A stretch of DNA of 64,000 nt, taken from assembly GCA_902793435.1 (NCBI GenBank), contig CADBDF010000005.1:14383-78382 (forward strand). Reading direction: 5' to 3'. A program made the translations under genes and the position numbers. The notes beneath the pieces are model-generated. The model ran no database searches, had not been told where the DNA came from, and saw only the letters and a program-made list of their open reading frames with translations. Shown here one piece after another: positions 1 through 64,000 of the stretch. The stretch comes from an uncultured Pseudomonadota bacterium (GTDB lineage: Bacteria > Pseudomonadota > Alphaproteobacteria > Rs-D84). Numbering within the stretch: position 1 is the first letter of the stretch; the number at the start of each line of letters is the position of its first letter.

Positions 1-1206
1 ACAAAATTGTATAACAAAGCAATAACATTGCGCGAACCATGGTTGCATCGTTGGGACGAAGCACGCCGTTATACTGTTCCAATTGCAGATAACGAAACGG
101 CGACATTGTTTGACGGCACCGCCGCAGATGCGGTTGATAATTTGGCTGCATCGATATATACGCTTTTAACACCACCTGAATCATTATGGATAAATTTGGT
201 GCGTGAAAGTGATATGTCCCCAGACCCAGAAATTGCAACAACTGCGTTGCGTGCAAATTTAAATGATTCAAATTTTTATACGACTGTGCATCAGGCATAT
301 ATGGATTTATGTATATATGGTACTGCATGTATGTTTATGGCGGAAAATCCAATTGGGGCGGCATCTGCATTTTCATTTACTGCAATTCCCGTCACAGATT
401 TAGCCATTTTACCAAACGCGATTTTTCATACCACGACAGTTACATTTGGCGATGTTTTATCACGATATCCAACATGGAATGCACCATCAAACTTGCGCAA
501 TAAATTTGCAAAAAATCCAGACACCCCAATACGCATGATTCAATCACTGATTGATAAGGAATTTGTTGCATGGTTGGACGTTGGTGGCGACATTGAAAAC
601 AATATCGTCGCCACAGGTACATTTGAAACGAATCCATATTTAATCTTTCGTTGGTCTGTGCAAAGTGGCGAATTATACGGTCGCAGTCCAATTTTACGTG
701 CATTGCCAGACATCAAAACGGCGAACAAAGTTGTAGAATTGGTTTTGAAAAATGCGACCATCGCCGTCAGTGGTATATGGCAGGCCGATGATGATGGGGT
801 TATAAATTTACAAAACATCAACCTGACACCTGGGGCAATAATACCCAAAGCGGTGGGCAGTTCAGGACTCACACCATTACACAGTGGTGCCGACTTTGAT
901 GTGTCACAATTGATATTAAACGATTTGCGCGACCGGATTCGTCATACATTATTGGCGGACAGACTAAGTTTATTATCGGAACGCGAAATGACCGCAACCG
1001 AGGTTTTGGCACGCAACGCGGACATGATGCGTATTTTGGGCGCAACATATGGTCGTATGTTGCATGAATTTATACGTCCATTATGCGAACGCGGATTACA
1101 GATTTTATCGCGTCGCGGTGTTATTGAACCGATATCTTTACACAGTGATGCAGAATTAAAATATTTGGCACCAATTGCGATTGCAACACGCGACATGGGA
1201 ATATAA
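1..1206 (+). CDS. phage portal / head-to-tail connector-like protein, 5'-truncated by window edge
   Basis: Frame is open from nt 1 and the first in-frame start is a TTG at nt 7. The 399-aa product (REPWLHRWDEARRYTVP...) resembles podovirus-type connector proteins by eye. Two small phage-like ORFs follow it tightly. Confidence 0.5.
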   Translation, partial: TKLYNKAITLREPWLHRWDEARRYTVPIADNETATLFDGTAADAVDNLAASIYTLLTPPESLWINLVRESDMSPDPEIATTALRANLNDSNFYTTVHQAYMDLCIYGTACMFMAENPIGAASAFSFTAIPVTDLAILPNAIFHTTTVTFGDVLSRYPTWNAPSNLRNKFAKNPDTPIRMIQSLIDKEFVAWLDVGGDIENNIVATGTFETNPYLIFRWSVQSGELYGRSPILRALPDIKTANKVVELVLKNATIAVSGIWQADDDGVINLQNINLTPGAIIPKAVGSSGLTPLHSGADFDVSQLILNDLRDRIRHTLLADRLSLLSEREMTATEVLARNADMMRILGATYGRMLHEFIRPLCERGLQILSRRGVIEPISLHSDAELKYLAPIAIATRDMGI

Positions 1207-1218
1207 AGGAAAATAAAA

Positions 1219-1419
1219 ATGACAGAAATAGAAAAACAATACGCGCGCACGTTTGGCACAGATGATGGCAGGGCTGTATTGGCGCACATGCGTAAAATTA
1301 CATTGGAACGCACATTGGGACCAAACGCAACAGACAACGAATTGCGTTGGGCTGAATCGAACCGGGCATTCGTGCGACAAATCGAGCAAATGATTGCGCG
1401 TGGCAAAACAGGGGGGTAA
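1219..1419 (+). CDS. small phage-associated protein (function unknown)
   Basis: 66-aa ORF starting 12 nt after the portal stop, preceded by an aaggaaa RBS-like purine run. Its position after a portal gene is typical of podovirus head modules. Confidence 0.4.
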   Translation: MTEIEKQYARTFGTDDGRAVLAHMRKITLERTLGPNATDNELRWAESNRAFVRQIEQMIARGKTGG

Positions 1420-1422
1420 AAC

Positions 1423-1680
1423 ATGCCAAAAAAAACAGATTTTATGAATATCCTAGATGTATTGCGAAACAGTTGGTTTTTACTGGCATTTGCATTCGGT
1501 GTTGTTTATTGGGTTGCTCGCCAAGATGCGTCTGTGGCGGAATTGGACCGCGCCGACAGTCGCATTACCGCATTGGAAAATCGCACAACAATATTGGAAA
1601 CAGGATTGGGGCAATTACAATTAAAAATCGACGGAATCAAAGAAGATGTCACATTAATCAAATCCGCCGTTATAAAATAA
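1423..1680 (+). CDS. small membrane-anchored coiled-coil protein (phage remnant)
   Basis: 85-aa ORF starting 3 nt after the previous stop. It has one hydrophobic helix (WFLLAFAFGVVYWV) followed by a heptad-like segment. Confidence 0.4.
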   Translation: MPKKTDFMNILDVLRNSWFLLAFAFGVVYWVARQDASVAELDRADSRITALENRTTILETGLGQLQLKIDGIKEDVTLIKSAVIK

Positions 1681-1855
1681 AGCATATAAAACAATACTCG
1701 ATAATCCCCCAGCATCAATTGCCACTTTAATTCCGCCCTATCGCAACCCTTTAATTCCGCCCCATTGGGGAGGGGGACCTTGCTGTAGCGAAGCGAAAGC
1801 AGGTGGAGGGGGTATCCAAGAACTCTCCCCACCACCAACAGCCAAAGGCGGTTGG

Positions 1856-2117
1856 TGTCATCCCGAGGAAGTCAAATCGCAACGAACGCCCGGGCCCCAA
1901 AAATTTTTTGAAAAAATTTTTGGGTGGAAACAGTGTTGTGATTTGACGACACGTGGGGATCCAGGTCTATTAGAGTGTGCGACTTTGTCGCACCGCTTTT
2001 TTATTTACTGGATTGCCCAGTACCACCCACAAAATTTTTCAAATTTCGTGGGGCCCGGTGTCTCGCGCGTCCGGCTTTGCGTTTTACGCAAGTTGGACTT
2101 GCTCGCTCGCAATGACA
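1856..2117. repeat. MITE-like palindromic element, copy A (with nested hairpin inserts)
   Basis: Termini are tgtcatcccgagg ... gctcgcaatgaca. The inner arms cacgtggggatccaggtctatta / ttatttactggattgcccag and the segment gtccggctttgcg..cgcaagttggact match copy B at 3845-4030. Nested palindromes are present, e.g. cccaaaaattttttgaaaaaatttttggg. Confidence 0.6.
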
Positions 2118-2141
2118 AAAACGCGCCCACGTTTTTGTTTG

Positions 2142-2170
2142 AAAAAAAACACCTGATGAAAATCAGGTGT
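2142..2170 (-). terminator. rho-independent terminator-like hairpin
   Basis: Stem acacctgat / atcaggtgt with a 4-nt loop. An A8 run on the plus strand gives a U-run on the minus strand. Confidence 0.45.
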
Positions 2171-2296
2171 TTCTTGATTTAGAAACAAAAGCCTCTTGTT
2201 TTTTTAATGGGACTACGAGTAAAAGAGCCGTCAGGCGATTTGTCACGAGTGCCGCGCAGGGAAGCAATAGCGAACCGAGCGAGTTGTTCGGGGCCA

Positions 2297-2326
2297 ACAA
2301 AAAACACCGATATTTCTATCGGTGTT
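2297..2326 (-). terminator. rho-independent terminator downstream of 2404..3825
   Basis: Stem acaccgata / tatcggtgt with loop tttc. A plus-strand A-run gives a minus-strand U-run. It lies about 80 nt after the stop of the minus-strand gene. Confidence 0.5.
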
Positions 2327-2403
2327 TCTTGACTCTGTCTGGCAGCCTTACTTTTTTTAATGGGAGTTGAATTCAGGGCCTTGACCAAACAAAATCAAAA
2401 CTG

Positions 2404-3825
2404 TCAATCTGCACTTTCAATAATTTCATACCAATGTGGTGTTCCGTCGTTGTCTTCGACCAATAAACATTTTTTGCCGGCGGGGCAGTTCTCGTCCGGG
2501 CGGGTTTGTTTGGTTGCCTGCAAATCCGCGATGGCTTTGGTTTGATTAATTGTGTTCGTGACAACATCGCGTATCGTTGCAATCGTGTCGTTTAAATCAT
2601 TTACGACCGGACTAAACCGCGCAGTATTGTATGCGGTCGTCGCAATTTTGATTGCGTTGGTGGCGATTGTTGTCACAACACTGGCGCCCGACGATAACAG
2701 GGTTGTAATGGTCATACCGGTCACACCGCCAGTACGATTATTAACCGGTGCGGTGGTCATGGTCTGCCCTGTGACAGATTCCGTTGTCGGTGTTTCAAGT
2801 GGATAGATAATAATTACAGGCGTGCCTGCGGCGTATTGTTGTGCAAGGAACGCTTTGAATCCTGCCAAGTTATTATTATATGTGTTATCTCTTATATATA
2901 TCTTGTCTAATGAAGCTGTGTAGCCATATTTGAACTGCCCGTTTTCAATTCCACTCGTTGTCTTACTTGATATAACCCCCATATAATGTGTGCATATCGC
3001 AGTTGATGGATAAACAGCGTTTATTCCGGTTTGACAAGAGAACAAATTAGTGTTAGCGCCTTGATATTGCCAATCTTCCGTTCCATCAAGCACCTTTACC
3101 CCGACATTGCGGGTGATTGCGCCAGTGTTGATATTTTGGGTATCACGATAATCGCCAATACCCAACAAAGTCGCCACCGTTGCCGTATGATTCGCACTGT
3201 CGCCAATGGTTTCCACTGTGCCGTCTGTGTAGATGCCTACCTGATATGGTTCGTATGCGGTGACTGTTGAGCCTTGTTCAAGTTGCCAATTAAACTGTGC
3301 GAAAGCATCTTGTATTGGTGTAGAATTATCTAATGGGTTGCTTCTTACTTGTAAATAATAACAATTATTCGGTGTTGTGCCAGTTGTAGGTTGAGATATT
3401 TCATACGGCGAAGCACCCAAGTAATTTTTAGCACTGTCAAAAAAGTATATCGTATTATACTTTGAATATGTGCCAGATGTTTTATTCGTACCCACAAAGG
3501 TGTAAGTCGTGTTTGGCAAACAAGGGATATAACCGTCATCAGAGGACATAAAATTTGAAGAACTTTGCTGTTTACCCCCTGTGGTTCTACCCCTATAATA
3601 ACCAAACAACACTTTTGTTGGGTCAAACAAATTCTTACCAATCACGCCATATTTTAACACCCCATTGTTTGTGCTGATTGCAACAGGAGTGTTTGGGGTT
3701 GGGGTGCCGTTCTGTTCAACCAAACCCGCCACAGTCACCGACGATATCGGCCCCGAATTTGTTTCTGCTGACCAACCAGAAATCGTTACCAACAGTCCCA
3801 GCAATCCAAACAACAGTTTTTTCAT
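2404..3825 (-). CDS. secreted phage receptor-binding-protein-like protein
   Basis: 473 aa with an N-terminal signal peptide (MKKLLFGLLGLLVTISGWSA). GTPTPNTPV...GKNLFD and YEPY...LLGIGDYRDT...VLDGTEDW segments are typical of phage tail-fibre/RBP bodies. It lacks a virion-attachment N-domain. Confidence 0.6.
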   Translation of the reverse strand: MKKLLFGLLGLLVTISGWSAETNSGPISSVTVAGLVEQNGTPTPNTPVAISTNNGVLKYGVIGKNLFDPTKVLFGYYRGRTTGGKQQSSSNFMSSDDGYIPCLPNTTYTFVGTNKTSGTYSKYNTIYFFDSAKNYLGASPYEISQPTTGTTPNNCYYLQVRSNPLDNSTPIQDAFAQFNWQLEQGSTVTAYEPYQVGIYTDGTVETIGDSANHTATVATLLGIGDYRDTQNINTGAITRNVGVKVLDGTEDWQYQGANTNLFSCQTGINAVYPSTAICTHYMGVISSKTTSGIENGQFKYGYTASLDKIYIRDNTYNNNLAGFKAFLAQQYAAGTPVIIIYPLETPTTESVTGQTMTTAPVNNRTGGVTGMTITTLLSSGASVVTTIATNAIKIATTAYNTARFSPVVNDLNDTIATIRDVVTNTINQTKAIADLQATKQTRPDENCPAGKKCLLVEDNDGTPHWYEIIESAD

Positions 3826-3844
3826 CTTTCTCCCCTTTGTGTTC

Positions 3845-4030
3845 TGTCATTGCGAGCGCAGTTTTGCAAATTTACGCAACGCGTAGGGTTTGCAAAACGA
3901 AGACGTGGCAATCCAGGTGAATAACAGAGTGTCGGCTTTGCCGACGGCATCTTTAATTACTGGATCCTCACGCTACGTTCGTCCGGCTTTGCGCGTTCGC
4001 GCAAGTTGGACTCACTTGCTCAGGATGACA
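3845..4030. repeat. MITE-like palindromic element, copy B
   Basis: Termini are tgtcattgcgagcg ... cttgctcaggatgaca, forming an imperfect terminal inverted repeat (TIR). The arms are gacgtggcaatccaggtgaataa / ttaattactggatcctcacg, with a central hairpin gtcggctttgccgac. Same family and orientation as copy A. Confidence 0.6.
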
Positions 4031-4490
4031 TCATCCTTGGCATTCGCCAATGATGCGCGTATTCGGGCTCTGCCCTTTACGCGATTTTTTGTGTTAAAAA
4101 AAACACAAAAAATACCGCTAACGAGAGAAGCGGTCGGGGTGTTCGAAAATCAGCTATACCAAGTGACTCCATATATCTTTCGTATATATGGCACCCTGAC
4201 CAAAACATTGGTTTAGGGTTTAAATCAGTTGGATTTCATATACAAACAATTGTCGCATAAAAATCACGCCAACAAATATTCATATATGTCGGCGCAAAAA
4301 ACTGAAAATGTTATATCAAAAACTCATGGGACAAAATATCCCAGCGATTCGGAATAACGATACAATTTTTTGCACCGGGTAAGCCAGGCTTTCGACAGCC
4401 CCGAATATAACTCCCGTTATATTCTGTAAAACATGATAAAACATTTTTGTGTTTTATTGCAATAATTTTTATGATTACAAAAATAATCAA

Positions 4491-4516
4491 ACAAAACCCG
4501 CGAATTCCGCGGGTTA
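4491..4516 (-). terminator. terminator downstream of bamA
   Basis: Stem aacccgcg / cgcgggtt, followed by a U-run on the minus strand. Confidence 0.5.
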
Positions 4517-4528
4517 TAAATATTTATA

Positions 4529-6796
4529 TTAAAATTGTGTTTCAAATGATAATAAAAATCTGCGTTCTTTATCATTTTTATCAATGTGCAACGGCCAGCC
4601 CCAACTGAAATTCATTGGACCCATTGGGGTATTCCAATACACACCAAATCCCGCCGATGTGCGCCAACCAGAACCAATCTCGTTCAAATATGCCGCGTTT
4701 TCTTGACCCGCCGGAACATCTGGGTCGCCCAGGTATCCATAATCGGTAAATACAAAACCTTTGACCTGGTATTCATCAGGTATAAATACAGGAAAATTTA
4801 ACTGTGTTGTGCCATTAACCTTCCATAATCCACCCAACGAATAAGAATTCTTGCTGATACGACCAACACCCGCAACATCAAATCCACGCAATGATTCACC
4901 ACCCAAGAAATATCGATAAACACGTGGAATATAACTGTCGCCAATGGGGGCAATATATCCGCCTTCTAATGCTGTCTTTAATTGCCAACGATCGTCCAAG
5001 AATTTAACCATCGCGGTCATATCGCCTGAATAACGCATATATGTTGTTGTGCCACCAAAACCGGTATATGTCACACCAAAATTACCAACCAATCCGGTAT
5101 GAGTGTTTTGTTCAAAATTCGTTTCCAAATTATAATACCGCAGTGTTGTTCCCAACGAGTATAAACGCGCATGCACCATGCCGGCGGCCTGTTGCGGATC
5201 AGTGTTTTGATCAAATGCCGCAGACAAACGCATACTTTGCGACCAATGGTCTGTTAATTTCCAACCCAATCGTCCCGACACACTAAGCGAGTCGCGGTCG
5301 TAATCGAATCCGGTGAGTCCCCGATAATCATACATTGTGTATGCAACATCAAATCCCCCAGATAATGCACGTCCAAACAAATATGGTTCGGTAAAACTGA
5401 ACAGGGCCTGTTTTTGATATTGCGCCAGCGAGCCTTTGATTTGGACAATTTGACCGCGTCCCATAAAATTATTTTCGGTAATGCCCGCATCAACCATAAA
5501 TCCATTAATATTAGACCAACCAACACCACCCGACAATTCGCCTGTGGGCTGTTCGGCAACACGCACGTCCAGATTCATCATATTTGCATCGGCAATTCGT
5601 GTTGGCACCATTTGCACATCTTTGAAATAACGTGTGTGCATTAAATTTTGACGTGCTTCTTCGATTGTTTGTAATGAAAACGGGTCGCCCGCACGCATCG
5701 GCAAAGATTGTTCTATCACGCTGTCAAATGTTCGTACATTTCCCAAAATGTTAATAGAATTTAAATAAATACGATTGGTTTTTTGAATTTTAAATTCCAA
5801 CGATACAGTGCGATTTTTATCGTCTTTGACCGGTACAGGTTCCACCGTAATAAACGCATATCCGGCGTCCGCCACCGCGCCACGCAACGCAGAAATCGTT
5901 GCATCAACCTTGTCTATGTTATATGTATCCCCTGTATCCATTTTTATAACATCGTATAACTTTTCATTTGGTACATCTGGGAACGGATTATCAATTTTTA
6001 ATTCACCGAATTTATATTTTTCACCTTCGTTAATTTCAAAATTAACAGAATAATATTCGCGCGTTTCTGTAAATTTCCCAGTCGTATTTACTACATTTGC
6101 ATCAACATAACCATTGCGCAGATAAAATTGTCTCAACATTTGTGCATCGTATTGGATTCTGTCTTCGTCAAACACATCAAATTGAGTCATAAAACGCCAC
6201 CACGCATGTTCGCGCGATAATATTTCACCACGTAAAGTTCTGTCACTGAAATGTTCGTTTCCAGAAAAATCAATATTGGAAATGTATGTTGGGTGACCTT
6301 CGGTAATTTCATAAACAACATTGACGCGGTTGTTATCTAATTCAATTTTTTTTGGATTTATTTTTGTTCCAAAAAATCCCTTGCGTTGATATATAGTCAG
6401 CAATCTTTGTACATCGGCACCAATAACCGTTTCATCGTATGCCGCACGTTCCGCCAATTTAATTTCTTTTTTTAAATCATCGGTTGAAACTTCGTCATTT
6501 CCTTCAACGGTCACCTGGGAAACAATAGGTGATTCCGTCAATTTTATTCTTATTACACCACCATCACTTGTGACATTGATACTGGAAAAATAACCACTGT
6601 CTTGTAATCTTTTTGCAATTTCATTTGTCGTTGCCGAACCAATGTTGTCGCCAACCTTTACCCCAGATAAAATACGCACAGATTCTGCATCCATACGTTT
6701 TGTACCCGAAACATCAATGCGCGAAATCGTGGTTGCACCCGCTGTGCCAACAACACATACCGCACCAATCAAAGAAATAACATTTTTTTTATTCAT
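4529..6796 (-). CDS. bamA: outer membrane protein assembly factor BamA (Omp85)
   Basis: 755 aa with a signal peptide, POTRA-type repeats and a C-terminal beta-barrel ending in F. It sits in the canonical position after rseP. Confidence 0.95.
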   Translation of the reverse strand: MNKKNVISLIGAVCVVGTAGATTISRIDVSGTKRMDAESVRILSGVKVGDNIGSATTNEIAKRLQDSGYFSSINVTSDGGVIRIKLTESPIVSQVTVEGNDEVSTDDLKKEIKLAERAAYDETVIGADVQRLLTIYQRKGFFGTKINPKKIELDNNRVNVVYEITEGHPTYISNIDFSGNEHFSDRTLRGEILSREHAWWRFMTQFDVFDEDRIQYDAQMLRQFYLRNGYVDANVVNTTGKFTETREYYSVNFEINEGEKYKFGELKIDNPFPDVPNEKLYDVIKMDTGDTYNIDKVDATISALRGAVADAGYAFITVEPVPVKDDKNRTVSLEFKIQKTNRIYLNSINILGNVRTFDSVIEQSLPMRAGDPFSLQTIEEARQNLMHTRYFKDVQMVPTRIADANMMNLDVRVAEQPTGELSGGVGWSNINGFMVDAGITENNFMGRGQIVQIKGSLAQYQKQALFSFTEPYLFGRALSGGFDVAYTMYDYRGLTGFDYDRDSLSVSGRLGWKLTDHWSQSMRLSAAFDQNTDPQQAAGMVHARLYSLGTTLRYYNLETNFEQNTHTGLVGNFGVTYTGFGGTTTYMRYSGDMTAMVKFLDDRWQLKTALEGGYIAPIGDSYIPRVYRYFLGGESLRGFDVAGVGRISKNSYSLGGLWKVNGTTQLNFPVFIPDEYQVKGFVFTDYGYLGDPDVPAGQENAAYLNEIGSGWRTSAGFGVYWNTPMGPMNFSWGWPLHIDKNDKERRFLLSFETQF

Positions 6797-6797
6797 T

Positions 6798-7856
6798 TTA
6801 ATTCAACCCAAAAACCCTAGCAATATCGTTCCACATAGTCAGCACCATCAAACCAATAATCAATATCCAACCCACCGCAAAAGCATATTCCATGGCTTTA
6901 CCTTGCAAACGGCGACGCGTGATAAATTCAATTATCAATATCAATAAAAATCCGCCATCTAATACCGGTAAAGGCAACAAATTTACCACACCCAAATTCA
7001 CAGATAATAATGCGATAATCGATAAAAACGCCCAAAAGCCAACAGATAAAGCCTGGCCAGAAACCTGGGCAATTGTTATAAACGAACCCAACTGTTTCGA
7101 AGAACGTTCGCCGGTAATAATTTGTTTTAATACGGTCAATAAAGTCTTTGATTGGTTGTATGTTTCACGTGCGCCCCAATACAAACCATCAACAAAACCT
7201 TTTTTGCGTAATTCTGTTTTGGAACCATCGGCAACCAAACCCCAACGTTCCGCAGGCGATAAAGAAACCGTCACTGTATTTTTGCCACGTACCAGCTCAA
7301 CACTTGCATCGTGTTGCGCCGCCAATTCTTTGGCCAAAATAATTTCACCCCAATTAGAAATTTTCTTACCATCAATTTTTACAATAACATCACCTGGTTT
7401 TACACCCGCATTAAACGCAACGCTTTTTTGTATAACCTGACCAACCACAGGTAATTGAATTTCGCGTGGGTGAAACATAAATGCCGCCGAATAGATAAAC
7501 CAAGCCAGCATAAAGTTCATAAATACACCCGCACCAATAATTATAAACTGTTTCCATCTTGGCGCAGACAGATAATGTCCAACTTTTTTTTCATCACTTA
7601 AATCATCATACTTTTTGCGGTCGAACATATCTTCTTGACCATATATAGATACATAACCGCCCAACGGCAAACAAGCCAACTGCCACTGGGTCCCATGCTT
7701 GTCGTGCCATTTAATCAATGCAGGCCCAAAACCAATAGAAAATTTATCAACGCGAACACCCGCCCAACGTGCCGCCAAAAAATGCCCTAACTCGTGAATA
7801 ACAACCACGACACCTAAAACAATCAACAACGCAACAACAGTCATCACGATATGCAT
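6798..7856 (-). CDS. rseP: RIP zinc metalloprotease RseP (M50)
   Basis: HELGH motif at the N-terminus, a PDZ-like middle region and an LPLPVLDGG motif. Confidence 0.95.
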   Translation of the reverse strand: MHIVMTVVALLIVLGVVVVIHELGHFLAARWAGVRVDKFSIGFGPALIKWHDKHGTQWQLACLPLGGYVSIYGQEDMFDRKKYDDLSDEKKVGHYLSAPRWKQFIIIGAGVFMNFMLAWFIYSAAFMFHPREIQLPVVGQVIQKSVAFNAGVKPGDVIVKIDGKKISNWGEIILAKELAAQHDASVELVRGKNTVTVSLSPAERWGLVADGSKTELRKKGFVDGLYWGARETYNQSKTLLTVLKQIITGERSSKQLGSFITIAQVSGQALSVGFWAFLSIIALLSVNLGVVNLLPLPVLDGGFLLILIIEFITRRRLQGKAMEYAFAVGWILIIGLMVLTMWNDIARVFGLN

Positions 7857-7891
7857 TTTTATAAATCCTCCCCATTAAATCCAAATTTATT

Positions 7892-8536
7892 TTAACCTAA
7901 AATCCACCATACCACAGGCAACACATAAATCCATCCATCAAACCTGTCCAGCAATCCACCATGCCCAGGTAAAATTGTGCCGAAATCTTTGATGCCTAAA
8001 TTACGTTTTACAAAACTGGCGGTCAAATCACCATATTGAGATAACAATGCAATCGATATACCAATCCATAATAATTCAGGTTGATAATTTCCAACAACCA
8101 ACGGTCCAAATGCCAAAGAAACCAATGCACCACAAATGATGCCAGCAATTTGACCAGTCCATGTTTTTTGTGCAGAAATGCGTTCCCACATTTTATCACC
8201 ACCAAACAATTTGCCGAAAAACCATGCACCAATGTCAGCCGCACAAATAATTGCCAACAACAATACCATATTGCGTGCATTTGCACCAACGTAATATGCC
8301 GCCGCAATCAACATAACCAACCAAGCCAAGAATCCAAAAAACAATACACCATGTTGTGCGACATTTTCGCGTTCTGTATTAAACAGACGATTTGTCATTT
8401 CATAAACCATGCCCGATGCGACCAATACAGACAACCACCGCACCGCAGGAATATGGAAATGTTCCAATACCCCAGCAATACATGCAATAACCAACATTGC
8501 ACCCGACACCAACACGCGTTTCATTGTTTCAGACAT
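7892..8536 (-). CDS. cdsA: phosphatidate cytidylyltransferase
   Basis: Polytopic 214-aa protein with a C-terminal SxxKRxxGxKDxGxxxPGHGGxxDRxD signature. It lies between uppS and rseP. Confidence 0.85.
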   Translation of the reverse strand: MSETMKRVLVSGAMLVIACIAGVLEHFHIPAVRWLSVLVASGMVYEMTNRLFNTERENVAQHGVLFFGFLAWLVMLIAAAYYVGANARNMVLLLAIICAADIGAWFFGKLFGGDKMWERISAQKTWTGQIAGIICGALVSLAFGPLVVGNYQPELLWIGISIALLSQYGDLTASFVKRNLGIKDFGTILPGHGGLLDRFDGWIYVLPVVWWILG

Positions 8537-8538
8537 AA

Positions 8539-9312
8539 TTATTTACCCTTTTTTTTACCAGAATAGTCTTTCTTTTTTCCGCCACCAAATCTGCGATTGC
8601 GTGTGCTAAATTCGTCCAAAACATGTTGCCACAATTTTTCACTGCGAACCAAATCGGGCCAGTGTTCTGGAATAAATAATAATTCTGCATACGCCAATTT
8701 CCATAACATAAAGTTAGAAATTCTGCACTCGTTGCTGGTTCGAACCATCAAATCAATAGGCAACAAATCCCCCGAATCCATAAATGTTTCAAATGTTTCG
8801 CGTGTGACAGGTTCGCCATTTTCAATTGCCATGTTTGCCGCACGAACAATCTCGTCTTGACCACCGTAATTCAACGCGAATACAATCGTCCCACCGGTGT
8901 TTTCCGCAGATTTTTCTTCCAGTTCATCACACAACTTTGCCAACTTTTTCGGTAATCTGTCACGCGAACCAATAACACGATAACGAATATTTTGTTTTAA
9001 AGCGTAATCTTTATTTTTTTCCATTACATCGCAAAACAAATTCATCAAGAAATCAACTTCTTCTTCACTGCGATCCCAATTTTCTGTGGAAAAGATAAAG
9101 AAAGTTAATGTTGTCACACCGCGGTTAATAAACCATTCTGCCATTTTTTCAAAGTTGGCAATGCCAGCCTGGTGTCCCATCAATGGTGGCAAACCGCGGT
9201 TTTCTGCCCAACGACGATTGCCGTCACAAATAAAGGCAATATGCTGTGGAATTTTTGTGGGATTAACAGATTTCGTTTGTTGTTTTTTGAAAAATTTAAA
9301 CATATTCGTCAC
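8539..9312 (-). CDS. uppS: undecaprenyl diphosphate synthase
   Basis: HIAFICDGNRRWA motif and a cis-prenyltransferase core. It has a Lys-rich C-terminal tail. Confidence 0.95.
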   Translation of the reverse strand: MTNMFKFFKKQQTKSVNPTKIPQHIAFICDGNRRWAENRGLPPLMGHQAGIANFEKMAEWFINRGVTTLTFFIFSTENWDRSEEEVDFLMNLFCDVMEKNKDYALKQNIRYRVIGSRDRLPKKLAKLCDELEEKSAENTGGTIVFALNYGGQDEIVRAANMAIENGEPVTRETFETFMDSGDLLPIDLMVRTSNECRISNFMLWKLAYAELLFIPEHWPDLVRSEKLWQHVLDEFSTRNRRFGGGKKKDYSGKKKGK

Positions 9313-9358
9313 CTTTCCTATATAAAATGTTAAGTTTTATATTTTTTGATTTATGAAA

Positions 9359-9919
9359 TTACACAGCCATAATATCTGCTTCTTTTTTCTTTGCCATGGC
9401 ATCAACCTCGGCACCGCGTGCATCAAAAACCTTTTGTATATCGTCTTCGAATTTGCGCTGGTCATCTTCGCTGATTTCTTTGTCTGTGACGGCGCGTTTA
9501 ATCTTGGACATTGCATCTTGGCGAATATTACGCATAGAAATCTTGGCTTCTTCGGCGTATTTTCCGGCAACTTTGGTTAATTCCTTGCGACGTTCTTCGG
9601 TAAGTGGCGGCATATTCAAACGAATAACCGCACCCGCAGACATAGGGTTCAATCCTAACCCGGAATCACGAATTGCTTTTTCCACAGGTCCAACATTATT
9701 CATGTCCCAAACAGTCACATTTAATGTTTGATTGTCAGGTGTCGAAACAGTTGCCAATTGATTCAAAGGCATATCGGAACCATAAACTGGCACACGCACA
9801 CCGTCTAACAAATGCACAGATGCACGCCCAGTGCGCAATCCAGCAAATTCATTTTGTAAAACCTCTAATGTTTGGGCTGTTTTTTGTTCGACTTCATTTT
9901 TTAAAGTTTGATAATCCAT
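9359..9919 (-). CDS. frr: ribosome recycling factor
   Basis: Frr-like sequence (LRTGRAS..LLD, VWD). The start was moved to the ATG at 9919, which is preceded by an aggaga RBS. The track ORF extends to 9967. Confidence 0.9.
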   Translation of the reverse strand: MDYQTLKNEVEQKTAQTLEVLQNEFAGLRTGRASVHLLDGVRVPVYGSDMPLNQLATVSTPDNQTLNVTVWDMNNVGPVEKAIRDSGLGLNPMSAGAVIRLNMPPLTEERRKELTKVAGKYAEEAKISMRNIRQDAMSKIKRAVTDKEISEDDQRKFEDDIQKVFDARGAEVDAMAKKKEADIMAV

Positions 9920-10003
9920 ATAGTTCTCCTTAGATGTCAAAAAGAGATTAGCAAAAATATTTGACATTTAGCAAGAAGAAATATAGAATATGTTTTGTTT
10001 TGT

Positions 10004-10079
10004 GGGGTTGTAGCTCAGTTGGTAGAGCACTTGCATGGCATGCAAGGGGTCGTCAGTTCGAGTCTGATCAGCTCCACCA
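10004..10079 (+). tRNA. tRNA-Ala (anticodon GGC)
   Basis: Hand-folded 76-nt cloverleaf with a G3:U70 identity pair, anticodon loop ATGGCAT and an encoded CCA. Confidence 0.9.
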
Positions 10080-10101
10080 TCAATTTTTATAAAAGTTTCA
10101 T

Positions 10102-10179
10102 GGCGGATGTAGCTCAGTTGGTTAGAGCGTCGGTTTGTGGTACCGAATGTCGCCGGTTCGAATCCGGTTATCCGCCCCA
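10102..10179 (+). tRNA. tRNA-His (anticodon GTG), canonical G-1:C73 type
   Basis: Hand-folded cloverleaf with an extra 5' G pairing with C73, anticodon loop TTGTGGT and an encoded CCA. Confidence 0.9.
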
Positions 10180-10187
10180 TAAAATTC

Positions 10188-10218
10188 AACCCCACCAAAA
10201 CGGTGGGGTTAAATTTTA
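10188..10218 (+). terminator. terminator after the tRNA pair
   Basis: Stem aaccccacc / ggtggggtt followed by a weak T-run. Confidence 0.4.
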
Positions 10219-10360
10219 CCAAGGCGGTCCGGATGAGAACCGGAGGTTCGACAAAATAGCAGGCGAGAACAAACATCGTGATGTTCGAGCCGTTGCGATT
10301 TGGAAAGGGGCCCACAAACGCAGTAAAGTGGGAATATACAATCCGGTTATTCACCCCAGA

Positions 10361-10388
10361 ATAAAACCCGCAATCAGCGGGTTTTATT
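10361..10388 (-). terminator. terminator downstream of 10420..11217
   Basis: Stem aacccgc / gcgggtt followed by a minus-strand U-run. Confidence 0.45.
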
Positions 10389-10419
10389 CAATTATATAAA
10401 TAATATTTATGTTTTTTGA

Positions 10420-11217
10420 TTATTTTGCTTTGTTTTTACCTTCGACTGCATCTGCAATACGGAACAAAGACATGCACAAATCTAAAACGAAATAATATGC
10501 CAAGAATAAGAAATACGCAATCAATGGCAACAAGGCACTCATTATAAAGGTGGATAAATAACTCAATATTTTATAGCCAGATAATTGGTATGAAACTGTT
10601 GCTAAATCGATGCCACTTACAATGCATACTACCATTGCTGCGCCAAATGCTACTGGAACCAAGCGATATATGGCTTTGATTAAAAAAGCGGTCAAAGAAA
10701 TTAAACTTTGTGCAGGCGTTGCAGATTCTTGTATGCGAACATTTAACATTTTTTCAGGCGACAACAACATGACTGCGAAATACAAAGACAACAAGCATAT
10801 TGCGGCGGCTTGTATGGCTTCTGTAAAACTACCATCAAACAACAAGCCGATCGTAGCGATTGCTGTTGCTAATGTGACAATACCACAGAAAAACGCCAAT
10901 ACATCGAAAAATGCGCCATTAACAATAGTCGTTTTTGCTTGATTAATAGAAGGTTTAACATATTCCAGCATTTTGTCAGCAATATATCCAAATATTAAAC
11001 ATGCAACAGCAAAACCGATGGCCACAGCCGCAGGTTCGCCATACATTCTATCTATCAAAGCATCATGACTGGCGCATACAGCAATACCAACAATAGGCAT
11101 ACCTATATACAAACAAACAAGACCAATTTTTTCAGCCCATGTTTCAGCGTTTATGAAAAACTTCACTAATTTGTTATTCTTGAAAATAACCAATCCTTTA
11201 TCAAAAATTTTTTTCAT
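10420..11217 (-). CDS. polytopic membrane protein, unknown function
   Basis: 265 aa with about 6 hydrophobic helices. No recognisable motif. Confidence 0.55.
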   Translation of the reverse strand: MKKIFDKGLVIFKNNKLVKFFINAETWAEKIGLVCLYIGMPIVGIAVCASHDALIDRMYGEPAAVAIGFAVACLIFGYIADKMLEYVKPSINQAKTTIVNGAFFDVLAFFCGIVTLATAIATIGLLFDGSFTEAIQAAAICLLSLYFAVMLLSPEKMLNVRIQESATPAQSLISLTAFLIKAIYRLVPVAFGAAMVVCIVSGIDLATVSYQLSGYKILSYLSTFIMSALLPLIAYFLFLAYYFVLDLCMSLFRIADAVEGKNKAK

Positions 11218-11373
11218 ATATGACTCCTTTTTTATGTTGATACAGGAATTTTATCATTAAACAAAAATACAAGGCAACAATTAAATTCAACCACATGAAC
11301 AGTGTTTTTTTATCTGGCATGATTCTATAAAATATGTTTCAATGACCTATACACATAAAACAAGGGTGACAAT

Positions 11374-12123
11374 ATGACTGATTTTTCGCAATCTGTTAAT
11401 GCTTTACTGGAATATGGTGCCACAGATCCAGAAATAATTAAAGAAATCCAATATGAACGCGATAGGGTAATCTGTTGGATTGAACGCGAACCTGCGTTGT
11501 TTGTGCTGTGTTGTGTCGCTGATAAAAATATTGATGCAAAAATTGTATGGGAAATTCCAAATTATATTCTATGCAGTTCGTTTGCCGATTTAGAAAAAAT
11601 TTCACAATCCCAATGGCAAACCATATTAAAAAAGGCGGGGTATATCAGATGCGCCAAGGTTGCGGATGAATATGTTGATGCAATTAAACATATTAGAAAT
11701 GTTTATGATGGGCATGCTGAAAAAATATGGACGGAATCAAAATCTTTTGCTGAAATAATAGTGAAATTTTTAAAATTCAAAGGAATAGGTAAAAAGATTG
11801 CGACCATGGCGACAAATATGTTAAATCGCTATAAAAATATAGGCAATGATTTTACTGACAAACATTTTATGGACATATCCCCAGATACACACGTAAAACA
11901 AATTTTTAATATGCTGGGATTTGTTGATGATATAAACCAAGATAATACAGATATAATCGTTTATACGGCACGTGCATTAAATCCAGATGCACCGTATTTG
12001 TTGGATTATCCTTGTTATATTATTGGCAAGAAATTTTGTAAAAAACGTGGTAATAAATTGTGCCAAGAATGTCCAATGGGCAAAAAACAATGTTGCCCAA
12101 ATTATGAGAAATACAAAAAATAG
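11374..12123 (+). CDS. HhH-GPD / endonuclease III-like DNA glycosylase family protein with Fe-S-type Cys cluster
   Basis: Helix-hairpin-helix FKGIGKKIATMATNML. ISPDTHVKQIF resembles the Nth VDTHIFRV catalytic Asp context. The C-terminal cluster is C-x7-C-x2-C-x6-C. Confidence 0.55.
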   Translation: MTDFSQSVNALLEYGATDPEIIKEIQYERDRVICWIEREPALFVLCCVADKNIDAKIVWEIPNYILCSSFADLEKISQSQWQTILKKAGYIRCAKVADEYVDAIKHIRNVYDGHAEKIWTESKSFAEIIVKFLKFKGIGKKIATMATNMLNRYKNIGNDFTDKHFMDISPDTHVKQIFNMLGFVDDINQDNTDIIVYTARALNPDAPYLLDYPCYIIGKKFCKKRGNKLCQECPMGKKQCCPNYEKYKK

Positions 12124-12225
12124 ATTTATATATTTTGTTAAATAAAAACATTTGTCCTTACACAAAAGGGGATGTTTTTTATAACTTTTATTGACTAAAA
12201 ATGCAAAAAGCGGTATCATATAATT

Positions 12226-13236
12226 ATGAAAAAAATAACATATTCTTTAATTGCGTTATTATTGGCGGCTTGCGGTCCAGATGACGTATCACAATGCAAA
12301 AAAATCAAAAACATAAATTGGGCAAATCGTGATTCTGCGATAAAAATATATAATGGCTGTATTGGTGATGCGGTTGATACGCCTGATGATAAATTGGTAT
12401 CTTTGCCGGAATCAAAAATAGATTCCATGTTGTATTTATCGTATATTTATTTAACGGATAAATCGCATTATGATTGGGATTTGGCAATAAAAATGTTAAA
12501 TACGGCAACAAAATCGATGTTGCAAAAATGTCAATATGCCTCAATCAATGGTGAAATTTTGGAAAGATATGGAAACTATTGTTATCATTATTACGATTTT
12601 AATAAAATGACATATACGATAACGCCAACACCAATCAACACAATTGATGATGCGATGTTTGTGTATCAAATGTCTATGCCATGCGTTTATATGGATATGA
12701 TACGCGAAAATGAAGATGCGTTAAAATTGATAGAAGCATGGTTTGGTTCAACGCGTGATTTATCGATTCCGTCTGTTTGCGAATATGAAATTAGTGGAAA
12801 ATTCATAGATTTTGATGATTTCTTTGATGCGGACGGTTTGGAATATTTGTTGTCTTTAAATTCATTTGGCGAAATTGATGGCACAATCCGTTTTGGATAC
12901 AGAACATCAAATTACCATGATTTTATTTACATGATGACATATCCAACGCACTTTTTTAAAACAGACAACTTGGACGATATATATGTCGAACGCACCGCAT
13001 ATTGCGATTGGGAAACAGATGATGCCGATTGTGACGACAAAGATGTTCATATTACCGCCACAGATTTAGAATCAAAAATATTGGCAAATTCGCATGCAAA
13101 ACGCGGTTATGAAAAAATGAAAACAACATTGGAAAAATATTATATAACGGTTTTGAAAATGGATACTGCGACGGCAAAAAAATATGCGCGGTTCAGTGCC
13201 GACAAAATGTTGTTGGATTATATTTATATGATGTAA
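12226..13236 (+). CDS. lipoprotein, unknown function
   Basis: Lipobox LLAAC after a basic/hydrophobic leader, within a 336-aa ORF. Confidence 0.55.
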   Translation: MKKITYSLIALLLAACGPDDVSQCKKIKNINWANRDSAIKIYNGCIGDAVDTPDDKLVSLPESKIDSMLYLSYIYLTDKSHYDWDLAIKMLNTATKSMLQKCQYASINGEILERYGNYCYHYYDFNKMTYTITPTPINTIDDAMFVYQMSMPCVYMDMIRENEDALKLIEAWFGSTRDLSIPSVCEYEISGKFIDFDDFFDADGLEYLLSLNSFGEIDGTIRFGYRTSNYHDFIYMMTYPTHFFKTDNLDDIYVERTAYCDWETDDADCDDKDVHITATDLESKILANSHAKRGYEKMKTTLEKYYITVLKMDTATAKKYARFSADKMLLDYIYMM

Positions 13237-13266
13237 AAAAAACGCCCGATATCTTCGGGCGTTTTA
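13235..13266. terminator. bidirectional terminator between convergent genes
   Basis: Stem acgcccg / cgggcgt flanked by an A-run and a T-run. Confidence 0.6.
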
Positions 13267-13269
13267 ATT

Positions 13270-15066
13270 TTAACCAACCAATTTTCTCCAAATGGATTTC
13301 TTTTGCGGTTGTTTCTTTTTTGCATGTCTGCGTGGCGCAGTTGTTGTTGTTCGCTTTGCCTCGACATGTTGTGCATTTTTCTTTTTAGCATCGGTTGATG
13401 GGGTATGAGCCGCCAAAACATCGTCTGTTTTAACTTGTTCTGGGGCAACGCGTTGAATAGAATATTGGTCAATATTCATCAAACTGTCATCACCAACGAT
13501 AACGATTTCTGTTTCGAATTCATTTTCCATTGCCGATAATTCTGCACGTTTTTGATTCAACAAATAAATTGCGACATCGGTTGGAACCGTCATAATAATT
13601 TTCTGGGCAGATTTTGCCAGCAATTTTTCTTGCAAATGACGGAATAATATAATCGAAGCCGTTTGAATACTTGGCACGACACCGGCACCCATACAGTGCG
13701 GACATGCAACATACGAAGATTCAATGAAACTGCTGCGCATACGTTGGCGCGACAACATCATTACACCAAACGCATTGATTTTTGCAACCTGGGTGCGTGC
13801 GCGGTCGCGTTTCATAACCTCGCGCATTTTCATTTCTAACTTACGATTGTTGCGTTCTTCTTCCATATCGATAAAGTCAATTGCAACAATCCCCGCCAAA
13901 TCACGCAACCTTAATTGCAACGCGATTTCTTCAGCGGCTTCCAAGTTAGTATTCAAAGCGGTTTGTTCAATATCTTTTTCTTTGATTGCGCGTGATGAAT
14001 TAACATCGATTGTCACCATGGCTTCGGTTTGATTGATAACAATTGAACCACCCGATGGCAAAACGACATATGGTCCATGCAAACCTTCCAACTGTTTTTC
14101 AACACCGGCCTTGACCATAATTGGCAACGCGACATCTTTATACAGTGTGATTTGTTTGCGTGGTGCGCGTCCGTACAATTGCTGGAAATAAGTTTTTGCA
14201 GCATCAAACGCTTCTTCGCCTTGGATAACCATAGAATCATCTTTATCGCTGATAAAATCACGAACAACACGACGGAGCAGGGAATCTTCGGCATGAATAA
14301 TGACCGGTGCAACAGATTCCAATGTTGTTTTACGAATATCGTTCCACAAATTCACCAAATAATCATAGTCTTTGGCAATATCATCAGCGGACGCACCTGC
14401 GGCGGCAGTACGCAAAACAACGGTCATACCGCGTGGAATTTTCAGGTTGTGTAGTATTTCACGCAATCTGGCACGTTCAGCCTTGTCAGAAATCTTTTTA
14501 GAAATTCCATAACTGTTGCGTTTGCGTGAATTAGGCATCAAAACCGCAAAACGACCCGCCAAAGACAAATATGTTGTCATCGAGGCGCCTTTGCAACCAC
14601 GTTCTTCTTTAACACCTTGAATCAATAAAATTTGTTTTGGTTTGATAACGTCTTGGATTTTGAATTCGCGTGCGCGTTTCAAAAATTCTTTATTATCTTC
14701 CCCAGAATTTTGGTCATCGAATTCGGCAACCTCGTCATTTTCTTCATCTGGGTCTGTATCGTCATCAACGATATTGGCATGTGCCAATTCCAATAATTTC
14801 TTTTTTTGTTCTGGGGTCACCTGGTAATAATCAGGATGGATTTCTGAAAAAGGCAAAAATCCGTTTTTCCCAGTTCCATAATCAACGAACGCGGCCTGAA
14901 GCGATGGTTCAACACGTATAACCTTGGCCAGATAAATGTTCCCTTTTATCTGGGGCTTAGTCGTTGTTTCTACATCAAAATCAGACACGCGGCCGGTTTC
15001 GGAATCAACAACAACAACGCGTGTTTCTTCCGGATGGACAGCATCCACGTATATTTTTTTTGACAT
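13270..15066 (-). CDS. rne: ribonuclease E/G family endoribonuclease (short RNase E)
   Basis: S1 domain (GNIYLAKVIRVEPSLQAAFVDYG) interrupted by an acidic insert as in alphaproteobacterial RNase E. It has a catalytic core, a Zn-link CPHCxG and a basic C-terminal tail. Confidence 0.9.
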   Translation of the reverse strand: MSKKIYVDAVHPEETRVVVVDSETGRVSDFDVETTTKPQIKGNIYLAKVIRVEPSLQAAFVDYGTGKNGFLPFSEIHPDYYQVTPEQKKKLLELAHANIVDDDTDPDEENDEVAEFDDQNSGEDNKEFLKRAREFKIQDVIKPKQILLIQGVKEERGCKGASMTTYLSLAGRFAVLMPNSRKRNSYGISKKISDKAERARLREILHNLKIPRGMTVVLRTAAAGASADDIAKDYDYLVNLWNDIRKTTLESVAPVIIHAEDSLLRRVVRDFISDKDDSMVIQGEEAFDAAKTYFQQLYGRAPRKQITLYKDVALPIMVKAGVEKQLEGLHGPYVVLPSGGSIVINQTEAMVTIDVNSSRAIKEKDIEQTALNTNLEAAEEIALQLRLRDLAGIVAIDFIDMEEERNNRKLEMKMREVMKRDRARTQVAKINAFGVMMLSRQRMRSSFIESSYVACPHCMGAGVVPSIQTASIILFRHLQEKLLAKSAQKIIMTVPTDVAIYLLNQKRAELSAMENEFETEIVIVGDDSLMNIDQYSIQRVAPEQVKTDDVLAAHTPSTDAKKKNAQHVEAKRTTTTAPRRHAKKKQPQKKSIWRKLVG

Positions 15067-15300
15067 ATAATAATCCTTTTGCGTTCATGCGCATACACAT
15101 ACGGATACAACCCGTCCCCATGGGGCAATCCCGCCCATGCCAAGGGAGGCAACCACCGATACCACACATCGCCATGCGAATTGCAGAAATTAGAATTAAA
15201 AATACTAAAACTAACCCCGTTAATATGCGACTGGGTCAAGGTTATCAAACATAGTTTATAAAAGCAAGTTAAAAGGAAAAAATGCGTAAAAATGAACGGT

Positions 15301-16197
15301 TTATCGCTCGCCGGTCCTGGCAACCAATGTGACGCCGATTTGTAAATATTGATTTATTTTATCTAAATGCCAATCCATCAATTTTCCATACCCAGAATCA
15401 TTAAACCCAGATTGATGACTAATTGCATATTGCTTTCTGTTGTTAAATGTTTGTTGCATTTCTGGATAATTAAAAGAATTTCGGCAAATGTTTTGGAAAA
15501 TAAAACCATCAACATGATCTTGGGGGTGGGTTTTATACAATTCTGTCAAAGAATTATACATAATATAATCTAACACCTGGACAGATTGTTTTATTGCTGG
15601 ATTTACATTGCCATTGAACACAGGAACCGTTTTTACATGATTATTTACGATATAAAAAGTATATTTTTTTGGGTCTGCAACCGCAGCACCATAATTACCC
15701 AGGCTCAAAACAGGACCTTGGTATAAATGCAAATCCATATATTGTTGTATTGGGTGGCGGTTTAAATCGCGACTGGCGATATCGTACAGTAAAACAACCA
15801 TTTTATTAGCGGTATCGGCATCATATATAAATTCGCTTTTAAGACCAATTATTGAAAAATGATTATGTAAATACTGCATTTTTGCACATGGGATAATTAA
15901 ATTAGCCAACTGAATTAAATTATCACATTGTGGTAATTCTGCATTTAATCTGTTTCGCAATTTTTGTGCAGACACGTTAAAATCTTTGGGTATTTTAAAA
16001 GATGTATTTAATATCTCTGGATGTTTTATATCCGGCAAAAACAATTTTTGCCAATCATATTGTATTGGAATAGATAATTGTAAATCGTCCGCCATAAATA
16101 TATACCTGTTGCGTGTTTGTCTATTAATCACTATACCGACAAAATCCACAATTACAAGTTTTTTATTGGTTTTATGCGCGTTTTTAAACAAAAACAC
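15301..16197 (-). CDS. hypothetical protein
   Basis: 298-aa ORF. An alternative ATG start lies at 16095 (MADDLQLSI). No motif recognised. Confidence 0.45.
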   Translation of the reverse strand: MFLFKNAHKTNKKLVIVDFVGIVINRQTRNRYIFMADDLQLSIPIQYDWQKLFLPDIKHPEILNTSFKIPKDFNVSAQKLRNRLNAELPQCDNLIQLANLIIPCAKMQYLHNHFSIIGLKSEFIYDADTANKMVVLLYDIASRDLNRHPIQQYMDLHLYQGPVLSLGNYGAAVADPKKYTFYIVNNHVKTVPVFNGNVNPAIKQSVQVLDYIMYNSLTELYKTHPQDHVDGFIFQNICRNSFNYPEMQQTFNNRKQYAISHQSGFNDSGYGKLMDWHLDKINQYLQIGVTLVARTGER

Positions 16198-16234
16198 CGC
16201 CCATTTGGGCGGTTTTAAATTGCTAAATCTGGCT

Positions 16235-17536
16235 TTATTTGGAACCGCCTAACCAGTCAGACAAAATATCACCTGATTTAATGTATTCTGGTGTATCAGG
16301 TTTTAATACAGATTGGGCTTTTTTTGCAAATTGTTTGGCTTTTTTTTCATTTCCGTTCATATTATAAAATTCAGCCATTGCCCAATATTCGCGTCCATCA
16401 TCATACAGTTTGCTTAAAACCCAGTATGTCAAAGGTGCTTTTTCATGCAACAAAGCGGTTTTGCATAATTCTGTGGCACGCGCATCATCGTTTGGCTTTT
16501 TTCTTTCCGCCAAAACCAATGCCAATGCCGTTTGGATTTGTGGTGCATTTGGTTCCAGTTTCAAAGCCATTTCGTATGCACTTGCACTGTCGTCATAATG
16601 TCCAAATTGATATTCTATGTCGCCCAATAATTCAAAAAAATAAGGGTTTTTCGGGTCGCGTCCAATCAGTGTTCGTGTGCCTTGGGCGGCCGCGGTCAGC
16701 GCACCACGTCGCATGTTTCCAATGGCACGTGCATAAATGGCAGGACTGGTTGTGTCACGATAAGGGTATTTATCCAAAATTCTTTGTTCAGGATACAGGT
16801 ATCCAATCAACTTGGCACGCACCAATTCATATTCGTCATTTGAATATTTTGTGAATTCGCCATCATGTTTGACGTTTTTTAACTTTTCACGCGTATTTTT
16901 TAATCGTTCATTTGTCAAAGGGTGATTTGTGTTGTGTTTGCTGATTTTTGATTCTGTTGCACCAATCATATCGTTCATTTGATTAAATACGGTCAGTAAT
17001 CCTGCCGGATTTATATTTGCGCGCACCATCAAATCCACAGCCAAATCATCGGCAATTCGTTCTTCGTCACGTGAAAAAGATAACAAAGATTGTTTTGCAA
17101 CACCGCCGGCACCCGCCAACACACCCGCACCCAATGTTGGATTGCCACCAGCGACCATTAATCCAATACCCAATGCCTGAATCATCAATGCGCGTTTCAT
17201 TTCGGCTTCCATTCGGGCAGACATTTGTTGAATATGACCCCCAACGGTGTGTCCTAATTCGTGTGCCACAACCGCCTGTAATGCATTTACATCATGTATC
17301 CGCATTAACAATCCTGTGTATAAAAAAACATCTTCGCCACCGGTCACGAACGCATTAAAATCTGTGTCATTTACAATATGTATTTTTAATCTGGATTCTG
17401 GAATGTTCGCCGCCGTTGCCACCGGTGCAATTATTTTGTGTAATAATTTTTCTGTTTCTGTATCTGTAATCACAGACAACGCATGCGCTGGGGCAATTAC
17501 AAATATAAAAAATAAAAATATCAAAATTTTATGCAT
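16235..17536 (-). CDS. periplasmic M48 metalloprotease with TPR domain (BepA-like)
   Basis: Signal peptide, HELGH motif and a C-terminal TPR-like region. It overlaps the recG stop by 8 nt. Confidence 0.85.
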   Translation of the reverse strand: MHKILIFLFFIFVIAPAHALSVITDTETEKLLHKIIAPVATAANIPESRLKIHIVNDTDFNAFVTGGEDVFLYTGLLMRIHDVNALQAVVAHELGHTVGGHIQQMSARMEAEMKRALMIQALGIGLMVAGGNPTLGAGVLAGAGGVAKQSLLSFSRDEERIADDLAVDLMVRANINPAGLLTVFNQMNDMIGATESKISKHNTNHPLTNERLKNTREKLKNVKHDGEFTKYSNDEYELVRAKLIGYLYPEQRILDKYPYRDTTSPAIYARAIGNMRRGALTAAAQGTRTLIGRDPKNPYFFELLGDIEYQFGHYDDSASAYEMALKLEPNAPQIQTALALVLAERKKPNDDARATELCKTALLHEKAPLTYWVLSKLYDDGREYWAMAEFYNMNGNEKKAKQFAKKAQSVLKPDTPEYIKSGDILSDWLGGSK

Positions 17537-19589
17537 TTATATTACCCACACAATTAAATATATTCATTAAATCTTGCGTCCATTGTGACACATTATTATC
17601 CGCCGCCGCGCGTGCCGCCAATTTGAATAAATCCCTGTGTTCGCGCCAATCTGCGAAATGATATTGAATCCATCCGCTTTGTCGTGTTCCCAACAATTCG
17701 CCAACACCACGCATCATTAAATCTTGTTCTGCAATAACGAATCCATCATCAGTTTCACATAATACGTCCAACCGTTTTAATCCGTCCGGACTGATGTTCA
17801 TACCATATAATAGTATGCAGAAAGATTGAATGTTTCCGCGTCCAACACGCCCACGTAATTGATGTAAAGTTGCCAGTCCAAACTGTTCGGCATTTTCAAT
17901 AACGATTATAGATGCTTTTGGCACATCAATTCCAACCTCTATCACAGTTGTTGCGACCAACAAAGACATATTGGAATTATTGTCTGCAAATTCAGCCATA
18001 ATTTTATCGCGTGCTTCTTTTGACATTTGCCCATGCACTAATCCTACATTTTTAAATATCTGGCTCAACATTTCATGCCGCGCCACCGCCGCACCAACGC
18101 CTAATCCATTTTCATCTTGGACCAAAGGACAAATCCAGAACACCTTTGCGCCATCGTCAATTTGTTGTTTAATTCGTGTGATTAAGTCATTTGTGCGTGC
18201 AATTGGTAATTTAGTTGTGCGTATTGGTAATCGGCCACTGGGTTTTTCATTTATGATTGAAACGTCCATATCGCCATACATCGTCATAGACAAAGTTCGC
18301 GGTATTGGTGTTGCCGACAAAGCCAACAAATCGACCAAAATACCTTTGTTGCGTAAAGCCTCGCGTTGATTGACACCAAAACGATGCTGTTCATCAACGA
18401 TGACTAATCCTAAATCTTTATATTCTACATCTGTTGAAAATAGGGCGTGCGTTCCAATTACAATCTTGGTTCGTCCAGATCGCAAAGATATTAATTTTTC
18501 ACGACGGCTTGCACCTTTGTCGCGCCCAGTTAAAACATCGACAACAATTCCCAGTTTTTCACACATAGGTTTTATTTTTGCGAAATGTTGTTGTGCCAAT
18601 GTATCTGTGGGTGCCAACAAAGCGGTTTGTCCGCCAGTTTCCGCCATATTTAAAGCAGCAATCAACGCAACAATAGTTTTGCCCGACCCAACATCGCCTT
18701 GGACCAGGCGCATCATTGGCACAGGTGCCACCATATCTTTTTTTATTTCATCAACGACGCGTTGTTGTGCATTGGTTAATTTATAAGGTAATGTGTCATA
18801 AAATTTATTCAGGTAATCATACTTTTTAACACGAACCGCGCGTTGATTTTTCTGTTGAATTCTTGCGCGACGACTGATTGCGATTGCACTTTGGTGTGCC
18901 AATAATTCGCAGTAAGCCAACTTTGCAACGTATGTTGAATTTGGTAATAATTCCCCAGACGACTTTGCAAAATGCACATGTCGCAACGCATCAAAAAATT
19001 CGACCAATAATTCATCATCATCGCCCGATATAATAGAATCCATTTTCGCAAAAATCTGGTCGCGCACAGATGTAAAAATTTTTTGTGTTAATCCTTCGCC
19101 ACTGGGGTAAATTGCCTGGGCAGATGGAATTTTATCGGCGGCATCCATTGTTTCTATAAATTCTGGGTGATTCATTACAGGCGGATTTCCTGCTTCTATT
19201 TTACCACTAACCATACGCCAACTGCCAACCGGCAGTTTATTTAACCAATATTCTGTATATTTTGAATTAAAGAATTGAATTGCAACACGATATCCCAACT
19301 TATCAACGCATAAAACACGTGTCGCACGTGCGCGTCGCAACCAAGGTGCAGATTTTCCAGGACTTTTATGTGATTTTACCAATAAAGGCACCGTAATAAT
19401 CGCGCCGGTATCAACATTTGCGACGGATTCACTTATTTCGCGATTGCGCACATACGCAGGTTTATGTAATAAAAAATCCAATACCCGCCGTCCGCCCAAA
19501 ACATCATTGAACCGTTCGGCCAAAACAGGACCTACGCCTTTGATGAATTGTAAATCAGTATTTAAAAAATCGGCAATTTCACGTCTCAT
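17529..19589 (-). CDS. recG: ATP-dependent DNA helicase RecG
   Basis: Wedge domain, GDVGSGKT, DEQHRFG and QLRGRVGR motifs. The start was set at the ATG at 19589 (MRREIADF). The track ORF extends to 19643. Confidence 0.93.
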   Translation of the reverse strand: MRREIADFLNTDLQFIKGVGPVLAERFNDVLGGRRVLDFLLHKPAYVRNREISESVANVDTGAIITVPLLVKSHKSPGKSAPWLRRARATRVLCVDKLGYRVAIQFFNSKYTEYWLNKLPVGSWRMVSGKIEAGNPPVMNHPEFIETMDAADKIPSAQAIYPSGEGLTQKIFTSVRDQIFAKMDSIISGDDDELLVEFFDALRHVHFAKSSGELLPNSTYVAKLAYCELLAHQSAIAISRRARIQQKNQRAVRVKKYDYLNKFYDTLPYKLTNAQQRVVDEIKKDMVAPVPMMRLVQGDVGSGKTIVALIAALNMAETGGQTALLAPTDTLAQQHFAKIKPMCEKLGIVVDVLTGRDKGASRREKLISLRSGRTKIVIGTHALFSTDVEYKDLGLVIVDEQHRFGVNQREALRNKGILVDLLALSATPIPRTLSMTMYGDMDVSIINEKPSGRLPIRTTKLPIARTNDLITRIKQQIDDGAKVFWICPLVQDENGLGVGAAVARHEMLSQIFKNVGLVHGQMSKEARDKIMAEFADNNSNMSLLVATTVIEVGIDVPKASIIVIENAEQFGLATLHQLRGRVGRGNIQSFCILLYGMNISPDGLKRLDVLCETDDGFVIAEQDLMMRGVGELLGTRQSGWIQYHFADWREHRDLFKLAARAAADNNVSQWTQDLMNIFNCVGNINA

Positions 19590-19689
19590 AATAATAAAAG
19601 TATAAAAATTCACTTTTTTAAGCAAGTGAATTAAAATTTGCATTTCATTTTATATGTTGATAATATACCTTTTTGCCAAAGGGGAAAAA

Positions 19690-20772
19690 ATGTCTGCACG
19701 TGCAAAAAGGCTTTTTAAAAAAATAATCAGTTATGCTGGGATTTTCTTTTTTATCTTGGCGGCTGGTATGTTGTGGTACCAATTACGTAATTACAGTTTC
19801 GGTGACATTTTAGATGCGATTTTTTCAATACCAAAACGTAATTTGATTGCGGCATGCGTGGCATGTTTTGCCGGATACTTGGCATTGGCTTTGTATGATT
19901 TTTTGGCGCTGAATTATGTGGGCGCAAATAATCGGGTTGCATGGTGGAAATGGATGCTGGCGGGGATGTTGGGATTTGCAATCAGTAATAATGCCGGTCA
20001 TGCGGTTGTATCTGGGGGTGCAATTCGTTATCGCCTTTATACGCGGTGGCGTGTGACGGGTGGCGATATATTAAAGATGCTAACATTTTCCGGATTTACA
20101 TATTTTTTGGGCTGTACAGCGATTGTAATTATTGGTTTCTTTTTGATTCCTCGCGATATTTTGAATCAATCGGCGGGTGTTGGTCTGGGGGCGTTATTTG
20201 TATTTTGTTTGGGTGTATTATTGGCATATTTCGGTATGACGGTGTTTTTTCACGACAAACAGATTAAAATAGGTCAAATTATATTTAAAATTCCACAAAC
20301 CAAAACCGCATTTTTACAAACCGTATTGGGTATAACGGACAGTGTTTTGGCGGGCATGGTATTATATTTTTGCCTAATTCCGTTTTGGCATATATCCTTT
20401 GGAACATACATTGGACTGTTCGTGATTGCACAAACAACCGGGGTATTCAGTCAGGTTCCCGGGGGCATAGGTGTTTTTGAAACGGTGTTTTTGCTTGCAT
20501 TGCCTGATGATGTGGATAAGGCGACCGTATTTGGTGCATTATTGGCATATCGTATAATTTATTATGTTCTGCCATTGATTGGTGTGGGGGGATTATTTGT
20601 GATTTATGAACGTTGGTTGCGTGCGCGTGTCCGTAAATGGCGTGCCATGGCGCACGAGCGCGGGGCAGAGGTTGTTGAGAAAATTAAAACTGTCACTCAT
20701 AATGTTGCGGATACAGTTGCACACACAATTCCGCACCACAAACACCATAAACATCGCAGACATAAAAAATAA
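19690..20772 (+). CDS. LPG-synthase-TM / UPF0104-like flippase-like membrane protein with His-rich tail
   Basis: Polytopic protein whose N-terminal pattern resembles the MprF TM-region family. ATG at 19690 follows a gggg RBS. The tail is HHKHHKHRRHKK. Confidence 0.6.
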   Translation: MSARAKRLFKKIISYAGIFFFILAAGMLWYQLRNYSFGDILDAIFSIPKRNLIAACVACFAGYLALALYDFLALNYVGANNRVAWWKWMLAGMLGFAISNNAGHAVVSGGAIRYRLYTRWRVTGGDILKMLTFSGFTYFLGCTAIVIIGFFLIPRDILNQSAGVGLGALFVFCLGVLLAYFGMTVFFHDKQIKIGQIIFKIPQTKTAFLQTVLGITDSVLAGMVLYFCLIPFWHISFGTYIGLFVIAQTTGVFSQVPGGIGVFETVFLLALPDDVDKATVFGALLAYRIIYYVLPLIGVGGLFVIYERWLRARVRKWRAMAHERGAEVVEKIKTVTHNVADTVAHTIPHHKHHKHRRHKK

Positions 20773-20834
20773 TTACACTTTTTCTTGATTTGTCAAAATT
20801 TTGTGTTATATTACCTTTGAACAGAGAGGTGAAA

Positions 20835-21803
20835 ATGACACAACAAGAATTTGATTCATTTGTTAAATTATTGATTGATTTGAACGGTGCAACGCCACCG
20901 GCATATTGGGATTTATTGAATTTGGCGCATAACAAATTAACAGATGAACGGGTGAATAATACAAAAAAATCTTTATCTTTGAATAATCTGGCTGACCGTA
21001 AATTAAATGAATTGGTTGTGAAATTTTATGAACACAAATCAAATGCAAATGTTAAAATTTATTTAAAAACGGTTCGTTTATTGTTGCCTATTATTGCGCG
21101 TCATGACCAATTTGATTCTCACAAAGAATTTGCGGAAATTCAATACTATAAACAGATTACAGAGTTTGTTCAATTTATTGGCGATTCAAAATTGCAATAC
21201 GACATTTTGACACGTGTAATTGATAAAATAGACGATAAATTTAAATTAGTTAAAAATTGGGACGTATTGTATCCAGATTGGCATTTAACATATTCTGTGG
21301 CGCGTGCATTACGCGGTGCAAACGATTTAGCAGAAATTCCAGAAAAATACATTGCCACCGATGAAATCACCAAAACGGGCGGCAGTAAAATCAAATCTGT
21401 TCGTCAAACACGTATGCAAGATTTGGGATATTATATGCAAATTGCTGATAAAATGCATGGGTTAGACAAAAACGAATTGAAATTTGATATTGCCACTGCT
21501 ATTGCAGAATTGGGTTGGGAACAAATGGCGGATATAGCACGTGTCCCACATGCACATTTTGGTCCAAACAATCAATTTGACCAAGATATTGCCGAAATAG
21601 GCAATAATGTTCGTAGAGGTGTTGCTGCCGCGGGTATGTCCCCACACATCGATGCATTATTGGATAAAGTTGTTTGGCCGTCATTTGCGACATCACATGT
21701 TAGACAACAAATTTTGGACAAACGGTTTAATCCAAATGAAATAGAAACAAAAAAACAAGCATTATTATCGGCAATGGCCAAACAAAACAATCAACCCAGA
21801 TAA
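20835..21803 (+). CDS. hypothetical protein
   Basis: ORF with an agagaggtg RBS before the ATG at 20835. No recognisable domain. Confidence 0.5.
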   Translation: MTQQEFDSFVKLLIDLNGATPPAYWDLLNLAHNKLTDERVNNTKKSLSLNNLADRKLNELVVKFYEHKSNANVKIYLKTVRLLLPIIARHDQFDSHKEFAEIQYYKQITEFVQFIGDSKLQYDILTRVIDKIDDKFKLVKNWDVLYPDWHLTYSVARALRGANDLAEIPEKYIATDEITKTGGSKIKSVRQTRMQDLGYYMQIADKMHGLDKNELKFDIATAIAELGWEQMADIARVPHAHFGPNNQFDQDIAEIGNNVRRGVAAAGMSPHIDALLDKVVWPSFATSHVRQQILDKRFNPNEIETKKQALLSAMAKQNNQPR

Positions 21804-21814
21804 TAATAAAAAAC

Positions 21815-21846
21815 ATAAAAAAGAGGCATTTGCCTCTTTTTTTTAT
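21815..21846. terminator. bidirectional terminator
   Basis: The sequence aaaaaagaggc attt gcctctttttttt lies between convergent genes. Confidence 0.55.
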
Positions 21847-23960
21847 TATGCCGCATAACGTTGTTGGTATTTGGTCAAGAAATCTGCGGTGACAGTTTCC
21901 GCTTTGGATTTTCCAGTCATAGCATTTTTTTTCAAGAATTTTTTACGCATTAAATCTGCGGCCAAAGTGAATTGATGTGATTTACCAAACGATTCCAGCA
22001 TATCCCAATACGCCATTAATTCCATATACTTATCTTTATGATTTTCATCCCAATGATCGACCTTGTCTTTTTCATCAACAACATATTCATAACGTTGGAT
22101 ATCCTTTGACAAATCCTCGAAATTTTTCTTGGCTGTATTAAACTCGCTTTGTGCTGTAATATATGCAGGATCAGTTGGCGGTATTCCTGCGGCAACAATT
22201 GCATTAAATGCGGCTTCTTTTGTTGCAAGAGTCGTTTCTCTTGCTGAAAGTTCGGTTTTTCGTGCGGCTAAATTCGCATCGTTAATAACCAATCCAGATT
22301 TTCCGCGACCACCAGCAAACATATCCAATCCAACCCGAGAATGAATTTGTGCCTGACGTTTATCACGTGCATTTATTGCAACAAATTTCTGATGCGCTTT
22401 TAGTGCTTCGCTACCAGCTCTAAATTTGCCACGCAATTTTGTATGATCGCGGAACCATTTATTACGAATTGCGGCAACACCATAACCGATTGTCAAAGCC
22501 CCGTATTTTAATGTTGTATCAAACACCTTGGTAAACATTTGTGGTGCTTCGTATTTGTTCCAAGATAAACCCTTGTCGGACAGCCCTGTCCAACTTTCTT
22601 TACTTAATGCATCAACGGTGCGACTGTGCATAATGCCGTATTTCATGGTTGATAAAATTTCCATTGCGGTTTTCGCTTTGGCAAAAGAATCACCTTCGCC
22701 ATCGCCTTTATCATTTAATGCATCGTAAATAATTTGTTCTACAATTGCCCGCATTTGTTTTGGGTTTTTAAATGCGCCTTTGAATGCATCGGGCATATTG
22801 GCGGAATAATCTTTTAAACGTTCAGAAAACCATTTAAAATGAGATTTTGCAGTATTGGATTTTGCACTTACTTTTTTAAGTATTTCTTCGCTGGCATCCA
22901 AAATACCCTGTAATCCATCGGTTGGTTTTAATTTTTTGCCGTCCTTGGTTTTTGCCTTGCTGCATGCTTCGATAATTGTTTTTGAATGATTGGTGAAAAA
23001 GCGACGCGTGCCACGCAATACATTGGTCCAAGGGTCAATATGATTTTCAGTAAATTTATCAATTTTTTCATTTACGCGTCCCAAAAAGTTTTTTTGGTCA
23101 GTATATTTTGGGGTAATATAATCGTCACTTTCTTTATTATTATAATCCGTGGCTTTGATACCTTCGGCAATTTTGCCACTGATAATATTATTACTATCAA
23201 ATTCAGCAAATTTATCGCGGATTTTTTTACTGTCCACCAATTGACGCAATAATACAGGCAGGGCAAATTGAAAACTTGAATTATATTGTGTTTTGAACCA
23301 ATCTTTGACATTTGTATTTGTGGTCGCATTTACACCACCAACCGTCACAGGTACTGTAATATCATATGCGGCCAATCCCGCCGGCCAGTATTCTATACCA
23401 TATACGCCACTTGAATAATCTTGGGCATAATCAATTAAATCCAACAAAGTACGACGTAATTTAGGATTGGTTTGATATTTTTTCGCACGTACATCATTTA
23501 CAAAATCAGTATAATCAAAATCATCTGGTACCAAATTGTATCGTTTAAAAATACGGGTCAGTTGATTTTCATATCCGGCATCTAAAACCTTGGTCACAAA
23601 ATCTTCAATTCGTGCATCAACACCCGCAACGGACTGTGGTTGATCGAAAACCTTACCCACACCATACCAATCATTAAAAAAATTCTTTACATCATTATTT
23701 TCTTTGAATTTTTTTTGATTTTGGGACATGTTTTCAAACACATCCTGGAACAAATCGTATATTTTGCGCAGTTTTGAAGAATCCAACGAGGGCAACGTCT
23801 TTCCATCCAGGTCGCGTTTCCAATATTTCATATTTCCAGAAAAATCATCGTTTTTCTTGAAATCGTTATAACGTGCACGAACCTCTGGCGGCATTTTATC
23901 AAAGTGATATTGCCGCGTAAATTCATAAATAAAATCTTTTACATTGTTAATCGTCGCCAT
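21846..23960 (-). CDS. large hypothetical protein (about 704 aa)
   Basis: Long ORF. The start was set at the ATG at 23960 (MATINNV), preceded by a ggaggta RBS. No recognised motif. Confidence 0.55.
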   Translation of the reverse strand: MATINNVKDFIYEFTRQYHFDKMPPEVRARYNDFKKNDDFSGNMKYWKRDLDGKTLPSLDSSKLRKIYDLFQDVFENMSQNQKKFKENNDVKNFFNDWYGVGKVFDQPQSVAGVDARIEDFVTKVLDAGYENQLTRIFKRYNLVPDDFDYTDFVNDVRAKKYQTNPKLRRTLLDLIDYAQDYSSGVYGIEYWPAGLAAYDITVPVTVGGVNATTNTNVKDWFKTQYNSSFQFALPVLLRQLVDSKKIRDKFAEFDSNNIISGKIAEGIKATDYNNKESDDYITPKYTDQKNFLGRVNEKIDKFTENHIDPWTNVLRGTRRFFTNHSKTIIEACSKAKTKDGKKLKPTDGLQGILDASEEILKKVSAKSNTAKSHFKWFSERLKDYSANMPDAFKGAFKNPKQMRAIVEQIIYDALNDKGDGEGDSFAKAKTAMEILSTMKYGIMHSRTVDALSKESWTGLSDKGLSWNKYEAPQMFTKVFDTTLKYGALTIGYGVAAIRNKWFRDHTKLRGKFRAGSEALKAHQKFVAINARDKRQAQIHSRVGLDMFAGGRGKSGLVINDANLAARKTELSARETTLATKEAAFNAIVAAGIPPTDPAYITAQSEFNTAKKNFEDLSKDIQRYEYVVDEKDKVDHWDENHKDKYMELMAYWDMLESFGKSHQFTLAADLMRKKFLKKNAMTGKSKAETVTADFLTKYQQRYAA

Positions 23961-24082
23961 TAATACCTCCTGATGTGACGATACACACCCATCCACATCA
24001 TACAATTATAGTGCAAAATGCCCATAAAATCAAGTCTGTCGCGATAGCACACAATGCTTTGAATCAATCATGTGTTTCAACA

Positions 24083-24110
24083 AAAACAAAAAAACGCCCA
24101 AATGGGCGTT
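24083..24110 (-). terminator. terminator after tRNA-Lys
   Basis: Stem acgccc / gggcgt followed by a U7 run on the minus strand. Confidence 0.55.
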
Positions 24111-24119
24111 ATTTATCTT

Positions 24120-24196
24120 TGGTGGAACCACAGGGATTCGAACCCTGGACCCACTGATTAAAAGTCAGTTGCTCTAGCCAGCTGAGCTATGGTTCC
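24120..24196 (-). tRNA. tRNA-Lys (anticodon TTT)
   Basis: Hand-folded 77-nt cloverleaf with anticodon loop CTTTTAA and an encoded CCA. Confidence 0.9.
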
Positions 24197-24286
24197 ATTG
24201 AAACTTTCAACAAGTTCGGGGCTAATTTTGACACAAAAAAATCCTAAATGCAAGAAAAAAAGTAAAAAATTAATATTGTTAAATTT

Positions 24287-25213
24287 TCACATGTTTTCTA
24301 ATCTTTTAATTCTTTCTTTGGTACTGGGGTGTGTTGAAAATAAATCGCCCATCAAAGATTTGCCTGGTTCGGCAATACACGCAATCGCCATAGATTTTGT
24401 ATCGCTTAACGATTTTACGGTTGCGTTACCACTAATTTTACGCAATGCGTCCGCCAAAGCACGTGGGTTGCGTGTAATTTGTGCGCCACATGCGTCGGCG
24501 GCAAATTCGCGTTTGCGTGATACGGCCAACTGCAACAAAGGCGAAACAACAACATTAAACACTGTAAATGCCAACCAGACCATCAATAATACCGCCCCGG
24601 TTCCTGCCTTGCCGTTTTCGTCACGATTGTTGTTTGATTGCAATGCAACACGCAATAAAATATCGGCGGCAAATACCGTCACACCAACCCCAGTAATCAA
24701 TAGCATGTCCAAACGAATATCGCGATTGCCAATATGTGACATTTCATGTGCAATCACACCTTGTAATTCATTATCGTCCAATTTGTTTATAATTCCACGT
24801 GTTAATGCCACCGATGCGTCATTGGGACTGCGTCCTGTGGCGAATGCATTTAATCCATTGTCTTCTATAATATATACGTGTGGTGTCGGTAATCCAGCCG
24901 CCAGTGCGACATTTTCAACCATGCGGAAAATTTTTTTGTTTTCAGGTGAGTCATCGTGAATTTCATGCGCCCCAGCACCCGACATCATCATAGAATCACC
25001 AAATGCCCACGATATAATCATCCATACCAAACATATAACAAATGTAGGGATTGCCACCTGGACGGTTGTATTTAATGCATCTTGGACCGGCATAATTATC
25101 CAACAAAATAAAAACACCAATGCGATAAAAGATATTGGAAACATTGCCACCAATATGGCTGTTTTTATATTGTTTTCACGAATATGGTCATATACAGTTT
25201 TTACTTTGTGCAT
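24287..25213 (-). CDS. htpX: protease HtpX (M48)
   Basis: HEMSHIGNRD zinc motif and 4 TM segments. The start was set at the ATG at 25213, preceded by an aaagga RBS. Confidence 0.9.
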   Translation of the reverse strand: MHKVKTVYDHIRENNIKTAILVAMFPISFIALVFLFCWIIMPVQDALNTTVQVAIPTFVICLVWMIISWAFGDSMMMSGAGAHEIHDDSPENKKIFRMVENVALAAGLPTPHVYIIEDNGLNAFATGRSPNDASVALTRGIINKLDDNELQGVIAHEMSHIGNRDIRLDMLLITGVGVTVFAADILLRVALQSNNNRDENGKAGTGAVLLMVWLAFTVFNVVVSPLLQLAVSRKREFAADACGAQITRNPRALADALRKISGNATVKSLSDTKSMAIACIAEPGKSLMGDLFSTHPSTKERIKRLENM

Positions 25214-25294
25214 GATTTTTCCTTTGTTGTCCGTATTATAATAAACGCACAATTACATTTCAACAAAGTTTAAAATATGATATAATTTAATACA

Positions 25295-26320
25295 ATGAAA
25301 ATAGCATGGTGGATTTTTATAGGCATAACTGTATCGGCAACATGTGCATTTGCAGAAAGTTTGCTGACACCAACCAGTTTTCCAAAAACTTTCAAAGATG
25401 TCGCATTTGCTGACCGGTTGGCTGTTTTGGCCGAAGGATATGGTGCATTTGACCGTCAATATGATGAAAATGGAAAGTGTATTTCTGGGTGCCCTTATGC
25501 GGGTTTGACAATCGAACGCGATAAAGAAAACACAGAACAGGCAAATGCGTATTTTGCAGATTTAATTGCAAATGCTGATACACCTGATACGACTGTGCCA
25601 GGCGATAAACCAATCGCACCAGATACACCAAATACACCTGGGACAAATTCAAATCCTGGGATTTTGCCATCAATACCAAATACAAAACCGCCACGTGTCA
25701 CACGTAATGCTTTGCCGTTGCGTTCGCCGTTGGGGGAAAATAAAAATATTATTATAACCAGTGATTTTGGGTTTCGTGAATACCAAGGTGGAAAATATTT
25801 TCACACTGGTATAGATATTGGTATTCCAAACGGCACACCGATTTATGCGACTGGCGATGGAACGGTCACGCGTGTCACCCAAGACAATACCAGTGGAAAA
25901 TATGTCGAAATTCAACATGTTGGTGGTATGAATTCGCAATATTTGCATTTAACGGCGCAAAATGTTAGTGTTGGCGATACTGTGCGTGCGGGTGACTTGG
26001 TGGGCACCAGTGGTTGTACAGGTAATTGTTATGGTCCGCATTTGCATTACCAAATTTATTGGAAAAATAATGGCGAAAGAGCCTTTGTTGATATTTTATG
26101 CCCCTGTGCCAGTTCTTATCGTCGTAATAAAAAGGCAGATTCTTATACCAATATTGGCACAACGCAATACACATGTAATCACAGTGCGTTAAATCATCAG
26201 TACTGTTTTGCCAGTGGTGAAAAAGAACATCGTGTTGATTGGCGTATAAAAAGCGGTCATTGTATGGACGGTTCTTCACGAACCCAGCGATTACCAGATG
26301 AAATTGCCAAATGTAAATAA
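25295..26320 (+). CDS. secreted M23 family metallopeptidase with Cys-rich C-terminal extension
   Basis: Signal peptide, Pro/Thr linker, HTGIDIG and GPHLHYQI motifs. Confidence 0.85.
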   Translation: MKIAWWIFIGITVSATCAFAESLLTPTSFPKTFKDVAFADRLAVLAEGYGAFDRQYDENGKCISGCPYAGLTIERDKENTEQANAYFADLIANADTPDTTVPGDKPIAPDTPNTPGTNSNPGILPSIPNTKPPRVTRNALPLRSPLGENKNIIITSDFGFREYQGGKYFHTGIDIGIPNGTPIYATGDGTVTRVTQDNTSGKYVEIQHVGGMNSQYLHLTAQNVSVGDTVRAGDLVGTSGCTGNCYGPHLHYQIYWKNNGERAFVDILCPCASSYRRNKKADSYTNIGTTQYTCNHSALNHQYCFASGEKEHRVDWRIKSGHCMDGSSRTQRLPDEIAKCK

Positions 26321-26677
26321 TTATTTCTTTTTGAATTTTATATCAAAACTACCATTATTAACAGGTTTGCAAAATACGATATGTGGCGATATTAAACTGT
26401 CGCGCACCCATTGTTGAAATTTGACCTTTAATATACCGCTGGCGCCGGTGATAACGGTTGCGCTGCGTGCCCCAGATTCAATTGCGCCCATTACCATGTC
26501 CCATGCTTCTTGTTCTGTATGTGTATGAAAATCGATAACAATGTGTTCGGGGGTGGGGCGGGTTTTAGGAATTCGTTTTGACAAATGCAGTTCGCGCCGA
26601 ACAGCACCATCATCGCCCGATGGTGAAAAATCTTGTCCTGCCATTTTTGCAATATCTGCATCTGTTAATTGTTTCAT
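26321..26677 (-). CDS. Smr domain protein
   Basis: DFHTHT...VITGASGILK Smr-like core. The ATG at 26677 is preferred over the TTG at 26689. Confidence 0.65.
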   Translation of the reverse strand: MKQLTDADIAKMAGQDFSPSGDDGAVRRELHLSKRIPKTRPTPEHIVIDFHTHTEQEAWDMVMGAIESGARSATVITGASGILKVKFQQWVRDSLISPHIVFCKPVNNGSFDIKFKKK

Positions 26678-26740
26678 CGCTAATTCCAATAAAAAAGCCC
26701 CACATAAAAATAACAGTGGGGCGAAATTTTCAAATTGTGT

Positions 26741-27187
26741 TTAGAAAGGAATTTCGTCGCCAGCCAAATCCCCCACAGAAATTTCTTCGTGTTTTTGCGG
26801 TTGTACGGAATCAGCCATTGCGCCATCCACAGCCTTGGCGCCAGACAAAATAACCATTTGACCACCAAACGGATTTAATGTCACTTCGGTTGTATATTGA
26901 TCTGTGCCTTGTTGGTTTTGCCATTTACGTGTGCGCAAAGAACCTTCGATATACAATTTTGTTCCTTTTTGCAACATGCGTTCAACGACATCAACCAAGT
27001 TTGGTTGGAAAACAACGACGCGGTGCCATTCGGTTTGTTCTTTTTGTTCCCCAGATGCTCTATCGCGCCAACGATCAGACGTTGCCAACGAAAAACTTGC
27101 AACCTTTTGACCATTATTCATTGTTCTAATTTGGGGTTCTTGACCAACATTGCCGACCAAAATAACTTTATTTATACTGCCTGCCAT
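26741..27187 (-). CDS. ssb: single-stranded DNA-binding protein
   Basis: OB-fold N-terminus ([11 protein letters not shown]), WHRV motif and an acidic tail ending in DEIPF. Confidence 0.95.
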
Positions 27188-27316
27188 TTTTTCTTCCTTT
27201 TTGTTAATTTACATTATGATTGTAAGCACTTTTGTTGTCTTTTTGCAAGGATTTTGTTGCAATTCAATTTTTTTGTTATAGCCTGTTAAAATAACAACAT
27301 CACCAGGGAGGAGTTT

Positions 27317-28096
27317 ATGTATGTGTCACCAAAACCCAAAATAATATATTTGCAAGATTTGATAAATTCCCCAGAATTTCAAAATACAAATGCCGAAATG
27401 CCAATTATTTTTGGTTGTGATACCAATAAAAATATTGTGGTCCAAGATTTAACAACAATTCCTCATTTATTGATTGGTGGAAAAACTGGTTCTGGCAAGA
27501 CGATGTTTTTGCATACTGTATTATATTCACTGTCGGCAAAATTAACGCCAAAGCAATGCCGTTTTATAATATTTGATACAAAAAATTATGGTTATAAAAA
27601 TTGGAATACTGACAAACACATGTTTGTCCCTGTGATAACAAATACAGACCAAATTATACCGATGTTTAATAAAATACTGGAAATGATAGATTCCAGGTAT
27701 GAAACATTTACGGCGGCAAATGTTAATAATATTCGTGAATATAATGCGTTGGGCAATAATATGCCAATGATGGTTGTTATCATTGATGAATTTGCTGATT
27801 TTATGGGTATTGCCCCAAATGACACAACGAAATTTGTCCAAACGATTTGTGCCAAGGCGCGCGCCACCGGTATTCATTTGTTGGTTGCAACACAAATGCT
27901 GACATCGGACGTTTTGTCTAATGCGATATTGTCATGTTTTCCGGCGCGTGTTGCATTTAACACACGAACCACAGCGGAATCTGTCCAGTTATTAGGCGAA
28001 CCTGGGGCGCAAAGGCTGTTGCCTTTTGGCGATATATTGTATGCCGATGCGGGTCGTTATCCAATACAAATTCAAACCCCATATCCAGAAATATAA
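27317..28096 (+). CDS. stand-alone FtsK/SpoIIIE-type motor-domain ATPase
   Basis: Walker A GGKTGSGKT, Walker B VVIIDEFAD and LLVATQ motifs. At 259 aa it has no TM, linker or gamma domain. A strong gggaggag RBS precedes it. Confidence 0.8.
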   Translation: MYVSPKPKIIYLQDLINSPEFQNTNAEMPIIFGCDTNKNIVVQDLTTIPHLLIGGKTGSGKTMFLHTVLYSLSAKLTPKQCRFIIFDTKNYGYKNWNTDKHMFVPVITNTDQIIPMFNKILEMIDSRYETFTAANVNNIREYNALGNNMPMMVVIIDEFADFMGIAPNDTTKFVQTICAKARATGIHLLVATQMLTSDVLSNAILSCFPARVAFNTRTTAESVQLLGEPGAQRLLPFGDILYADAGRYPIQIQTPYPEI

Positions 28097-28281
28097 AACC
28101 GAAATATTATTTTTATTGATAAATTTGTCTTTATAAATGCGTTGCATCTATGAATTTGCCGATGTTTTTTTATTGGGTTTCGAATCGTCTTGACTTAAAA
28201 CGATAAAAGTTATAAAAATAGACGCGTTTTTTAAAATTTTATTAATATATTTAATAAATATAATATGTTGGGGGATTAACA

Positions 28282-28983
28282 ATGAAATTGATAAAGCAAG
28301 GCAAACTGGGATACAGTTTAACCAACACATCGGCAAATTTATCTGTTATTGGGGCTTTTCAAATTGTCGAAGACGCTATTACTGAAATGATGGGTGTTTT
28401 AAAATTAGATGGCGAAACATGCGTGCCAAAATATGATGCGATGTGGGTATTTGCTAAAAACAGAATTGAAATGCGTTCGCCATTACATTGGTTGGACGAA
28501 TATACTGTTGAATGTGCAATTACAAATGCGGGTGGTGTAAAGTTAATTGTTGATACATTAATAAAATGTCATGATAAAATTGCGGTTGCATCACGTGCCG
28601 AATTATGTGCGATTGATTGTCAAACTGGTCGTGTTCGTCGTGCAAATACGGCGGGGGTTGATGAAACATTGGAAATAGAAACACCTGAAATAGATATTGA
28701 ATTTCATAACGCGAATTTTGAACCCAATGAATTAGTGTATAGTGTTTGTATTGGGGCATCTGCGATTGATTTTTATCATCACACAAATAATATTGCGTAT
28801 GTGCAGTATGTTATAAATCAATTTAATGCTGAATATCCAATCAGTGCATTTGAAATAAGATATATAAATCAAACTTTCCAAGGAGATAAATTGGAATTAT
28901 ACAAATGCGATGATAATAAATTTACAATTCGCACAGGGGATAAAACGGTTGTAAATTGCATTGTAGAACAGGGCGCACAATAA
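28282..28983 (+). CDS. acyl-ACP thioesterase-like double hotdog protein
   Basis: Length and layout fit a double hotdog fold. IDFYHHTNNIAYVQYV resembles the FatA/B D..HVNN..Y motif. Confidence 0.5.
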   Translation: MKLIKQGKLGYSLTNTSANLSVIGAFQIVEDAITEMMGVLKLDGETCVPKYDAMWVFAKNRIEMRSPLHWLDEYTVECAITNAGGVKLIVDTLIKCHDKIAVASRAELCAIDCQTGRVRRANTAGVDETLEIETPEIDIEFHNANFEPNELVYSVCIGASAIDFYHHTNNIAYVQYVINQFNAEYPISAFEIRYINQTFQGDKLELYKCDDNKFTIRTGDKTVVNCIVEQGAQ

Positions 28984-29279
28984 AAAATATATTATTTACA
29001 TTTTGTGCATCTAATTTTTTTACAATCAAAGTATATGTTTCTGGGCCAGTATTTAATAATGCCACTGCGAATAGGGTAATGCAAATCTTTGGCTATTGAA
29101 TTATCCAGACGCAATATAACGGTAAATTGGATTATATAACCGGTTCCGGACGTAATTTTGATACAGATTTTGTAATGAATAATAATTTTGCCTTTGGTGG
29201 CATCAACACATCATTGATATTTAAAAAAGAGTAATAAAATAAACAGTCGCAAAGCATCATATTTGTTGAAAAATTGTTC

Positions 29280-29705
29280 TCATAAATGCGTAATTTCAAT
29301 ATCTGGTAATATTTCTGCAATATATTCTGCCGCTAATCGACGATGGCACTGTATGGCGGTCTTTTCTGTGCACAGCAAACATATTCTATCAAGTTTAGAT
29401 ATATTGCAATTCTGTAAAGGGGCGCGTTTTTGCAATAATTCGCGATACATTTTTTCGTATTCAGGCCATGTAATTTTTTTGTCTTTATACGATGCCAAAA
29501 TATCAACGGTTGGCGCAAATTCCGGATGGTATTCATAGCGATTGCCCAAAACGTTCGCTAAATTGTCGCCATTATAATACGGTACATAAGTACTGGTTCG
29601 CCATTGCCGAATATCCCACACGCAACTTATGCGTGCCGCGTTCAGCACATCCAGAAATGCTTCTGGGCTTTTACCACTAAAACCAATCGTGAATATCTTT
29701 GTCAT
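29280..29705 (-). CDS. DUF488 family protein
   Basis: TIGFSGKS...DIR...LLCTEK....CHRRLAAEY pattern. The start was set at the ATG at 29705. Confidence 0.7.
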   Translation of the reverse strand: MTKIFTIGFSGKSPEAFLDVLNAARISCVWDIRQWRTSTYVPYYNGDNLANVLGNRYEYHPEFAPTVDILASYKDKKITWPEYEKMYRELLQKRAPLQNCNISKLDRICLLCTEKTAIQCHRRLAAEYIAEILPDIEITHL

Positions 29706-29807
29706 ATCAGTATAAAAATAGCCCATTAAGCATTAAATAGCAAATATATAAAAATATGTTTACAAGAAATACTGTTTGTGTAATGTTTCTATGTAAGGGC
29801 TTTTAAT

Positions 29808-30749
29808 ATGAAAATCTCTAAAGATAAGTTGTTGCATAATCTTATTGTTGATTCACGACAACAATATGCATTGTATTTTAAAAACAGAAATGAGATAACA
29901 GAACAATATTGCAACTGTGACCCCAACACAAATTTTCGTATGGCATCTGTGACAAAGCAGTTTGTTGCATTTTCTGTTCTAAGACTTATTGAATCTGGCG
30001 CTGTCAATGTAAATACAAAATTATCACAAATTTTTAATGATTTGCCGGAATATATGCAAGACATTACAATTCGTCATTTGCTAACACATACATCTGGCAT
30101 TAGGGATTATGAAAATCGTCCGAATATTGGTCGAAAACAGATAACTGATTCACAAGTGTTTGCCTATCTAAAAACATTAAAGAGCGGATACTTTAAACCA
30201 GGCACAAAATACAGATACAGCAATGGCGGATATATAATCTTGGGACAAATTATTGAAAAAATATCAGGTCAAAAATTACCGGTTTTTGTTCGTCGTTCTA
30301 TATTATTACCGGCTGGTATGCACAATTCCTTGATATATACCCAGGGTGTTTCAAAAATAAAAAATCGTGCTTATGGTCATAAAATAACGAACAACAATCG
30401 CATGATTGTTTTTGATCAAGGACCAGATACGGCAACCCAAGCAGATGGAGGCCTTTATTCATCTATACATGATTTAAAAAAATATTTACGTTTTATTCAA
30501 CAATCATCTTTGGAAAAAAAGATGTTTGTGCCGAATATATTGCCCAATGGTATGAATACTAAATACGGATTTGGGTTGCAGGTATTAGAACACAAAAATT
30601 ACAAAATTATATATCATTGTGGCGAGACTTGTGGAACAAACACAATAATTGGTTTTATACCACGTTTGGATATAGAATTTGCATTTATGACATCTTTAAA
30701 CGGTATAGATACTGAATTTTTGTTAAAGAATATTTTGCACCATTTATAA
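29808..30749 (+). CDS. serine hydrolase, beta-lactamase/PBP4* family
   Basis: SxxK motif (ASVTKQF), YSNGGY and an HTSG-type box. Confidence 0.8.
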   Translation: MKISKDKLLHNLIVDSRQQYALYFKNRNEITEQYCNCDPNTNFRMASVTKQFVAFSVLRLIESGAVNVNTKLSQIFNDLPEYMQDITIRHLLTHTSGIRDYENRPNIGRKQITDSQVFAYLKTLKSGYFKPGTKYRYSNGGYIILGQIIEKISGQKLPVFVRRSILLPAGMHNSLIYTQGVSKIKNRAYGHKITNNNRMIVFDQGPDTATQADGGLYSSIHDLKKYLRFIQQSSLEKKMFVPNILPNGMNTKYGFGLQVLEHKNYKIIYHCGETCGTNTIIGFIPRLDIEFAFMTSLNGIDTEFLLKNILHHL

Positions 30750-30783
30750 GAAAATCTATAAATATAGAAAATTTGTAGCAGAC

Positions 30784-30849
30784 ACACGGATTGCAGTGCC
30801 TGTTTCCTGCGGGTTTTAAGAGTTTTTTTATTGTGACATACGGATCAGT
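30784..30849 (+). repeat. two degenerate att-like copies outside the island
   Basis: gtgacatacggat-cag at 30834-30849 (3-nt deletion relative to the core) and acacggattgcag at 30784-30797. Confidence 0.35.
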
Positions 30850-30969
30850 CTGTATGTTTATGGATGTTTTTTGTAAAAATGGCCATTGTTATGCTTTTAT
30901 AAACAATCAATATTTTATCAAATTTTCGCAGAAATCTGCAGTTTTTGCACGTGTAATTTATCTGACAAA

Positions 30970-30989
30970 GTGACATACGGATTAACAGC
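30970..30989 (+). repeat. att core, tRNA-distal copy
   Basis: 20/20 identity with 46695-46714. The 23 nt to its left match the tRNA-Asn 3' end at 11/23 positions, with substitutions mostly toward A/T. Confidence 0.6.
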
Positions 30990-31066
30990 AAGCCCGCAAT
31001 TTGCCCGGATTTTCTTGGGTTGCAGCGTGTAAGGCCCATAAATCAGCCACTTTTTCGCGTATAGCT

Positions 31067-31138
31067 GTGTAGCCACTGTGTAGCTGTTTTTTTATGTGTA
31101 GCTCCTGTGTAGCAAAAAAATTGCACTATCGTGTAGCC
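31067..31138 (+). repeat. five direct (T/C)GTGTAGC repeats (putative integrase arm-type sites)
   Basis: Copies lie at 31067, 31078, 31096, 31107 and 31131, all in the same orientation, 80-170 bp from the att core. Confidence 0.55.
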
Positions 31139-31222
31139 ACATGTACTAAAAAAATACAAAAGAGAGAATGCATCAACCAACTTTTACGGAATATTTTTGG
31201 TGATTTTATCGCGACTAACGGA

Positions 31223-31681
31223 CTAAATTTTGCTTTTTAATTTTTCAAAAAAAATATCAAATCCATTATACTCTATGTGTCGTCTTACTCGTTTGTTTAC
31301 AGCAATAACTCTGCCGGTTGGCATCTGTGTTGATAAGCCAGCGTTGTATTCATGCCAATAAGACGATTTATCTGTTTTGATTCCAAGTTTTTGTAAAGCT
31401 TCTTCTGCCAAATCGCCTATGGGAGCATTTGGCAGTACAACCCCATTATTAAAAGTACGAGTTTTTGCATATATACCGTATCCGATTTTTATCAATGTAC
31501 CATCTTTTACTAACATGCGTAATGCACGCAGCACTTGATCATAGTCATATTCCGCCACAAGATCATCAAAATCCTTTAAGATAAAAACGTTGTCTTTTCG
31601 TCTTTTAATGCGTAATGCGGTTTTGTATAAAAGGGGCTTTTTATTTTTCATGTTGCGATCTCTTGTGTCAAAATACGACAT
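31223..31681 (-). CDS. DUF6088 / AbiEi_4-like wHTH protein
   Basis: The pattern VFILKDFDD...ALRMLVKDGTLIKIGYGIYAK...AGLSTQMP matches the AbiEi-type antitoxin-like family by eye. Confidence 0.55.
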   Translation of the reverse strand: MSYFDTRDRNMKNKKPLLYKTALRIKRRKDNVFILKDFDDLVAEYDYDQVLRALRMLVKDGTLIKIGYGIYAKTRTFNNGVVLPNAPIGDLAEEALQKLGIKTDKSSYWHEYNAGLSTQMPTGRVIAVNKRVRRHIEYNGFDIFFEKLKSKI

Positions 31682-31721
31682 TTTTATATAAAAAGCGAGA
31701 TTTTTTTATAGAAATACTATC

Positions 31722-31960
31722 AAAAACGACAAATTATTGCAAAAACAGCACTAAAAATAACAAATAATTGCAAAAAGACGTTAAAAAGGGATTAAAAACG
31801 ACAAAAAATAGCAATAATCAAAAACAATAGAAATTCTTGCTAAAAATATGCGTATTTTTAGTTAAAAATGACAAATTGTTGCAAAAATAGCATTAAAAAC
31901 GACAAATTATTGCAAAATGCTCTTGAAAATACGTTAAAAATAACATAAAATTACAATAAA
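31722..31960. promoter_or_regulatory. six direct ~24-bp repeats (AAAAACGACAAATTATTGCAAAA) in divergent intergenic region
   Basis: Copies start at 31722, 31753, 31794, 31864, 31895 and 31936. The spacing is 31/41/70/31/41, meaning a 142-bp duplicated triplet. Confidence 0.6.
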
Positions 31961-31971
31961 GAGGTTTAAGT

Positions 31972-33438
31972 ATGGTGATAGATAATTTACCAGAGGTGTT
32001 TTTATCAACGGGCGATGTGGCTTATAAGGTTTCTCGTCTATTGAAGGATGGTCAGGTAAAAAAATTGACCGGTAATTTGTATACTTCTAATGTCACAGAC
32101 GATGTCGACAAGATTGTTTCTACTCGTTTATGGGAAATCGTTGGGTTGTTGTTTCCTGGTGCCATTATCTCAGATCGAACCGCTTTTTATATGGGACCAA
32201 ATAAAGATCATGAAATATTTATCGTTTCAGAAAAATCCAGACGACCGGTAAAAGTTGGCTCTTATACAATTTATCCTCGTCCTGGGGCGGCTGTTCAGCC
32301 ATCTGATACACCTTTTATGGGAAATTTGTTTTTGGCTTCTAATGCTAGAAAATACTTAGAGAATATGAGGGTATCTCGTAACAAAGTTAGTATAGAACCT
32401 CGTTATTTATCTCAACAAGAAATAGAAGAAAAATTGGATCAATATATACGGGTTAATGGGGAGGCCGCATTAAATAAATTGCGTGACGATATGCGCACTT
32501 TATCTGCCACGTTAAAGTTGGAATCAGAGTTCAATAAAATAAATTCGATCATCAGTACGTTGTTAAGAACTCATACCTCAAGATTGAAATCTAATGTTGG
32601 TATTGCTCGCTCTATGGGTGAAGAATTTGATCCTGAACGTGTTGTGTTATTCACGGCGTTATATGAGGCACTTAGTTCAACCGCTCCGGTAATTCGTAAA
32701 ACCGAACAGAACTTTTCTCCAGTTTTATGTTTTTATGAATCATATTTTTCTAATTATATTGAGGGAACTAAATTTGCTGTTTCTGAAGCACAGGATATAG
32801 TTTTTAATAATAAAATACCCGCATCTCGGCCCGATGATGCACATGATATAGCTGGAACGTATGCTGTTATTTCTAGCGAACATGACATGTTGCGTACACC
32901 AAAGAATTTTGATGACTTTATTGACATATTAAAAAAAAGGCATGCACGTATAATGGAAGGGAGACCAGAAAAAGAACCCGGAAAATTTAAAACATTATTA
33001 AACCAGGCCGGATCCACAGTATTTGTTGAACCAAATCTTGTTGTTGGAACTTTAAAACAAGCTTTTGAATTGTATTCAAGGTTGGATACAGCCTTTGCGC
33101 GTGCTGTGTTTATGATGTGTGCAATAGCAGAAGTTCATCCTTTTAATGATGGAAATGGGCGTATATCAAGAATTATGATGAATTCAGAACTTGTTGCAAA
33201 CAACGAATCTCGTATAATAATACCAACAATTTATCGTTCGAATTACTTGATGGCATTGAAGGGTTTCTCTCATAACAAAATTACTGATTCTATAATAAAG
33301 ACGATGGATTTTGCTCAAAAATATACTAGTCAAATAGATTGGACTGATTTGCGCACAGCTACTGATATATTACAATCAACAAATGCGTTTGTTGAGGACG
33401 CTGAAAATATTACGGCATTATTAAGATTGCCGAAATAG
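31972..33438 (+). CDS. AbiEi-like N-terminal domain fused to class II Fic (AMPylase-type) domain
   Basis: Fic motif HPFNDGNGRISR and N-terminal inhibitory-helix motif SNYIEG. The N-terminal ~230 aa have AbiEi features (LLKDGQVKKLTGNLY, AIISDRTAF). Confidence 0.85.
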   Translation: MVIDNLPEVFLSTGDVAYKVSRLLKDGQVKKLTGNLYTSNVTDDVDKIVSTRLWEIVGLLFPGAIISDRTAFYMGPNKDHEIFIVSEKSRRPVKVGSYTIYPRPGAAVQPSDTPFMGNLFLASNARKYLENMRVSRNKVSIEPRYLSQQEIEEKLDQYIRVNGEAALNKLRDDMRTLSATLKLESEFNKINSIISTLLRTHTSRLKSNVGIARSMGEEFDPERVVLFTALYEALSSTAPVIRKTEQNFSPVLCFYESYFSNYIEGTKFAVSEAQDIVFNNKIPASRPDDAHDIAGTYAVISSEHDMLRTPKNFDDFIDILKKRHARIMEGRPEKEPGKFKTLLNQAGSTVFVEPNLVVGTLKQAFELYSRLDTAFARAVFMMCAIAEVHPFNDGNGRISRIMMNSELVANNESRIIIPTIYRSNYLMALKGFSHNKITDSIIKTMDFAQKYTSQIDWTDLRTATDILQSTNAFVEDAENITALLRLPK

Positions 33439-33794
33439 TTTTTTAATAATTTATTGATGTCCAATAATGAATATTTAGATAGAAAAATATATGCATTTTT
33501 CTATAAAAATCGATTCGTTTGAAAATGGTGATTTTTGGGTCGGGTGCCGTCGATGAGGGGGAGCAAAAAAATTTAACAAAAGTATATTTAGATGCGTTCT
33601 CATACATTTTTGATATATTATGATACATTTCATTTGTTCAAAAAAGTGTATTTTTCTGCGGCTTTTACAAGACTTTTATTTTTTAGCATGCTATAATTTG
33701 CATGTAAGGATATCAAAAATTGCTGTGATTTTAGATGATACTTTACGGCGTTTTTTGAACCGGACAAAACCATCAAAACCCAAAGGAGAAAAAC

Positions 33795-34055
33795 ATGGAA
33801 CATGAGTTCTTGAATTATGGGGGGATGGAGAGAGAACCAAACTATAAACTTATAAACATAAAGGAAGATGTTTTGAAAGACAGGCTGCTTACACCAAGAG
33901 AGACAGCAGCTTATCTTGGATCGTCTGTTTCGGCATTAAGCCAATATCGTGCGCTGGGGATCGGGCCTTTGTACTTCAAAATCGGCAAAATGGTGCGGTA
34001 TCGCATATCAGATATAGATAAATGGCTGGAAGATAAGAAAAACGGTGGGAAATAA
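33795..34055 (+). CDS. AlpA/excisionase-type HTH protein
   Basis: LLTPRETAAYLGSSVSALSQYRALGIGPLYFKIGKMVRYRISDIDKWL fits the HTH_17/AlpA pattern. It lies directly upstream of int. Confidence 0.7.
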   Translation: MEHEFLNYGGMEREPNYKLINIKEDVLKDRLLTPRETAAYLGSSVSALSQYRALGIGPLYFKIGKMVRYRISDIDKWLEDKKNGGK

Positions 34056-34093
34056 TTGTTTCTACTGGATATTCCGTAGTTATCGTGCATTGT

Positions 34094-34101
34094 TGTGTAG
34101 C
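34094..34101 (+). repeat. single TGTGTAGC copy just upstream of the int RBS
   Basis: Same octamer as the island-end clusters, about 7 nt before the aaaggag RBS of int. Confidence 0.35.
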
Positions 34102-34121
34102 TGTAACAAAGGAGTACACAT

Positions 34122-35330
34122 ATGGCAGAACAATGGAAATGTTATACTAAACCGTTTCGGGATACATGGATACATCTGTTGCATTCGGATGTGAATTTAC
34201 AGGTAAGTGACGGGACAATCCCCGGGCTATTCCTGCGATATTCGGCGGCAACGCGTACTATCAGGTTTTTCCTGGGGTGTAAAATCGATAAAAAGAAATG
34301 TAACCTTTATATCGGGCGGTATAACGATTATTCAATCAAAGACATTCGTGAAATGGCATGGAATATGCGGCATCAAATTGCCCAGGGGCAAGACCCACGT
34401 CGCGAAAAGATAGAACAACAAATGAAAGAAAAAGAGGCGCTTGGGGAAAAGTTCCAAGATTTATTCCCACAATACATGGATAAATATGCCAAGGTTTACA
34501 AGAAACCACGAACACAAGATTCTAATTGGGGTGAATACCGATTATATCTGGGGCCAATGTTTGATAAATTATACATGCGTCAGATAGAAGAAAAGCATGT
34601 AATGGATGCCTATGCCAAATGGGTTAAAAAGACATCGTTTTCAACCGCAAATAAAGCACTATCGTTATTCTCAAATTTCTGGGACTGGTGCGAAATGTAC
34701 AAATACGTGGATCGCAACACCAACCCATGTAAATATGTTCGCAAAGGGGCGAATAAAACTTACAAGCCACAAATACTTGATCAAAATGGCTATCGTGCGT
34801 TATCGCATGCGCTGGAGGTTGGACCAAAGGTGTCCAGAATGCATCCACGCTTATTCAATGCTTTGCGGGTTTTAATGCTAACCGGATGTCGTGCATCAGA
34901 AATAACAGGTCTGGAAGTAGACGAATTGGCACTGATGCACAAAGTAATACATTTGAAAGACAGTAAGACCGGGGCCAGGGATGTTAAGTTATGTGATGCG
35001 GTTATACCATATTTACAGGCTGCGCTGGATGAAGCAACTGCGCTGGGCAGTAAATACGTATTTCCAGGCGTAGGCAATATCCGGCGCCCAATAAATAACA
35101 TCCGTAAACCGTTTGAATGGGCGCTGGAATACGCAAAGCTGCCCCACATGCGAATACACGACCTGCGGCACTCATTCATCAGTATGGGGGCGAATATAGG
35201 CGAAAACATGGCCGCCATGAAAGAAGCGGCAGGCCACAGTCGCATAACCACCACCGAAGGCTACACTCATATCATGGACAGCAGCACCTATCGTGCGATA
35301 AATAACGTTGCAAACGCAATATGTGGCTAG
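34122..35330 (+). CDS. int: tyrosine-type site-specific integrase (P4-like, DUF4102 N-domain)
   Basis: Catalytic boxes TGCRASEI, HDLRHSF and GHSRITTTEGYTH, with a P4-type N-terminal arm-binding region. Confidence 0.95.
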   Translation: MAEQWKCYTKPFRDTWIHLLHSDVNLQVSDGTIPGLFLRYSAATRTIRFFLGCKIDKKKCNLYIGRYNDYSIKDIREMAWNMRHQIAQGQDPRREKIEQQMKEKEALGEKFQDLFPQYMDKYAKVYKKPRTQDSNWGEYRLYLGPMFDKLYMRQIEEKHVMDAYAKWVKKTSFSTANKALSLFSNFWDWCEMYKYVDRNTNPCKYVRKGANKTYKPQILDQNGYRALSHALEVGPKVSRMHPRLFNALRVLMLTGCRASEITGLEVDELALMHKVIHLKDSKTGARDVKLCDAVIPYLQAALDEATALGSKYVFPGVGNIRRPINNIRKPFEWALEYAKLPHMRIHDLRHSFISMGANIGENMAAMKEAAGHSRITTTEGYTHIMDSSTYRAINNVANAICG

Positions 35331-35361
35331 TTGTGCGCTGGTGTATCGTGATGAATCAAAT

Positions 35362-35385
35362 TCGCCCCGTTACAGGGGCGTTTTT
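35362..35385 (+). terminator. terminator after int
   Basis: Stem cgcccc / ggggcg with loop gttaca, followed by ttttt. Confidence 0.55.
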
Positions 35386-35390
35386 ATGGG

Positions 35391-37109
35391 GGTAACGGCG
35401 AGCGCAATGCCTCTTTACACACACAACGTCAAAATGTGTTCGCAGTTCGCACTTTGGGGGTGTAAACCGCAGAAATCTGGTAAAACATGGGTGCGAACAC
35501 ATGCGAACACCTAGTGCGAACACCTAATGTGATTTGAAGGTATACTTGCGACCTTTGTTCCGGCCGGTGGCAACCAAAAAACCTTTATTTACTAAAACAG
35601 AAAACAATTGTCGGACACGTTGTGGTGATTTGCCGGTGGCTTTTATTGCATCTGCGGCGGTGACTTCGCCCTTGGTAATAATGATCACTGCGATGGTTTT
35701 TAAGAACTTATGTTCGGTATCGCTCAGCATATCGATAGTTATATCGCTAGCTATATCGCTAACTTTTTTATCGCTACTAGCGATATATTGACGTTGATTT
35801 ATAAAATCGTCATACATAAAAATTCACCTTTTATCGGGTTCATTTTTGATTCTAACCCATTTTTCCGAAAAATCTAGTCTTTTAAGAAAGCCGTCTAACT
35901 GTCCTGTATTGTGGCGTATCATAAAAAATCAAAAAGGTACTGTCTGGACATTTTTCTATTGAGGGTAACGGCGAGCGAGGCACTTCGCTAGCGTCAGAAC
36001 AAAAAATAGGTGCGCAGGTGCGCACTTTGGGTATTTATTGCGTAAAAACAAAGCGTTAAGTGCGCACCTGGGGTGCGCACCAGGTTCGCACCCATGATTT
36101 CAGTTCTGAAATCACATACGATATCGTGTACGATTTCATATACGATATCGTGGGTAAAGAAAAAGAAAGAAGTAAGTAGTAAAGGAAAAGATAAATATAA
36201 AGAAAAAGATAATTGTAAAGAAAGAGAAAGAAGTAATGCACGTTCAAATTGTTGAAAACCTGTTGAAAACTTACGTGCATCTGTTGGTATAGTTTGTAAT
36301 GCTTTGCAATGTGTTGATAACTATTTTGTGCACACCAGATGTATCACAAAGTATCAATGTGTTTTGTCATGCAAGGATGATAGTTAGCAATATGGCTTGT
36401 TACATACAGAGCAAAAAAGGTGTCCGCAGTCCGCACTTTGGGTCTTTGTTTCGTAAAAACAATAAGTGCGTGTCATTGGTGCGTGCCTAGTACGCATCAA
36501 AACAAAAAAGGTACTGTGACGGGAGTTTCAATCAAGGGTAACGGCGAGCGCAGCGCCTCGCTACACACAAGATAAAATTTTAAGCCGCATGCCGCACCGC
36601 AGGGGTCAAGTGTGCAGAAATCTGGTTTTTTAGTGCGGCTTTGTGCCGCGGCAGTGCCGCACTTATGCCGCACAGAGACAGAACAAATTGCCTATGAACC
36701 CCAATCAAGAACCATAAAAAATATCGTGATGTGTTAATTTGATTCAAAAAGAATCGTAATGTTTTTTCATGAATTTACATATAAAAATATCATGATTTTT
36801 TGGGTCAAATGTATCGTGGTGTATCATAATGTGTCAACGAAAAAATCCGCAGAAAATAAGGGCTTTACAAATGAAAATTTTTCATGCATGGTGGGGATGA
36901 AGCAAAGGATTTTTTATGAACGATTTTGAGTTTGTTGTTGATTTGTTAAGTAAAACAGGGGCTGTTGGCAACTGCATTATAGACCTGGAAATAACGAAAC
37001 GGAATTTCAGTGCGTTAAAAGGCAACAATGATGTGCGGATACAAAAACAGCTCAACATCAGTTTGCAAAGATATCACAACGAAATTGATGAACTGCATAG
37101 AATAGTTGG
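35391..37109. repeat. three tandem diverged modules with exact 573-bp period and module-specific iterons
   Basis: The GGTAACGGCGAGCG box occurs at 35391, 35964 and 36537. cgcactttggg lies at offset +57 in modules 1 and 2. gcagaaatctgg lies at offset +80 in modules 1 and 3. Each module has its own NNCGCAC word family in direct and inverted copies. Confidence 0.6.
35524..35817 (-). CDS. small winged-helix DNA-binding protein
   Basis: 97 aa. The C-terminus AADAIKATGKSPQRVRQLFSVLVNKGFLVATGRNKGRKYTF is wHTH-like. The stop codon overlaps the GTGCGAACAC iterons. Confidence 0.5.
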   Translation of the reverse strand: MYDDFINQRQYIASSDKKVSDIASDITIDMLSDTEHKFLKTIAVIIITKGEVTAADAIKATGKSPQRVRQLFSVLVNKGFLVATGRNKGRKYTFKSH

Positions 37110-37290
37110 CATCAATCCGTCATCGCCAAACGAACCAATACCACATAACCCCAGAAACGAATTGCAATATATCACCGACAGAATCCCCGCATATGTAGCC
37201 TTACGAGAACTAAAAGGCGACCTCAGAGCATATGCAATAGATTGTCTGTTGCCCAGATTGTATCCAAAACGAAAAATCGGGGGGATATAG
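36916..37290 (+). CDS. small conserved protein, paralogue A (R-M-associated)
   Basis: 124 aa. It aligns without gaps, at about 30% identity, to the 47240..47593 product (MNDFEFV/MNNFDFV; YITDRIPAYVALREL/YITRMIPTYVICREL). The upstream ctttacaaa...atgcat region is also shared. Confidence 0.6.
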   Translation: MNDFEFVVDLLSKTGAVGNCIIDLEITKRNFSALKGNNDVRIQKQLNISLQRYHNEIDELHRIVGINPSSPNEPIPHNPRNELQYITDRIPAYVALRELKGDLRAYAIDCLLPRLYPKRKIGGI

Positions 37291-37356
37291 GATGTTCTAC
37301 TTGACTTTATCCCTTGTTTTGGGCTACATTTTTCACAAAGGAAAGGTTGAAATCTC

Positions 37357-38346
37357 GTGGAATACGAAGTTGATGTAAAAGAAAGTATGATAAAGAAAAA
37401 GTGGCCAGGGGTTCTGGAGCTGCTTCTTTTAGATCACACAACGAATAAAAACATATTTTGGGCTACAGATCTTTATGAAAAACGGTACAAATCACGCTTC
37501 TATGCCTTTAGATCGCCAATTACAATAGATTTGATCACTGAGGGAGAAGATCGTGTTATTAAACCTCGTGTCACCAAAGAAAAACAAGATCGACAATATC
37601 GTATCAAGGATAAAGCAGAAGTTTTTACACCAGCATGGATTTGCAATAAACAAAACAACCTGATTGACAATGATTGGTTCGGTTATGAGGGTGTTTTCAA
37701 CAAAGAAAAAGATGATAATACCTGGACCGCCACCAAGAAACCGGTTATGTTTCCAGAAGGAAAAAATTGGGTTGATTATGTTCGTGAATTGCGGTTAGAG
37801 GTTGCGTGTGGTGAGGCGCCGTATTTGGTCAGTCGATATGACATCACAACCGGTAAAAAAATCAAGTTACAGAATAGAATTGGTTTGTTGGATCGCAAGA
37901 TGCGTATAGTAAACGAAAACGCCGCCAGTGATAGCGAATGGATTGCGATGACAAAATGGGCGTTCAAAAGCACATACGGTTACGAATGGCAGGGGGATAA
38001 TTTGTTATTGGCCCGTGAAAACCTGTTGTTCACATTTATCGATTATTTTGAAGATAGATTTGGTAAAGAACCAGATATGGAAATGTTGAAAGAAATAGCG
38101 GAAATCATTTCTTGGAATATTTGGCAGATGGACGGCATTCGTGGTGTGTTGCCATGCACGTGTTGTAATTCAAAATACACAGATTTATTTGGCGAAAAAA
38201 CGATGGACTGTTGTCTTGGGTGTAAAACGGGCGATATCCACAGTCATAATGGAAAATACTGCTATATCGGTGATTGGAACAGAATGACATCAAAAGGACA
38301 ACCAACAAAAATTAAATATATTTCATTACTAAAGGGTAAAAAATGA
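37357..38346 (+). CDS. degenerate gamma-MTase-like N-lobe protein with C-terminal Cys/His zinc-finger-like cluster
   Basis: Motif X-like AEVFTPAWICN and motif I-like LEVACGEAPYLVSRYD, but no NPPY. The C-terminus is CTCCNS...CCLGCKTGDIHSH. GTG start after an aaggaaagg RBS. The stop overlaps the next start (ATGA). Confidence 0.65.
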   Translation: MEYEVDVKESMIKKKWPGVLELLLLDHTTNKNIFWATDLYEKRYKSRFYAFRSPITIDLITEGEDRVIKPRVTKEKQDRQYRIKDKAEVFTPAWICNKQNNLIDNDWFGYEGVFNKEKDDNTWTATKKPVMFPEGKNWVDYVRELRLEVACGEAPYLVSRYDITTGKKIKLQNRIGLLDRKMRIVNENAASDSEWIAMTKWAFKSTYGYEWQGDNLLLARENLLFTFIDYFEDRFGKEPDMEMLKEIAEIISWNIWQMDGIRGVLPCTCCNSKYTDLFGEKTMDCCLGCKTGDIHSHNGKYCYIGDWNRMTSKGQPTKIKYISLLKGKK

Positions 38347-41300
38347 GCAACTTTGAATCAGCTTTCAGTGGTTATAAACTTATTTACGTTTTTAGCATGC
38401 CTTACGCAGATCACGATGGTGCGTTAAAGATAGGTGAAGCAACAATAAACACCGATGAGTTGCCGGATACTTTGACCCCAAATTGTCAGGAATTAAATGC
38501 TGCTGCTAACAAACGTATTAAGCAATATACTCAGACAGCAGGCCTGAGGTACGATTTGTTATACACAGAACTTGCTAAGACAAACGCCGGTAAGGCTTTT
38601 TCTGATCATGATGTTCATAAAGTTTTAAATCGTTCAAACATAAAGAAAAAACAATTTGAAGAAGTCGATGGATCCAAAGAATGGTATATGGTTGGTTTAG
38701 ATGTTGTAAAAAATGCGATAAGGGCCGTTAAAGAAGATAGAAAATCATTGGATCCAAACGAAGCCATTTCATCTTGTGCACCGATCCTTTTACGTGATGA
38801 ACAGAAAGATGCAGTAAAGAAAACAATCAAGCGTTTCAAGTCTGGGCATAATCGTATGTTGTGGTATGCAAAGATGCGGTTTGGGAAAACATTAACAGCA
38901 ATGTCTTTGGTGGGCGAATTAGGTTTAAAACGTACAATAATCATCACGCATAGACCGGTGGTAAAAGATGGTTGGTATGATGATTTCAAAAAACTATTTT
39001 GTGATAAACCAGATTATAAATTCGCTTCACGTACAGTCGGTGAAAATTTTGAAGACGTAGAGCGCGATGCAAAACACGATAGATGTAAATATTTATACTT
39101 CGCATCCATTCAGGATTTGCGTGGCGCAGAAGCCGCTGGTGGAAAGTTTGATAAAAACAATGCGATATTTAACACCGATTGGGATATGGTCATAATTGAT
39201 GAGGCTCACGAGGGTACCCAAACAGAACTTGGTAAGAATATTGCAGAATTGTTGGTTAAAGACAAAACATACTTGTTGCAATTGTCCGGTACACCGTTCA
39301 ACTTGTTGGATAATATAGACGAAGACGAGGTCTATACTTGGGACTATATTATGGAACAGCGTGCCAAGGCAGATTGGCATAAAAAACACCTCGGTGAACC
39401 GAACCCTTATGCATCTTTGCCAAAGATGAATATATTTACTTATGACATGAGTAAAATAGAAGGTGGCAAATATGGGTCTTATACCGAAGATAAATATTTC
39501 AACTTTTCTGAGTTTTTCAAGACTAAACCAAATGGTGATTTTGTTCATGAAGACGACATTCGTGAGTTCTTAAATTTGTTAGTAGACGATAAAGCAGACA
39601 GTAATTATCCTTTCTCTAAACAAGAGTATCGTGATAACTTCAGACATTCGTTGTGGATGGTTCCTGGTGTAAAGGAAGCAAAGGCACTTAGCAAATTGTT
39701 AAAAGATCACCCTGTGTTCGGAAAGTTTAATATAGCAAACGTAGCTGGTGATGGTGACGAAGAAACAAACTTTAAAGATGCGCTGGACTTAGTACGTAAA
39801 GCGATTACGGATCATCCGCAGGACACATATTCTATAACGATTTCCTGTGGTCGTTTAACAACAGGTGTAACTGTACCAGAATGGACGGCTGTATTTATGT
39901 TGGCTGGTGCATACTCAACGGCCGCATCAACATACATGCAAACAATATTCCGTGTTCAATCGGCGGCAAACATCAATGGTCGTATCAAAGAAAACTGTTT
40001 TGTTTTTGATTTTGCACCTGATCGTACCCTGAAATGTGTTGCTGAATCTGTTAAGGTTTCAACACGTGCCGGTAAAACACGTGCAACCGATCGTGCGATA
40101 ATGGAAGATTTGTTGCAATTCTGCCCGATTATTTCGGTAACTGGTTCACATATGAACCCGTATAATGTCAATGGTATGCTTGAACAATTAAAACGTGCGT
40201 ACATTGATCGTATCGTTACTCATGGATTTGAGGATCCAAATCTGTTCAATCGTGATATGTTGTTACAGTTGGATAAATCGGCGGTTGAAAAGTTTGATGC
40301 TTTACAAAAATTGGTTGGCAGTTCAACGTCCAAAAACTCTGATACGAATAAAGAAAAACAAATTATCATGGCTGATAATGGCATGAATCCAGATGGTGCA
40401 AAACAATCTGATCAACAGCCACCACAAACGCCACTAACAGATGATGAACGTGCTGCGTTGGAAGAACGTAAAGAGGCTAAATCAAAACGCGAAAAAGCTT
40501 TAAAGGCATTGAAGGGTGTTGCTATTCGTATTCCAATGTTGATTTACGGCGCAGATATCGATGTAAACCAAGATATTGACTTGGAGCAGTTCGTTGATAT
40601 GGTTGATCCAATATCGTGGGAAGAATTTATGCCGCGTGGCATAGATAAAGAAGTGTTTAAACAATTTATCCCATATTTTGATCGTGATGCGTTTATTGGG
40701 GCTGGTAAAGAGATTCGCCAACGTATTAAACGTGCTGACCGTATGGAACCAACAACCAGAACACGTTTCATGACTGCGCTGTTCTCTACCTTTAAAAACC
40801 CTGACAAGGAAACGGTTTTAACGCCGTGGCGTGTCGTGAATATGCATATGGGTGATTGTTTGGGGGGATATAATTTTTATGATCCAGAATACAAGAATCC
40901 AATTCCAGATACCGAAGATGTTAGGTATATGGATATCCCAAATGTTACGGATGAAGTTTTTGGACCAAAAGATACCAAAATTTTGGAAATAAATTCAAAG
41001 TCTGGTTTGTATCCATTATATGTGACATACACAATTTGGCGTAAAAGATGTATGGAAAATAACATTGATATAACAAAATTAACCGAAGATGACACATTAT
41101 TTGCCAAAGCACTTGAGATATGGGACAGCGTCGTTCAAAATAATGTCTATATTATCTGCAAAACCCAAATGGCTAAAAGCATTACGCAAAGGACTTTGTG
41201 CGGCTATCGTGATGCTAAAATAAATGCACACGCTTTTGACAATTTGGTTACAATGATAAAAGATGGTAAAAGCAATAAATTTATAGAAAAAGCGAAAACT

Positions 41301-42359
41301 GGTTCAACATATAATTCAAAATCAAAGGAGGCAAATATGAAATTTAATGCGGTAGTGGGCAATCCTCCTTACCAGGAGAATATAGATAATCGTGGTGAAC
41401 AACCTCCTTTGTATCATTTTTTCTATGATTGTGCACAACAGTTATCCGCAATTGTGACCCTTATAACACCGGCTAGATTTTTGTTTAATGCTGGTAAAAC
41501 ACCGGCGGCATGGAATAAAAAGATGTTGAATGATCCTCATTTTAAGGTTGTGGATTATTTCCAAAATTCTAAAAATGTTTTTGATAGTGTAGACATTAAA
41601 GGCGGTGTTGCTATTTCTATTATAGATCAGCATCGTAATTTCGGTAAGATAGGGGACTTTGTGAAAAACAATGAGATACGAGATATTTTAGTGAAAGTCT
41701 CAAATCAAAATAATTTGTCAGAAATTGTATTTTCAAATACTAGCTATAAGTATAGCAAGCTGTTTTTTGAAGAGCACAAAGAATTAAGAGATAGAGTTTC
41801 CGGTGGATCATCAAGATATTTATCTTCATCTGTATTTGATAAATTTCCAGAAGTTTTCTATGAAGAGCTGCCAAAAGACAACAAGAAATATATCTGTATT
41901 TTAGGAAGACAGAATTCTCATCGGCGTTTTATGTGGATGAGGGCGGATTATTTATGTCCTCCAAATAATTGTAATAAATATAAAGTTTTTATAGCCAGTT
42001 CTAATGGCACGGGAGCTCTGGGTGAAGTTTTGAGTGAACCTATTGTAGGAAAGCCTTTTACAGGGGCTACAGAAACTTTTTTAAGTATTGGTAATTTTGC
42101 AAATGAAGAGCAGGCTGTGAATTTATGTAAATATATAAAAACTAAATTTGCTAGAGTAATGCTGGGGACTAAAAAAGTAACACAGGGCAATAAAAAACCA
42201 GAAATTTGGTCTAATATCCCTTTGCAGGATTTTACGAATAAATCTGATATTGACTGGTCTAAATCTATTGCCGAAATAGATAAGCAATTATACAAGAAGT
42301 ACGGCCTGGATAAAAAAGAAATCGATTTCATCGAATCCATGATCAAACCAATGGAGTAA
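38343..42359 (+). CDS. GIY-YIG/T5orf172-like domain - SF2 (ResIII/SNF2-like) helicase - Eco57I-type N6-adenine MTase fusion protein
   Basis: 1338 aa. The N-terminus has YKLIYVF..LKIGEA..KEWYMV. Helicase motifs are Walker A MRFGKT (~38875-38892), DEAH (39198-39209), LSGTP and QTIFRVQS. MTase motifs are motif X ETVLTPWRVV, atypical motif I ILEINSKSGLYPLYV and NPPY at 41361-41372. Confidence 0.85.
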   Translation: MSNFESAFSGYKLIYVFSMPYADHDGALKIGEATINTDELPDTLTPNCQELNAAANKRIKQYTQTAGLRYDLLYTELAKTNAGKAFSDHDVHKVLNRSNIKKKQFEEVDGSKEWYMVGLDVVKNAIRAVKEDRKSLDPNEAISSCAPILLRDEQKDAVKKTIKRFKSGHNRMLWYAKMRFGKTLTAMSLVGELGLKRTIIITHRPVVKDGWYDDFKKLFCDKPDYKFASRTVGENFEDVERDAKHDRCKYLYFASIQDLRGAEAAGGKFDKNNAIFNTDWDMVIIDEAHEGTQTELGKNIAELLVKDKTYLLQLSGTPFNLLDNIDEDEVYTWDYIMEQRAKADWHKKHLGEPNPYASLPKMNIFTYDMSKIEGGKYGSYTEDKYFNFSEFFKTKPNGDFVHEDDIREFLNLLVDDKADSNYPFSKQEYRDNFRHSLWMVPGVKEAKALSKLLKDHPVFGKFNIANVAGDGDEETNFKDALDLVRKAITDHPQDTYSITISCGRLTTGVTVPEWTAVFMLAGAYSTAASTYMQTIFRVQSAANINGRIKENCFVFDFAPDRTLKCVAESVKVSTRAGKTRATDRAIMEDLLQFCPIISVTGSHMNPYNVNGMLEQLKRAYIDRIVTHGFEDPNLFNRDMLLQLDKSAVEKFDALQKLVGSSTSKNSDTNKEKQIIMADNGMNPDGAKQSDQQPPQTPLTDDERAALEERKEAKSKREKALKALKGVAIRIPMLIYGADIDVNQDIDLEQFVDMVDPISWEEFMPRGIDKEVFKQFIPYFDRDAFIGAGKEIRQRIKRADRMEPTTRTRFMTALFSTFKNPDKETVLTPWRVVNMHMGDCLGGYNFYDPEYKNPIPDTEDVRYMDIPNVTDEVFGPKDTKILEINSKSGLYPLYVTYTIWRKRCMENNIDITKLTEDDTLFAKALEIWDSVVQNNVYIICKTQMAKSITQRTLCGYRDAKINAHAFDNLVTMIKDGKSNKFIEKAKTGSTYNSKSKEANMKFNAVVGNPPYQENIDNRGEQPPLYHFFYDCAQQLSAIVTLITPARFLFNAGKTPAAWNKKMLNDPHFKVVDYFQNSKNVFDSVDIKGGVAISIIDQHRNFGKIGDFVKNNEIRDILVKVSNQNNLSEIVFSNTSYKYSKLFFEEHKELRDRVSGGSSRYLSSSVFDKFPEVFYEELPKDNKKYICILGRQNSHRRFMWMRADYLCPPNNCNKYKVFIASSNGTGALGEVLSEPIVGKPFTGATETFLSIGNFANEEQAVNLCKYIKTKFARVMLGTKKVTQGNKKPEIWSNIPLQDFTNKSDIDWSKSIAEIDKQLYKKYGLDKKEIDFIESMIKPME

Positions 42360-42364
42360 AGTGT

Positions 42365-42703
42365 ATGCGAGTAGATGTGAACTTTAAAATATCCAACGAT
42401 AATGATAATCAATACCATGATGAAATTGTTGCTGGCTTGATGGATAGATATAATTGGTATGAAGAGTATGGTTTAATTGGTGGCGACATTCCTAATATGG
42501 TAAATAATGATGTCTGCATGTCAGAGTGCTATAAAATGGTTTTGGCGGTTGTTCAGGATGTAGCAACAAAGTATAATCAAATATTACAACTTGATGCTTT
42601 ATATATTTCGGTGAATCTTGTTGCTAGAAATTACGTACCTGGGCAGCAAATACAACCTGGAACAATGAAAGAATATAAGAACATAACAGTTAAACCAATA
42701 TAG
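42365..42703 (+). CDS. hypothetical protein, last gene of operon
   Basis: 112-aa ORF starting 5 nt after the previous stop. A GGAG RBS sits within the upstream gene's end. Confidence 0.5.
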   Translation: MRVDVNFKISNDNDNQYHDEIVAGLMDRYNWYEEYGLIGGDIPNMVNNDVCMSECYKMVLAVVQDVATKYNQILQLDALYISVNLVARNYVPGQQIQPGTMKEYKNITVKPI

Positions 42704-42733
42704 ATACAAAGTTCGTAAAAATAAATTTATAAC

Positions 42734-43219
42734 TTATTGCGCTGTTTGACTCTTTGCCGCTAACAGATTGGCGCGTTCGTTCTTTTTCTCTTGTAAATCT
42801 ATGTAAGTATATCTGCGTGAAGTTTTTATCGGGTACGTAGAGTACACAAAATCAATGAACTTATTAAACGAAAAATCTTTCGTAAGCTCAATAACTTTAC
42901 AAATAACGTTTTTTTCAGATTCTGTTAAATGTTTATAATCATAATTTGTGTTCTTTATGCTTATATACAAAGCTGTCCCATGCGGAGTTTTTGTAAAGAA
43001 CTCTTCTGATGCAGCGTCGCACACTTCTTGAACATAAGGTCCATAATTGTGAAAAAACCATTTGATGCCAGATATGCTTTTTGCATCTGGCGTTAGCAAT
43101 ACGTTTCGCCAGTCAGACAAAAACACCAACTTTGTAAGTCGTGCGTTGGATAGATCTTGTCTTTTGTTTTCGGGGTATGCCGATATGATAAAATGTATGA
43201 TTTCTTGCAGTTTATTCAT
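42734..43219 (-). CDS. Panacea (DUF4065, SocA/PanA-like) domain protein
   Basis: ARLTKLVFLSDWRNVLL...FFHNYGPYVQEV matches the DUF4065 pattern. The start overlaps the upstream gene's stop by 8 nt. Confidence 0.7.
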   Translation of the reverse strand: MNKLQEIIHFIISAYPENKRQDLSNARLTKLVFLSDWRNVLLTPDAKSISGIKWFFHNYGPYVQEVCDAASEEFFTKTPHGTALYISIKNTNYDYKHLTESEKNVICKVIELTKDFSFNKFIDFVYSTYPIKTSRRYTYIDLQEKKNERANLLAAKSQTAQ

Positions 43220-44057
43220 TTTCTAACCCCTCGACTTCTTTCATTATTTTAACATATTTGTAATAAGATTTGAATAATTTTGTTATCTTTTTAAACACCG
43301 CTTTACACAAGTATTTTATAATTAGCTTTTGAAAAAATTTTCCAAAATGACCGTAAAGCGACTCATTTGTTGTTTCAAACACGATAACACCAAGTTTTTC
43401 ATCATTGCATTTGAATTGTTGTGCATAATAAATTGCGGATTTCATTTTTATTCCATGTAATACTTTTTGATCCATATTTGGGTATGTGTTTTTGTTCTTT
43501 TTTACCCACTGACTGGCAGATTCTACTTTGCCAAAATTATGGTATATGTTACGCGTGTTATTAAAACATGTTCCGACAATATCGTCTTGTAAAATTAGAC
43601 TTTTAGGATCTTTATTCTTTTGGTTTTCATTTGCTGAATACCTATAAAATCGCAAGAAAGATTGTGTCGTATCCTGGATGTATATTGTGACGCGTTCATT
43701 TGCTTCAAAATTTGCCAACAATGAAGAAAGGGCCATGACTTTATCACAAGATTTAAATAAGTGCTTTTTTACCAGGCTTTTTAAATCTTCAGGATCATAG
43801 GTGTTGCTTAAGTGTTCAAACCAACCTAACATCGGATCTATTATTATTGCACGCAAGCACCACAATATAACGACAACAAGCGCAAACACCCGTAAGGCTG
43901 GTGCAATATTGTAACCAAATATAACATGCCCATCAGGGAAAAGAGAAAAATAGGCCAATATTATAGCAACTATGAACGGGCCGCCAAACATCAAACGACC
44001 GTTTATATTCCAATTCAGTTTTATGTTATGAAAAATATTATAGAACCAAAATCTCAT
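43212..44057 (-). CDS. membrane protein (2-3 TM) with cytoplasmic GAF-like domain
   Basis: N-terminal hydrophobic helices (FGGPFIVAIILAYFSLF, ALRVFALVVVILWCL). The C-terminal region ends in a KLGVIVFETTNESLYGHF GAF-like pattern; this domain call is weak. Confidence 0.55.
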   Translation of the reverse strand: MRFWFYNIFHNIKLNWNINGRLMFGGPFIVAIILAYFSLFPDGHVIFGYNIAPALRVFALVVVILWCLRAIIIDPMLGWFEHLSNTYDPEDLKSLVKKHLFKSCDKVMALSSLLANFEANERVTIYIQDTTQSFLRFYRYSANENQKNKDPKSLILQDDIVGTCFNNTRNIYHNFGKVESASQWVKKNKNTYPNMDQKVLHGIKMKSAIYYAQQFKCNDEKLGVIVFETTNESLYGHFGKFFQKLIIKYLCKAVFKKITKLFKSYYKYVKIMKEVEGLENE

Positions 44058-44157
44058 GGAAAAACCAGTACCACACTTCCTTGAAAAAAACTTACTTGAA
44101 TATAATCAAATTGTTTGCCTTATAGTTGTATAAAATACTTCTTGTTAACGATTACGC

Positions 44158-44186
44158 ATTGTATCATAAAATGCCATAAAAGTCAA
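44158..44186 (-). promoter_or_regulatory. sigma70-like promoter for the TM/Panacea operon
   Basis: The minus strand reads TTGACT-N17-TACAAT, about 95 nt upstream of the start at 44057. Confidence 0.4.
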
Positions 44187-44241
44187 TAAAAAAGCCAAAA
44201 ATAGCGAAGTGGTTCAATATGGTATAAAATATCGTTTTGCT

Positions 44242-44688
44242 TCAGGTTGTAATAAACACAAACCCGAACCATTTGCGTAAAAGGTTAAGATGTGCTTGGT
44301 ATGTTGTTGCGCTGGCTTGTTCTCGCTTGAATTCGGCAATTTCTTCGGCCGACAGGCCAAGTTCCCGAGCAAATCGATTAGCTAGCCCTATAAGGTAGAA
44401 AACGTTTCCTTGCGGGCTTTTCAGGTCAATAACGATGCCAGTCGGATACTTTGCGTTGGGTATAGTGGGTATATCGTTGCGCTGGTAGGCTTTATGATGG
44501 GCCACAACCTGCACAAACTTGTTTTGTATACGGCGGAGCAGCCATGCCTGGCGGCAGGTCAATTTACCGCCGTTTGTGCGACGAATTGCGGCCTGTAGTT
44601 CGCGTAAAGACCGACAAGCGGCAAAATATAACATCACAAAATCTGTGCGATGGTTGGGCAAAATATCGTCAAAATGCGTATATTTCAT
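44242..44688 (-). CDS. hypothetical protein (has a relic paralogue at 51005-51211)
   Basis: The ATG at 44688 follows an aaagga RBS. The segment TNGGKLTCRQAWLLRRIQNKF recurs outside the island. Confidence 0.5.
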   Translation of the reverse strand: MKYTHFDDILPNHRTDFVMLYFAACRSLRELQAAIRRTNGGKLTCRQAWLLRRIQNKFVQVVAHHKAYQRNDIPTIPNAKYPTGIVIDLKSPQGNVFYLIGLANRFARELGLSAEEIAEFKREQASATTYQAHLNLLRKWFGFVFITT

Positions 44689-44812
44689 AGACAATCCTTT
44701 TAAGGTTGTCGTATTTGTCCGCATTTATTGCCAAAAGTCCAGTTGTTTGTTGTAAATAAAGGATATTGCTTGTTTTTCAAATTTTTGGTAATTTGGAACC
44801 AAAGGGGACAAA

Positions 44813-45574
44813 ATGGCAGATTATAAGGAATATCTGGATAAAATAAGAAATTCGCAGTTGTTATATTTTGATTCATTTCCATTGGATATGACGTCTTGTG
44901 AATATAATGTGCATTTGTTGTTGAATAAAATGGCAGAGTCAAGAAAATCGTATTTATTACTAATGGACAATGAAAGGTTTTCAGATGCCGTATTGATAGC
45001 AGGACATTTGTTAGAGAATGCTGCGGTGATCAATTATATTTCTGCCAGTTTGCAAGAAGCTAATACAAAACAAATAAGCAAATTACAAACTCTATGTGAT
45101 TTATTCAAATTTGTAGGCGATGATAATGTGGATGCGGAAACTCAAGAAACTATAGATTTTATAATGGATGATTTTAAGAATAGATGCGACATAGTTGTAT
45201 CGAAAAAAGCGGAACAAAGTCACGAAGAATTGGTCCAGACTATATTGATGGCTATGACAAATTCGGAAAAATTAAGAATTATAAAAAATAATTACGAATT
45301 TCCGGTGGTTGAAGATTATTTGAGGCCGTTTAGGAAAGATTTATCAAATTTTTATGGTTTTTCCGGTATTGATAAAAAGCTTGTGTTGTTTTATTCGTCA
45401 TATTGCAAAATAAAACACTGCGGGGCGGCTATGTATGCGCCAGTTCTATGCAAAGATAGGGTTGTTATGAATAAAAATCAGTACAGAGACCTTAGCCCTA
45501 TAGTTGTCTGGATGTGTTTGGAATACACAGAAAAGAATATAAAAAATATATTGTCAATAAACGAACTAAAATAA
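44813..45574 (+). CDS. hypothetical protein
   Basis: 253-aa ORF with a ggggacaaa RBS-like stretch. No confident domain. Confidence 0.5.
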   Translation: MADYKEYLDKIRNSQLLYFDSFPLDMTSCEYNVHLLLNKMAESRKSYLLLMDNERFSDAVLIAGHLLENAAVINYISASLQEANTKQISKLQTLCDLFKFVGDDNVDAETQETIDFIMDDFKNRCDIVVSKKAEQSHEELVQTILMAMTNSEKLRIIKNNYEFPVVEDYLRPFRKDLSNFYGFSGIDKKLVLFYSSYCKIKHCGAAMYAPVLCKDRVVMNKNQYRDLSPIVVWMCLEYTEKNIKNILSINELK

Positions 45575-46402
45575 GTCGTGTTTTAGATTTTTTCTACGTC
45601 TCTTTCGATTCCTTTTGTTCTGTTTTTCTTCTTCAAGATCTTTTTTGCACTTTTCCTTATAGTCAGCAAAACGTTTGTTATATAGCATCTTCATTTCAGA
45701 TATAAATTTTTTGACATTTGTAGAAATGTCTTCCGCTGATTTGATTTTGGTGTATTTATTTACGATTTTTGTGTGTTCTTTATCTTGCGACAATATAAAT
45801 AAACCAACTTGATCAAACAATTCCAGATAGGACCATTTTGGTAATTTTTCACGATGTGGTCCTAAATTGGTGTGAATTATTACAGAAACTTCTTTCAGCT
45901 TTTCAAAACCAGTAATGTTTTTAAAATATTGTGAGAACACCTGTTTATTTGTTTGTAACGTTTGTTGTGCATAGGCACATTGATTGTAGGCTTCATGTGG
46001 TGGTATAAATAAAAAAGTAATATCTTCTTTTGATAGCGGTTGTATTATTATTTCAGATTTTGGTTTTAAATGAATAAACACGTCAAATTCATGATAACTA
46101 TATAACTTCAACATTATGGTTAGTTCTTTGACTTTAATAGCTTCTCTTGAGCGGTTTTTTATAGATAGTTCTACATGTGGATTTTGTTCCTGGTCTTGCT
46201 TCCCTTCTCTAAATTCTGGAATGCCGGATTTTATTGCAAATTTAGCGAAAGTTGTTAAAAACTCTCTCAGGGGGAAAAATAATGCGACCGCAACAGCTAG
46301 AAAAGTTGCAACTACTCCAGCCTTTTCCCAAGCAGAATCACGACCAAGTTGTTCGATGGTTTTTAATAATTGTTGAAAGTCTGAATTTGATATTATCACC
46401 AT
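45566..46402 (-). CDS. hypothetical membrane-anchored protein with highly basic C-terminus
   Basis: 278 aa with one TM (GVVATFLAVAVALFFPL) and the tail KRNRKRRRKNLK. It overlaps the convergent neighbour by 9 nt. Confidence 0.45.
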   Translation of the reverse strand: MVIISNSDFQQLLKTIEQLGRDSAWEKAGVVATFLAVAVALFFPLREFLTTFAKFAIKSGIPEFREGKQDQEQNPHVELSIKNRSREAIKVKELTIMLKLYSYHEFDVFIHLKPKSEIIIQPLSKEDITFLFIPPHEAYNQCAYAQQTLQTNKQVFSQYFKNITGFEKLKEVSVIIHTNLGPHREKLPKWSYLELFDQVGLFILSQDKEHTKIVNKYTKIKSAEDISTNVKKFISEMKMLYNKRFADYKEKCKKDLEEEKQNKRNRKRRRKNLKHDLF

Positions 46403-46543
46403 ATTATAACCTTACTACTGCGGATATAGGTATAAAATCAGATTTTTCAATAATAGTATCGCATTATGTTCAAAATATGTAGACAATTTTACGGGTTGAA
46501 AAAGCATAAGTTATTCATAAGACGACGGATAGGTTACGGATCC

Positions 46544-46562
46544 TGTGTAGCTATTGTGTAGC
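46544..46562 (+). repeat. two direct TGTGTAGC repeats (putative arm-type sites, tRNA-proximal end)
   Basis: Copies at 46544 and 46555, in the same orientation as the left-end cluster, about 135-150 bp from the att core. Confidence 0.5.
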
Positions 46563-46629
46563 CAGAGGGGTGTTTTATGGCGTATTTTGGTGTATCGTAG
46601 TATGCGTAAATACAGAAGTGTTAAGTAAA

Positions 46630-46660
46630 GAAAATGCCGTAAACCTGCGGGGTTTACGGC
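46630..46660 (-). terminator. terminator after tRNA-Asn (island-encoded)
   Basis: Stem gccgtaaacc / ggtttacggc. Confidence 0.5.
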
Positions 46661-46669
46661 GGAATTCCT

Positions 46670-46745
46670 TGGCTCGGGCAACTGGACTCGAACCAGTGAC
46701 ATACGGATTAACAGTCCGTTGTTCTACCGACTGAACTATGCCCGA
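46670..46745 (-). tRNA. tRNA-Asn (anticodon GTT)
   Basis: Hand-folded 76-nt cloverleaf with anticodon loop CTGTTAA and an encoded CCA. It is close to E. coli tRNA-Asn. Confidence 0.92.
46695..46714 (+). repeat. att core inside tRNA-Asn (anticodon loop to start of T-stem)
   Basis: Identical to 30970-30989. Confidence 0.6.
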
Positions 46746-47239
46746 ATAACGAGGCATATAATATACTGAAAATCCGCACAAGTCAAGGACTTTCTAAACA
46801 TTTTGCAAAGAATTTTCGTCTGCCCTAGTAATCTGCCATTTTGAGCAAAAAATGCCCCGGTGCAGACAATGTGTAAAACGTTGTTAAAAATATCTGAAAG
46901 TCAAAATGTCTCTATAGATATATTCGTATACAGTTTTGCTACAAACTAATATATTTTACAATTCGTCTTTGTTGGTTCCTAGAACGGCCATTCCGTCGTT
47001 CTAGGAAAGGGTAAAAAAAGATAGGGTGTATTGAATAATGCCTGGATTTATCTGGGCTTGTTCAATCAAGAATAGAAAAAACAATGTAGAATCTATAAGC
47101 GATTATTCTGTTGTTTTGATAGATTCGTGGTTGAGCAGGACAAAACCTTTTCTATAACAAAACCATATTTATTTACTTTTTATGCCTTTACAAAACTATA
47201 AAATTTATGCATATATAGTAAGACCAAGAGGAAATATTT

Positions 47240-47593
47240 ATGAATAATTTTGATTTTGTTGAAGATGTATTAAAAAAAGCGAAATCCTCATACGACATTT
47301 CGGAGGATAAACAGTTACAGCAAGAAAATATAGCCGCATTGCAAAGCGGTGATTTAGCCTGGATTGATAAACAACGTCAAATAAGTATAAACAAATATAA
47401 AGAACAAATAAACTTTCTATCTAAAGTTACAAATGTTGGAATTTTTCAAAAGACGGATGCAATGCCTGAAAATGTGTTAGGTAATTTGGATTACATAACC
47501 AGAATGATACCTACGTATGTAATTTGCAGGGAATTACAAGGCGAAGCTAGAGATCATGTTTTGAAAATGTTTTTTACCCAATTTCTTTCATAA
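47240..47593 (+). CDS. small conserved protein, paralogue B (R-M-associated)
   Basis: 117 aa, homologous to the 36916..37290 product. A TTTACA-N17/19-(C/T)ATATA promoter-like sequence lies upstream. Its 3' end overlaps the convergent R-M gene by 20 nt. Confidence 0.6.
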   Translation: MNNFDFVEDVLKKAKSSYDISEDKQLQQENIAALQSGDLAWIDKQRQISINKYKEQINFLSKVTNVGIFQKTDAMPENVLGNLDYITRMIPTYVICRELQGEARDHVLKMFFTQFLS

Positions 47594-50576
47594 TCTTATC
47601 TGTTTCCTGTAATACAGTTATGATATTTTCATAATTCATTACTTCTTCCGGGGTTAGTGCACGGCCTTTGCGGTCTTTCAGGTACTTTTGTGCCGGTTGA
47701 TAACCGCCAATATAGAATTCCCATGCCGTTTGTGGCACATTGTCAAAATACTGGGTGCCATTGATATAAACACGACCATTATCGTATGTTGGCTTATCAA
47801 CAACACAATTTCCACCCATAGGGAATGAAACATTTGATTGTGGAATGTCGACCATTAAATGTAATTTACGTAATTGTTCCCCGTATTTACGATAATGTTC
47901 GAATTTATCTTTATTTTCTGGGTACGGTATGCGTGGAAAATCAATCTTTAAAAACTCACGATATTTTTCACGATACGATGGACTGTGTAAAACACCATAA
48001 ATGTAATCAAAAATGGATTCAGGTGTTGTTTGCCCAACCTTGGATTCTATTTCCCTTACAATTTGCGGGTTTAAATTCGGTGTTTTTTCATCATTGGTGT
48101 ATATGTAAAGCGGAAAACAATATGTTGTTTCTCGTGTTTGTAGTGAAACTGTACACATATCACACAAACCGTTAACAACTAAGGCGTGATGGAAAGTTGT
48201 TGTGCTTTGTTGACGGCTTGTACATAACGCAACGTTGGGTTTTAACATGTGTTGCATAACGTTGTACCTGTGCCTAACAACTTTAGATAAATCGTAGTTT
48301 ATAAATCTGGTATCAAACGGTCTATATGCATATGGTTTGTTATATTCTGTATCAAATTCTGCAAATGACACCAAATCATCATCATTGTGTGTCTTAATAC
48401 CACTGGTATTAACATTAAATACTTCATCTACTCTGAATCCTTTATCGTATTGCTTCTTTGCACTAAAATCTTTCGGAGTAAAGAAATAATAAGGTTCAAC
48501 AGGTTTTAATGCTTTAAATTCTGAATCTTGTAAATTATGTTCGTTCAGAAAATCATATTTTATATCACGTTTCCCATACACATCGCGGTAATATACATCT
48601 GCTAGCTTTTTGGCTTTGCTGGTTTTTACAAATATGTTGATTGACACACCTGCCATTATATCAAATACGTTTTCGTCTTTTGTTCCATCCGGCGCACTTT
48701 CATGCAAACGTGTATTACCATGCAAATTGACAATGTATATTTTATCGAATGTTTCCATTAAACTTTTACGCATTTGGCGATGGATTACACCATCCAAAAA
48801 ACTATTGTTTGAAATATAGGCCAAAATACCACTGCCGTTTTTCTCAATATAATGTTGTCCTAGCGCAATAAACTTTATGTAGTCATCCGATAATGGTTGA
48901 ATATTGCGTTCGTTCAAACCGGTTTTGTATTTTTCTATCAATTCCTTTGCAAAATCATTCATGTTTGCACTAGATACAGAATACGGAGGATTGCCTAATA
49001 CGCACATGACAGGGACGTTTTGTTTGATGTTATTTGCTTCTTTTGCTTCGTCTGATAACCATTGTGCAGCCCAAAGTGTTTGTGTGTCTGGGTCGGCTTC
49101 TTCCAAAGAATTTGTTAAATAAATCCCCACGCGATTATTGCTGTTTAATATGGTGGAATTACGTGCAACCCGTGCCAAATCCCCATCAAACAGGTTATCT
49201 TGACGGAATATCTTGTCGTTTATACGCGCGTCGTCTTGAATATAACCCGTTTCACGCAATACCAAATCCAATTTCAAGTGCGCCATGGTATAACTGGACA
49301 TCATGATTTCAAACCCGTGCATACGTGGCAATAAATCATTTTCAACGTAATTTGGCCAAATCCCAGCGTTGTTTTTGAACTTGTCATGAATGTAATTTAC
49401 TGCGGTTGCCAAAAATGTCCCGGTCCCGGTTGCTGGGTCCAGTAGTTGCACACGGTGGAATTCTTTTTCAACAGGTTTTGACGCGCCCTGTATTTGAATT
49501 TTTTTTGTGATTTTTGATTTGTCCGCCAATCCATTTGGTAATTCAAAATCCGTTTTCAATATATCATCCATCGCACGAACTATGTAATCAACAACTGGTT
49601 GTGGGGTATAATAAACACCACGCATTTTACGTAATGATTTATCATACTTACTCAAAAATGTTTCATAGAAATGGATTATCGGGTCGGTTGTCTTGGTTTT
49701 GCGTCCGAAATCTTTCAAAATATCTGCGACGTCGGTATAACTGAAAATACTTGCCAAACTATCAACAGACCACACGATACGTTCATCAATGTCGTTCCCG
49801 GCGATATAGTCAAACATTTTACGCAAAAACGGGACGGTCTTTGGTATCAAGGTGGCGGCTTCCTGACGTGTGAAATCATGCATGGTTTTGTCGTGCAAAC
49901 GGGCAACAAACATACCATACGCAACCGTCTGAGCATAAATATCTGCAAATTCTTGTTCTGTCATTGTACGAATAAGAATTTTTCGAAATGATTCCAACTG
50001 TTCATATAATGATTTGTTTTCTGATTGTTCGGCCAGTGCACCTTTTATCACGTCTGCAATCAAACGCGCTTTACCGGCCATCAATTCGGCCAATTTCAAT
50101 GGCGATTTTATAGTTGCGGTTTTGACTGTATAGAAATCTTTTATCAAATCAATTAACGTCTGATACTTTTCTGGTAATGGCGTGATTGTTTTACCATCAA
50201 AATCTGCTATTCTGATTCTGGCTGTTTCTTTACCTTCTTGGTAAAATCTGAACTCCAGGTAATCTGTGTATATCAAATTTGGCAATCCACCCAAATAACG
50301 TTCTTTTTGTTCTATCTCACGATCAAATAAATTATCAAGACGGTTTACACCAATATCTTTGGCCTCGGCAAAACCTATAACTGCATCGCCAGATTTAATC
50401 ATAAAATCAGGAGCTCCAAAAGTGCCCCTTTGTGGTTCGTTAATGGCGGTAATAGGTTTTGATGTACTTATTGATTCAAATAACTTCTTTAATGCCGGAC
50501 GATAAGAATGCTCTTTGGCCACGCCCGTGTTGAACTCTCTGTCTATGTCAACCAAATATTCCGCAACATCATACAT
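47574..50576 (-). CDS. Type IIG/IIL (MmeI-like) restriction-modification enzyme with Type ISP-type C-terminal domain
   Basis: N-terminal PD-(D/E)xK-like APDF...FAEAKD. MTase motifs are motif X GVYYTPQPVV, motif I LLDPATGTGTFL and motif IV GNPPYS. The C-terminus is GGYQPAQKYLKDRKGRALTPEEV. Confidence 0.85.
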   Translation of the reverse strand: MYDVAEYLVDIDREFNTGVAKEHSYRPALKKLFESISTSKPITAINEPQRGTFGAPDFMIKSGDAVIGFAEAKDIGVNRLDNLFDREIEQKERYLGGLPNLIYTDYLEFRFYQEGKETARIRIADFDGKTITPLPEKYQTLIDLIKDFYTVKTATIKSPLKLAELMAGKARLIADVIKGALAEQSENKSLYEQLESFRKILIRTMTEQEFADIYAQTVAYGMFVARLHDKTMHDFTRQEAATLIPKTVPFLRKMFDYIAGNDIDERIVWSVDSLASIFSYTDVADILKDFGRKTKTTDPIIHFYETFLSKYDKSLRKMRGVYYTPQPVVDYIVRAMDDILKTDFELPNGLADKSKITKKIQIQGASKPVEKEFHRVQLLDPATGTGTFLATAVNYIHDKFKNNAGIWPNYVENDLLPRMHGFEIMMSSYTMAHLKLDLVLRETGYIQDDARINDKIFRQDNLFDGDLARVARNSTILNSNNRVGIYLTNSLEEADPDTQTLWAAQWLSDEAKEANNIKQNVPVMCVLGNPPYSVSSANMNDFAKELIEKYKTGLNERNIQPLSDDYIKFIALGQHYIEKNGSGILAYISNNSFLDGVIHRQMRKSLMETFDKIYIVNLHGNTRLHESAPDGTKDENVFDIMAGVSINIFVKTSKAKKLADVYYRDVYGKRDIKYDFLNEHNLQDSEFKALKPVEPYYFFTPKDFSAKKQYDKGFRVDEVFNVNTSGIKTHNDDDLVSFAEFDTEYNKPYAYRPFDTRFINYDLSKVVRHRYNVMQHMLKPNVALCTSRQQSTTTFHHALVVNGLCDMCTVSLQTRETTYCFPLYIYTNDEKTPNLNPQIVREIESKVGQTTPESIFDYIYGVLHSPSYREKYREFLKIDFPRIPYPENKDKFEHYRKYGEQLRKLHLMVDIPQSNVSFPMGGNCVVDKPTYDNGRVYINGTQYFDNVPQTAWEFYIGGYQPAQKYLKDRKGRALTPEEVMNYENIITVLQETDKIMKEIG

Positions 50577-50837
50577 ATAAAACTCCTGTATTTATTGCTA
50601 TAATGGTAGCAGATGATTAGGAATTTAGCAATATTTTAATGATTTTTTACGGTTTTTACCGTTTCTGCTTTTTTGCGTAAAAAATGTCCCAATCCAACAA
50701 CCATAATAAAGACAAACAAATCACAAAAGGCATTTTTTATGCGGTGCCATTGTTGAAGGCATTATTGCGAAAAAATACCTTTCGCGAGCAAGTACAATTT
50801 AAAACACAAAATAAGAATAAGAAAAGGGGTATATATT

Positions 50838-50957
50838 ATGCAAAAGATTAAAATAGTCATAGGTTGTTTTTTGATGATAGGCATTCTGTTTTATGTTATA
50901 TCTTTCAATACTTCATCAGATATCACATTAATTTTGTTTAATGTTGATATTTTTTAA
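50838..50957 (+). CDS. candidate 39-aa hydrophobic peptide
   Basis: An aaaagggg RBS lies 7 nt before the ATG. The product is MQKIKIVIGCFLMIGILFYVISFN.... It is below the track cutoff and has no homology evidence. Confidence 0.2.
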   Translation: MQKIKIVIGCFLMIGILFYVISFNTSSDITLILFNVDIF

Positions 50958-51004
50958 TCAGAATACTACTATACAAAACAATGCTTGTTGGTCTAAGTAA
51001 GGGC

Positions 51005-51211
51005 TTATTTACATCGTCCTTTCCACAATGCAACCATCTGGGTTAATTTGCGATGGATACGGCGGAGCAACCATGTCTGCCGGCAGGTCAAAATACCACC
51101 GTTTGTTTGGCAAATTTGTGTAATTCCGCAATGTGTGCCACCTGGGTATTTCCCAGAGCCAGCAATTTTATCAACACCAAATCGCAAATACAAATAAATA
51201 ATGCAAACCAA
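51005..51211 (-). pseudogene. relic fragment paralogous to 44242..44688
   Basis: A ~55-nt patch (51060-51115) is about 85% identical to 44528-44583 and encodes TNGGILTCRQTWLLRRI. Flanking sequence on both sides is unrelated. Confidence 0.4.
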
Positions 51212-51216
51212 TTACA

Positions 51217-51480
51217 CTAAATATGCGGATTGTCATTTTGTGGGGCAGAGGGTGATTCTTGAATCATTTTACAAAAATCCATCAACGAAGCCCTGGTTGC
51301 TTTCAGTATTTTTGCAATACACAATGTTGAAGGCCACCGCGGCTGACCATATTTCGATACGCGTTTAGATTTATTAAATGCTGTCGCGTCCATGCCGCTT
51401 AATTTAGCCAATCCTGAACAAGACAATTTGCATTTTTTTGCCAACATATCGATTGCATGCCAAATTTGATAGTGATTCAT
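51217..51480 (-). CDS. phage-repressor-like HTH transcriptional regulator
   Basis: IWHAIDMLAKKCKLSCSGLAKLSGMDATAFNKSKR...RWPSTLCIAKIL resembles the alphaproteobacterial repressor N-domain pattern. Confidence 0.65.
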   Translation of the reverse strand: MNHYQIWHAIDMLAKKCKLSCSGLAKLSGMDATAFNKSKRVSKYGQPRWPSTLCIAKILKATRASLMDFCKMIQESPSAPQNDNPHI

Positions 51481-51722
51481 TTTTGTTTCTCCTTACACTC
51501 TGTTTTTTTGTATATTAAACCTGATAAGTGTTATTTGCAATCGATACAATCAAAACGAGAATTTGTTCCTGTGAATATTGACATAATTAACAATTTTAAA
51601 AATATAAACAGAATCGGTTTTTTATAAAATATCAATAAAAATCCAAGCGGTGCGAAAAAATATTGGTTTGCAGACGATAAAACATGTGATACGATTTCAA
51701 TACAGAAAGTAAGGAGTTTTTT

Positions 51723-52238
51723 ATGAAATCGATGATTTTATATTATTCTCGTGCAGGCGAAAATTATTCTGGTGGTTCGATTGTTAATTTGCCACGCGGA
51801 AATACGGCGGTTGCGGCGGATTATATTCGTGATATTACCGGCGCAGATTTGTTTGAAATTGAACCTGTCAAAGATTATCCGGCGGATTACGAAAAATGCA
51901 CCGATGTTGCAAAGCAAGAACTGCATGAAAACGCACGCCCGGCTGTTCGCAAAATGCCTGGAGATTTGGCGGAATATGACACTATATTTATTGGTGGGCC
52001 GATTTGGTGGGGAACATATCCAATGCCAATGTTTTCTGTTTTGGAAAATATAGATTGGTCGGGTAAAACAGTTATGCCTTTTTCTACACACGAAGGCTCT
52101 GGTCTGGGCGATGTTATGCGCGACATGAAGCGGGTTTGTGTTGGCGCAGATGTAAAACCAGGCTTGGCGATTTATGGGTCATCTGTTGATGGTGCAAAAT
52201 CAAACGTAGAAAATTGGATAAAAAACAATTTGAAATAA
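51723..52238 (+). CDS. flavodoxin-like protein
   Basis: ILYYSRAGENY...FIGGPIWWGTYPMPM...FSTHEGSGLG pattern, preceded by an aaggag RBS. Confidence 0.7.
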   Translation: MKSMILYYSRAGENYSGGSIVNLPRGNTAVAADYIRDITGADLFEIEPVKDYPADYEKCTDVAKQELHENARPAVRKMPGDLAEYDTIFIGGPIWWGTYPMPMFSVLENIDWSGKTVMPFSTHEGSGLGDVMRDMKRVCVGADVKPGLAIYGSSVDGAKSNVENWIKNNLK

Positions 52239-52240
52239 AA

Positions 52241-52930
52241 TCACATGATTTTTAGTGTGATTAAATATTGTTTTTGTTCTGGTGAAATACGACGGGATTC
52301 GCGGGACTTTTGAATTGTTTTATTATGCGTCCATTTGTCCAATTTTTGCTGTTGAACGATTGGCAAAATCGAATCCCAATTTTTTGCCAGACCTGTTGCG
52401 AAATACCAAGCACGAACCATATTGATGTAATAATCATTTGATTTGACATTTGCGACCATACGCGCATATTCATCTTTAAAACTATCACCCAAATAATACC
52501 GCATTAAACAAACTATACCAAAACGCACAGACCATGGCACACCACTTGCAATCCATTTTTTTATATATGGCAACAAAGAATCTGTGTTTTTATCAAAAAC
52601 TTTTGGTGTCATTTGGTCACAAGTTGCCCAATTATCAATAAAAGGCAAAAAACAATCCACCGCACGAACGCAAGTTTCAAAATCACGAATACCAGATAAA
52701 ATAAAAGCATGCAGTTGGTCTTCTTCGAAATATTTATGTGGCACAGATTTTATAAAATCATCGCATTGTTGTTTGGACAGATTTTTTGCCATATTGCGCA
52801 AATCAGGTGTGCAAATTCCCAGTATAGTTTCATAATTGATGTTTGGAATAATTTTTGCGACAAACTGGGCGTATTTTTCATCACGCCCAGCAATCAATTT
52901 TTTTTGTATAAAATCTAATTTATTTTCCAA
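52241..52930 (-). CDS. DNA alkylation repair protein (AlkD-like HEAT repeat family)
   Basis: 229 aa with the motifs GICTPDLRNMAK, EEDQLHAF and NWATCDQM. Confidence 0.75.
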   Translation of the reverse strand: MENKLDFIQKKLIAGRDEKYAQFVAKIIPNINYETILGICTPDLRNMAKNLSKQQCDDFIKSVPHKYFEEDQLHAFILSGIRDFETCVRAVDCFLPFIDNWATCDQMTPKVFDKNTDSLLPYIKKWIASGVPWSVRFGIVCLMRYYLGDSFKDEYARMVANVKSNDYYINMVRAWYFATGLAKNWDSILPIVQQQKLDKWTHNKTIQKSRESRRISPEQKQYLITLKIM

Positions 52931-53462
52931 TGCTTTTTAACCATGATTGTATAGTTTCTGTTTGGTCATTTACGGTATCGCCGCCACGAATTGATATACC
53001 GCCGACAACAGTTGCATCTGGTTCCAGACGTGCAATTTCGCCATGTGAATCGCCGGCGCCCGAACCTTCGTGGGTGTTAAATGGTGCGATTGTCTTGTTC
53101 GATAAATCGTATTTGTCCAAGAAAGTATAAACCACCATTGGCATAGACCCCCACCAAATAGGATATCCAACAAACACCGTATCATATTCGTCCCAATTTA
53201 TGTCCATATCTTTGATTTCAGGGCGCACACTATCATTCTTTTCATTTTGTGCCAAATCGGTAAATTCTTTGTTATGGTAATCGTCGGCAGGATATGGATT
53301 TACCGGCTCGATGCGCACAATATCGCCACCGGCAACATCGTGAATTGCATTTGCCAAACGTTCAGTATTGCCAGAAACGGAAAAATACACAGTTAAATTT
53401 TTTGCATCGGCAACACCAATAAACATGCCCAAGCATAACACAGAATATAAAATTTTTCTCAT
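52920..53462 (-). CDS. flavodoxin-like protein with N-terminal signal peptide
   Basis: Paralogue of 51723..52238 (VGYPIWWGSMPMVV, FNTHEGSGAG) plus the leader MRKILYSVLCLGMFIGVADA. The ATG at 53462 follows an aaggag RBS. Confidence 0.7.
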   Translation of the reverse strand: MRKILYSVLCLGMFIGVADAKNLTVYFSVSGNTERLANAIHDVAGGDIVRIEPVNPYPADDYHNKEFTDLAQNEKNDSVRPEIKDMDINWDEYDTVFVGYPIWWGSMPMVVYTFLDKYDLSNKTIAPFNTHEGSGAGDSHGEIARLEPDATVVGGISIRGGDTVNDQTETIQSWLKSIGK

Positions 53463-53683
53463 AAAAAAACTCCTTTCCTTCCTTTGTGTCATCATTTTAT
53501 ATTTTTGCGCGTGAATATTTCAACAGATTTTTTACATACAAAAACCAGTTGTGGAAAAAACTTGTTTTTAATCCAAAATTATGATATAATACGTTCATTC
53601 AGCCAGACATTTTGTCGGCTGTTTTTTTATATTGCCTGCGCTTTTTTTGCGTGGGCTTTTTTGTTATAACCAAGGGAGAAAAC

Positions 53684-54556
53684 ATGCAAAAAGTATCATA
53701 CATGGGCAACGGCGAAACAACAGAATTCGCATTTAATTTCCCATATTTTGAAAATTCAAATATTATTGTCACAAAAAACGGCAACACCGCCACAGGTTAT
53801 GAAATAATTGGCAATCCTGGGGGACTGGACGCCGATATTCCATATATTGGTGGCAAGGTTGTTTTTGAAACCGCGCCAACCGCATTGGACAGTATTACAA
53901 TTGCGCGCCAATTACCATTGTCGCGCGTGACAGATTATCAGCCATTGGAAAAAATCAGTCCAACAACATTGAATCAAGATATGAATTATATGATGGAAAT
54001 CTTGAAAGATTTGCAAGACGAATTTGAAACATTGCAAACCCAATACAGCGAAATAGCAAACAAAGAATCCACCGCTGTTTTATTGGCGAAAATGCAAGAA
54101 ATTCATAATGAAATTACCGCTGTTTCTGCGCAAATTTCCGCCTTGGGCGATGTGTCGCAAATCCGCAACGATATTACCACATTGAACACGCGCACAACTG
54201 GCATGCTGGATTATGTTATTGAATCGCAAACACCAACCGCCGAAAACAATTATACTTGGTTCCGTAAATATAAATCCGGCTGGATAGAGCAGGGTGGAGT
54301 TTGGACTGGGACATGGGTTGTTGGTAATGGAATATCCGGAACCAAAACGATAAATATCCCTGTTGCAATGAACGATACTGATTATATGGTTTTTGTTGAA
54401 ATGAGTAAAGGAAACTCAACAGGTGGCGACCAAATGTGGAGTTTCCACGAACCGCAAAGTTTAACGACAACAAGTTTTTCTATAGTTGTTGGTGGTTATA
54501 ATAATAGTCGAACAATAACCAGATTTGTTTGGCAACTATCTGGTGTTGCGGCATAA
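53684..54556 (+). CDS. orphan phage tail-fibre protein (T7 gp17-like N-terminal adaptor domain)
   Basis: YMGNGETTEFAFNFPYF...IIVTKNG...GKVVFETAP...ITIARQLPLSRVTDYQ...LNQDMNY matches the T7 tail-fibre N-domain layout. A coiled-coil and a C-terminal tip (WFRKYKSGWIEQGG) follow. The ATG at 53684 follows an aagggaga RBS. Confidence 0.7.
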   Translation: MQKVSYMGNGETTEFAFNFPYFENSNIIVTKNGNTATGYEIIGNPGGLDADIPYIGGKVVFETAPTALDSITIARQLPLSRVTDYQPLEKISPTTLNQDMNYMMEILKDLQDEFETLQTQYSEIANKESTAVLLAKMQEIHNEITAVSAQISALGDVSQIRNDITTLNTRTTGMLDYVIESQTPTAENNYTWFRKYKSGWIEQGGVWTGTWVVGNGISGTKTINIPVAMNDTDYMVFVEMSKGNSTGGDQMWSFHEPQSLTTTSFSIVVGGYNNSRTITRFVWQLSGVAA

Positions 54557-54585
54557 AAAAACGGGATTTTATCCCGTTTTTTTTA
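54555..54585. terminator. bidirectional terminator
   Basis: The sequence aaaaaaacgggat ttt atcccgtttttttt lies between convergent genes. Confidence 0.6.
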
Positions 54586-56286
54586 TTTCATTTGTTCAGT
54601 TATAAATTGGGTCAATTTTTTTGCACCCTTTTTATTCAAGTGATGACAATCTTGAAAATCGCTCATATCAAATCTGTTGTCATCAATAAAATCAAAAATC
54701 TTGATTTTATCTTGGCACAGTTTATATAAACTGTCGAACATTGCTTTTCTTTCGGGTAAAAATTGTGTATAATCATTGCGGTATGGTGGTAATACGATAT
54801 ATAAACGGCTGTTATTTTGATTTGCCATGTCGTATATTTTTGACACATAATCAATTTGATTGTTGTTACGTTGATTATTTTTTAAATGCTTTTTAACGAG
54901 TTCAGGAGTATTTATTTCATCGTTATTATCGTAAAAAGATTCACCATAATATTGCGAAATATCGCAATTATTCATTTGTTTTATATACTTTTTAAGTTTT
55001 TTTGTAAATTTTCTATATTTGTATCCAATACGAAACGCAAAAGGTATTTTGTATAATAACTTGTAAATTATACTTTTGTATGCCTCACGCGATTTTTCTA
55101 ATTGAAAACCCGGTGAAAACACATCAAAGAACAATAATACATTTGCATCATGCATATTTTGTTGCAGACACCATTTATACAAATGATAACTGTGATACAA
55201 ATCCTGTGAAGACATGCCAAAATTAAACGATTTATCATTTGGTACCCAACCGTCGCGTGCGGTTGATGAACCAAATATAATTGTATTTATATTGTCTTTA
55301 TGTAATAAAAATCCGTTCTTTTTCATTATATCAATCGTAAAAATATCAGGGTTTGCATAAAATTGTTTTGTATAACTAAACAGTTTTAAACCGCAAAAAT
55401 ATATGATGCGTTTATCGTTAATGCGTTGCTTGCCGATAATACTGTATTTAAACTTAAAAAGTTTTTTATACAAATAAAAATATTTATCTTTAAGAACTTT
55501 AAAGAATTCGTCTTTGGATTGTTCGTCATTGACATATGTCATTTCTGATAAAACACATCCTTTGAACACCTCATAAAACATTTCTTTATTTATATTAAAT
55601 AGTTTTTTATTTTCTAAATTGCGTTTTAATGCGTCAAATGCGTGAATAATATTTATAGACTTTTTGCCGCGTGTCGAACTAATTTGATTTGGCACATTTC
55701 TGTTATAATGATAAAAACACCTGTTTATCTTAACGACTTTTTTGGCGCACGCCAATATTGTATAAGTAAAAGTGACGTCATTACATGATGAAAAATTTTC
55801 ATATTGAATATTATTATTTACAATTAAATCTTTTTTTACTAACTGTGTTGTATCCCCAGGATTTGTTATATTAAACGGAACAGGTGCTGTGAAAGTACTG
55901 ATTTTTCCGTCATTTTCCTGACCATGTAAATTAAATAAAATTATATCTGCATTGGTTTTGTTATACAGGTTTATACATGTTTCAAATGCATCTTTGTCCA
56001 AGGTGTCATCACTTGCCATAACATATATAAAATCGCCGGTTGAATTTGATATTCCTATGTTTCTTGCGATGCCCGCGCCATTATGTCCCTGGTTGATATA
56101 AACCAATCGTTTATCTTTATATGATTTTACAATATTTTTAATAGAATCTGTATTGGAACCATCATCAACAACAATCAATTCTATATTTTGATATGTTTGA
56201 TTTAATATAGATTCAACTGCCGTCCTGAAAAAATATTCTACGGTATTATATGCCGGCATAATAACTGATATTTTTGGTGATTGCAT
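54583..56286 (-). CDS. family 2 glycosyltransferase fused to SGNH/DltD-like C-terminal domain
   Basis: The N-terminus is ISVIMPAYN...LIVVDDGS. The C-terminus has IIFGSSTARDG and DCHHLNKKGAKK, resembling SGNH blocks I and V. Confidence 0.75.
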   Translation of the reverse strand: MQSPKISVIMPAYNTVEYFFRTAVESILNQTYQNIELIVVDDGSNTDSIKNIVKSYKDKRLVYINQGHNGAGIARNIGISNSTGDFIYVMASDDTLDKDAFETCINLYNKTNADIILFNLHGQENDGKISTFTAPVPFNITNPGDTTQLVKKDLIVNNNIQYENFSSCNDVTFTYTILACAKKVVKINRCFYHYNRNVPNQISSTRGKKSINIIHAFDALKRNLENKKLFNINKEMFYEVFKGCVLSEMTYVNDEQSKDEFFKVLKDKYFYLYKKLFKFKYSIIGKQRINDKRIIYFCGLKLFSYTKQFYANPDIFTIDIMKKNGFLLHKDNINTIIFGSSTARDGWVPNDKSFNFGMSSQDLYHSYHLYKWCLQQNMHDANVLLFFDVFSPGFQLEKSREAYKSIIYKLLYKIPFAFRIGYKYRKFTKKLKKYIKQMNNCDISQYYGESFYDNNDEINTPELVKKHLKNNQRNNNQIDYVSKIYDMANQNNSRLYIVLPPYRNDYTQFLPERKAMFDSLYKLCQDKIKIFDFIDDNRFDMSDFQDCHHLNKKGAKKLTQFITEQMK

Positions 56287-56295
56287 TTCAAACCT

Positions 56296-57051
56296 CTAAA
56301 TTTCGTCCCTGATATATTGTTTAATTTTACCGCGTTTTTTACTAAAAGGTAAAAACAACACGACTATATCTGATACAATCCTTAAAAATAATTTGCGACC
56401 AGACCTTTTTAATTTATATTGTTCAAATATTGGCAAAACGCGTTCTATATGTCCCTGGGTTGTTGGATAACCGGCATCGTCAAATTCCATTGTATGAACA
56501 TTATATTTAACTATATTGTCTGCAATTTGCTTTTTTATGGGGGTAATAACATTGTCGGTATGTTCTATTATTAATAAATCAATATTTTTACCAAATTTTT
56601 TGCAAATGCGTTTGCTGGCATCTAACAAAACATCATCAGGTGTATTGTGATAATGCGAAAACCATATTAATAAAACGCGGTTGTGTTTGTCTATATTGTC
56701 ATAAAATCTTTTTATACGGCGCATATATTTCGCATAAACAGCCGGAAAAGATTTAGACATCGCAACGCCTGTTGGAAAATCATGGTAATAGTAAAAACTA
56801 TTGCGGATATTTTGGTAATAATCACAACTGTCGTCGTTGTGCATATTGGGGTCTTTTTCCAAGGGGATAATATCATTTTTATTAATAAAATCTTGGAAAT
56901 CGTTTAAAATCAAATCAATGCGTGTTTCAAAATTTGCATTGGTCAGCCAATCAAAAGGTCCCGAACACGCACGTAAATTTGCCTGTTTCATATACATAGC
57001 GCACGCGCAATCGCGACCAATAGAATAAATAATATCGTATTTTTGTTTCAT
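56296..57051 (-). CDS. DUF1796 (putative papain-like cysteine peptidase fold) protein
   Basis: SIGRDCACAMYMKQANLRACSGPFDWL matches the DUF1796 N-terminal signature. Confidence 0.6.
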   Translation of the reverse strand: MKQKYDIIYSIGRDCACAMYMKQANLRACSGPFDWLTNANFETRIDLILNDFQDFINKNDIIPLEKDPNMHNDDSCDYYQNIRNSFYYYHDFPTGVAMSKSFPAVYAKYMRRIKRFYDNIDKHNRVLLIWFSHYHNTPDDVLLDASKRICKKFGKNIDLLIIEHTDNVITPIKKQIADNIVKYNVHTMEFDDAGYPTTQGHIERVLPIFEQYKLKRSGRKLFLRIVSDIVVLFLPFSKKRGKIKQYIRDEI

Positions 57052-57055
57052 TTGT

Positions 57056-57937
57056 TTAATCCGGATTAAAAAAGTTTATTGCAGATTTCATATCGTCCGC
57101 ACGCAGTTCCTTTTTATACCAATCGTACGATTTTGCGATATGCCCCATATCCAAAGCCCAATATCCAGCCTTGGTTAAATCATAAACCAACACTTTGGCG
57201 GTTGGACCACAGATAGCAATTATTATTTTGTTTTTATTTTGTTTTTTGATTTGTGATAATAAATCATCATATTCATCAAATGCGTTTGTTGCCTTGGTAT
57301 AAATATAATCAACAGACTTTGCGTTATCAAAAATATTATTTTCTATGTTATCAAATACAGATTTTCCACATACGATAACAATATCTTTGTTATTCCATAT
57401 TTTACGAATTTTTTTAAAATAATTATCCGTATCATATTCTTTAAAATAAGTATAAGCCAATGTCATTTCTGCGGCGTAATAAGTTTTTTTCATATTTATA
57501 TATGGTATAATTTGTTTTCTAAACGCGGGACCATAACGTCGCCAGAAATTTTTGTTTATATCAGACAGATTTGATTTGTCAAACCACATAGCCCTGACGA
57601 TAGCAATTTTTAATTTGCCCAGATTAGAATTAAAAACTTCCAGCATGCGTTGCTGTAATTTTTTGCTGTACTTTTGAAAAGGTATGCTGTGTCCTGCCAT
57701 CAGTTGAAATTCGCCGTCGCCAAATCTGGCAAGGGAATAATGATATTTTAAAATATCATCAATTGATTCATCAACGGTCTTTATTTTTGGTTTCCATGGC
57801 GCATCGTCGAACAATTCGCATTTCATATTATCCAACAAGTCGTCATAAAATTTGGCAAACCCATCATCACTAAAAAAATCACCCAGATTTTTTTTTCTTA
57901 ATACAACAATATTTCGCAAAAAATTACGTAACGACAT
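57056..57937 (-). CDS. GT-D fold glycosyltransferase (DUF1792)
   Basis: ARFGDGEFQLMAG signature. Confidence 0.65.
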   Translation of the reverse strand: MSLRNFLRNIVVLRKKNLGDFFSDDGFAKFYDDLLDNMKCELFDDAPWKPKIKTVDESIDDILKYHYSLARFGDGEFQLMAGHSIPFQKYSKKLQQRMLEVFNSNLGKLKIAIVRAMWFDKSNLSDINKNFWRRYGPAFRKQIIPYINMKKTYYAAEMTLAYTYFKEYDTDNYFKKIRKIWNNKDIVIVCGKSVFDNIENNIFDNAKSVDYIYTKATNAFDEYDDLLSQIKKQNKNKIIIAICGPTAKVLVYDLTKAGYWALDMGHIAKSYDWYKKELRADDMKSAINFFNPD

Positions 57938-57940
57938 ATC

Positions 57941-58921
57941 CTAGCAATCCTTTAAAGTAATTATAGGCAATGCACCAAACAGTAAAACTTTATTATTTTT
58001 TATTTTCAAAAACGGTATAAACCCGAACAGATTAACCCATTTTTTTCGTGGTTCATATCCGTATTTTCTAAATAATTTTATTATAAAATCACCAAAAAAT
58101 TGTGAATTTTGTGCATAATCCCAAAATTTATAATAACTGGCCAGGTGGGTCGTAGATATCGAATTTATACTGTTGTTTGGTTTTTCTGCACCAATAAAAT
58201 GACGAATAACCATATTTTTCATTGTGTCAGTATATTCGTTTTCGTTTTCAAAGACATCTTTACCACAGCATGTCACATTAAACCTTTGTTCCAATCGTTT
58301 ATAGTTATTTTCAAAATATTTATTTAAAATATCCTGGTCTGCGCACAGATGTCCCGGATATTTGCGTTCTATTTCAAAAAATCCATCTGGCAAATTTTTA
58401 TCTTCGCGCATTTTTTTGCAGTCCATCAACAATACACCACTGTTAAAATAGGTATGCTGTTTATTTAAATCCAACAAAGAATAAAATTTTGTTTTTAAAT
58501 CATTGCCAATTTCAATTGCCTTGGCGGCACCTATGGCGAAACCGCCTAAATCTTGATTATATAATTTTGAAACATCGTCCATAAAAATAACATCGCCATC
58601 AACCCATATTGCGCGGTTTAATTTTGGCTTTAACCATGGAATCAAAAGGCGCGCAAATGCGGTTAATGATACATGTTGCCATGTTTTAAACCCAGAAAAA
58701 TATTTGTTTATATCAATATCCAAAAATTCAATTTTTGCATTTTTGTATTTTGAAACACTGTGTTCTATTTTTTTACGGCTGGCATCGCTGATTTCATTGT
58801 TTATTAAAAATATATTCACATTTGATTTGGTGTTTTCCAGCATGCTTATAATCGCAATATCTGTAATTGCCGCATAATTTTCATCTGATGCCATAAAAAC
58901 ATTTATTGTATCCGGTTTCAT
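57941..58921 (-). CDS. family 8 glycosyltransferase (LPS/LOS hexosyltransferase-like)
   Basis: NVFMASDENYA, WVDGDVIF (DxD) and YFNSGVLLMD motifs. The C-terminal tail is LFGFIPFLKIKNNKVLLF. Confidence 0.85.
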   Translation of the reverse strand: MKPDTINVFMASDENYAAITDIAIISMLENTKSNVNIFLINNEISDASRKKIEHSVSKYKNAKIEFLDIDINKYFSGFKTWQHVSLTAFARLLIPWLKPKLNRAIWVDGDVIFMDDVSKLYNQDLGGFAIGAAKAIEIGNDLKTKFYSLLDLNKQHTYFNSGVLLMDCKKMREDKNLPDGFFEIERKYPGHLCADQDILNKYFENNYKRLEQRFNVTCCGKDVFENENEYTDTMKNMVIRHFIGAEKPNNSINSISTTHLASYYKFWDYAQNSQFFGDFIIKLFRKYGYEPRKKWVNLFGFIPFLKIKNNKVLLFGALPIITLKDC

Positions 58922-58946
58922 ATTTTTACCTTTGTTTTGATAGTGG

Positions 58947-59813
58947 TTATTTCCATTTCATACTGAATATCGGGATAATTTCAAACAAATAAACTTTATT
59001 GTTCTTGATTTTTAACAATGGGATAAAACCAAACAGACGTATGCAGAATAATGTTCCCGCCATATTTGTATGCTGTTTAAACCACTTTGCGTGTCCCGGA
59101 TACCGTCCGGATACATCAGCCCTTATCATACCATGCAATATATCCATTTTTTTCTGGGTTTTGTGCGTGGTGTTGCCGTCAAAATTGCGGTAATCAACCA
59201 ACACAGATTGAATACAATAAAAACGCGTCACATCCATTAGTCGATTCCATAATTGGTAATCTTCACATGGGGTAAAACATTCTTCGTATCGAATATTATG
59301 TTCGTCCAGCAAAGATTTACGCAACATTGACGCGGTATGCGGAAACCAGCACCCCGATGTCATGGTGCATTTTATTTCAAAATCGTGTTCCGGGCATGTA
59401 TGCAAAGAACCAGTTTTTTTGCAATCAAAAAACCTCAAAAAACCACTAACTGCACCAATATCTGGGTTTTTATCTAAAACATCGACCTCTAACGCCAATC
59501 GTTCTGGCATAGATATATCATCATGGTCAAAAATAGCCACATATTCGCCACGCGCCATATCCAACAATTTATTGCGAGACGGTGTTATGCCCATATTTTT
59601 ATCATTTTTGGAATATTTTATGCGTTTATCGTGTTTTGCATAATCCAACACGATTTTTTCGATTTCTGTGTTATCCGGACTATCATTTAAAATCAAAAAT
59701 TCGAAATCTGTAAATGTTTGATTTAGTATTGATTCAATCATAGCCCGCAAATGTTCAGGCCTGGTATTATAAATAGGGGTTAAAACAGATACTTTTGGTG
59801 CTTTTTTTGTCAT
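58947..59813 (-). CDS. family 2 glycosyltransferase
   Basis: VSVLTPIYN...LILNDSPDN and FDHDD motifs. It shares the C-terminal tail LFGFIPLLKIKNNKVYLF with the GT8 gene. Confidence 0.85.
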   Translation of the reverse strand: MTKKAPKVSVLTPIYNTRPEHLRAMIESILNQTFTDFEFLILNDSPDNTEIEKIVLDYAKHDKRIKYSKNDKNMGITPSRNKLLDMARGEYVAIFDHDDISMPERLALEVDVLDKNPDIGAVSGFLRFFDCKKTGSLHTCPEHDFEIKCTMTSGCWFPHTASMLRKSLLDEHNIRYEECFTPCEDYQLWNRLMDVTRFYCIQSVLVDYRNFDGNTTHKTQKKMDILHGMIRADVSGRYPGHAKWFKQHTNMAGTLFCIRLFGFIPLLKIKNNKVYLFEIIPIFSMKWK

Positions 59814-59963
59814 TTTTTTTGACCTTGATATTTTTGTTTAATTCTATATTACCCAGGCTAAAACAACCAGAGCCAAAAATCAACCGTTTAATTATTAAAA
59901 GCAAACAAATAAACTTGACAATGATAAAATTTAGGGTAAAATTTGTTCTTGTAAAAAAATAGG

Positions 59964-60383
59964 ATGGGCTTTATGAAAAATTATTATAAAAGATATATAA
60001 AACCTGTGTTGGCGGAATTGAGTCCCGACGCAGTTCAAGAATTGACATACGATAAAACATTTACAAAATACGTGGAAACTATGCGGAATCCGTTATTTTG
60101 GCTGTTTCAACGTAAAAATCCAGAATCCATGACTAATTATGTATATTGGGTAATTCTGGGGTTGTATGCGCGCACCAAATTGGTTCAGGCTAATGTGTAT
60201 CAAAACAAAAATTTCAGGGCTGTTGTCAAAAAAGATGATAAAATTCGTGCCCAGGTTAAAAAGGCATATCTGGACGCAAGCCAATTACCTATGCGATTAA
60301 CCAAGACTCGATTTCAAAATATGCAGTTTTTGGTGACAAATGCGCGATTGGAAAAATTGGGAACGCGTGCCACTCAACGATAA
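59964..60383 (+). CDS. hypothetical protein
   Basis: 139-aa ORF followed by a terminator. Confidence 0.45.
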   Translation: MGFMKNYYKRYIKPVLAELSPDAVQELTYDKTFTKYVETMRNPLFWLFQRKNPESMTNYVYWVILGLYARTKLVQANVYQNKNFRAVVKKDDKIRAQVKKAYLDASQLPMRLTKTRFQNMQFLVTNARLEKLGTRATQR

Positions 60384-60387
60384 TATT

Positions 60388-60410
60388 CCGCCCACCTGGG
60401 CGGTTTTTTT
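60388..60410 (+). terminator. rho-independent terminator
   Basis: Stem ccgccca / tgggcgg followed by a T7 run. Confidence 0.55.
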
Positions 60411-60446
60411 ATTGCATAGTTGAATAAAGGTATTACACTGTATCAC

Positions 60447-61169
60447 ATGCCAAAATACTTTGATTCACATTGTCATTTGCCAGATGCCGACCCTTTTGCG
60501 GATATGTTTGCGCGCGCAAAATCTGTTGGAATTGTCGGCTGTGTTATAAACAGTATGCGTGAAAATGATTGGCAACAAATTATCGATATAGCATCAAATA
60601 ATGAAAATGTGGTTGGCGCAATTGGTGTTCATCCATGGTATGCGGATTCTGTATCAACAAATTGGCTGACTGATATGGAATCGATTTTGTCACACCACCC
60701 AAATATTGTTCTGGGAGAGGTTGGTTTGGATAAAACGCGTGATAATTTTGATGCCCAAGAACGCATTTTTATACAAAGTCTGGAAATGGCGATTAAATAT
60801 AATCGCGTGTTAAATTTACATTGCGTGCATGCGTGGGACAGGGTATTGAATATATTAAAATCATATAAAAATAAATTGCCTAAAATTGTTGTGCATGCAT
60901 TTGATGGCACACAAAACGCGATAGATTTTGATGAAAATTTGTATTTTTCTGTATCACCAAATATATCAAAACCAAATTATAACAAAATTAAAATAAGTGT
61001 CGGGGAATTGCCGAAAAATAAAATTTTACTGGAAAGCGATAGTTCAAATTTATTGCCGGTTTTAACGGCTGCGGCGGGCTTAAAATCTTTGCGTCCAGAA
61101 ATCACAGATGCGGACATTTATAACAATACTATGGGGGTGTTTTTCAATGGACAGATTACACAGAATTAG
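60447..61169 (+). CDS. tatD: TatD family metal-dependent hydrolase
   Basis: YFDSHCHL N-terminus and GEVGLD motif. The ATG at 60447 is preferred over the TTG at 60420. Confidence 0.85.
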   Translation: MPKYFDSHCHLPDADPFADMFARAKSVGIVGCVINSMRENDWQQIIDIASNNENVVGAIGVHPWYADSVSTNWLTDMESILSHHPNIVLGEVGLDKTRDNFDAQERIFIQSLEMAIKYNRVLNLHCVHAWDRVLNILKSYKNKLPKIVVHAFDGTQNAIDFDENLYFSVSPNISKPNYNKIKISVGELPKNKILLESDSSNLLPVLTAAAGLKSLRPEITDADIYNNTMGVFFNGQITQN

Positions 61170-61815
61170 ATTGTTGTTGGGGGACATGGCAATCAAAAAA
61201 TTACAAACAAAAACGGTCATGGTGGTTGGTTGTGGCGCAGTCGGTTCTTTCGCCATCGAGGCTTTGTCGCGCAGTGGTATCGGCAACATTATTTTGGTCG
61301 ATTTTGATGTTGTGGAACAATCAAATATCAACCGTCAATTATTCGCATTGCACAGCACAATCGGTCGCCCCAAGGTTGATGTTGCGGCGGCCAGAATTGC
61401 AGATATTTCGCCGGATATAAATGTTCAAACATTTAATATGTTTTGGGACGGGGCGTCTAACCCCGATGTTGCACCAGATTTTGTAATTGATGCGATTGAT
61501 TCTGTGCCGTCTAAAATTGCGTTATATCGTTGGTGTGTGGCACATAATATACCTTTTATTGCCAGTATGGGTGCGGCACAAAAGACCGATATGACCCAGG
61601 TAAAAATAGATAAATTATCAAAAACAACTGTTTGCCCATTGGCGTCGCGTATTCGTAAATTGGTGAGAAATGAAAATTTACCTGATTTTCCGGTCGTTTA
61701 TTCAACACAAAGTCCAATAAAAAACGACACCGGTACATTGGGGTCAATAATAACCGTCACCGGTGATTTTGGATTGCGTTTGGCGAATTTTGTAATAACA
61801 GAATTAACAAAATAA
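61147..61815 (+). CDS. tcdA: ThiF/MoeB-fold tRNA threonylcarbamoyladenosine dehydratase-like (TcdA/CsdL)
   Basis: VMVVGCGAVGSFAIEALSRSGIGNIILVDFDVVEQSNINRQ. The start is the ATG at 61147, overlapping the tatD end. Confidence 0.75.
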   Translation: MDRLHRIRLLLGDMAIKKLQTKTVMVVGCGAVGSFAIEALSRSGIGNIILVDFDVVEQSNINRQLFALHSTIGRPKVDVAAARIADISPDINVQTFNMFWDGASNPDVAPDFVIDAIDSVPSKIALYRWCVAHNIPFIASMGAAQKTDMTQVKIDKLSKTTVCPLASRIRKLVRNENLPDFPVVYSTQSPIKNDTGTLGSIITVTGDFGLRLANFVITELTK

Positions 61816-61979
61816 CGCGGCAATATGTGTTCGTGTATGTGCATAAATTCCTATTATTCAAAAAGTTTTGCACTTATTCCTAAATGATAAAACATAATTG
61901 AAATTGGTGGTGTAATGCCTTATAATAAAAATGTCAAAAAGACTAACTTTTTGATAAAATTTATAAGGAGAAAAAACAG

Positions 61980-64000
<2,021 letters not shown>

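Follow-up and report, generated by a model that had tools for sequence, protein, structure and literature searches.

Organization of the locus

Positions 31,223 to 33,438 of the window, the whole 64-kb stretch of DNA that was analysed, hold two divergent and adjacent ORFs, one on the forward strand encoding a 488-aa protein and one on the reverse strand encoding a 152-aa protein. The original prediction had described a class II Fic protein of 488 aa, a 152-aa gene transcribed divergently from it and six direct repeats of ~24 bp with start-to-start spacings of 31/41/70/31/41, all of which were confirmed. The features of the locus and its surroundings are as follows.

30969..30988, forward strand: left att 20-mer of a 15.7-kb tRNA-Asn island, with its twin at 46695-46714, inside tRNA-Asn
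31223..31681, reverse strand: orphan short AbiEi-family gene at the island end, outside the Fic cassette (PADLOC, homolog context, congeners)
~31715..33461, forward strand: inserted single-gene cassette, made up of the putative operator array and the AbiEi-like-Fic ORF (blastn, congener alignments; boundaries accurate to ~20 bp)
31722..31745, forward strand: repeat 1 (AAAAACGACAAATTATTGCAAAAA), distal triplet (repeats 1 to 5 by repeat search, shuffles and motif)
31753..31776, forward strand: repeat 2, distal triplet, +31
31794..31817, forward strand: repeat 3, distal triplet, +41
31864..31887, forward strand: repeat 4, proximal triplet, -108 from the ATG
31895..31918, forward strand: repeat 5, proximal triplet, +31; -77
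31936..31959, forward strand: repeat 6, proximal triplet, +41; -36; overlaps a -10-like TAAAAT and abuts the RBS AAGAGG
31972..33438, forward strand: AbiEi-like(N)-linker-Fic(C) protein, 488 aa (Pfam, PADLOC, homolog alignments, AF2 model)
31972..32391, forward strand: AbiEi-like N-domain, aa 1 to ~140 (AF2, Foldseek, PADLOC, Pfam AbiEi_4)
32749..32766, forward strand: inhibitory motif S260-N-Y-I-E264-G265, of the class II form (S/T)xxxE(G/N) (alignment, family conservation)
33136..33171, forward strand: Fic active-site motif HPFNDGNGRISR, aa 389-400 (Pfam, homolog conservation)
33479..33504, no strand: palindrome ATAGAAAAA-N8-TTTTTCTAT, conserved in congeners, where the cargo slot ends on the right
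33795..35330, forward strand: island backbone with an HTH_17 (AlpA/Xis-like) gene at 33795-34055 and a tyrosine integrase gene at 34122-35330

Domain organization of the 488-aa protein

The assignment of the C-terminal half as a class II Fic domain was borne out. Pfam Fic matches residues 318-405 (E 2.6e-12), the core HxFx(D/E)GNGRxxR is present as HPFNDGNGRISR, and SNYIEG (260-265) lines up with TVAIEGN, the inhibitory helix in homologs of FICD; the core and the inhibitory motif are both invariant among 25 homologs. In the AF2 model of the whole protein (pLDDT 92.6, pTM 0.86), SNYIEG falls within the predicted helix 250-263, N-terminal to the core and in the same chain. With its motifs complete, the Fic domain is predicted to be a catalytically intact class II enzyme, and the best sequence and fold matches of the protein are Fic proteins of class II whose inhibitory helix is intramolecular. 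The PADLOC models SoFic and PDC-S04 match the Fic half, the NCBIfam SoFic model reaches only 20 bits against a cut-off of 550, and the AF2 model has just ~60 helical residues past the Fic core, with no C-terminal wHTH. A helical linker (~148-235) separates the Fic domain from the N-domain.

Foldseek with the full-length model returned Fic structures alone, so that a separate N-terminal model was needed. This model (AF2, pLDDT 87) consists of a strand, a helix (14-25) and a beta-hairpin (30-38), followed by an alpha/beta sub-domain. The first Foldseek match of residues 1-145 among 350,542 PDB chains is the AbiEi structure 6y8q_A (135 columns, probability 0.92, E 0.014, TM 0.41); a search of the viral structures in BFVD with the N-domain yielded no useful match. 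Sixteen N-terminal fragments from the family match 22 PADLOC families, every one of which is an AbiEi model; PDLC02225 is matched by nine of the 16 N-termini, the best E value to any AbiEi model is 2.2e-5, and Pfam AbiEi_4 is matched by two of the 16 (6.9e-5). The N-terminus of the 488-aa protein itself matches the PADLOC AbiEi models weakly (E 0.007-0.044) and no Pfam family, and HHalign of the Fic family against the profile of the small AbiEi family gave no signal (probability 2.8%). The predicted N-terminal unit is one long helix plus a hairpin rather than a canonical three-helix wHTH, and its helical part looks reduced. The AbiEi-type N-terminal half of the original prediction can thus be kept as a remote relationship, pointed to by the Foldseek match and the AbiEi-only PADLOC matches and covering ~140 aa.

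The small AbiEi-family gene

The 152-aa protein is a true short member of the AbiEi family, as had been suspected. PADLOC AbiEi models match it end to end (E 5.6e-37), and its homologs elsewhere lie directly upstream of AbiEii; Pfam DUF6088 does not reach its gathering score with this protein (E 0.0021), although PF19570 or PF13338 is found in many homologs, and neither the protein nor its family profile had a significant match among PDB sequences. Most homologs begin at Met11 of the ORF, so that translation probably starts at the ATG at 31651 (142 aa). AbiEii (DUF1814/PF08843) had no match in the 898-kb genome, in which positive controls were matched. The locus is no bicistronic abiEi-abiEii operon with inverted promoter repeats: the small gene is monocistronic at the island end, and the six repeats, which go with the Fic cassette, are direct and not inverted as in abiE. 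The possibility that the island once had an AbiEii gene downstream of it and lost it was discarded, because only 234 bp lie between the gene and the att site, likewise in the relative L082. The Fic homolog P0006 also has a 152-aa gene downstream, but this is unrelated to the 31223-31681 protein. Judged by its sequence and its context in related genomes, the small gene belongs to the backbone of the tRNA-Asn island as an orphan AbiEi, an unrelated neighbour and not a partner of the Fic gene.

A single-gene cassette in a tRNA-Asn island

The blocks 31229-31714 and 33462-35329 lie only ~50-80 bp apart in three congeners (G016, G017 and G019; blastn and alignments), which retain the small gene and the HTH_17/integrase flank and have no repeats and no Fic gene. 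The six repeats and the Fic ORF are a discrete insertion of 1.75 kb, because the three congeners have the flanks with nothing between; the left homology break sits between the upstream block of the small gene and repeat 1. In L082, a fourth relative with homology starting at 30969, a canonical DUF6088-AbiEii operon occupies the same slot. The cassette gene is patchy, being found in one of 41 related genomes, and the filled locus recurs as near-identical copies in two other metagenomes. There is no recombinase in the cassette itself. The island also holds a type IIG restriction-modification system, and neither its att sites nor its other repeat clusters coincide with the six-repeat array.

A phased repeat array upstream of a widespread family

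Against the six copies of the repeat, 100 dinucleotide shuffles contained 2.4 on average and 4 at most, and in the whole 898-kb genome the repeat motif (≤3 mismatches) occurs at this locus only, the reversed control pattern giving 0 matches. A sigma-70 promoter scan found 12 sites versus 12.3 in shuffles, no excess, and the -35/-10 pair at 31923-31951 is therefore offered as a suggestion.

The 488-aa protein belongs to a family of more than 2977 full-length homologs of ~490 aa (clusters at 90% identity) with a conserved N-terminus. A profile of the N-domain collected 812 clusters at 50% identity (E ≤ 1e-10), the top matches all being Fic fusions, fragments thereof or frameshifted copies. The family occurs across many phyla and in phages, including chromosomes, in contexts such as a phage tail module and integrase-adjacent islands beside RloB/AAA_21; a literature search found no AbiEi-Fic fusion. 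Neither the small gene nor any other conserved neighbour was found at any of 72 other family loci, which leaves the Fic protein itself as the only conserved candidate binder of the repeats.

The repeat array was looked for at these loci, and same-strand direct repeats were found upstream of family members. A direct-repeat offset of 31 bp (10-of-12 match) is present in 39 of 73 non-redundant upstream regions, against 0.7 in shuffles, 1 in coding and 0 in downstream regions; in 124 other Fic genes without the N-domain, offset 31 is at background level (10/124 versus 5-9 for other offsets). A shared motif, CTTAAATCCCAAAAACTTGCAT, seeded from loci other than 31972-33438, has 133 upstream sites, 123 of them on the gene strand, versus 2 in each of the control sets (72 coding and 60 downstream regions), and its sites are spaced by 31 bp 40 times and by 41-42 bp 18 times. 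In a train/test split, 40 sites were recovered in 35 test loci versus 2 and 0 in the controls; 23 of the 73 family loci have no site at the chosen threshold. The family sites lie between -110 and the start codon, which some of them overlap, and the proximal triplet of the present locus occupies this usual place. The upstream spacings include 31, 41-42, 62 and 72-73 bp, which are multiples of ~10.4 bp and therefore point to B-DNA phasing. The coding-strand bias of the sites would also fit an RNA-level element. Operator variants track protein sub-clades in 36 loci that share ancestry, so that the agreement is no test of direct read-out.

Absence of the repeats from orthologous loci had been named as grounds for rejecting the original prediction; the repeats are present there, in lineage-specific form, and that refutation therefore fails. 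The motif trained without this locus scores two of its repeats at 8.9 and 7.5 bits and the rest below 6, and it has 16 background matches in the AT-rich 64-kb window, so we do not claim identity of operator sequence with the family. What the six repeats share with it is mainly architecture, plus a graded resemblance through relatives of 63-65% identity, rather than exact sequence.

Comparison with known systems

The closest parallel is AbiE, the type IV TA/Abi system of S. agalactiae, L. lactis and M. tuberculosis (Rv2827c-Rv2826c). Likenesses are the putative AbiEi-type fold at the N-terminus, several candidate sites of ~22-23 bp at its own promoter, to which monomer-type binding is expected, carriage on phages and islands, a predicted effector of the NMP-transferring kind, and the true DUF6088-AbiEii operon in the same island slot of L082. 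Here, however, AbiEii is absent and the effector would be a Fic domain belonging to the same chain; the AbiEi-like part, shorter than AbiEi, leads into a helical linker; and the repeats are direct with 31/41-bp phasing, whereas AbiE has inverted 23-N3-23 or 23-N13-23 pairs (PMC3985639, PMC7319586).

The class II Fic proteins FICD/HYPE, C. elegans Fic-1, C. difficile Fic and BT_2513 have the same HxFx(D/E)GNGRxxR core and N-terminal (S/T)xxxE(G/N) motif, but none has an AbiEi-like N-domain or phased promoter repeats, and FICD has a TPR/membrane anchor. [quoted passage not shown] The class I Fic TA systems VbhT/VbhA and FicT/FicA, together with Doc/Phd, share the Fic/Doc fold, mobile elements and control by an inhibitory Glu or an antitoxin, but their inhibitor is a separate small operon-encoded antitoxin, whereas here the inhibitory helix and the antitoxin-like domain lie in cis and there is no partner gene.

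Proposed function and alternatives

We propose that ~31715-33461 is a mobile Fic module of a single, solitary gene, whose AbiEi-like domain would serve to repress the module itself, and that it is probably a one-polypeptide analogue of AbiE. Its product would consist of an AbiEi-like DNA-binding, antitoxin-type domain (aa 1 to ~140), the helical linker and the class II Fic domain. The N-domain is expected to bind the direct repeats of ~22-24 bp upstream of its own gene, which would sit on the same side of the double helix (31 bp being ~3 helical turns and 41-42 bp ~4). Since the repeats reach the promoter/RBS region, binding may repress transcription, as AbiEi does at abiE, where it autorepresses at repeated 23-bp sites (PMC3985639, PMC7319586), and as the Fic protein CccR, toxic via its Fic domain, does at its own promoter (PMC9755527). 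The inhibitory helix SNYIE264G would keep the Fic domain, the putative effector, switched off within the same chain; relief of auto-inhibition or repression, as might happen when a phage infects the cell or the element is lost, could then lead to AMPylation of a cellular target and growth arrest. The protein would thereby be the one-polypeptide counterpart of the AbiE TA/Abi system, Fic replacing the AbiEii nucleotidyltransferase, with a presumptive role in defence or addiction.

The original prediction had joined both genes in one hybrid TA/Abi module, with the six repeats as an expanded divergent operator shared by two wHTH proteins. The two genes are indeed divergent and adjacent, AbiEi-type domains, in the Fic protein a putative one, occur in both products, and the conserved upstream box of the small gene, AAATACGACATTT, has an ACGACA core in common with the Fic repeats, so that some cross-talk in this strain is conceivable. 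The distribution of the genes speaks for their independence: a search of other genomes found the pairing only in near-identical copies of this element, the small gene occurs without Fic in the three congeners lacking the cassette and, with its different cargo, in L082, and the Fic family does without the small gene at 72 of 72 other loci. The homology break separates the small gene's upstream block from repeat 1, and Fic homologs without such a neighbour have the repeats too, which go with the Fic gene and not with the pair. We regard a joint module as improbable. A role for the repeats in RNA-level translational control of the 5' leader, or in mobility or replication of the cassette (iterons, recombinase arm sites), would suit the 123 of 133 sites on the coding strand, their position from -110 to the start codon and over it, and a cassette that lacks its own recombinase. 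We consider it very unlikely in view of spacings in multiples of ~10.4 bp that point to B-DNA phasing, of repeats that occur regardless of the surrounding element or its integrase, of att sites and other repeat clusters located elsewhere in the island, and of the nearest relatives of the fused domain being DNA-binding repressors (Foldseek; PMC7319586).

The protein could instead be mainly a transcription factor, or a housekeeping-type regulatory AMPylase/deAMPylase like FICD, EfFic and SoFic that senses or modifies a partner or itself, and not a toxin or defence protein. Class II Fic proteins are often regulatory AMPylases or deAMPylases rather than toxins, which counts against the toxin reading. 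Family members sit in the chromosomes of many phyla, and class II proteins with an intramolecular Glu are auto-inhibited, several acting reversibly (FICD structures; for SoFic, preprint 10.64898/2026.07.09.737422). Such a role nevertheless seems unlikely for a gene that moves as a patchy cassette (one of 41 related genomes), has family members in phages and islands and no conserved partner gene, and would be under tight autorepression at 3-6 putative operator sites, as is typical of toxic genes.

Implications

The reading of a self-repressing single-gene Fic module may be extended, more tentatively, to the family: the ~490-aa AbiEi-like-Fic proteins could form a very large uncharacterised class of one-polypeptide TA/Abi modules, carried as minimal cassettes of an operator array and one ORF and repressing themselves by cooperative same-face binding of monomers to 31/41-bp-phased direct repeats, a geometry that to our knowledge has not been described for AbiEi proteins. 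Both Fic toxins and AbiE systems are well known, each as a two-gene module of its own, whereas this widespread fusion may merge an AbiE antitoxin/repressor with a Fic effector in one self-contained gene with a conserved cis-element. Locally, the annotation is corrected in that the AbiEi-like gene beside the cassette, an orphan antitoxin homolog, belongs to the island and is not the partner of the Fic gene. If the proposed mechanism is true, it would give a function to thousands of proteins labelled just "Fic family protein", add a new operator geometry for AbiEi-type domains, and provide a compact model of a toxic enzyme that moves between genomes as a single-gene cassette.

The divergent genes and the repeat array

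The analysis concerns the following features of the window:

31972-33438, + strand: Fic ORF, 488 aa
31223-31681, - strand: small AbiEi-like ORF, 152 aa
30969-46714: integrative island in tRNA-Asn, 15.7 kb, bounded by 20-bp att repeats

The two divergent ORFs and six intervening repeats of the original prediction were reproduced in coordinates and spacing. The spacer is 290 bp; since homologs of the small protein mostly start at its Met11, the ATG at 31651 is probably the true start, which would give a 142-aa protein and a 320-bp spacer. The ~24-bp unit occurs six times on one strand (starts 31722, 31753, 31794, 31864, 31895 and 31936; spacing 31/41/70/31/41) as a triplet duplicated at 142 bp, the 96-nt copies being 78% identical to each other. 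Dinucleotide shuffles gave a mean of 2.4 copies and a maximum of 4, and within the whole 898-kb genome the motif is confined to this array.

The 488-aa protein

Pfam places a Fic domain at residues 318-405. The protein has the canonical HPFNDGNGRISR motif, and its S260-NYIE264G lines up with TVAIEGN, the inhibitory helix in FICD homologs; both HPFNDGNGRISR and SNYIEG are invariant among 25 homologs. By these motifs the protein is a class II Fic, as originally proposed, and its active site is intact. In a confident AlphaFold model that used 25 homologs (pLDDT 92.6, pTM 0.86), the N-domain spans residues 1 to about 135, a helical linker follows at 148-235, and the Fic domain comes after it.

The N-terminal 250 residues match no Pfam or NCBIfam family, and Foldseek with the whole model returned Fic structures only. 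When residues 1-145 were modelled separately (pLDDT 87), the top match among 350,542 PDB chains was AbiEi of S. agalactiae (6Y8Q), with probability 0.92 over 135 columns but TM 0.41 and E 0.014. PADLOC and Pfam were scanned with sixteen N-terminal fragments from members of the Fic family (the ~490-aa homologs): all 22 PADLOC families matched were AbiEi models (best E 2.2e-5), a single one being matched by 9 of the 16 fragments, and the leading Pfam family was AbiEi_4 (2/16, E 6.9e-5). HHalign of the Fic family against the small-protein family gave no signal, and the model shows a wHTH whose helical portion seems reduced. Weighed together, these results support, without proving, a remote AbiEi relationship for the N-domain.

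A repeat array shared across the Fic family

Iterated direct repeats also lie upstream of unrelated Fic family members. A metagenome scan with a family-specific segment enlarged the sample to 73 non-redundant upstream regions, 39 of which contain a 10-of-12 self-match at exactly 31 bp (0.7 in shuffles, 1 in coding and 0 in downstream sequence); offsets 30-32 occur in 47. Upstream of 124 other Fic genes without the N-domain, offset 31 was found only at background level. A family motif whose seed loci excluded the window (consensus CTTAAATCCCAAAAACTTGCAT) yielded 133 upstream sites, 123 on the gene strand, against 2 and 2 in controls; after a train/test split, 35 held-out loci contained 40 sites (controls 2 and 0). 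The sites cluster between -110 and the start codon, with successive steps of 31 bp (40 times) and 41-42 bp (18 times). Spacings of 31, 41-42, 62 and 72-73 bp all correspond to whole turns of about 10.4 bp, so the sites fall on a single face of B-DNA.

The proximal triplet of the window, at -108, -77 and -36, occupies the usual position of family sites; the distal one arose by local duplication. When the window is excluded from motif training, its repeats score weakly, and what it shares with the family is the array architecture and a graded sequence resemblance through the 63-65% relatives; L081 and L091 carry GCAAAAGTTTGCA. The repeats are a Fic-family feature.

In the GC-rich members L191, L187, L260, L248 and L203, an extra operator copy lies 31 bp downstream, over the start codon (…TTAATGCCC…), so that the first codons (Met-Pro-…) fall inside a site.

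An inserted cassette beside an orphan antitoxin homolog

The original prediction joined the small gene and the Fic fusion in one module with a shared operator. The genes are adjacent and divergent, with the array between them. At 90% identity the Fic family falls into >2977 clusters, whose proteins are all about 490 aa long and conserved at the N-terminus. The neighbourhoods of family members at 11 genome loci, 3 viral loci, L081, L085-L090 and 80 metagenome loci contained no small AbiEi gene; a screen of 72 non-redundant loci found no other conserved neighbour gene. Of 40 related genomes, three, all congeners, have the small gene; none has the Fic N-domain. In these congeners the counterparts of 31229-31714 and 33462-35329 are only about 50-80 bp apart, and the intervening segment, 31715-33461, is exactly the six repeats and the Fic ORF. 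Because its flanks nearly adjoin there, this segment is an inserted cassette. A two-gene module is improbable.

The slot is empty in the three congeners; in the relative L082, whose small protein is 93% identical, it is filled by a DUF6088-AbiEii operon and three unknown genes. A palindrome at 33479-33504, ATAGAAAAA-N8-TTTTTCTAT, adjoins the slot and is conserved (window, L179, L180, L181, L082); possible roles are a recombination hot spot or an operator.

The AbiEi-like call for the 152-aa protein holds. PADLOC AbiEi models match it end to end (E 5.6e-37), and both a phage homolog (66% identical) and a chromosomal homolog lie directly upstream of AbiEii, identifying it from sequence as a true short AbiEi. 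No AbiEii was found in the genome; the small gene is therefore an orphan antitoxin homolog, part of the island backbone. At L267 and L268 (3501-3917) a lone member of its family lies between two SLFN/AlbA_2-HATPase genes, with a DUF6088-AbiEii pair 2 kb away; short AbiEi orphans close to complete AbiE pairs appear to be a recurring pattern. Upstream of the small gene, 31652-31714 contains one copy of GTCAATATACGACATTT next to a perfect palindrome, TTTTTATATAAAAA; in congeners (L179, 8862-8940) GTCAATATACGACATTT forms a tandem pair upstream of the small gene. This box, which has an ACGACA core in common with the Fic repeats, could be the small protein's operator.

One att repeat lies at 30969; the other, at 46695, falls within tRNA-Asn. 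Beyond its integrase and HTH_17, the island encodes a type II MTase, a 1338-aa type IIG REase-MTase/helicase and a SocA/Panacea-domain antitoxin preceded by an unknown partner gene; it is in effect a defence island, although the whole genome is only 898 kb (97.8% complete). A 38-nt block (core GGGTAACGGCGAGCG) recurs at intervals of exactly 573 bp, three copies in all, in the stretch separating the integrase from the following ORF (35380-36563), where relatives show scattered similarity.

Proposed mechanism and role

The repressor AbiEi binds repeated ~23-bp sites as a monomer (PMC3985639, PMC7319586), and the N-domain resembles it. Because the Fic gene is the only gene conserved beside the array and its N-domain is repressor-like, the most economical reading is that the N-domain would autorepress its own gene through the repeats. 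The Fic domain, auto-inhibited by E264, would be a latent growth-arresting effector. Binding, repression, toxicity and trigger are all four elements that we infer. CccR, a single Fic protein that is both autorepressor and toxin (PMC9755527), provides a precedent.

That the protein is a transcription factor or a regulatory AMPylase without toxicity is rather unlikely; the mobile settings of the family speak against it. That the repeats act at the RNA level or in mobility is very improbable; the helical phasing of their spacings speaks against it.

As a self-repressed latent effector, the protein would combine two known types of module, Fic toxins and autoregulated systems of the AbiE type; a literature search found no paper on an AbiEi-Fic fusion. 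A 63% relative adjoins integrase and RloB/AAA_21 genes. In phages, the Fic homologs of L081 (5001-6470) and L091 share 64% identity with the window protein; they are moron-like single genes inserted between tail-tube and tape-measure genes, with 5-6 repeats of their own. AbiE-like and fic cargo alternate similarly in H. pylori ICEHptfs3 (PMC12443045). Carriage on phages and islands, a patchy distribution and the ability of a true AbiE operon to fill the same slot all suggest that the cassette serves in defence or addiction.

Follow-up and report, generated by a model that had tools for sequence, protein, structure and literature searches.

The locus raises the question of whether four closely spaced genes around a nuclease-helicase-methyltransferase fusion of 1338 amino acids form an unnamed defence system, as originally predicted from the 64,000-nucleotide stretch of DNA analysed (hereafter the window), or whether only some of them belong together. 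The answer favoured here, as slightly more likely than not, is that two of these genes, p329 and p1338, encode a two-subunit ATP-dependent restriction-modification (R-M) enzyme that is built along Type ISP-like lines and forms the cargo of a tRNA-Asn island.

Genomic setting and extent of the system

ORF calling retrieved p124, p329, p1338, and p112 on the plus strand with the boundaries originally predicted (Table 1), all motifs quoted with them were found in place, and all ORFs of the window were intact. Sequence inspection confirmed the ATGA overlap between p329 and p1338 (38343-38346); the gaps are 66 nt between p124 and p329 and 5 nt between p1338 and p112, and the GTG start of p329 is backed by homologues starting with MEYE. 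The genes are located in an integrative island, bounded on one side by a tRNA-Asn gene (46670-46745, minus strand) and on the other by an exact 20-nt copy of positions 32-51 of this tRNA (30969-30988). An integrase (34122-35330), Fic, and HTH_17 also lie on the island, as does a SocA/Panacea-type module beside the four genes. The proposed defence-island setting was borne out, as relatives at another locus (P0028) adjoin GmrSD, AbiTii, and nSTAND genes.

Table 1. Features of the locus and its island, with positions in the window
Feature	Position	Strand	Evidence
Integrative island, about 15.7 kb, carrier of the system	30969..46745		tRNA-Asn at one bound, 20-nt exact copy at the other
p124, 124 aa, island backbone gene just before the cargo slot	36916..37290	+	neighbourhood survey; outside the conserved module
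p329, 329 aa, GTG start, small obligate partner	37357..38346	+	ORF, PADLOC, invariant residues, AF2, adjacency
p1338, 1338 aa, nuclease-motor-MTase-TRD protein	38343..42359	+	ORF, Pfam, homologue search, AF2 model, Foldseek
T5orf172 (GIY-YIG-like) nuclease head, residues 11-129	38373..38729	+	Pfam PF10544, homologues, alignment
SF2 helicase-like ATPase, residues about 149-640	38787..40262	+	Pfam ResIII, invariant motifs, Foldseek
Helical linker, residues about 641-820	40263..40802	+	all-helical in AF2 model; whole-chain LlaBIII alignment
Second, non-canonical MTase N-lobe, residues about 821-998	40803..41336	+	alignment, AF2 model, motif positions
NPPY half of MTase plus TRD, residues 999-1338	41337..42356	+	PADLOC alignment; separate or p329-fused elsewhere
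Hypervariable specificity cassette, residues about 1019-1298, core 1099-1218	41397..42236	+	identity drop among relatives
p112, 112 aa, adjoining small ORF	42365..42703	+	not conserved with the p329/p1338 module

A neighbourhood survey of 79 genomic loci, covering many bacterial phyla and the Methanobacteriaceae, revealed a p329-type gene adjoining the large gene at 67 of them, and no other neighbour family recurred at more than six loci. The conserved unit consists of p329 and p1338 only, p329 being the obligatory small partner of the large protein, which is split two or three ways in other lineages. A single locus (L075) had sequence on both sides yet no p329; it possesses a helicase gene and NPPY halves. 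The p124 gene was present in the two closest relatives and absent from the other 77 loci. Its family is narrow (62 clusters), and in sister islands (L089-L092) it is flanked by Type I R-M cargo on one side and by a 94%-identical integrase, together with AAA_21/RloB, on the other; p124 is island backbone, outside the R-M system. Similarly, p112 is outside the system: a full-length relative (43%) occurred in L002 only and a partial match in L041, the gene was absent from 77 of the 79 loci, and Pfam, PADLOC, NCBIfam, and PHROG gave no match. The neighbour conservation foreseen in the original prediction thus held for p329 and failed for p124 and p112. That prediction, a p124-p329-p1338-p112 operon forming an unnamed defence system without a target-recognition domain (TRD), with p329 providing recognition, is contradicted by the survey and highly improbable. 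Although the common strand, the tight spacing, and the p124 copies of the two closest relatives favour such an operon, both outer genes are missing nearly everywhere, p124 precedes Type I R-M cargo in the sister islands, p1338 contains an internal swappable TRD cassette, and the N-terminal variation of p329 does not track the TRD swaps.

Modular organisation of p1338

The order of modules in p1338 is a T5orf172/GIY-YIG head, an SF2 motor, a helical region, and a gamma-class N6-adenine methyltransferase (MTase). The Pfam T5orf172 match (PF10544, residues 14-129) scored 18.6 bits, just below the cut-off of 20 bits, and 12 of 31 homologues of full length matched this domain, with a best E-value of 9e-7, so that the three-module reading proposed earlier was supported by Pfam and by the homologues alike. 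The head motifs are YKLIYVF (11-17), LKIGEA (28-33), DVHKVL (90-95), and KEWYMV (112-117). In a 32-sequence alignment of the family, the head was at least 90% conserved at its LIY, KxG, R, H, and EW positions. The motor was recognised by Pfam ResIII (residues 149-319, E-value 4e-18) and displays MRFGKT (Walker A, 178-183), VIIDEAHEG (283-291), LSGTP (314-318), and QTIFRVQS (533-540), of which the Walker A, DEAH, SGTP, and QxxFRVQ elements were invariant in the alignment; its Foldseek matches comprised LlaBIII, EcoR124I HsdR, RadD, and SauUSI. The helical region, made up of helices only in the AF2 model, corresponds in position to a coupler between motor and MTase. Across the 32 sequences, the nuclease, ATPase, and NPPY residues were invariant or at least 90% conserved.

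The MTase portion starts with a second N-lobe, with motif X ETVLTPWRVV (823-832) and a motif I region ILEINSKSGLYPLYV (880-894). In its motif I (ILEINSKSGLY), KSG replaces GxG, the acidic residue of motif II is missing (VYIICKT at that position), and motif III reads FDNL; this lobe is among the best-conserved parts of p1338. In split forms of the protein, it ends the helicase polypeptide and the NPPY half resides on another one. The NPPY half starts at the invariant M999 (MKFNAVVGNPPYQ), with NPPY at residues 1007-1010 (nt 41361-41372). Pfam Eco57I covers residues 933-1080 (E-value 2e-24), the PADLOC model REase_MTase_IIG covers residues 961-1337, and the PADLOC model MTase_II (PDLC03375) aligns end-to-end with residues 995-1337. 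Indeed, the NPPY half is a standalone gene in L071, L078, and phage PTm1.

Whereas the original prediction saw no obvious TRD, a putative TRD does exist in p1338, and near-identical relatives appear to swap it as a cassette, because their identity drops from 97-100% over residues 1-960 to 17-35% over residues 1021-1260 (L001, L002, L004, P0002, and P0005). Among 14 pairs whose cores are near-identical, 12 had a TRD identity of at most 0.41, and this cassette shows the lowest conservation in the family. The C-terminal domain is beta-rich in the AF2 model and matches structures of CamA, an MTase plus recognition domain. A difference confined to the TRD between otherwise near-identical enzymes is also described for LlaGI and LlaBIII (PMC3553950).

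p329 as a putative half-methyltransferase

The p329 protein contains a gamma-class MTase N-lobe and, towards its C-terminus, a Cys/His ribbon (267-302). The N-lobe shows motif X EVFTP (88-92, within AEVFTPAWICN, 87-97), motif I LEVACGEAPY (147-156, region LEVACGEAPYLVSRYD, 147-162), motif II YGYEWQGD (207-214), and motif III WQMDG (256-260), all four of them invariant in the p329 alignment; motif IV is absent, neither NPPY nor DPPY occurring in the sequence. The earlier description as an MTase-like N-lobe with a Cys/His module and no catalytic motif was therefore confirmed by motifs, AF2 model (pLDDT 88, pTM 0.90, one compact domain), and homologues. The PADLOC model MTase_II (PDLC03390) matched p329 over its full length (E-value 2e-107), and a short Lactobacillales version contains textbook motifs (LEPAAGDGNFL, YGIEF) and is named N-6 DNA methylase by PGAP. 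No significant match to solved MTases was found with Foldseek against the PDB (best E-value 0.95), nor any match in a profile search of PDB sequences or with hhalign against the p1338 family or the MmeI-like gene of the window.

In L066-L069 and L159, p329 is fused directly ahead of the NPPY half (MKFDxVIGNPPY), and by length (590-720 aa) 34 of the best 150 p329-family representatives are likely such fusions. In the fusion P0267, Pfam Eco57I (profile 3-171) spans residues 219-453, starting in the motif II region of the p329 part and taking in NPPY. The lytic phage PTm1 possesses only an NPPY half (gp277) and p329 (gp279), without helicase or nuclease parts, and the helicase-deleted derivatives L122 and P0304 retain p329 together with the second N-lobe and the NPPY half. 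Because p329 is fused to the NPPY and TRD half elsewhere and PTm1 keeps only these two parts, p329 probably serves as the SAM-binding lobe of an MTase divided between two polypeptides; the fusions and methylase-only phage modules point to such a part rather than to the recognition or modification sensor once suggested. In L159, the p329 fusion is followed by another, unrelated ORF that consists of an N-lobe only. Two N-lobes per catalytic half may therefore represent a genuine arrangement, one that the split-MTase model leaves unexplained.

Relation to known systems

The best structural match of the p1338 model (residues 139-1338) was LlaBIII (4xqk; E-value 3.9e-21, about 1400 aligned columns), and the next tier (CamA MTase plus recognition domain, EcoR124I HsdR, SauUSI) reached about 1e-10; this lead of about 11 orders of magnitude upholds the Type ISP-like analogy drawn initially. 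As in the Type ISP enzymes LlaGI and LlaBIII of Lactococcus plasmids, an N-terminal nuclease is followed by an SF2 motor, a helical region, a gamma-class N6-adenine MTase, and a C-terminal TRD, and the p1338 family occurs on Lactobacillales plasmids too. However, the nuclease is T5orf172/GIY-YIG instead of Mrr-type PD-(D/E)xK, and, unlike the single-gene LlaGI and LlaBIII, p1338 needs a half-methylase partner and is split in other lineages. Searching PDB sequences with phmmer and with profiles detected no sequence-level similarity to LlaGI or LlaBIII, and no NCBIfam model matched. The pair is predicted to be an R-M system of Type ISP-like build with a different nuclease head and a half-MTase partner. 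The family is catalogued generically in databases and no experimental study or characterisation of it was found in the literature; in line with the original prediction, which recognised no named system in the arrangement, no named non-R-M system matched, PADLOC giving only generic R-M models and NCBIfam none.

Type IIG/IIL enzymes (Eco57I, MmeI) and the orphan MTase CamA share the Pfam Eco57I core with NPPY, and CamA structures match the C-terminal part of the p1338 model (E-value about 1e-10, TM-score about 0.48, CamA-normalised), but they possess no ATPase motor, have a PD-(D/E)xK nuclease or none, and show an undivided MTase fold. Going by the C-terminus alone, automated annotation would probably classify p1338 as Type IIG. 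Naturally split MTases, such as M.AquI alpha/beta and M.EcoHK31I alpha/beta, assemble their activity from two polypeptides, as proposed for p329 and p1338. Those enzymes methylate cytosine at C5 and are divided at another point of the fold, whereas the p329/p1338 break falls exactly between motifs III and IV of an N6-adenine enzyme and the motor protein carries a second N-lobe as well. By domain types, the pair also resembles DnmA(YeeA)-YeeB-YeeC of Bacillus subtilis and Vibrio crassostreae, a conserved cluster of defence islands that combines a T5orf172 protein and an SF2 helicase with a TRD-containing adenine MTase of the MmeI/Eco57I kind (PMC9973331). It differs in that these domains reside on three proteins, arranged as MTase, helicase, and T5orf172, with T5orf172 C-terminal in YeeC, a complete MTase in DnmA, and no half-methylase partner described (PMC9973331).

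Proposed mechanism and alternatives

In the R-M reading, p329 would be made first, via ATGA translational coupling with p1338. The TRD cassette, whose variability was observed directly, would read a short DNA site, and the NPPY half, with p329 contributing the missing SAM-binding N-lobe, would methylate adenine N6 at host sites. At unmethylated foreign sites, the SF2 motor would hydrolyse ATP and translocate along the DNA, and the T5orf172/GIY-YIG head would cut, possibly where translocating enzymes collide, as in LlaGI/LlaBIII; the second N-lobe would join motor and methylase half. The p329-less locus L075, with its helicase gene and NPPY halves, stands against a split MTase, as does the absence of significant matches between p329 and solved MTases.

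In the AF2 monomer of p1338, strands occur at residues 880-885, 935-939, 961-964, and 1003-1006 (pLDDT about 85-95). This modelled order is consistent with a Rossmann fold that the second N-lobe completes in cis; no obvious place would then remain for p329, which counts against the split-MTase view. Alternatively, p1338 could thus be a self-sufficient Type ISP-like enzyme, and p329 a non-catalytic methylase-like subunit acting as SAM sensor, assembly or activation factor (cf. DNMT3L for DNMT3A), or nuclease brake. This possibility is given about a quarter of the weight: besides the uninterrupted, confidently modelled strand order and the whole-chain alignment to LlaBIII, the high conservation of the second N-lobe, its retention with the NPPY half in L122 and P0304, and the compact p329 model argue for it. 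However, the second N-lobe has KSG for GxG and no acidic motif II, whereas the SAM-binding motifs of p329 are canonical; type B and C systems separate this lobe from the NPPY half, with p329 fused immediately upstream of the half, and PTm1 and L159 combine p329 and the half without it. It is unlikely that the pair only modifies DNA or has an epigenetic role, or that it is a decayed remnant of an R-M system, in each case without restriction activity, although such a conclusion was drawn for DnmA-YeeB-YeeC of B. subtilis (PMC9973331). Phages do carry methylase-only derivatives of the family, and the related DnmA-YeeB-YeeC, with the same three domain types, gave no phage protection or transformation effect in B. 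subtilis, which weighs against the R-M reading (PMC9973331), but its Vibrio DnmA and YeeB homologues do affect phage sensitivity (PMC9973331). Moreover, the 32-sequence alignment shows invariant or nearly invariant catalytic residues in both the GIY-YIG head and the helicase, the family recurs full-length across phyla, the ORFs are intact, and TRD swapping suggests the diversifying selection typical of active R-M systems.

Distribution and mobility

The system is intact and mobile, and its family is very widespread: homologue searches with p329 and p1338 each yielded at least 8000 candidates, every scored one being significant. Plasmid occurrences, which count among the defence contexts of the family, amounted to 89 records, mostly of Lactobacillales, including 23 conjugative and 23 mobilizable ones according to MOB-suite, and 510 stretches of IMG/VR contigs carry the family. 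The conjugative and mobilizable plasmids and the IMG/VR contigs favour a helicase-methylase that protects incoming element DNA instead of the host, similar to DarB of phage P1 and the large methylase-helicases of conjugative elements. Such an establishment or anti-restriction role is nevertheless very unlikely, given the conserved nuclease head, the lack of a full-length copy in the isolated-phage collection, and the company of GmrSD, AbiTii, and nSTAND genes; the four plasmids examined place the system beside rep and toxin-antitoxin genes and not in the transfer leading region.

Gene content and domain composition

Four ORFs were called on the plus strand exactly where the original prediction had placed them, and the motifs quoted in it were all found in place, including the NPPY motif at residues 1007-1010 of the large protein p1338 (Table). 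The gene for the small partner, p329, starts with a GTG codon, which is backed by homologues beginning with MEYE, and its TGA stop codon overlaps the ATG codon of the p1338 gene. The predicted succession of nuclease head, ATPase and methyltransferase (MTase) in p1338 stood for the latter two, with significant Pfam matches to ResIII (residues 149-319; E 4e-18) and Eco57I (residues 933-1080; E 2e-24), whereas the match of the head to T5orf172 (PF10544; residues 14-129) stayed under the Pfam cut-off (18.6 bits versus 20) and is supported through its homologues. Indeed, T5orf172 was matched in 12 of the 31 full-length p1338 homologues (E ≤ 0.01; best E 8.9e-7), and the LIY, KxG, Arg, His and Glu-Trp columns of the head were conserved at 90% or more in a 32-sequence alignment. 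No PD-(D/E)xK family matched the p1338 N-terminus. The SF2 ATPase, located between the nuclease and the MTase, was intact, all of its motifs being invariant. The MTase displayed the motif order X, I, II, III and IV (NPPY), followed by a target-recognition domain (TRD), which is the order of the gamma-class N6-adenine MTases and agrees with the arrangement of strands in the structure model; NPPY was invariant in the family alignment, and motifs I and II were non-canonical, with KSG instead of GxG and no acidic residue. The MTase region is divided below into a non-canonical N-lobe (approximately residues 821-998; N-lobe*) and an NPPY half (residues 999-1338) that includes the TRD.

Searches of Pfam, NCBIfam and PHROG gave no match for p329 or for the flanking ORFs p124 and p112. 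With PADLOC, p329 aligned end to end with a Type II methyltransferase model (PDLC03390, MTase_II; E 2e-107), a label that is a family name and says nothing on activity. Residues 995-1337 of p1338 aligned end to end with another MTase_II model (PDLC03375; 348 positions), and the Type IIG model of PADLOC aligned to residues 961-1337 only. Scans for promoter-like sites (23 versus a mean of 28.4 in shuffled sequence) and terminator-like sites (nine versus a mean of 5.8) gave numbers near chance.

Table. Features of the restriction-modification locus and its surroundings (window coordinates).
Feature	Position	Strand	Remark
Direct repeat, left copy	30969-30988		20 nt, exact
Fic-domain gene	31972-33438		Island gene
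Integrase gene	34122-35330		Island gene
15-mer GGGTAACGGCGAGCG, three copies	35390-35404, 35963-35977, 36536-36550		Between integrase and p124
p124	36916-37290	+	Small flanking ORF
p329	37357-38346	+	329 aa, small partner
p329 residues 1-90	37357-37626	+	Variable N-terminus
p329 stop and p1338 start codons	38343-38346	+	Overlapping
p1338	38343-42359	+	1338 aa, large protein
NPPY motif of p1338	41361-41372	+	Motif IV
p112	42365-42703	+	Small flanking ORF
SocA/Panacea-domain gene	42734-43219	-	Directly downstream of p112
281-aa ORF	43212-44057	-	Overlaps the former; no domain match
Direct repeat, right copy	46695-46714		Inside tRNA-Asn
MmeI-like R-M gene	47574-50576	-	1000 aa; unrelated, just outside the island

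A conserved pair of genes

The locus had been read as a four-gene operon, but a neighbourhood survey of 79 loci, obtained by scanning one genome per species, revealed that p329 and p1338 alone form the conserved unit. These loci span Alphaproteobacteria, Bacillota, Bacteroidota, Spirochaetota, Actinomycetota, Patescibacteria and Methanobacteriaceae. In 67 of the 79, a p329-type gene, searched for by tblastn and with an HMM from the p329 alignment, was the direct neighbour of the large gene; this count takes in a divergent short form of p329 (236-266 aa). The partner was mostly located upstream of the large gene and at times downstream (L027, L049, L056, L065, L073 and L079). Among the other 12 loci, 11 were truncated by a contig end on at least one side, and L075 (Methanosphaera) was the only one with sequence on both sides. 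Within the 79 loci, p124 was found again in L002 and L004 only, and a full-length relative of p112 (43% identity) in L002 only. All-against-all clustering of the ORFs within 5 kb retrieved no third conserved gene in these loci, no family occurring in more than six of them; the biggest of these neighbour families consisted of the divergent short p329 forms.

In the L075 locus (7338-12978), two NPPY-TRD halves were present in tandem, followed by a helicase-N-lobe* gene; both halves are split into two ORFs at a similar position (near residue 1172), and no p329 gene was found anywhere in the 21 kb. This arrangement could reflect decay or a variant organisation.

A swappable recognition cassette

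The original prediction saw no obvious TRD in p1338, which is contradicted by a swappable cassette in its C-terminal part. Conservation in the p1338 family was lowest at residues 1099-1218. Five homologous proteins (those of L001, L002 and L004, P0002 and P0005) were 97-100% identical to p1338 of the window over most of residues 1-960, 17-35% identical over residues 1021-1260, and again 97-100% identical in the last 18-40 residues. Similarly, TRD identity did not exceed 0.41 in 12 of the 14 locus pairs with cores at least 88% identical. LlaGI and LlaBIII display the same pattern, their first three domains being more than 95% identical (PMC3553950). As far as sequence comparison can tell, such divergence of the TRD cassette among otherwise near-identical proteins speaks in favour of a cassette that recognises specific sequences and evolves under diversifying selection.

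The N-terminus of p329 (residues 1-90) varied too, with 53-77% identity to its counterparts in L001, L002 and L004, compared with 87-100% over residues 91-329. This second mosaic segment was rejected as a further specificity cassette, as it did not track the TRD swaps over the 14 pairs with near-identical cores. For example, the p329 N-termini were 92-99% identical in L001-L002, L017-L055 and L022-L026, in which the TRDs were swapped.

Comparison with known restriction-modification systems

Together, p329 and p1338 clearly constitute a restriction-modification (R-M) system that is Type ISP-like in design. As in the Type ISP enzymes, an SF2 helicase-like motor, a gamma-class N6-adenine MTase and a TRD are joined in one chain in p1338. 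This likeness extends to the predicted fold. An AF2 model of residues 139-1338, leaving out the T5orf172 head (mean pLDDT 81; pTM 0.59), had LlaBIII (4xqk) as its best PDB match in Foldseek (E 3.9e-21; about 1400 aligned columns), followed near E 1e-10 by CamA (an MTase with a DNA-recognition domain), the EcoR124I subunit HsdR, RadD and SauUSI. The model orders two RecA-like lobes, a helical region (approximately residues 641-820), an alpha/beta region with strands at residues 880-885 (motif I), 935-939, 961-964 and 1003-1006 (just before NPPY), and a beta-rich C-terminal domain (approximately residues 1183-1252). In contrast, phmmer and a 32-sequence profile run against all PDB chains (including 4xqk and 5ffj) detected no sequence homology to LlaGI or LlaBIII, so that, going by the model, the likeness of p1338 to LlaBIII is one of architecture and fold, not of sequence. 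No NCBIfam model matched p1338, and no relative with a solved structure was found in the PDB by sequence for p1338 or p329, whether singly or as profiles.

In three respects, the system departs from Type ISP. Type ISP enzymes carry an N-terminal Mrr-family PD-(D/E)xK nuclease, whereas the p1338 N-terminus is T5orf172/GIY-YIG-like; they act as a single polypeptide, whereas a p329-type partner accompanies the large gene here and split forms of two or three proteins exist; and homology to them is not detectable in the p1338 sequence. Type ISP enzymes further translocate in one direction at the expense of ATP, cleave where two of them collide head-on, and methylate a single strand of their asymmetric site. 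From Type IIG enzymes, in which the chain of nuclease and MTase-TRD has no NTP-dependent motor, p1338 differs by its SF2 ATPase. The DnmA-YeeB-YeeC system contains the same three domain types encoded by separate genes (PMC9973331); compared by domain content, its unfused order of MmeI-like MTase, SF2 helicase and T5orf172 differs from p1338 in both order and fusion.

A putative split methyltransferase

The invariant residues of p329 corresponded to the N-terminal half of a gamma-class adenine MTase, with motif X (AEVFTP), motif I (LExxCGEAPY; compare LDPACGSGNFL), motif II with its helix (YGYEWQGDxxxLAREN) and motif III (WNxWQMDG). Motif IV (NPPY or DPPY) was absent, the chain ending after a Cys/His ribbon, which leaves the MTase catalytic domain incomplete. 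The AF2 model of p329 (pLDDT 88; pTM 0.90) showed three parallel strands at these motifs (residues 146-149, 206-210 and 255-257), followed by the ribbon. In Foldseek, it had no significant PDB match (best E 0.95; the MTase-containing PglX, DrdV and LlaGI topped the list), and its significant BFVD matches were short phage fragments of the same family only. Comparison of p329 by hhalign with the p1338 alignment and with the MmeI-like protein of the window gave no match either, and thus no support for homology of p329 to N-lobe* or to a canonical MTase. The short Lactobacillales form possesses textbook motifs (GEVFTP, LEPAAGDGNFL, YGIEF and RGNTL) and is named N-6 DNA methylase by PGAP.

Three topologies of the system were encountered. 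In type A (the window and most loci), p329 occurs with one chain of T5orf172, helicase, N-lobe* and NPPY-TRD half. In type B (L066-L069), p329 runs straight into MKFDFVIGNPPYQ and then the TRD within a protein of 640-700 aa (encoded at 9020-11050 in L068), and a second protein of 1100 aa combines T5orf172 and helicase with a C-terminal lobe containing motifs X, I, II and III (NQIFTP..., FIDLYMKSGLY and ...FDSL). In type C (L071 and L078), each of the three pieces has a gene of its own. The break point lies exactly between motifs III and IV, and the free-standing half starts at what is M999 in p1338, an invariant residue. Among the best 150 of the 2348 p329-family representatives, 34 had the length of a type-B fusion (590-720 aa). 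In one such fusion (P0267), the Pfam Eco57I profile spans from the motif II region of p329 through NPPY, the ribbon being an insertion. The three topologies therefore indicate two N-lobes and one catalytic half in every lineage. Compared with the canonical p329, N-lobe* has KSG instead of GxG, and the acidic motif II is missing in type A.

Forms without a motor occurred as well. The lytic jumbo Tenacibaculum phage PTm1 (L094; 3501-5933) encodes an NPPY-TRD half (gp277) that starts with MKFDIIVGNPPYQ, a full-length p329 homologue (gp279; HMM E 5e-156) and, between them, an HTH protein (gp278); no helicase or T5orf172 part was detected in its 224-kb genome. Together, gp277 and gp279 make up a two-polypeptide methylase module, which presumably shields the phage's own DNA. 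An IMG/VR locus (L159; 6830-9501) contained a p329-NPPY fusion beside a serine recombinase, without the motor. The fusion is followed by a 187-aa ORF consisting of an N-lobe only (FFTP, AEPTCGSGAMVL and IHGNSL), which was not matched by tblastn with both N-lobe* queries; a second N-lobe beside the split methylase thus recurs even without a helicase. In the helicase-deleted derivatives L122 and P0304, p329 was still kept.

The comparisons directly show the domain content and architecture of the system, its conservation, the co-occurrence of the partner, the fusion and fission of its parts, and the swapping of TRDs. It is quite probable that p329 and p1338 represent an ATP-dependent R-M system that is active or was so until recently, and which would methylate adenine in a site-specific way, translocate DNA by its SF2 motor and cleave it by its T5orf172 head, N-lobe* having a putative role of its own. 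A more specific reading, in which the NPPY half obtains its SAM-binding lobe from p329, is held with slight preference, because p329 is kept with this half, L075 apart, and N-lobe* can be dropped. The NPPY-half fusions and the retention by phages likewise favour a SAM-binding lobe over the recognition or modification sensor that p329 had been proposed to be. However, the strand order in the monomer model of p1338 suggests that the fold may instead be closed in cis by N-lobe*.

A further reading, which we regard as unlikely, would have both N-lobes compete for the NPPY-TRD half in a lobe-swap switch between methylation and restriction. Paired with p329 and its canonical SAM-binding motifs, the NPPY half would methylate; paired with N-lobe*, which has neither GxG nor an acidic motif II, it would read the site without methylating it, and this pairing would license translocation and GIY-YIG cleavage. 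If true, such a switch would explain the occurrence of two N-lobes per catalytic half across the three fusion topologies, as well as the phages that need methylation only, in which p329 is kept and motor and N-lobe* can be dropped. Under the preferred reading of p329 as SAM-binding lobe, an N6-adenine MTase split between motifs III and IV, with its N-lobe duplicated, would offer a natural experiment in the assembly of SAM-binding and catalytic halves, possibly also showing how modification and restriction are partitioned.

Genomic island

The system is carried by an integrative island of about 15.7 kb that also contains Fic, HTH_17, integrase and SocA/Panacea genes. A 20-nt exact direct repeat was found on either side; the right copy corresponds to positions 32-51 of tRNA-Asn (anticodon loop to start of the T-arm), and the left copy is flanked by what resembles a degenerate 3' half of a tRNA. 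The two copies probably represent the attachment-site repeats of the island, with the integrase gene unusually central. The SocA/Panacea gene and the overlapping ORF are probably a Panacea-type toxin-antitoxin pair. Between integrase and p124, the 15-mer GGGTAACGGCGAGCG occurs three times at a spacing of exactly 573 bp (0.03 expected by chance), within repeat units of about 110-190 nt; it is an island-backbone repeat that also follows closely on the integrase in L004 and L089-L092, in one to three copies. Rfam retrieved tRNA only in the region 30000-48000 and nothing at these repeats.

The p124 family is narrow, with 62 clusters that are all at least 67% identical and no recognisable domain. 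In L089-L092, a 68-74% identical p124 (7001-7372 in L089 and L091) is preceded by an integrase of 94% identity and by an AAA_21/RloB pair, and a Type I R-M system comes directly after it. In every island examined, p124 was located just before the cargo slot, the cargo being p329-p1338 in the window and Type I R-M in L089-L092. This indicates that p124 belongs to the backbone of an island family with varied R-M cargo, which it may regulate or insulate. Elsewhere, a 55%-identical homologue adjoins GmrSD, AbiTii and an nSTAND NTPase. The MmeI-like protein next to the island matched Pfam N6_Mtase, MmeI_Mtase, Eco57I and Type_ISP_C and contains the canonical motifs YYTP, LLDPATGTGTFL and GNPPY.

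Distribution and significance

At least 8000 significant homologues each were found for p1338 and p329, the full-length p1338 relatives among the matches listed being at least 52% identical, and the p329 family numbered 2348 representatives at 50% clustering. Their hosts include members of many bacterial phyla, of the candidate phyla radiation and of the Methanobacteriaceae, and they also occur on plasmids of Lactococcus and Enterococcus and in prophages; no DNA match was obtained in E. coli genomes. The whole system was present in 61 of 80 IMG/VR loci, and is therefore also carried by prophages or elements.

Automated names for these proteins are generic, such as "Eco57I domain protein" and "restriction endonuclease subunit M"; PADLOC and NCBI label parts as R-M components, the nearest PADLOC models being generic Type IIG and Type II methylase. 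If our reading is right, these labels conceal ATP dependence and a two-subunit methylase. Closest in the literature searched, besides the work on DnmA-YeeB-YeeC, is a single sentence of a 2013 paper on Type ISP enzymes about related R-M enzymes that have GIY-YIG nucleases and helicase subunits or domains (PMC3553950); no paper was found there on the fused family, the obligate half-methylase partner, the three topologies or recognition sites. If our reading is right, one of the larger uncharacterised R-M families would gain a recognisable mechanism, that of a motor enzyme in the style of Type ISP that cuts with a GIY-YIG nuclease, and its swappable TRD cassette makes the family a source of new specificities.

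Relatives were present in 89 plasmid records, near full length in 45, with Enterococcus (39) and Lactococcus (9) as the commonest genera, and the short partner was adjacent on all four plasmids examined. This presence on dairy and enterococcal plasmids bears on phage resistance and transformation barriers. Plasmid pLLUC7005B, sequenced in a 2025 study of the lactococcal defensome, carries a homologue (genes WP_014570254 and WP_014570255); the text of that study does not name the genes of the tested "Lla7005III", so that no link to the homologue follows. On Lactococcus plasmid pCV56A (L085; 2824-7876) and plasmid 2 of L. brevis ATCC 367 (L086; 1720-6872), the large protein measures 1452-1480 aa, being extended by about 150 aa at its N-terminus, and its partner of 230-236 aa is devoid of the N-terminal domain and the Cys/His ribbon.

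Follow-up and report, generated by a model that had tools for sequence, protein, structure and literature searches.

The window, which is the whole stretch of 64,000 nucleotides that was analysed, holds a 15.7-kb tRNA-Asn island made of an alpA-int core and variable defence cargo. Between the integrase gene and the cargo lie three similar units (modules 1 to 3), each headed by the box GGGTAACGGCGAGCG and followed by short repeated words, together with a partial fourth unit that lacks the box (Table 1). The three-unit array occupies the same place between int and cargo in seven species-representative MAG genomes, and a one-unit version does so in eight more. These hosts, like the phages of the same clade described below, are uncultured; the genomes are rumen and gut MAGs. 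The box was considered as the att core of the island and rejected, as the att core is AGTGACATACGGATTAACAG within tRNA-Asn; the TGTGTAGC repeats on both sides are probable Int arm sites. A 97-aa open reading frame abuts module 1 and is found in three-module islands only. Beyond module 3, outside the units and just upstream of the variable cargo, runs a conserved segment that is probably the promoter or leader of the cargo.

Table 1. Features of the island and its modules, with positions in the window
Feature	Position	Strand	Remarks
Left att core AGTGACATACGGATTAACAG, 20 bp	30969..30988	+	TGTGTAGC repeats at 31066-31137
AlpA/excisionase-type HTH_17 protein	33795..34055	+	
Tyrosine integrase (Arm-DNA-bind_3 + Phage_integrase)	34122..35330	+	
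Module 1 cosN-like box GGGTAACGGCGAGCG	35390..35404	+	exact match; same box heads phage-contig packaging regions
Module 1 proximal cosB words GTGTTCGCA + GTTCGCAC	35436..35452	+	R3-like position, bp 47-63 from first G of box
Module 1 distal cosB words, (G)TGCGAACAC x3 inverted	35490..35523	+	
97-aa ORF, probable winged-helix core (residues 33-84)	35524..35817	-	not part of cos unit
Module 2 cosQ-like element AAAAAGGTACTGT	35931..35943	+	heptamer AGGTACT at -28..-22 from box
Module 2 cosN-like box	35963..35977	+	exact match to GGGTAACGGCGAGCG
Module 2 proximal words GGTGCGCA x2	36009..36025	+	bp 47-63
Module 2 distal words GTGCGCACC x2 + GGTTCGCACC	36060..36092	+	arrangement as in phage L138
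cosB-only remnant, box absent	36419..36496	+	proximal GTGTCCGCA + GTCCGCAC intact, distal words decayed
Module 3 cosQ-like element AAAAAGGTACTGT	36505..36517	+	heptamer AGGTACT at -27..-21 from box
Module 3 cosN-like box	36536..36550	+	exact match to GGGTAACGGCGAGCG
Module 3 proximal words GCCGCA + (T)GCCGCAC	36584..36598	+	bp 49-63
Module 3 distal words: GTGCGGC (inverted), (G/A)TGCCGC(AC) x3 (direct)	36633..36673	+	
Conserved segment, TATCGTG/TATCAT repeats (families D5, D6, D11)	36757..36893	+	in all one- and three-module islands
Right att core, 20 bp	46695..46714	+	inside tRNA-Asn (46670-46745, -); TGTGTAGC x2 at 46544-46562

Exactly three copies of the box occur in the window, all on the + strand. 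When the sequence was searched again, the boxes, the word copies and the decayed partial unit that the first-pass annotation had described were all recovered, as were the 97-aa ORF, the purine-rich tract (an 18-nt tandem repeat at 36162-36236) and the two occurrences of AAAAAGGTACTGT ahead of boxes 2 and 3. A further shared string, CGCACTTTGGG, lies at 35448, 36021 and 36432. The string GCAGAAATCTG is indeed present in modules 1 and 3 (35469 and 36614, with another copy at 30928), but not at a common offset of +80, as its distances from the start of the 14-mer are 78 and 77. The stop codon of the 97-aa ORF (35524-35526) had been thought to overlap the words; it merely abuts the last of them, which ends at 35523.

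The layout of the units is regular. The proximal words lie at bp 44-64 in 21 of the 21 modules with a detected tandem pair; a spacer of about 35-40 bp follows, and then one to four further copies, mostly inverted, the inverted ones at about bp 100-135. This spacer may hold an IHF-type bend site, for which the match is weak: 11 of 16 modules match WATCAANNNNTTR with two mismatches or fewer at bp 84-87 on the + strand, and individually these matches are not significant against shuffles. The word of module 3 is a near-palindrome, GTGC(G/C)GCAC. The cosQ-like heptamer AGGTACT is confined to modules 2 and 3; upstream of module 1 its place is taken by the int terminator (35363-35385).

The modules had been described as repeating with an exact period of 573 bp. 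The box spacings of 13 sister islands range from 540 to 586 bp (572/586, 572/584, 564/579, 570/540, 572/576, 560/585 and 549), so the conservation of length that was proposed is not real, and the equality of the two 573-bp intervals is chance on top of common descent. Nor are the modules alike over their whole length, as a three-way alignment is conserved only from about -35 to +135 around the boxes and falls to background level elsewhere. We found no support for modules 2 and 3 as former gene carriers, and we rejected decayed gene duplicates, as the modules resemble one another over no more than about 190 nt. Neither E. coli genomes nor deposited phages gave a BLAST match to the region, and a promoter and terminator scan returned no more predictions than shuffles yield.

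Over 20 phage contigs from the host clade of the island contain the same combination of box and words, just upstream of the genes for a ParB-methylase, TerS and TerL, or of terS itself. It directly precedes ParB-methylase, TerS and TerL, in that order, in contigs L028/L066, L059, L060, L068-L075 and L136-L139, and it lies 80-93 nt upstream of terS in L140, L141, L147, L152, L154, L156, L157 and L166. The TerL of these phages is of the lambda GpA type (GpA_ATPase 7e-93, GpA_nuclease 1e-85). Each island module is closest to the phage site that bears the same word, with 55-75% identity outside box and words. The proximal word of module 1 recurs in phages L071, L073, L158 and L059, and L073 also has its distal GGTGCGAACACATGCGAACAC arrangement. 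That of module 2 recurs in L069 and L137, and module 3 is closest to L155 (GTGCCGCA/GCCGCAC; 69-70% identity over the module). The word of the remnant is that of L075/L164 and of the single-module islands. Module 2 of sister islands L050, L051 and L065 carries GGTTCGCA instead of GGTGCGCA in all copies, in the arrangement of phage L138. A search of IMG/VR for the box gave 37 matches, 36 of them chance occurrences in GC-rich contigs and one real. Contig ends were examined as a sign of cohesive ends, and none of the collections has a contig that terminates at the box. Several contigs begin 84-132 nt upstream of it, a pattern that suggests assembly breaks at a repeat common to them, and the additional box of L008 is a scaffold gap artefact.

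In sequence, these units are continuous with the cos site of lambda. Lambda has its cosQ, GGGTCCT, at -30..-24, followed by GGGCGGCGACCT and then by ...TTTTCGCTAT; the clade phages and the island have AGGT(A/T)CT at -28..-22, GGGTAACGGCGAGC and TTCGCTA. The clade box grades into the cos of lambda itself through two intermediate phages, L166 (GGGTCCT at -25..-19, box GGGTGACGGCGACCT) and L076 (GGGTCCT at -28..-22). Several features are common to module and lambda. The cosQ heptamer lies some 25-30 bp upstream, cosN has a GGG...CGGCGA core, and TTCGCTA comes after the box; TerS sites begin at about bp 45-65 and are followed by others that point the opposite way, and the cognate phages have a GpA-type large terminase. 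The order and spacing of cosQ, cosN and cosB are also alike (in lambda, cosB comprises R3-I1-R2-R1, I1 being the IHF bend site, and the readers are gpNu1 as TerS and gpA as TerL; PMC9026076), and lambda R3 lies at bp 50-65, the distance between cosN and cosB being critical there (PMC9026076). The differences are three additional bases (TAA/TGA) in the module box, a proximal site formed by a tandem pair of 7-9-bp words whereas lambda has a single 16-bp R3, and, in many clade phages, a ParB-methylase gene between cos and terS.

The cultured anchor is RcKemmy, a Rhodobacter capsulatus phage of the RcC cluster, whose virion DNA terminates at fixed points, the 5' overhang being 11 bases long (PMC8601537). 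Its deposited virion DNA begins at the equivalent of the box: the record starts GGGGGCGGAAGCG...CTAGCGTGACAC..., with three GG(G)TTTCCAC words at bp 45-80, and its right end carries AGGTTCT at -28..-22, which matches the cosQ-like element of module 2 in position and sequence. The box of module 1 aligns both with this beginning of the RcKemmy record and with the lambda cohesive end. The TerL of RcKemmy is of the GpA type, its TerS is 29% identical to the clade TerS, and it shares with the clade phages the gene order ParB-like ... TerS, TerL (GpA), gpW-like and direct words from bp 45 (PMC8601537). Its word is a different one (GGTTTCCAC, in three direct copies), and RcKemmy is a complete phage, not an island. 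By homology and anatomy the modules of the island are almost certainly cos sites, whereas cutting and packaging at them is inferred.

The first-pass annotation took the words for binding sites of a DNA-binding protein whose specificity differs between modules, the left and right copies changing together, and this is the best explanation of them. The 97-aa ORF that it proposed as their reader does not fit, as neither the phage copies nor the single-module islands have it. This ORF, the only one adjacent to cos, lies on the opposite strand and has a probable C-terminal wHTH; it matched neither TerS nor Rpp by sequence or fold. The reader is most likely the small terminase (TerS) encoded by the phages. 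Among 21 phages, word class tracks the helix-turn-helix segment of TerS and not the remainder of the protein, with ten word classes against ten helix-turn-helix signatures, in an observational correlation among related sequences. The TerS of L069 and L138 are 93% identical in their C-terminal parts and 68% in the helix-turn-helix, and the words differ; those of L071 and L073 are 48% identical C-terminally and 89% in the helix-turn-helix, and the word is the same. A TerS profile search against PDB sequences gave just a weak match to the lambda Cro helix-turn-helix (E 0.25).

Other explanations of the array were weighed. The modules might be non-functional relics, fragments of cos left by past recombination with phages and now drifting. 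The cosB-only remnant, the absence of cosQ from module 1, the damage in L054 (module 2 without proximal words) and L061 (module 3 truncated), and the modest identity to the cognate phage sites outside box and words would all suit such decay. Against drift, islands from seven species-level genomes have an unchanged box and several intact copies of the words despite diverging flanks, and the box-to-word distance is kept within 2 bp. The array always has the same place and direction between int and cargo, and module 2 of L050, L051 and L065 has a different word in every copy. We consider drifting relics unlikely. Slightly less probable is an array that acts against phages, whether by titrating or misdirecting terminase as a decoy or by sensing it, so that terminase cutting would switch on the adjacent defence cargo. 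Such a role agrees with the position immediately upstream of the conserved cargo leader and the variable defence genes, with the several phage specificities covered and with the lack of recognised replication genes. It is, however, without precedent in the literature searched, a single chromosomal copy would be a poor titrator, and alpA-int with att sites suits a mobile element that gains from being packaged.

We give very little credence to two further proposals. Short motifs repeated in direct and inverted copies, with a small probable wHTH ORF abutting module 1, could suggest, as they did in the first-pass annotation, an iteron-type origin, a partition array or operator cassettes with the 97-aa protein as their reader. 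Yet the units stand before phage terminase genes without that ORF, their box and cosQ-like element are homologous to the cos sites of lambda and RcKemmy, their words track the TerS helix-turn-helix, and no Rep or ParB/ParA gene was found in the conserved core of the island. Conserved long hairpin RNAs, likewise raised there, or single-stranded DNA hairpins are equally improbable. Modules 1 and 2 do fold well as single strands (z -4.7 and -3.6) and their arms change together, but module 3 folds no better than its shuffles (z -0.4), phages with cos directly before terS, L152 and similar members, have two direct words alone and no hairpin, and the distal copies are often direct (L066, L075, the third copy of module 2, module 3). 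Inverted copies of one protein-binding word mimic covariation, and Rfam gave just one chance microRNA match.

The reading that we consider likely is one of packaging: phages of the same host clade supplied the modules, as copies of their lambda-type cos sites, and the array lets several helpers package the island. The TerS of a helper phage would bind the words through its N-terminal helix-turn-helix and bring the GpA-type large terminase into position on the box, which would act as cosN, both nick site and start of the cohesive end; once the box is nicked, DNA would be packaged rightwards, through the defence cargo. The short words, two direct proximal copies and the distal copies, would serve as cosB, and the heptamer about 25 bp upstream in modules 2 and 3 as cosQ. 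The modules share one box, and their words belong to three phage specificity classes (GTGTTCGCA, GGTGCGCA, GCCGCA), with a decayed fourth (GTCCGCA) in the remnant; the island could therefore be packaged by several helpers of unrelated specificity, with ends that are still compatible. Its packaging and spread in this way by more than one kind of phage is probable. Against packaging stand the damaged modules of some sister islands and the cosB-only remnant of the window, the lack of contigs ending at the box, the lack of recognised genes for replication, capsid remodelling or Rpp/TerS in the island, the weakness of the IHF-like site and the purely observational link between TerS and word. Module 1 is also without cosQ, which lambda needs for termination.

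Satellites that bear cos are already known, and they either carry one helper cos or retarget TerS with a protein of their own. The cos-type SaPIs carry the cos of the helper phage itself and are packaged by the unmodified helper terminase; they have a single cos, an HNH/P27-type terminase system, genes for replication and capsid size, and Gram-positive hosts. The present island likewise bears phage cos, as does the cos-type satellite SaPIbov5 (PMC5052747), and differs by its several cos sites and the GpA-type terminase of the cognate phages. The E. coli PICI EcCICFT073 is likewise integrative and has int, alpA and lambda-type cos in more than one copy (cos1 and cos2, with helper cosQ and cosN); it depends on helper TerS and TerL (PMC6739421, PMC9026076), as the present island would. 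EcCICFT073 and its relatives lack the phage cosB, retarget TerS with their own Rpp and need only cos1 (PMC6739421, PMC9026076), whereas here each site has a phage-type cosB of different specificity, no Rpp-like gene follows cos, and no primase or rep module was recognised. PICMI satellites of Vibrionaceae are small alpA-int islands packaged as concatemers in full-size heads; they have a primase gene, neither a cos nor a pac site has been identified in them, and their particle ends are random (headful) (PMC10803314). They resemble the present island in the alpA-int core, the defence cargo and the lack of capsid-remodelling genes, and differ from it in their primase, which was not recognised here, and in lacking its conspicuous cos sites. 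In the literature searched, the two cos sites of EcCICFT073 are the only example of a satellite with multiple or tandem cos.

Of the features that define Gram-negative PICIs, the island has integrase and AlpA and att sites on both flanks, and was not found to have its own primase or replicase with an origin, or a packaging-redirection gene (rpp, terS) adjoining cos. Searches of 30989-46694 with Pfam, PHROG, NCBIfam and PADLOC gave no match to a primase, helicase-rep or Rep, and no capsid-remodelling or Rpp/TerS gene was recognised; five ORFs had no match of any kind. The island may represent a 'cos-only' hitchhiker, that is, an integrative defence island without genes for replication, capsid or redirection, whose sole packaging equipment would be tandem cos sites with one box and differing cosB 'keys', used by several co-resident phages and renewed by exchange with phage cos regions. 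We consider this fuller description about as likely as not.

The array bears on how defence islands without transfer genes move between bacteria. If the reading holds, the range of helpers would be widened simply by combining one shared cleavage box with several phage-specific cosB sets. Lambda-like phages would then be tied to the traffic of defence genes in their hosts, gut Alphaproteobacteria that have very small genomes. The ten DNA words set against ten variants of the TerS helix-turn-helix form a natural recognition table. Such matched sets of TerS and word offer natural material on how small terminases read DNA, a question that is biochemically hard to approach in lambda.

Comparison of the three repeated modules of the island with the cos sites of known phages provides insights into their nature, as each unit is very probably a cos site of the lambda type. 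A conserved cosN-like box heads each module and is followed by short words, a proximal pair and then distal copies; a cosQ-like heptamer accompanies modules 2 and 3 and is absent from module 1. The boxes and words are real, and the remaining strings listed in the first-pass annotation were likewise found in the window. That annotation had also described an exact 573-bp period with conserved unit length. Box-to-box distances vary (572/586, 572/584, 564/579, 570/540, 572/576, 560/585 and 549) among 13 close relatives of the island in assemblies from rumen and gut, and the period and "length conservation" are therefore not real. Three-way alignment of the 573-bp units retains about 135 nt after each box and, for boxes 2 and 3, also some 35 nt ahead of the box, the remainder lying at background level. 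AG-rich repeats resembling the purine-rich tract of the window come after module 3 in locus L061.

Features of the island and its surroundings (window positions), and cos sites compared with them (cosQ intervals as negative numbers). L numbers are handles for island, phage, viral-contig or MAG loci.
Feature	Position	Sequence	Remark
15-mer box, modules 1, 2, 3	35390, 35963, 36536 (+)	GGGTAACGGCGAGCG	exactly three copies in window
Module 1 words		GTGTTCGCA / GTTCGCAC	same in phages L059, L071, L073, L158
Module 2 word		GGTGCGCA	same in phages L069, L137
cosB-only remnant	36419-36496	GTCCGCA	same in L075 and single-module islands
Module 3 word		GCCGCA	same in phage L155
Purine-rich tandem repeat, ~4 copies	36162-36236	AAAGAAAAAGATAAATAT (18-nt unit)	between module 2 and remnant
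att direct repeat, 20 bp	30969-30988, 46695-46714	AGTGACATACGGATTAACAG	bounds island; right copy inside tRNA-Asn
Partial att core copy	30833-30845		136 bp left of island's left end
Putative integrase arm-type sites	31066-31137, 34094-34101, 46544-46562	TGTGTAGC
alpA	33795-34055		conserved core
int	34122-35330		conserved core
97-aa ORF	35524-35817 (-)
12-nt periodic repeat	35718-35770	TATCGCTAGCTA	5' part of 97-aa ORF
Short core segment	36757-36893		79-96% identity in every island
TATCGTG/TATCATA motifs	36757-36893, 35339-35359, 35905-35932, 36117-36152; inverted 33603-33631
160-aa ORF	44242-44724 (-)		phrog_1933, unknown function
1000-aa restriction-modification fusion	47574-50576 (-)		N6_Mtase + Type ISP C-terminal domain
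SSB + FtsK/SpoIIIE-family gene	26741-28096		left of island
Lambda cos	-30..-24	GGGTCCT	left end starts GGGCGGCGACCTCGCGGGTTTTCGCTAT
L166 cos	-25..-19	GGGTCCT	box GGGTGACGGCGACCT; TerS 45% identical to query family
L076 cos	-28..-22	GGGTCCT	box GGGTGACGGGGACCG
Same-clade phages, modules 2 and 3	-28..-22 (module 3: -27..-21)	AGGT(A/T)CT	GGGTAACGGCGAGC, then TTCGCTA
RcKemmy cos	-28..-22	AGGTTCT	left end starts GGGGGCGGAAGCGCGTTAAGTCCCTAGCGTGACAC

Among the known cos sites compared, the key anchor is that of the cultured Rhodobacter phage RcKemmy, which encodes a large terminase of the GpA type and a small terminase (TerS) sharing 29% identity with the family. The DNA in its virions ends at defined positions, with a 5' overhang of 11 bases (PMC8601537), and in the deposited sequence the GGGGGCGGAAGCGCGTTAAGTCCCTAGCGTGACAC start is followed by three GG(G)TTTCCAC words at bp 45-80. 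The box's first G thus corresponds to the position at which packaged DNA physically ends in a cultured relative.

The words are, from their placement and their relation to TerS, the putative cosB. Counting from the box's first G, two proximal words lie at bp 44-64 in all 21 island and phage modules with a detected tandem pair; lambda R3 lies at bp 50-65, and its distance from cosN is critical (PMC9026076). Further copies follow some 35-40 bp downstream, mostly inverted and sometimes direct, a mixed orientation reminiscent of lambda, in which R2 points the other way from R3 and R1. Where cos immediately precedes terS, the phages possess the proximal pair only, resembling the single R3 of N15. 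A possible bend site is a weak IHF-like match that recurs at one position of the spacer. The words fall into ten classes, and these match ten variants of an N-terminal TerS segment, HRGVxxxAVxxAxxxxRI, which aligns weakly to the recognition helix of lambda Cro. Phages L069 and L138 have different words, with TerS 93% identical in the C-terminal part and 68% in the helix-turn-helix; L071 and L073 share a word, with 48% and 89% identity, respectively. These comparisons indicate that the word covaries with the helix-turn-helix segment, not with the remaining TerS.

The same units are found in phages. An exact box search of IMG/VR gave one true match, a 57-kb viral contig in which the box is accompanied by another word, GGTACGCA, immediately upstream of a ParB-methylase, the small terminase (phrog_57) and the large terminase. 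Species-representative genomes, scanned by pattern, yielded seven three-module islands, eight single-module islands (all with word GTCCGCAC and without the 97-aa ORF) and three phage-type loci. With the phage TerS alignment as query, more than 20 additional phage contigs were recovered, the unit lying at one of two distances upstream of terS: about 1.45 kb, ahead of the ParB-methylase gene, or just 80-93 nt. The large terminase they encode belongs to the GpA type of lambda (E 7e-93 and 1e-85). One phage-type locus, L063 in a complete 958-kb MAG (OZ007020.1), retains cosQ, box and proximal words GGTACGCA, with an unrelated ATPase gene replacing ParB-methylase/terS past them; it is a truncated prophage or another type of cos-bearing element. 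In sister islands L050, L051 and L065, every word copy of module 2 reads GGTTCGCA, in the arrangement of phage L138, pointing to an exchange with a phage cos.

The modules are located within a 15.7-kb island, about one-third of a typical lambda-like genome, carried by uncultured Alphaproteobacteria of about 1 Mb genome size ('Candidatus Enterousia' and relatives). Its att core corresponds to positions 32-51 of tRNA-Asn. Nine copies of the 8-mer TGTGTAGC are present (0.9 expected), clustered beside both ends and with one between alpA and int, and probably mark integrase arm-type sites; with att and these putative sites placed elsewhere, the box as att core was rejected. The partial att copy, together with the absence throughout the window of a displaced 3' part of the tRNA, suggests that a further element has left a remnant or that the left junction has undergone a deletion; the SSB and FtsK/SpoIIIE-family genes alongside that copy hint at the remnant of a neighboring integrated or conjugative element. 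A second restriction-modification fusion protein is encoded immediately outside the island, beyond tRNA-Asn. The first 168 nt of L133, a GTGTTCGCA-type viral contig, are 83% identical to the tRNA-Asn flank at 46708-46875, and this tRNA-Asn may also be where members of the phage family integrate.

The core (alpA, int, 97-aa ORF, modules, short segment) is conserved, and flanks differ among islands on both sides: AbiEi-like gene with Fic, HipBA or an AAA_15 protein on the left; methylase with helicase-methylase restriction enzyme, KAP NTPase with type I R-M, or KAP with GmrSD on the right. The short segment, directly upstream of otherwise unrelated cargo, may be a cargo promoter with sites for a regulator, perhaps AlpA. 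The periodic repeat in the 97-aa ORF encodes a repetitive SDIASDITID stretch and could equally be a DNA site. The 160-aa ORF has 87-90% DNA identity to a gene that phage/prophage loci L152 and L154 carry upstream of cos, at a distance of about 1.5-2 kb, and therefore at least one more gene is common to the island and its putative helpers.

The first-pass annotation had proposed hairpins, or an origin, partition site or operator. Folding is good for modules 1 and 2 but not for module 3 (z -0.4) or the phage sites close to terS, and a hairpin leaves no place for words in direct orientation; hairpin RNA or DNA is accordingly very improbable. Just as improbable is an origin, a partition site or an operator read by the 97-aa protein: this protein resembles a small winged-helix protein, but is absent from every phage and single-module island, and no Rep or Par gene was found with the modules. 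A decoy or sensor role is unlikely, if less so. Individual copies are possibly relics, as the remnant, the missing cosQ of module 1 and damaged copies in L054 and L061 would have it, although the invariant box, intact multi-copy words and fixed spacing across species argue for selection.

That satellites bear cos is already established, and cos-type SaPIs carry the cos of their helper. E. coli PICIs combine cosQ and cosN of lambda-like helpers with a private cosB read by Rpp-TerS, and EcCICFT073 bears two cos sites but needs only one (PMC6739421, PMC9026076); minimal alpA-int islands, the PICMIs, can be packaged as concatemers (PMC10803314). Our literature search found no description of a tandem multi-specificity cos array on a satellite. 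Unlike these elements, the island has no recognizable redirection or replication gene and presents complete cos sites in tandem, their cosB parts copying the specificities of different phages. For packaging, the TerS of a helper phage would bind its cognate module, and the GpA-type large terminase would cut at the box and package rightward through the cargo, continuing round an excised circle or concatemer to the next cos. Since the box is common to all modules, the ends would be compatible whichever module starts or finishes packaging. On this evidence from sequence, the island modules rather probably serve packaging.
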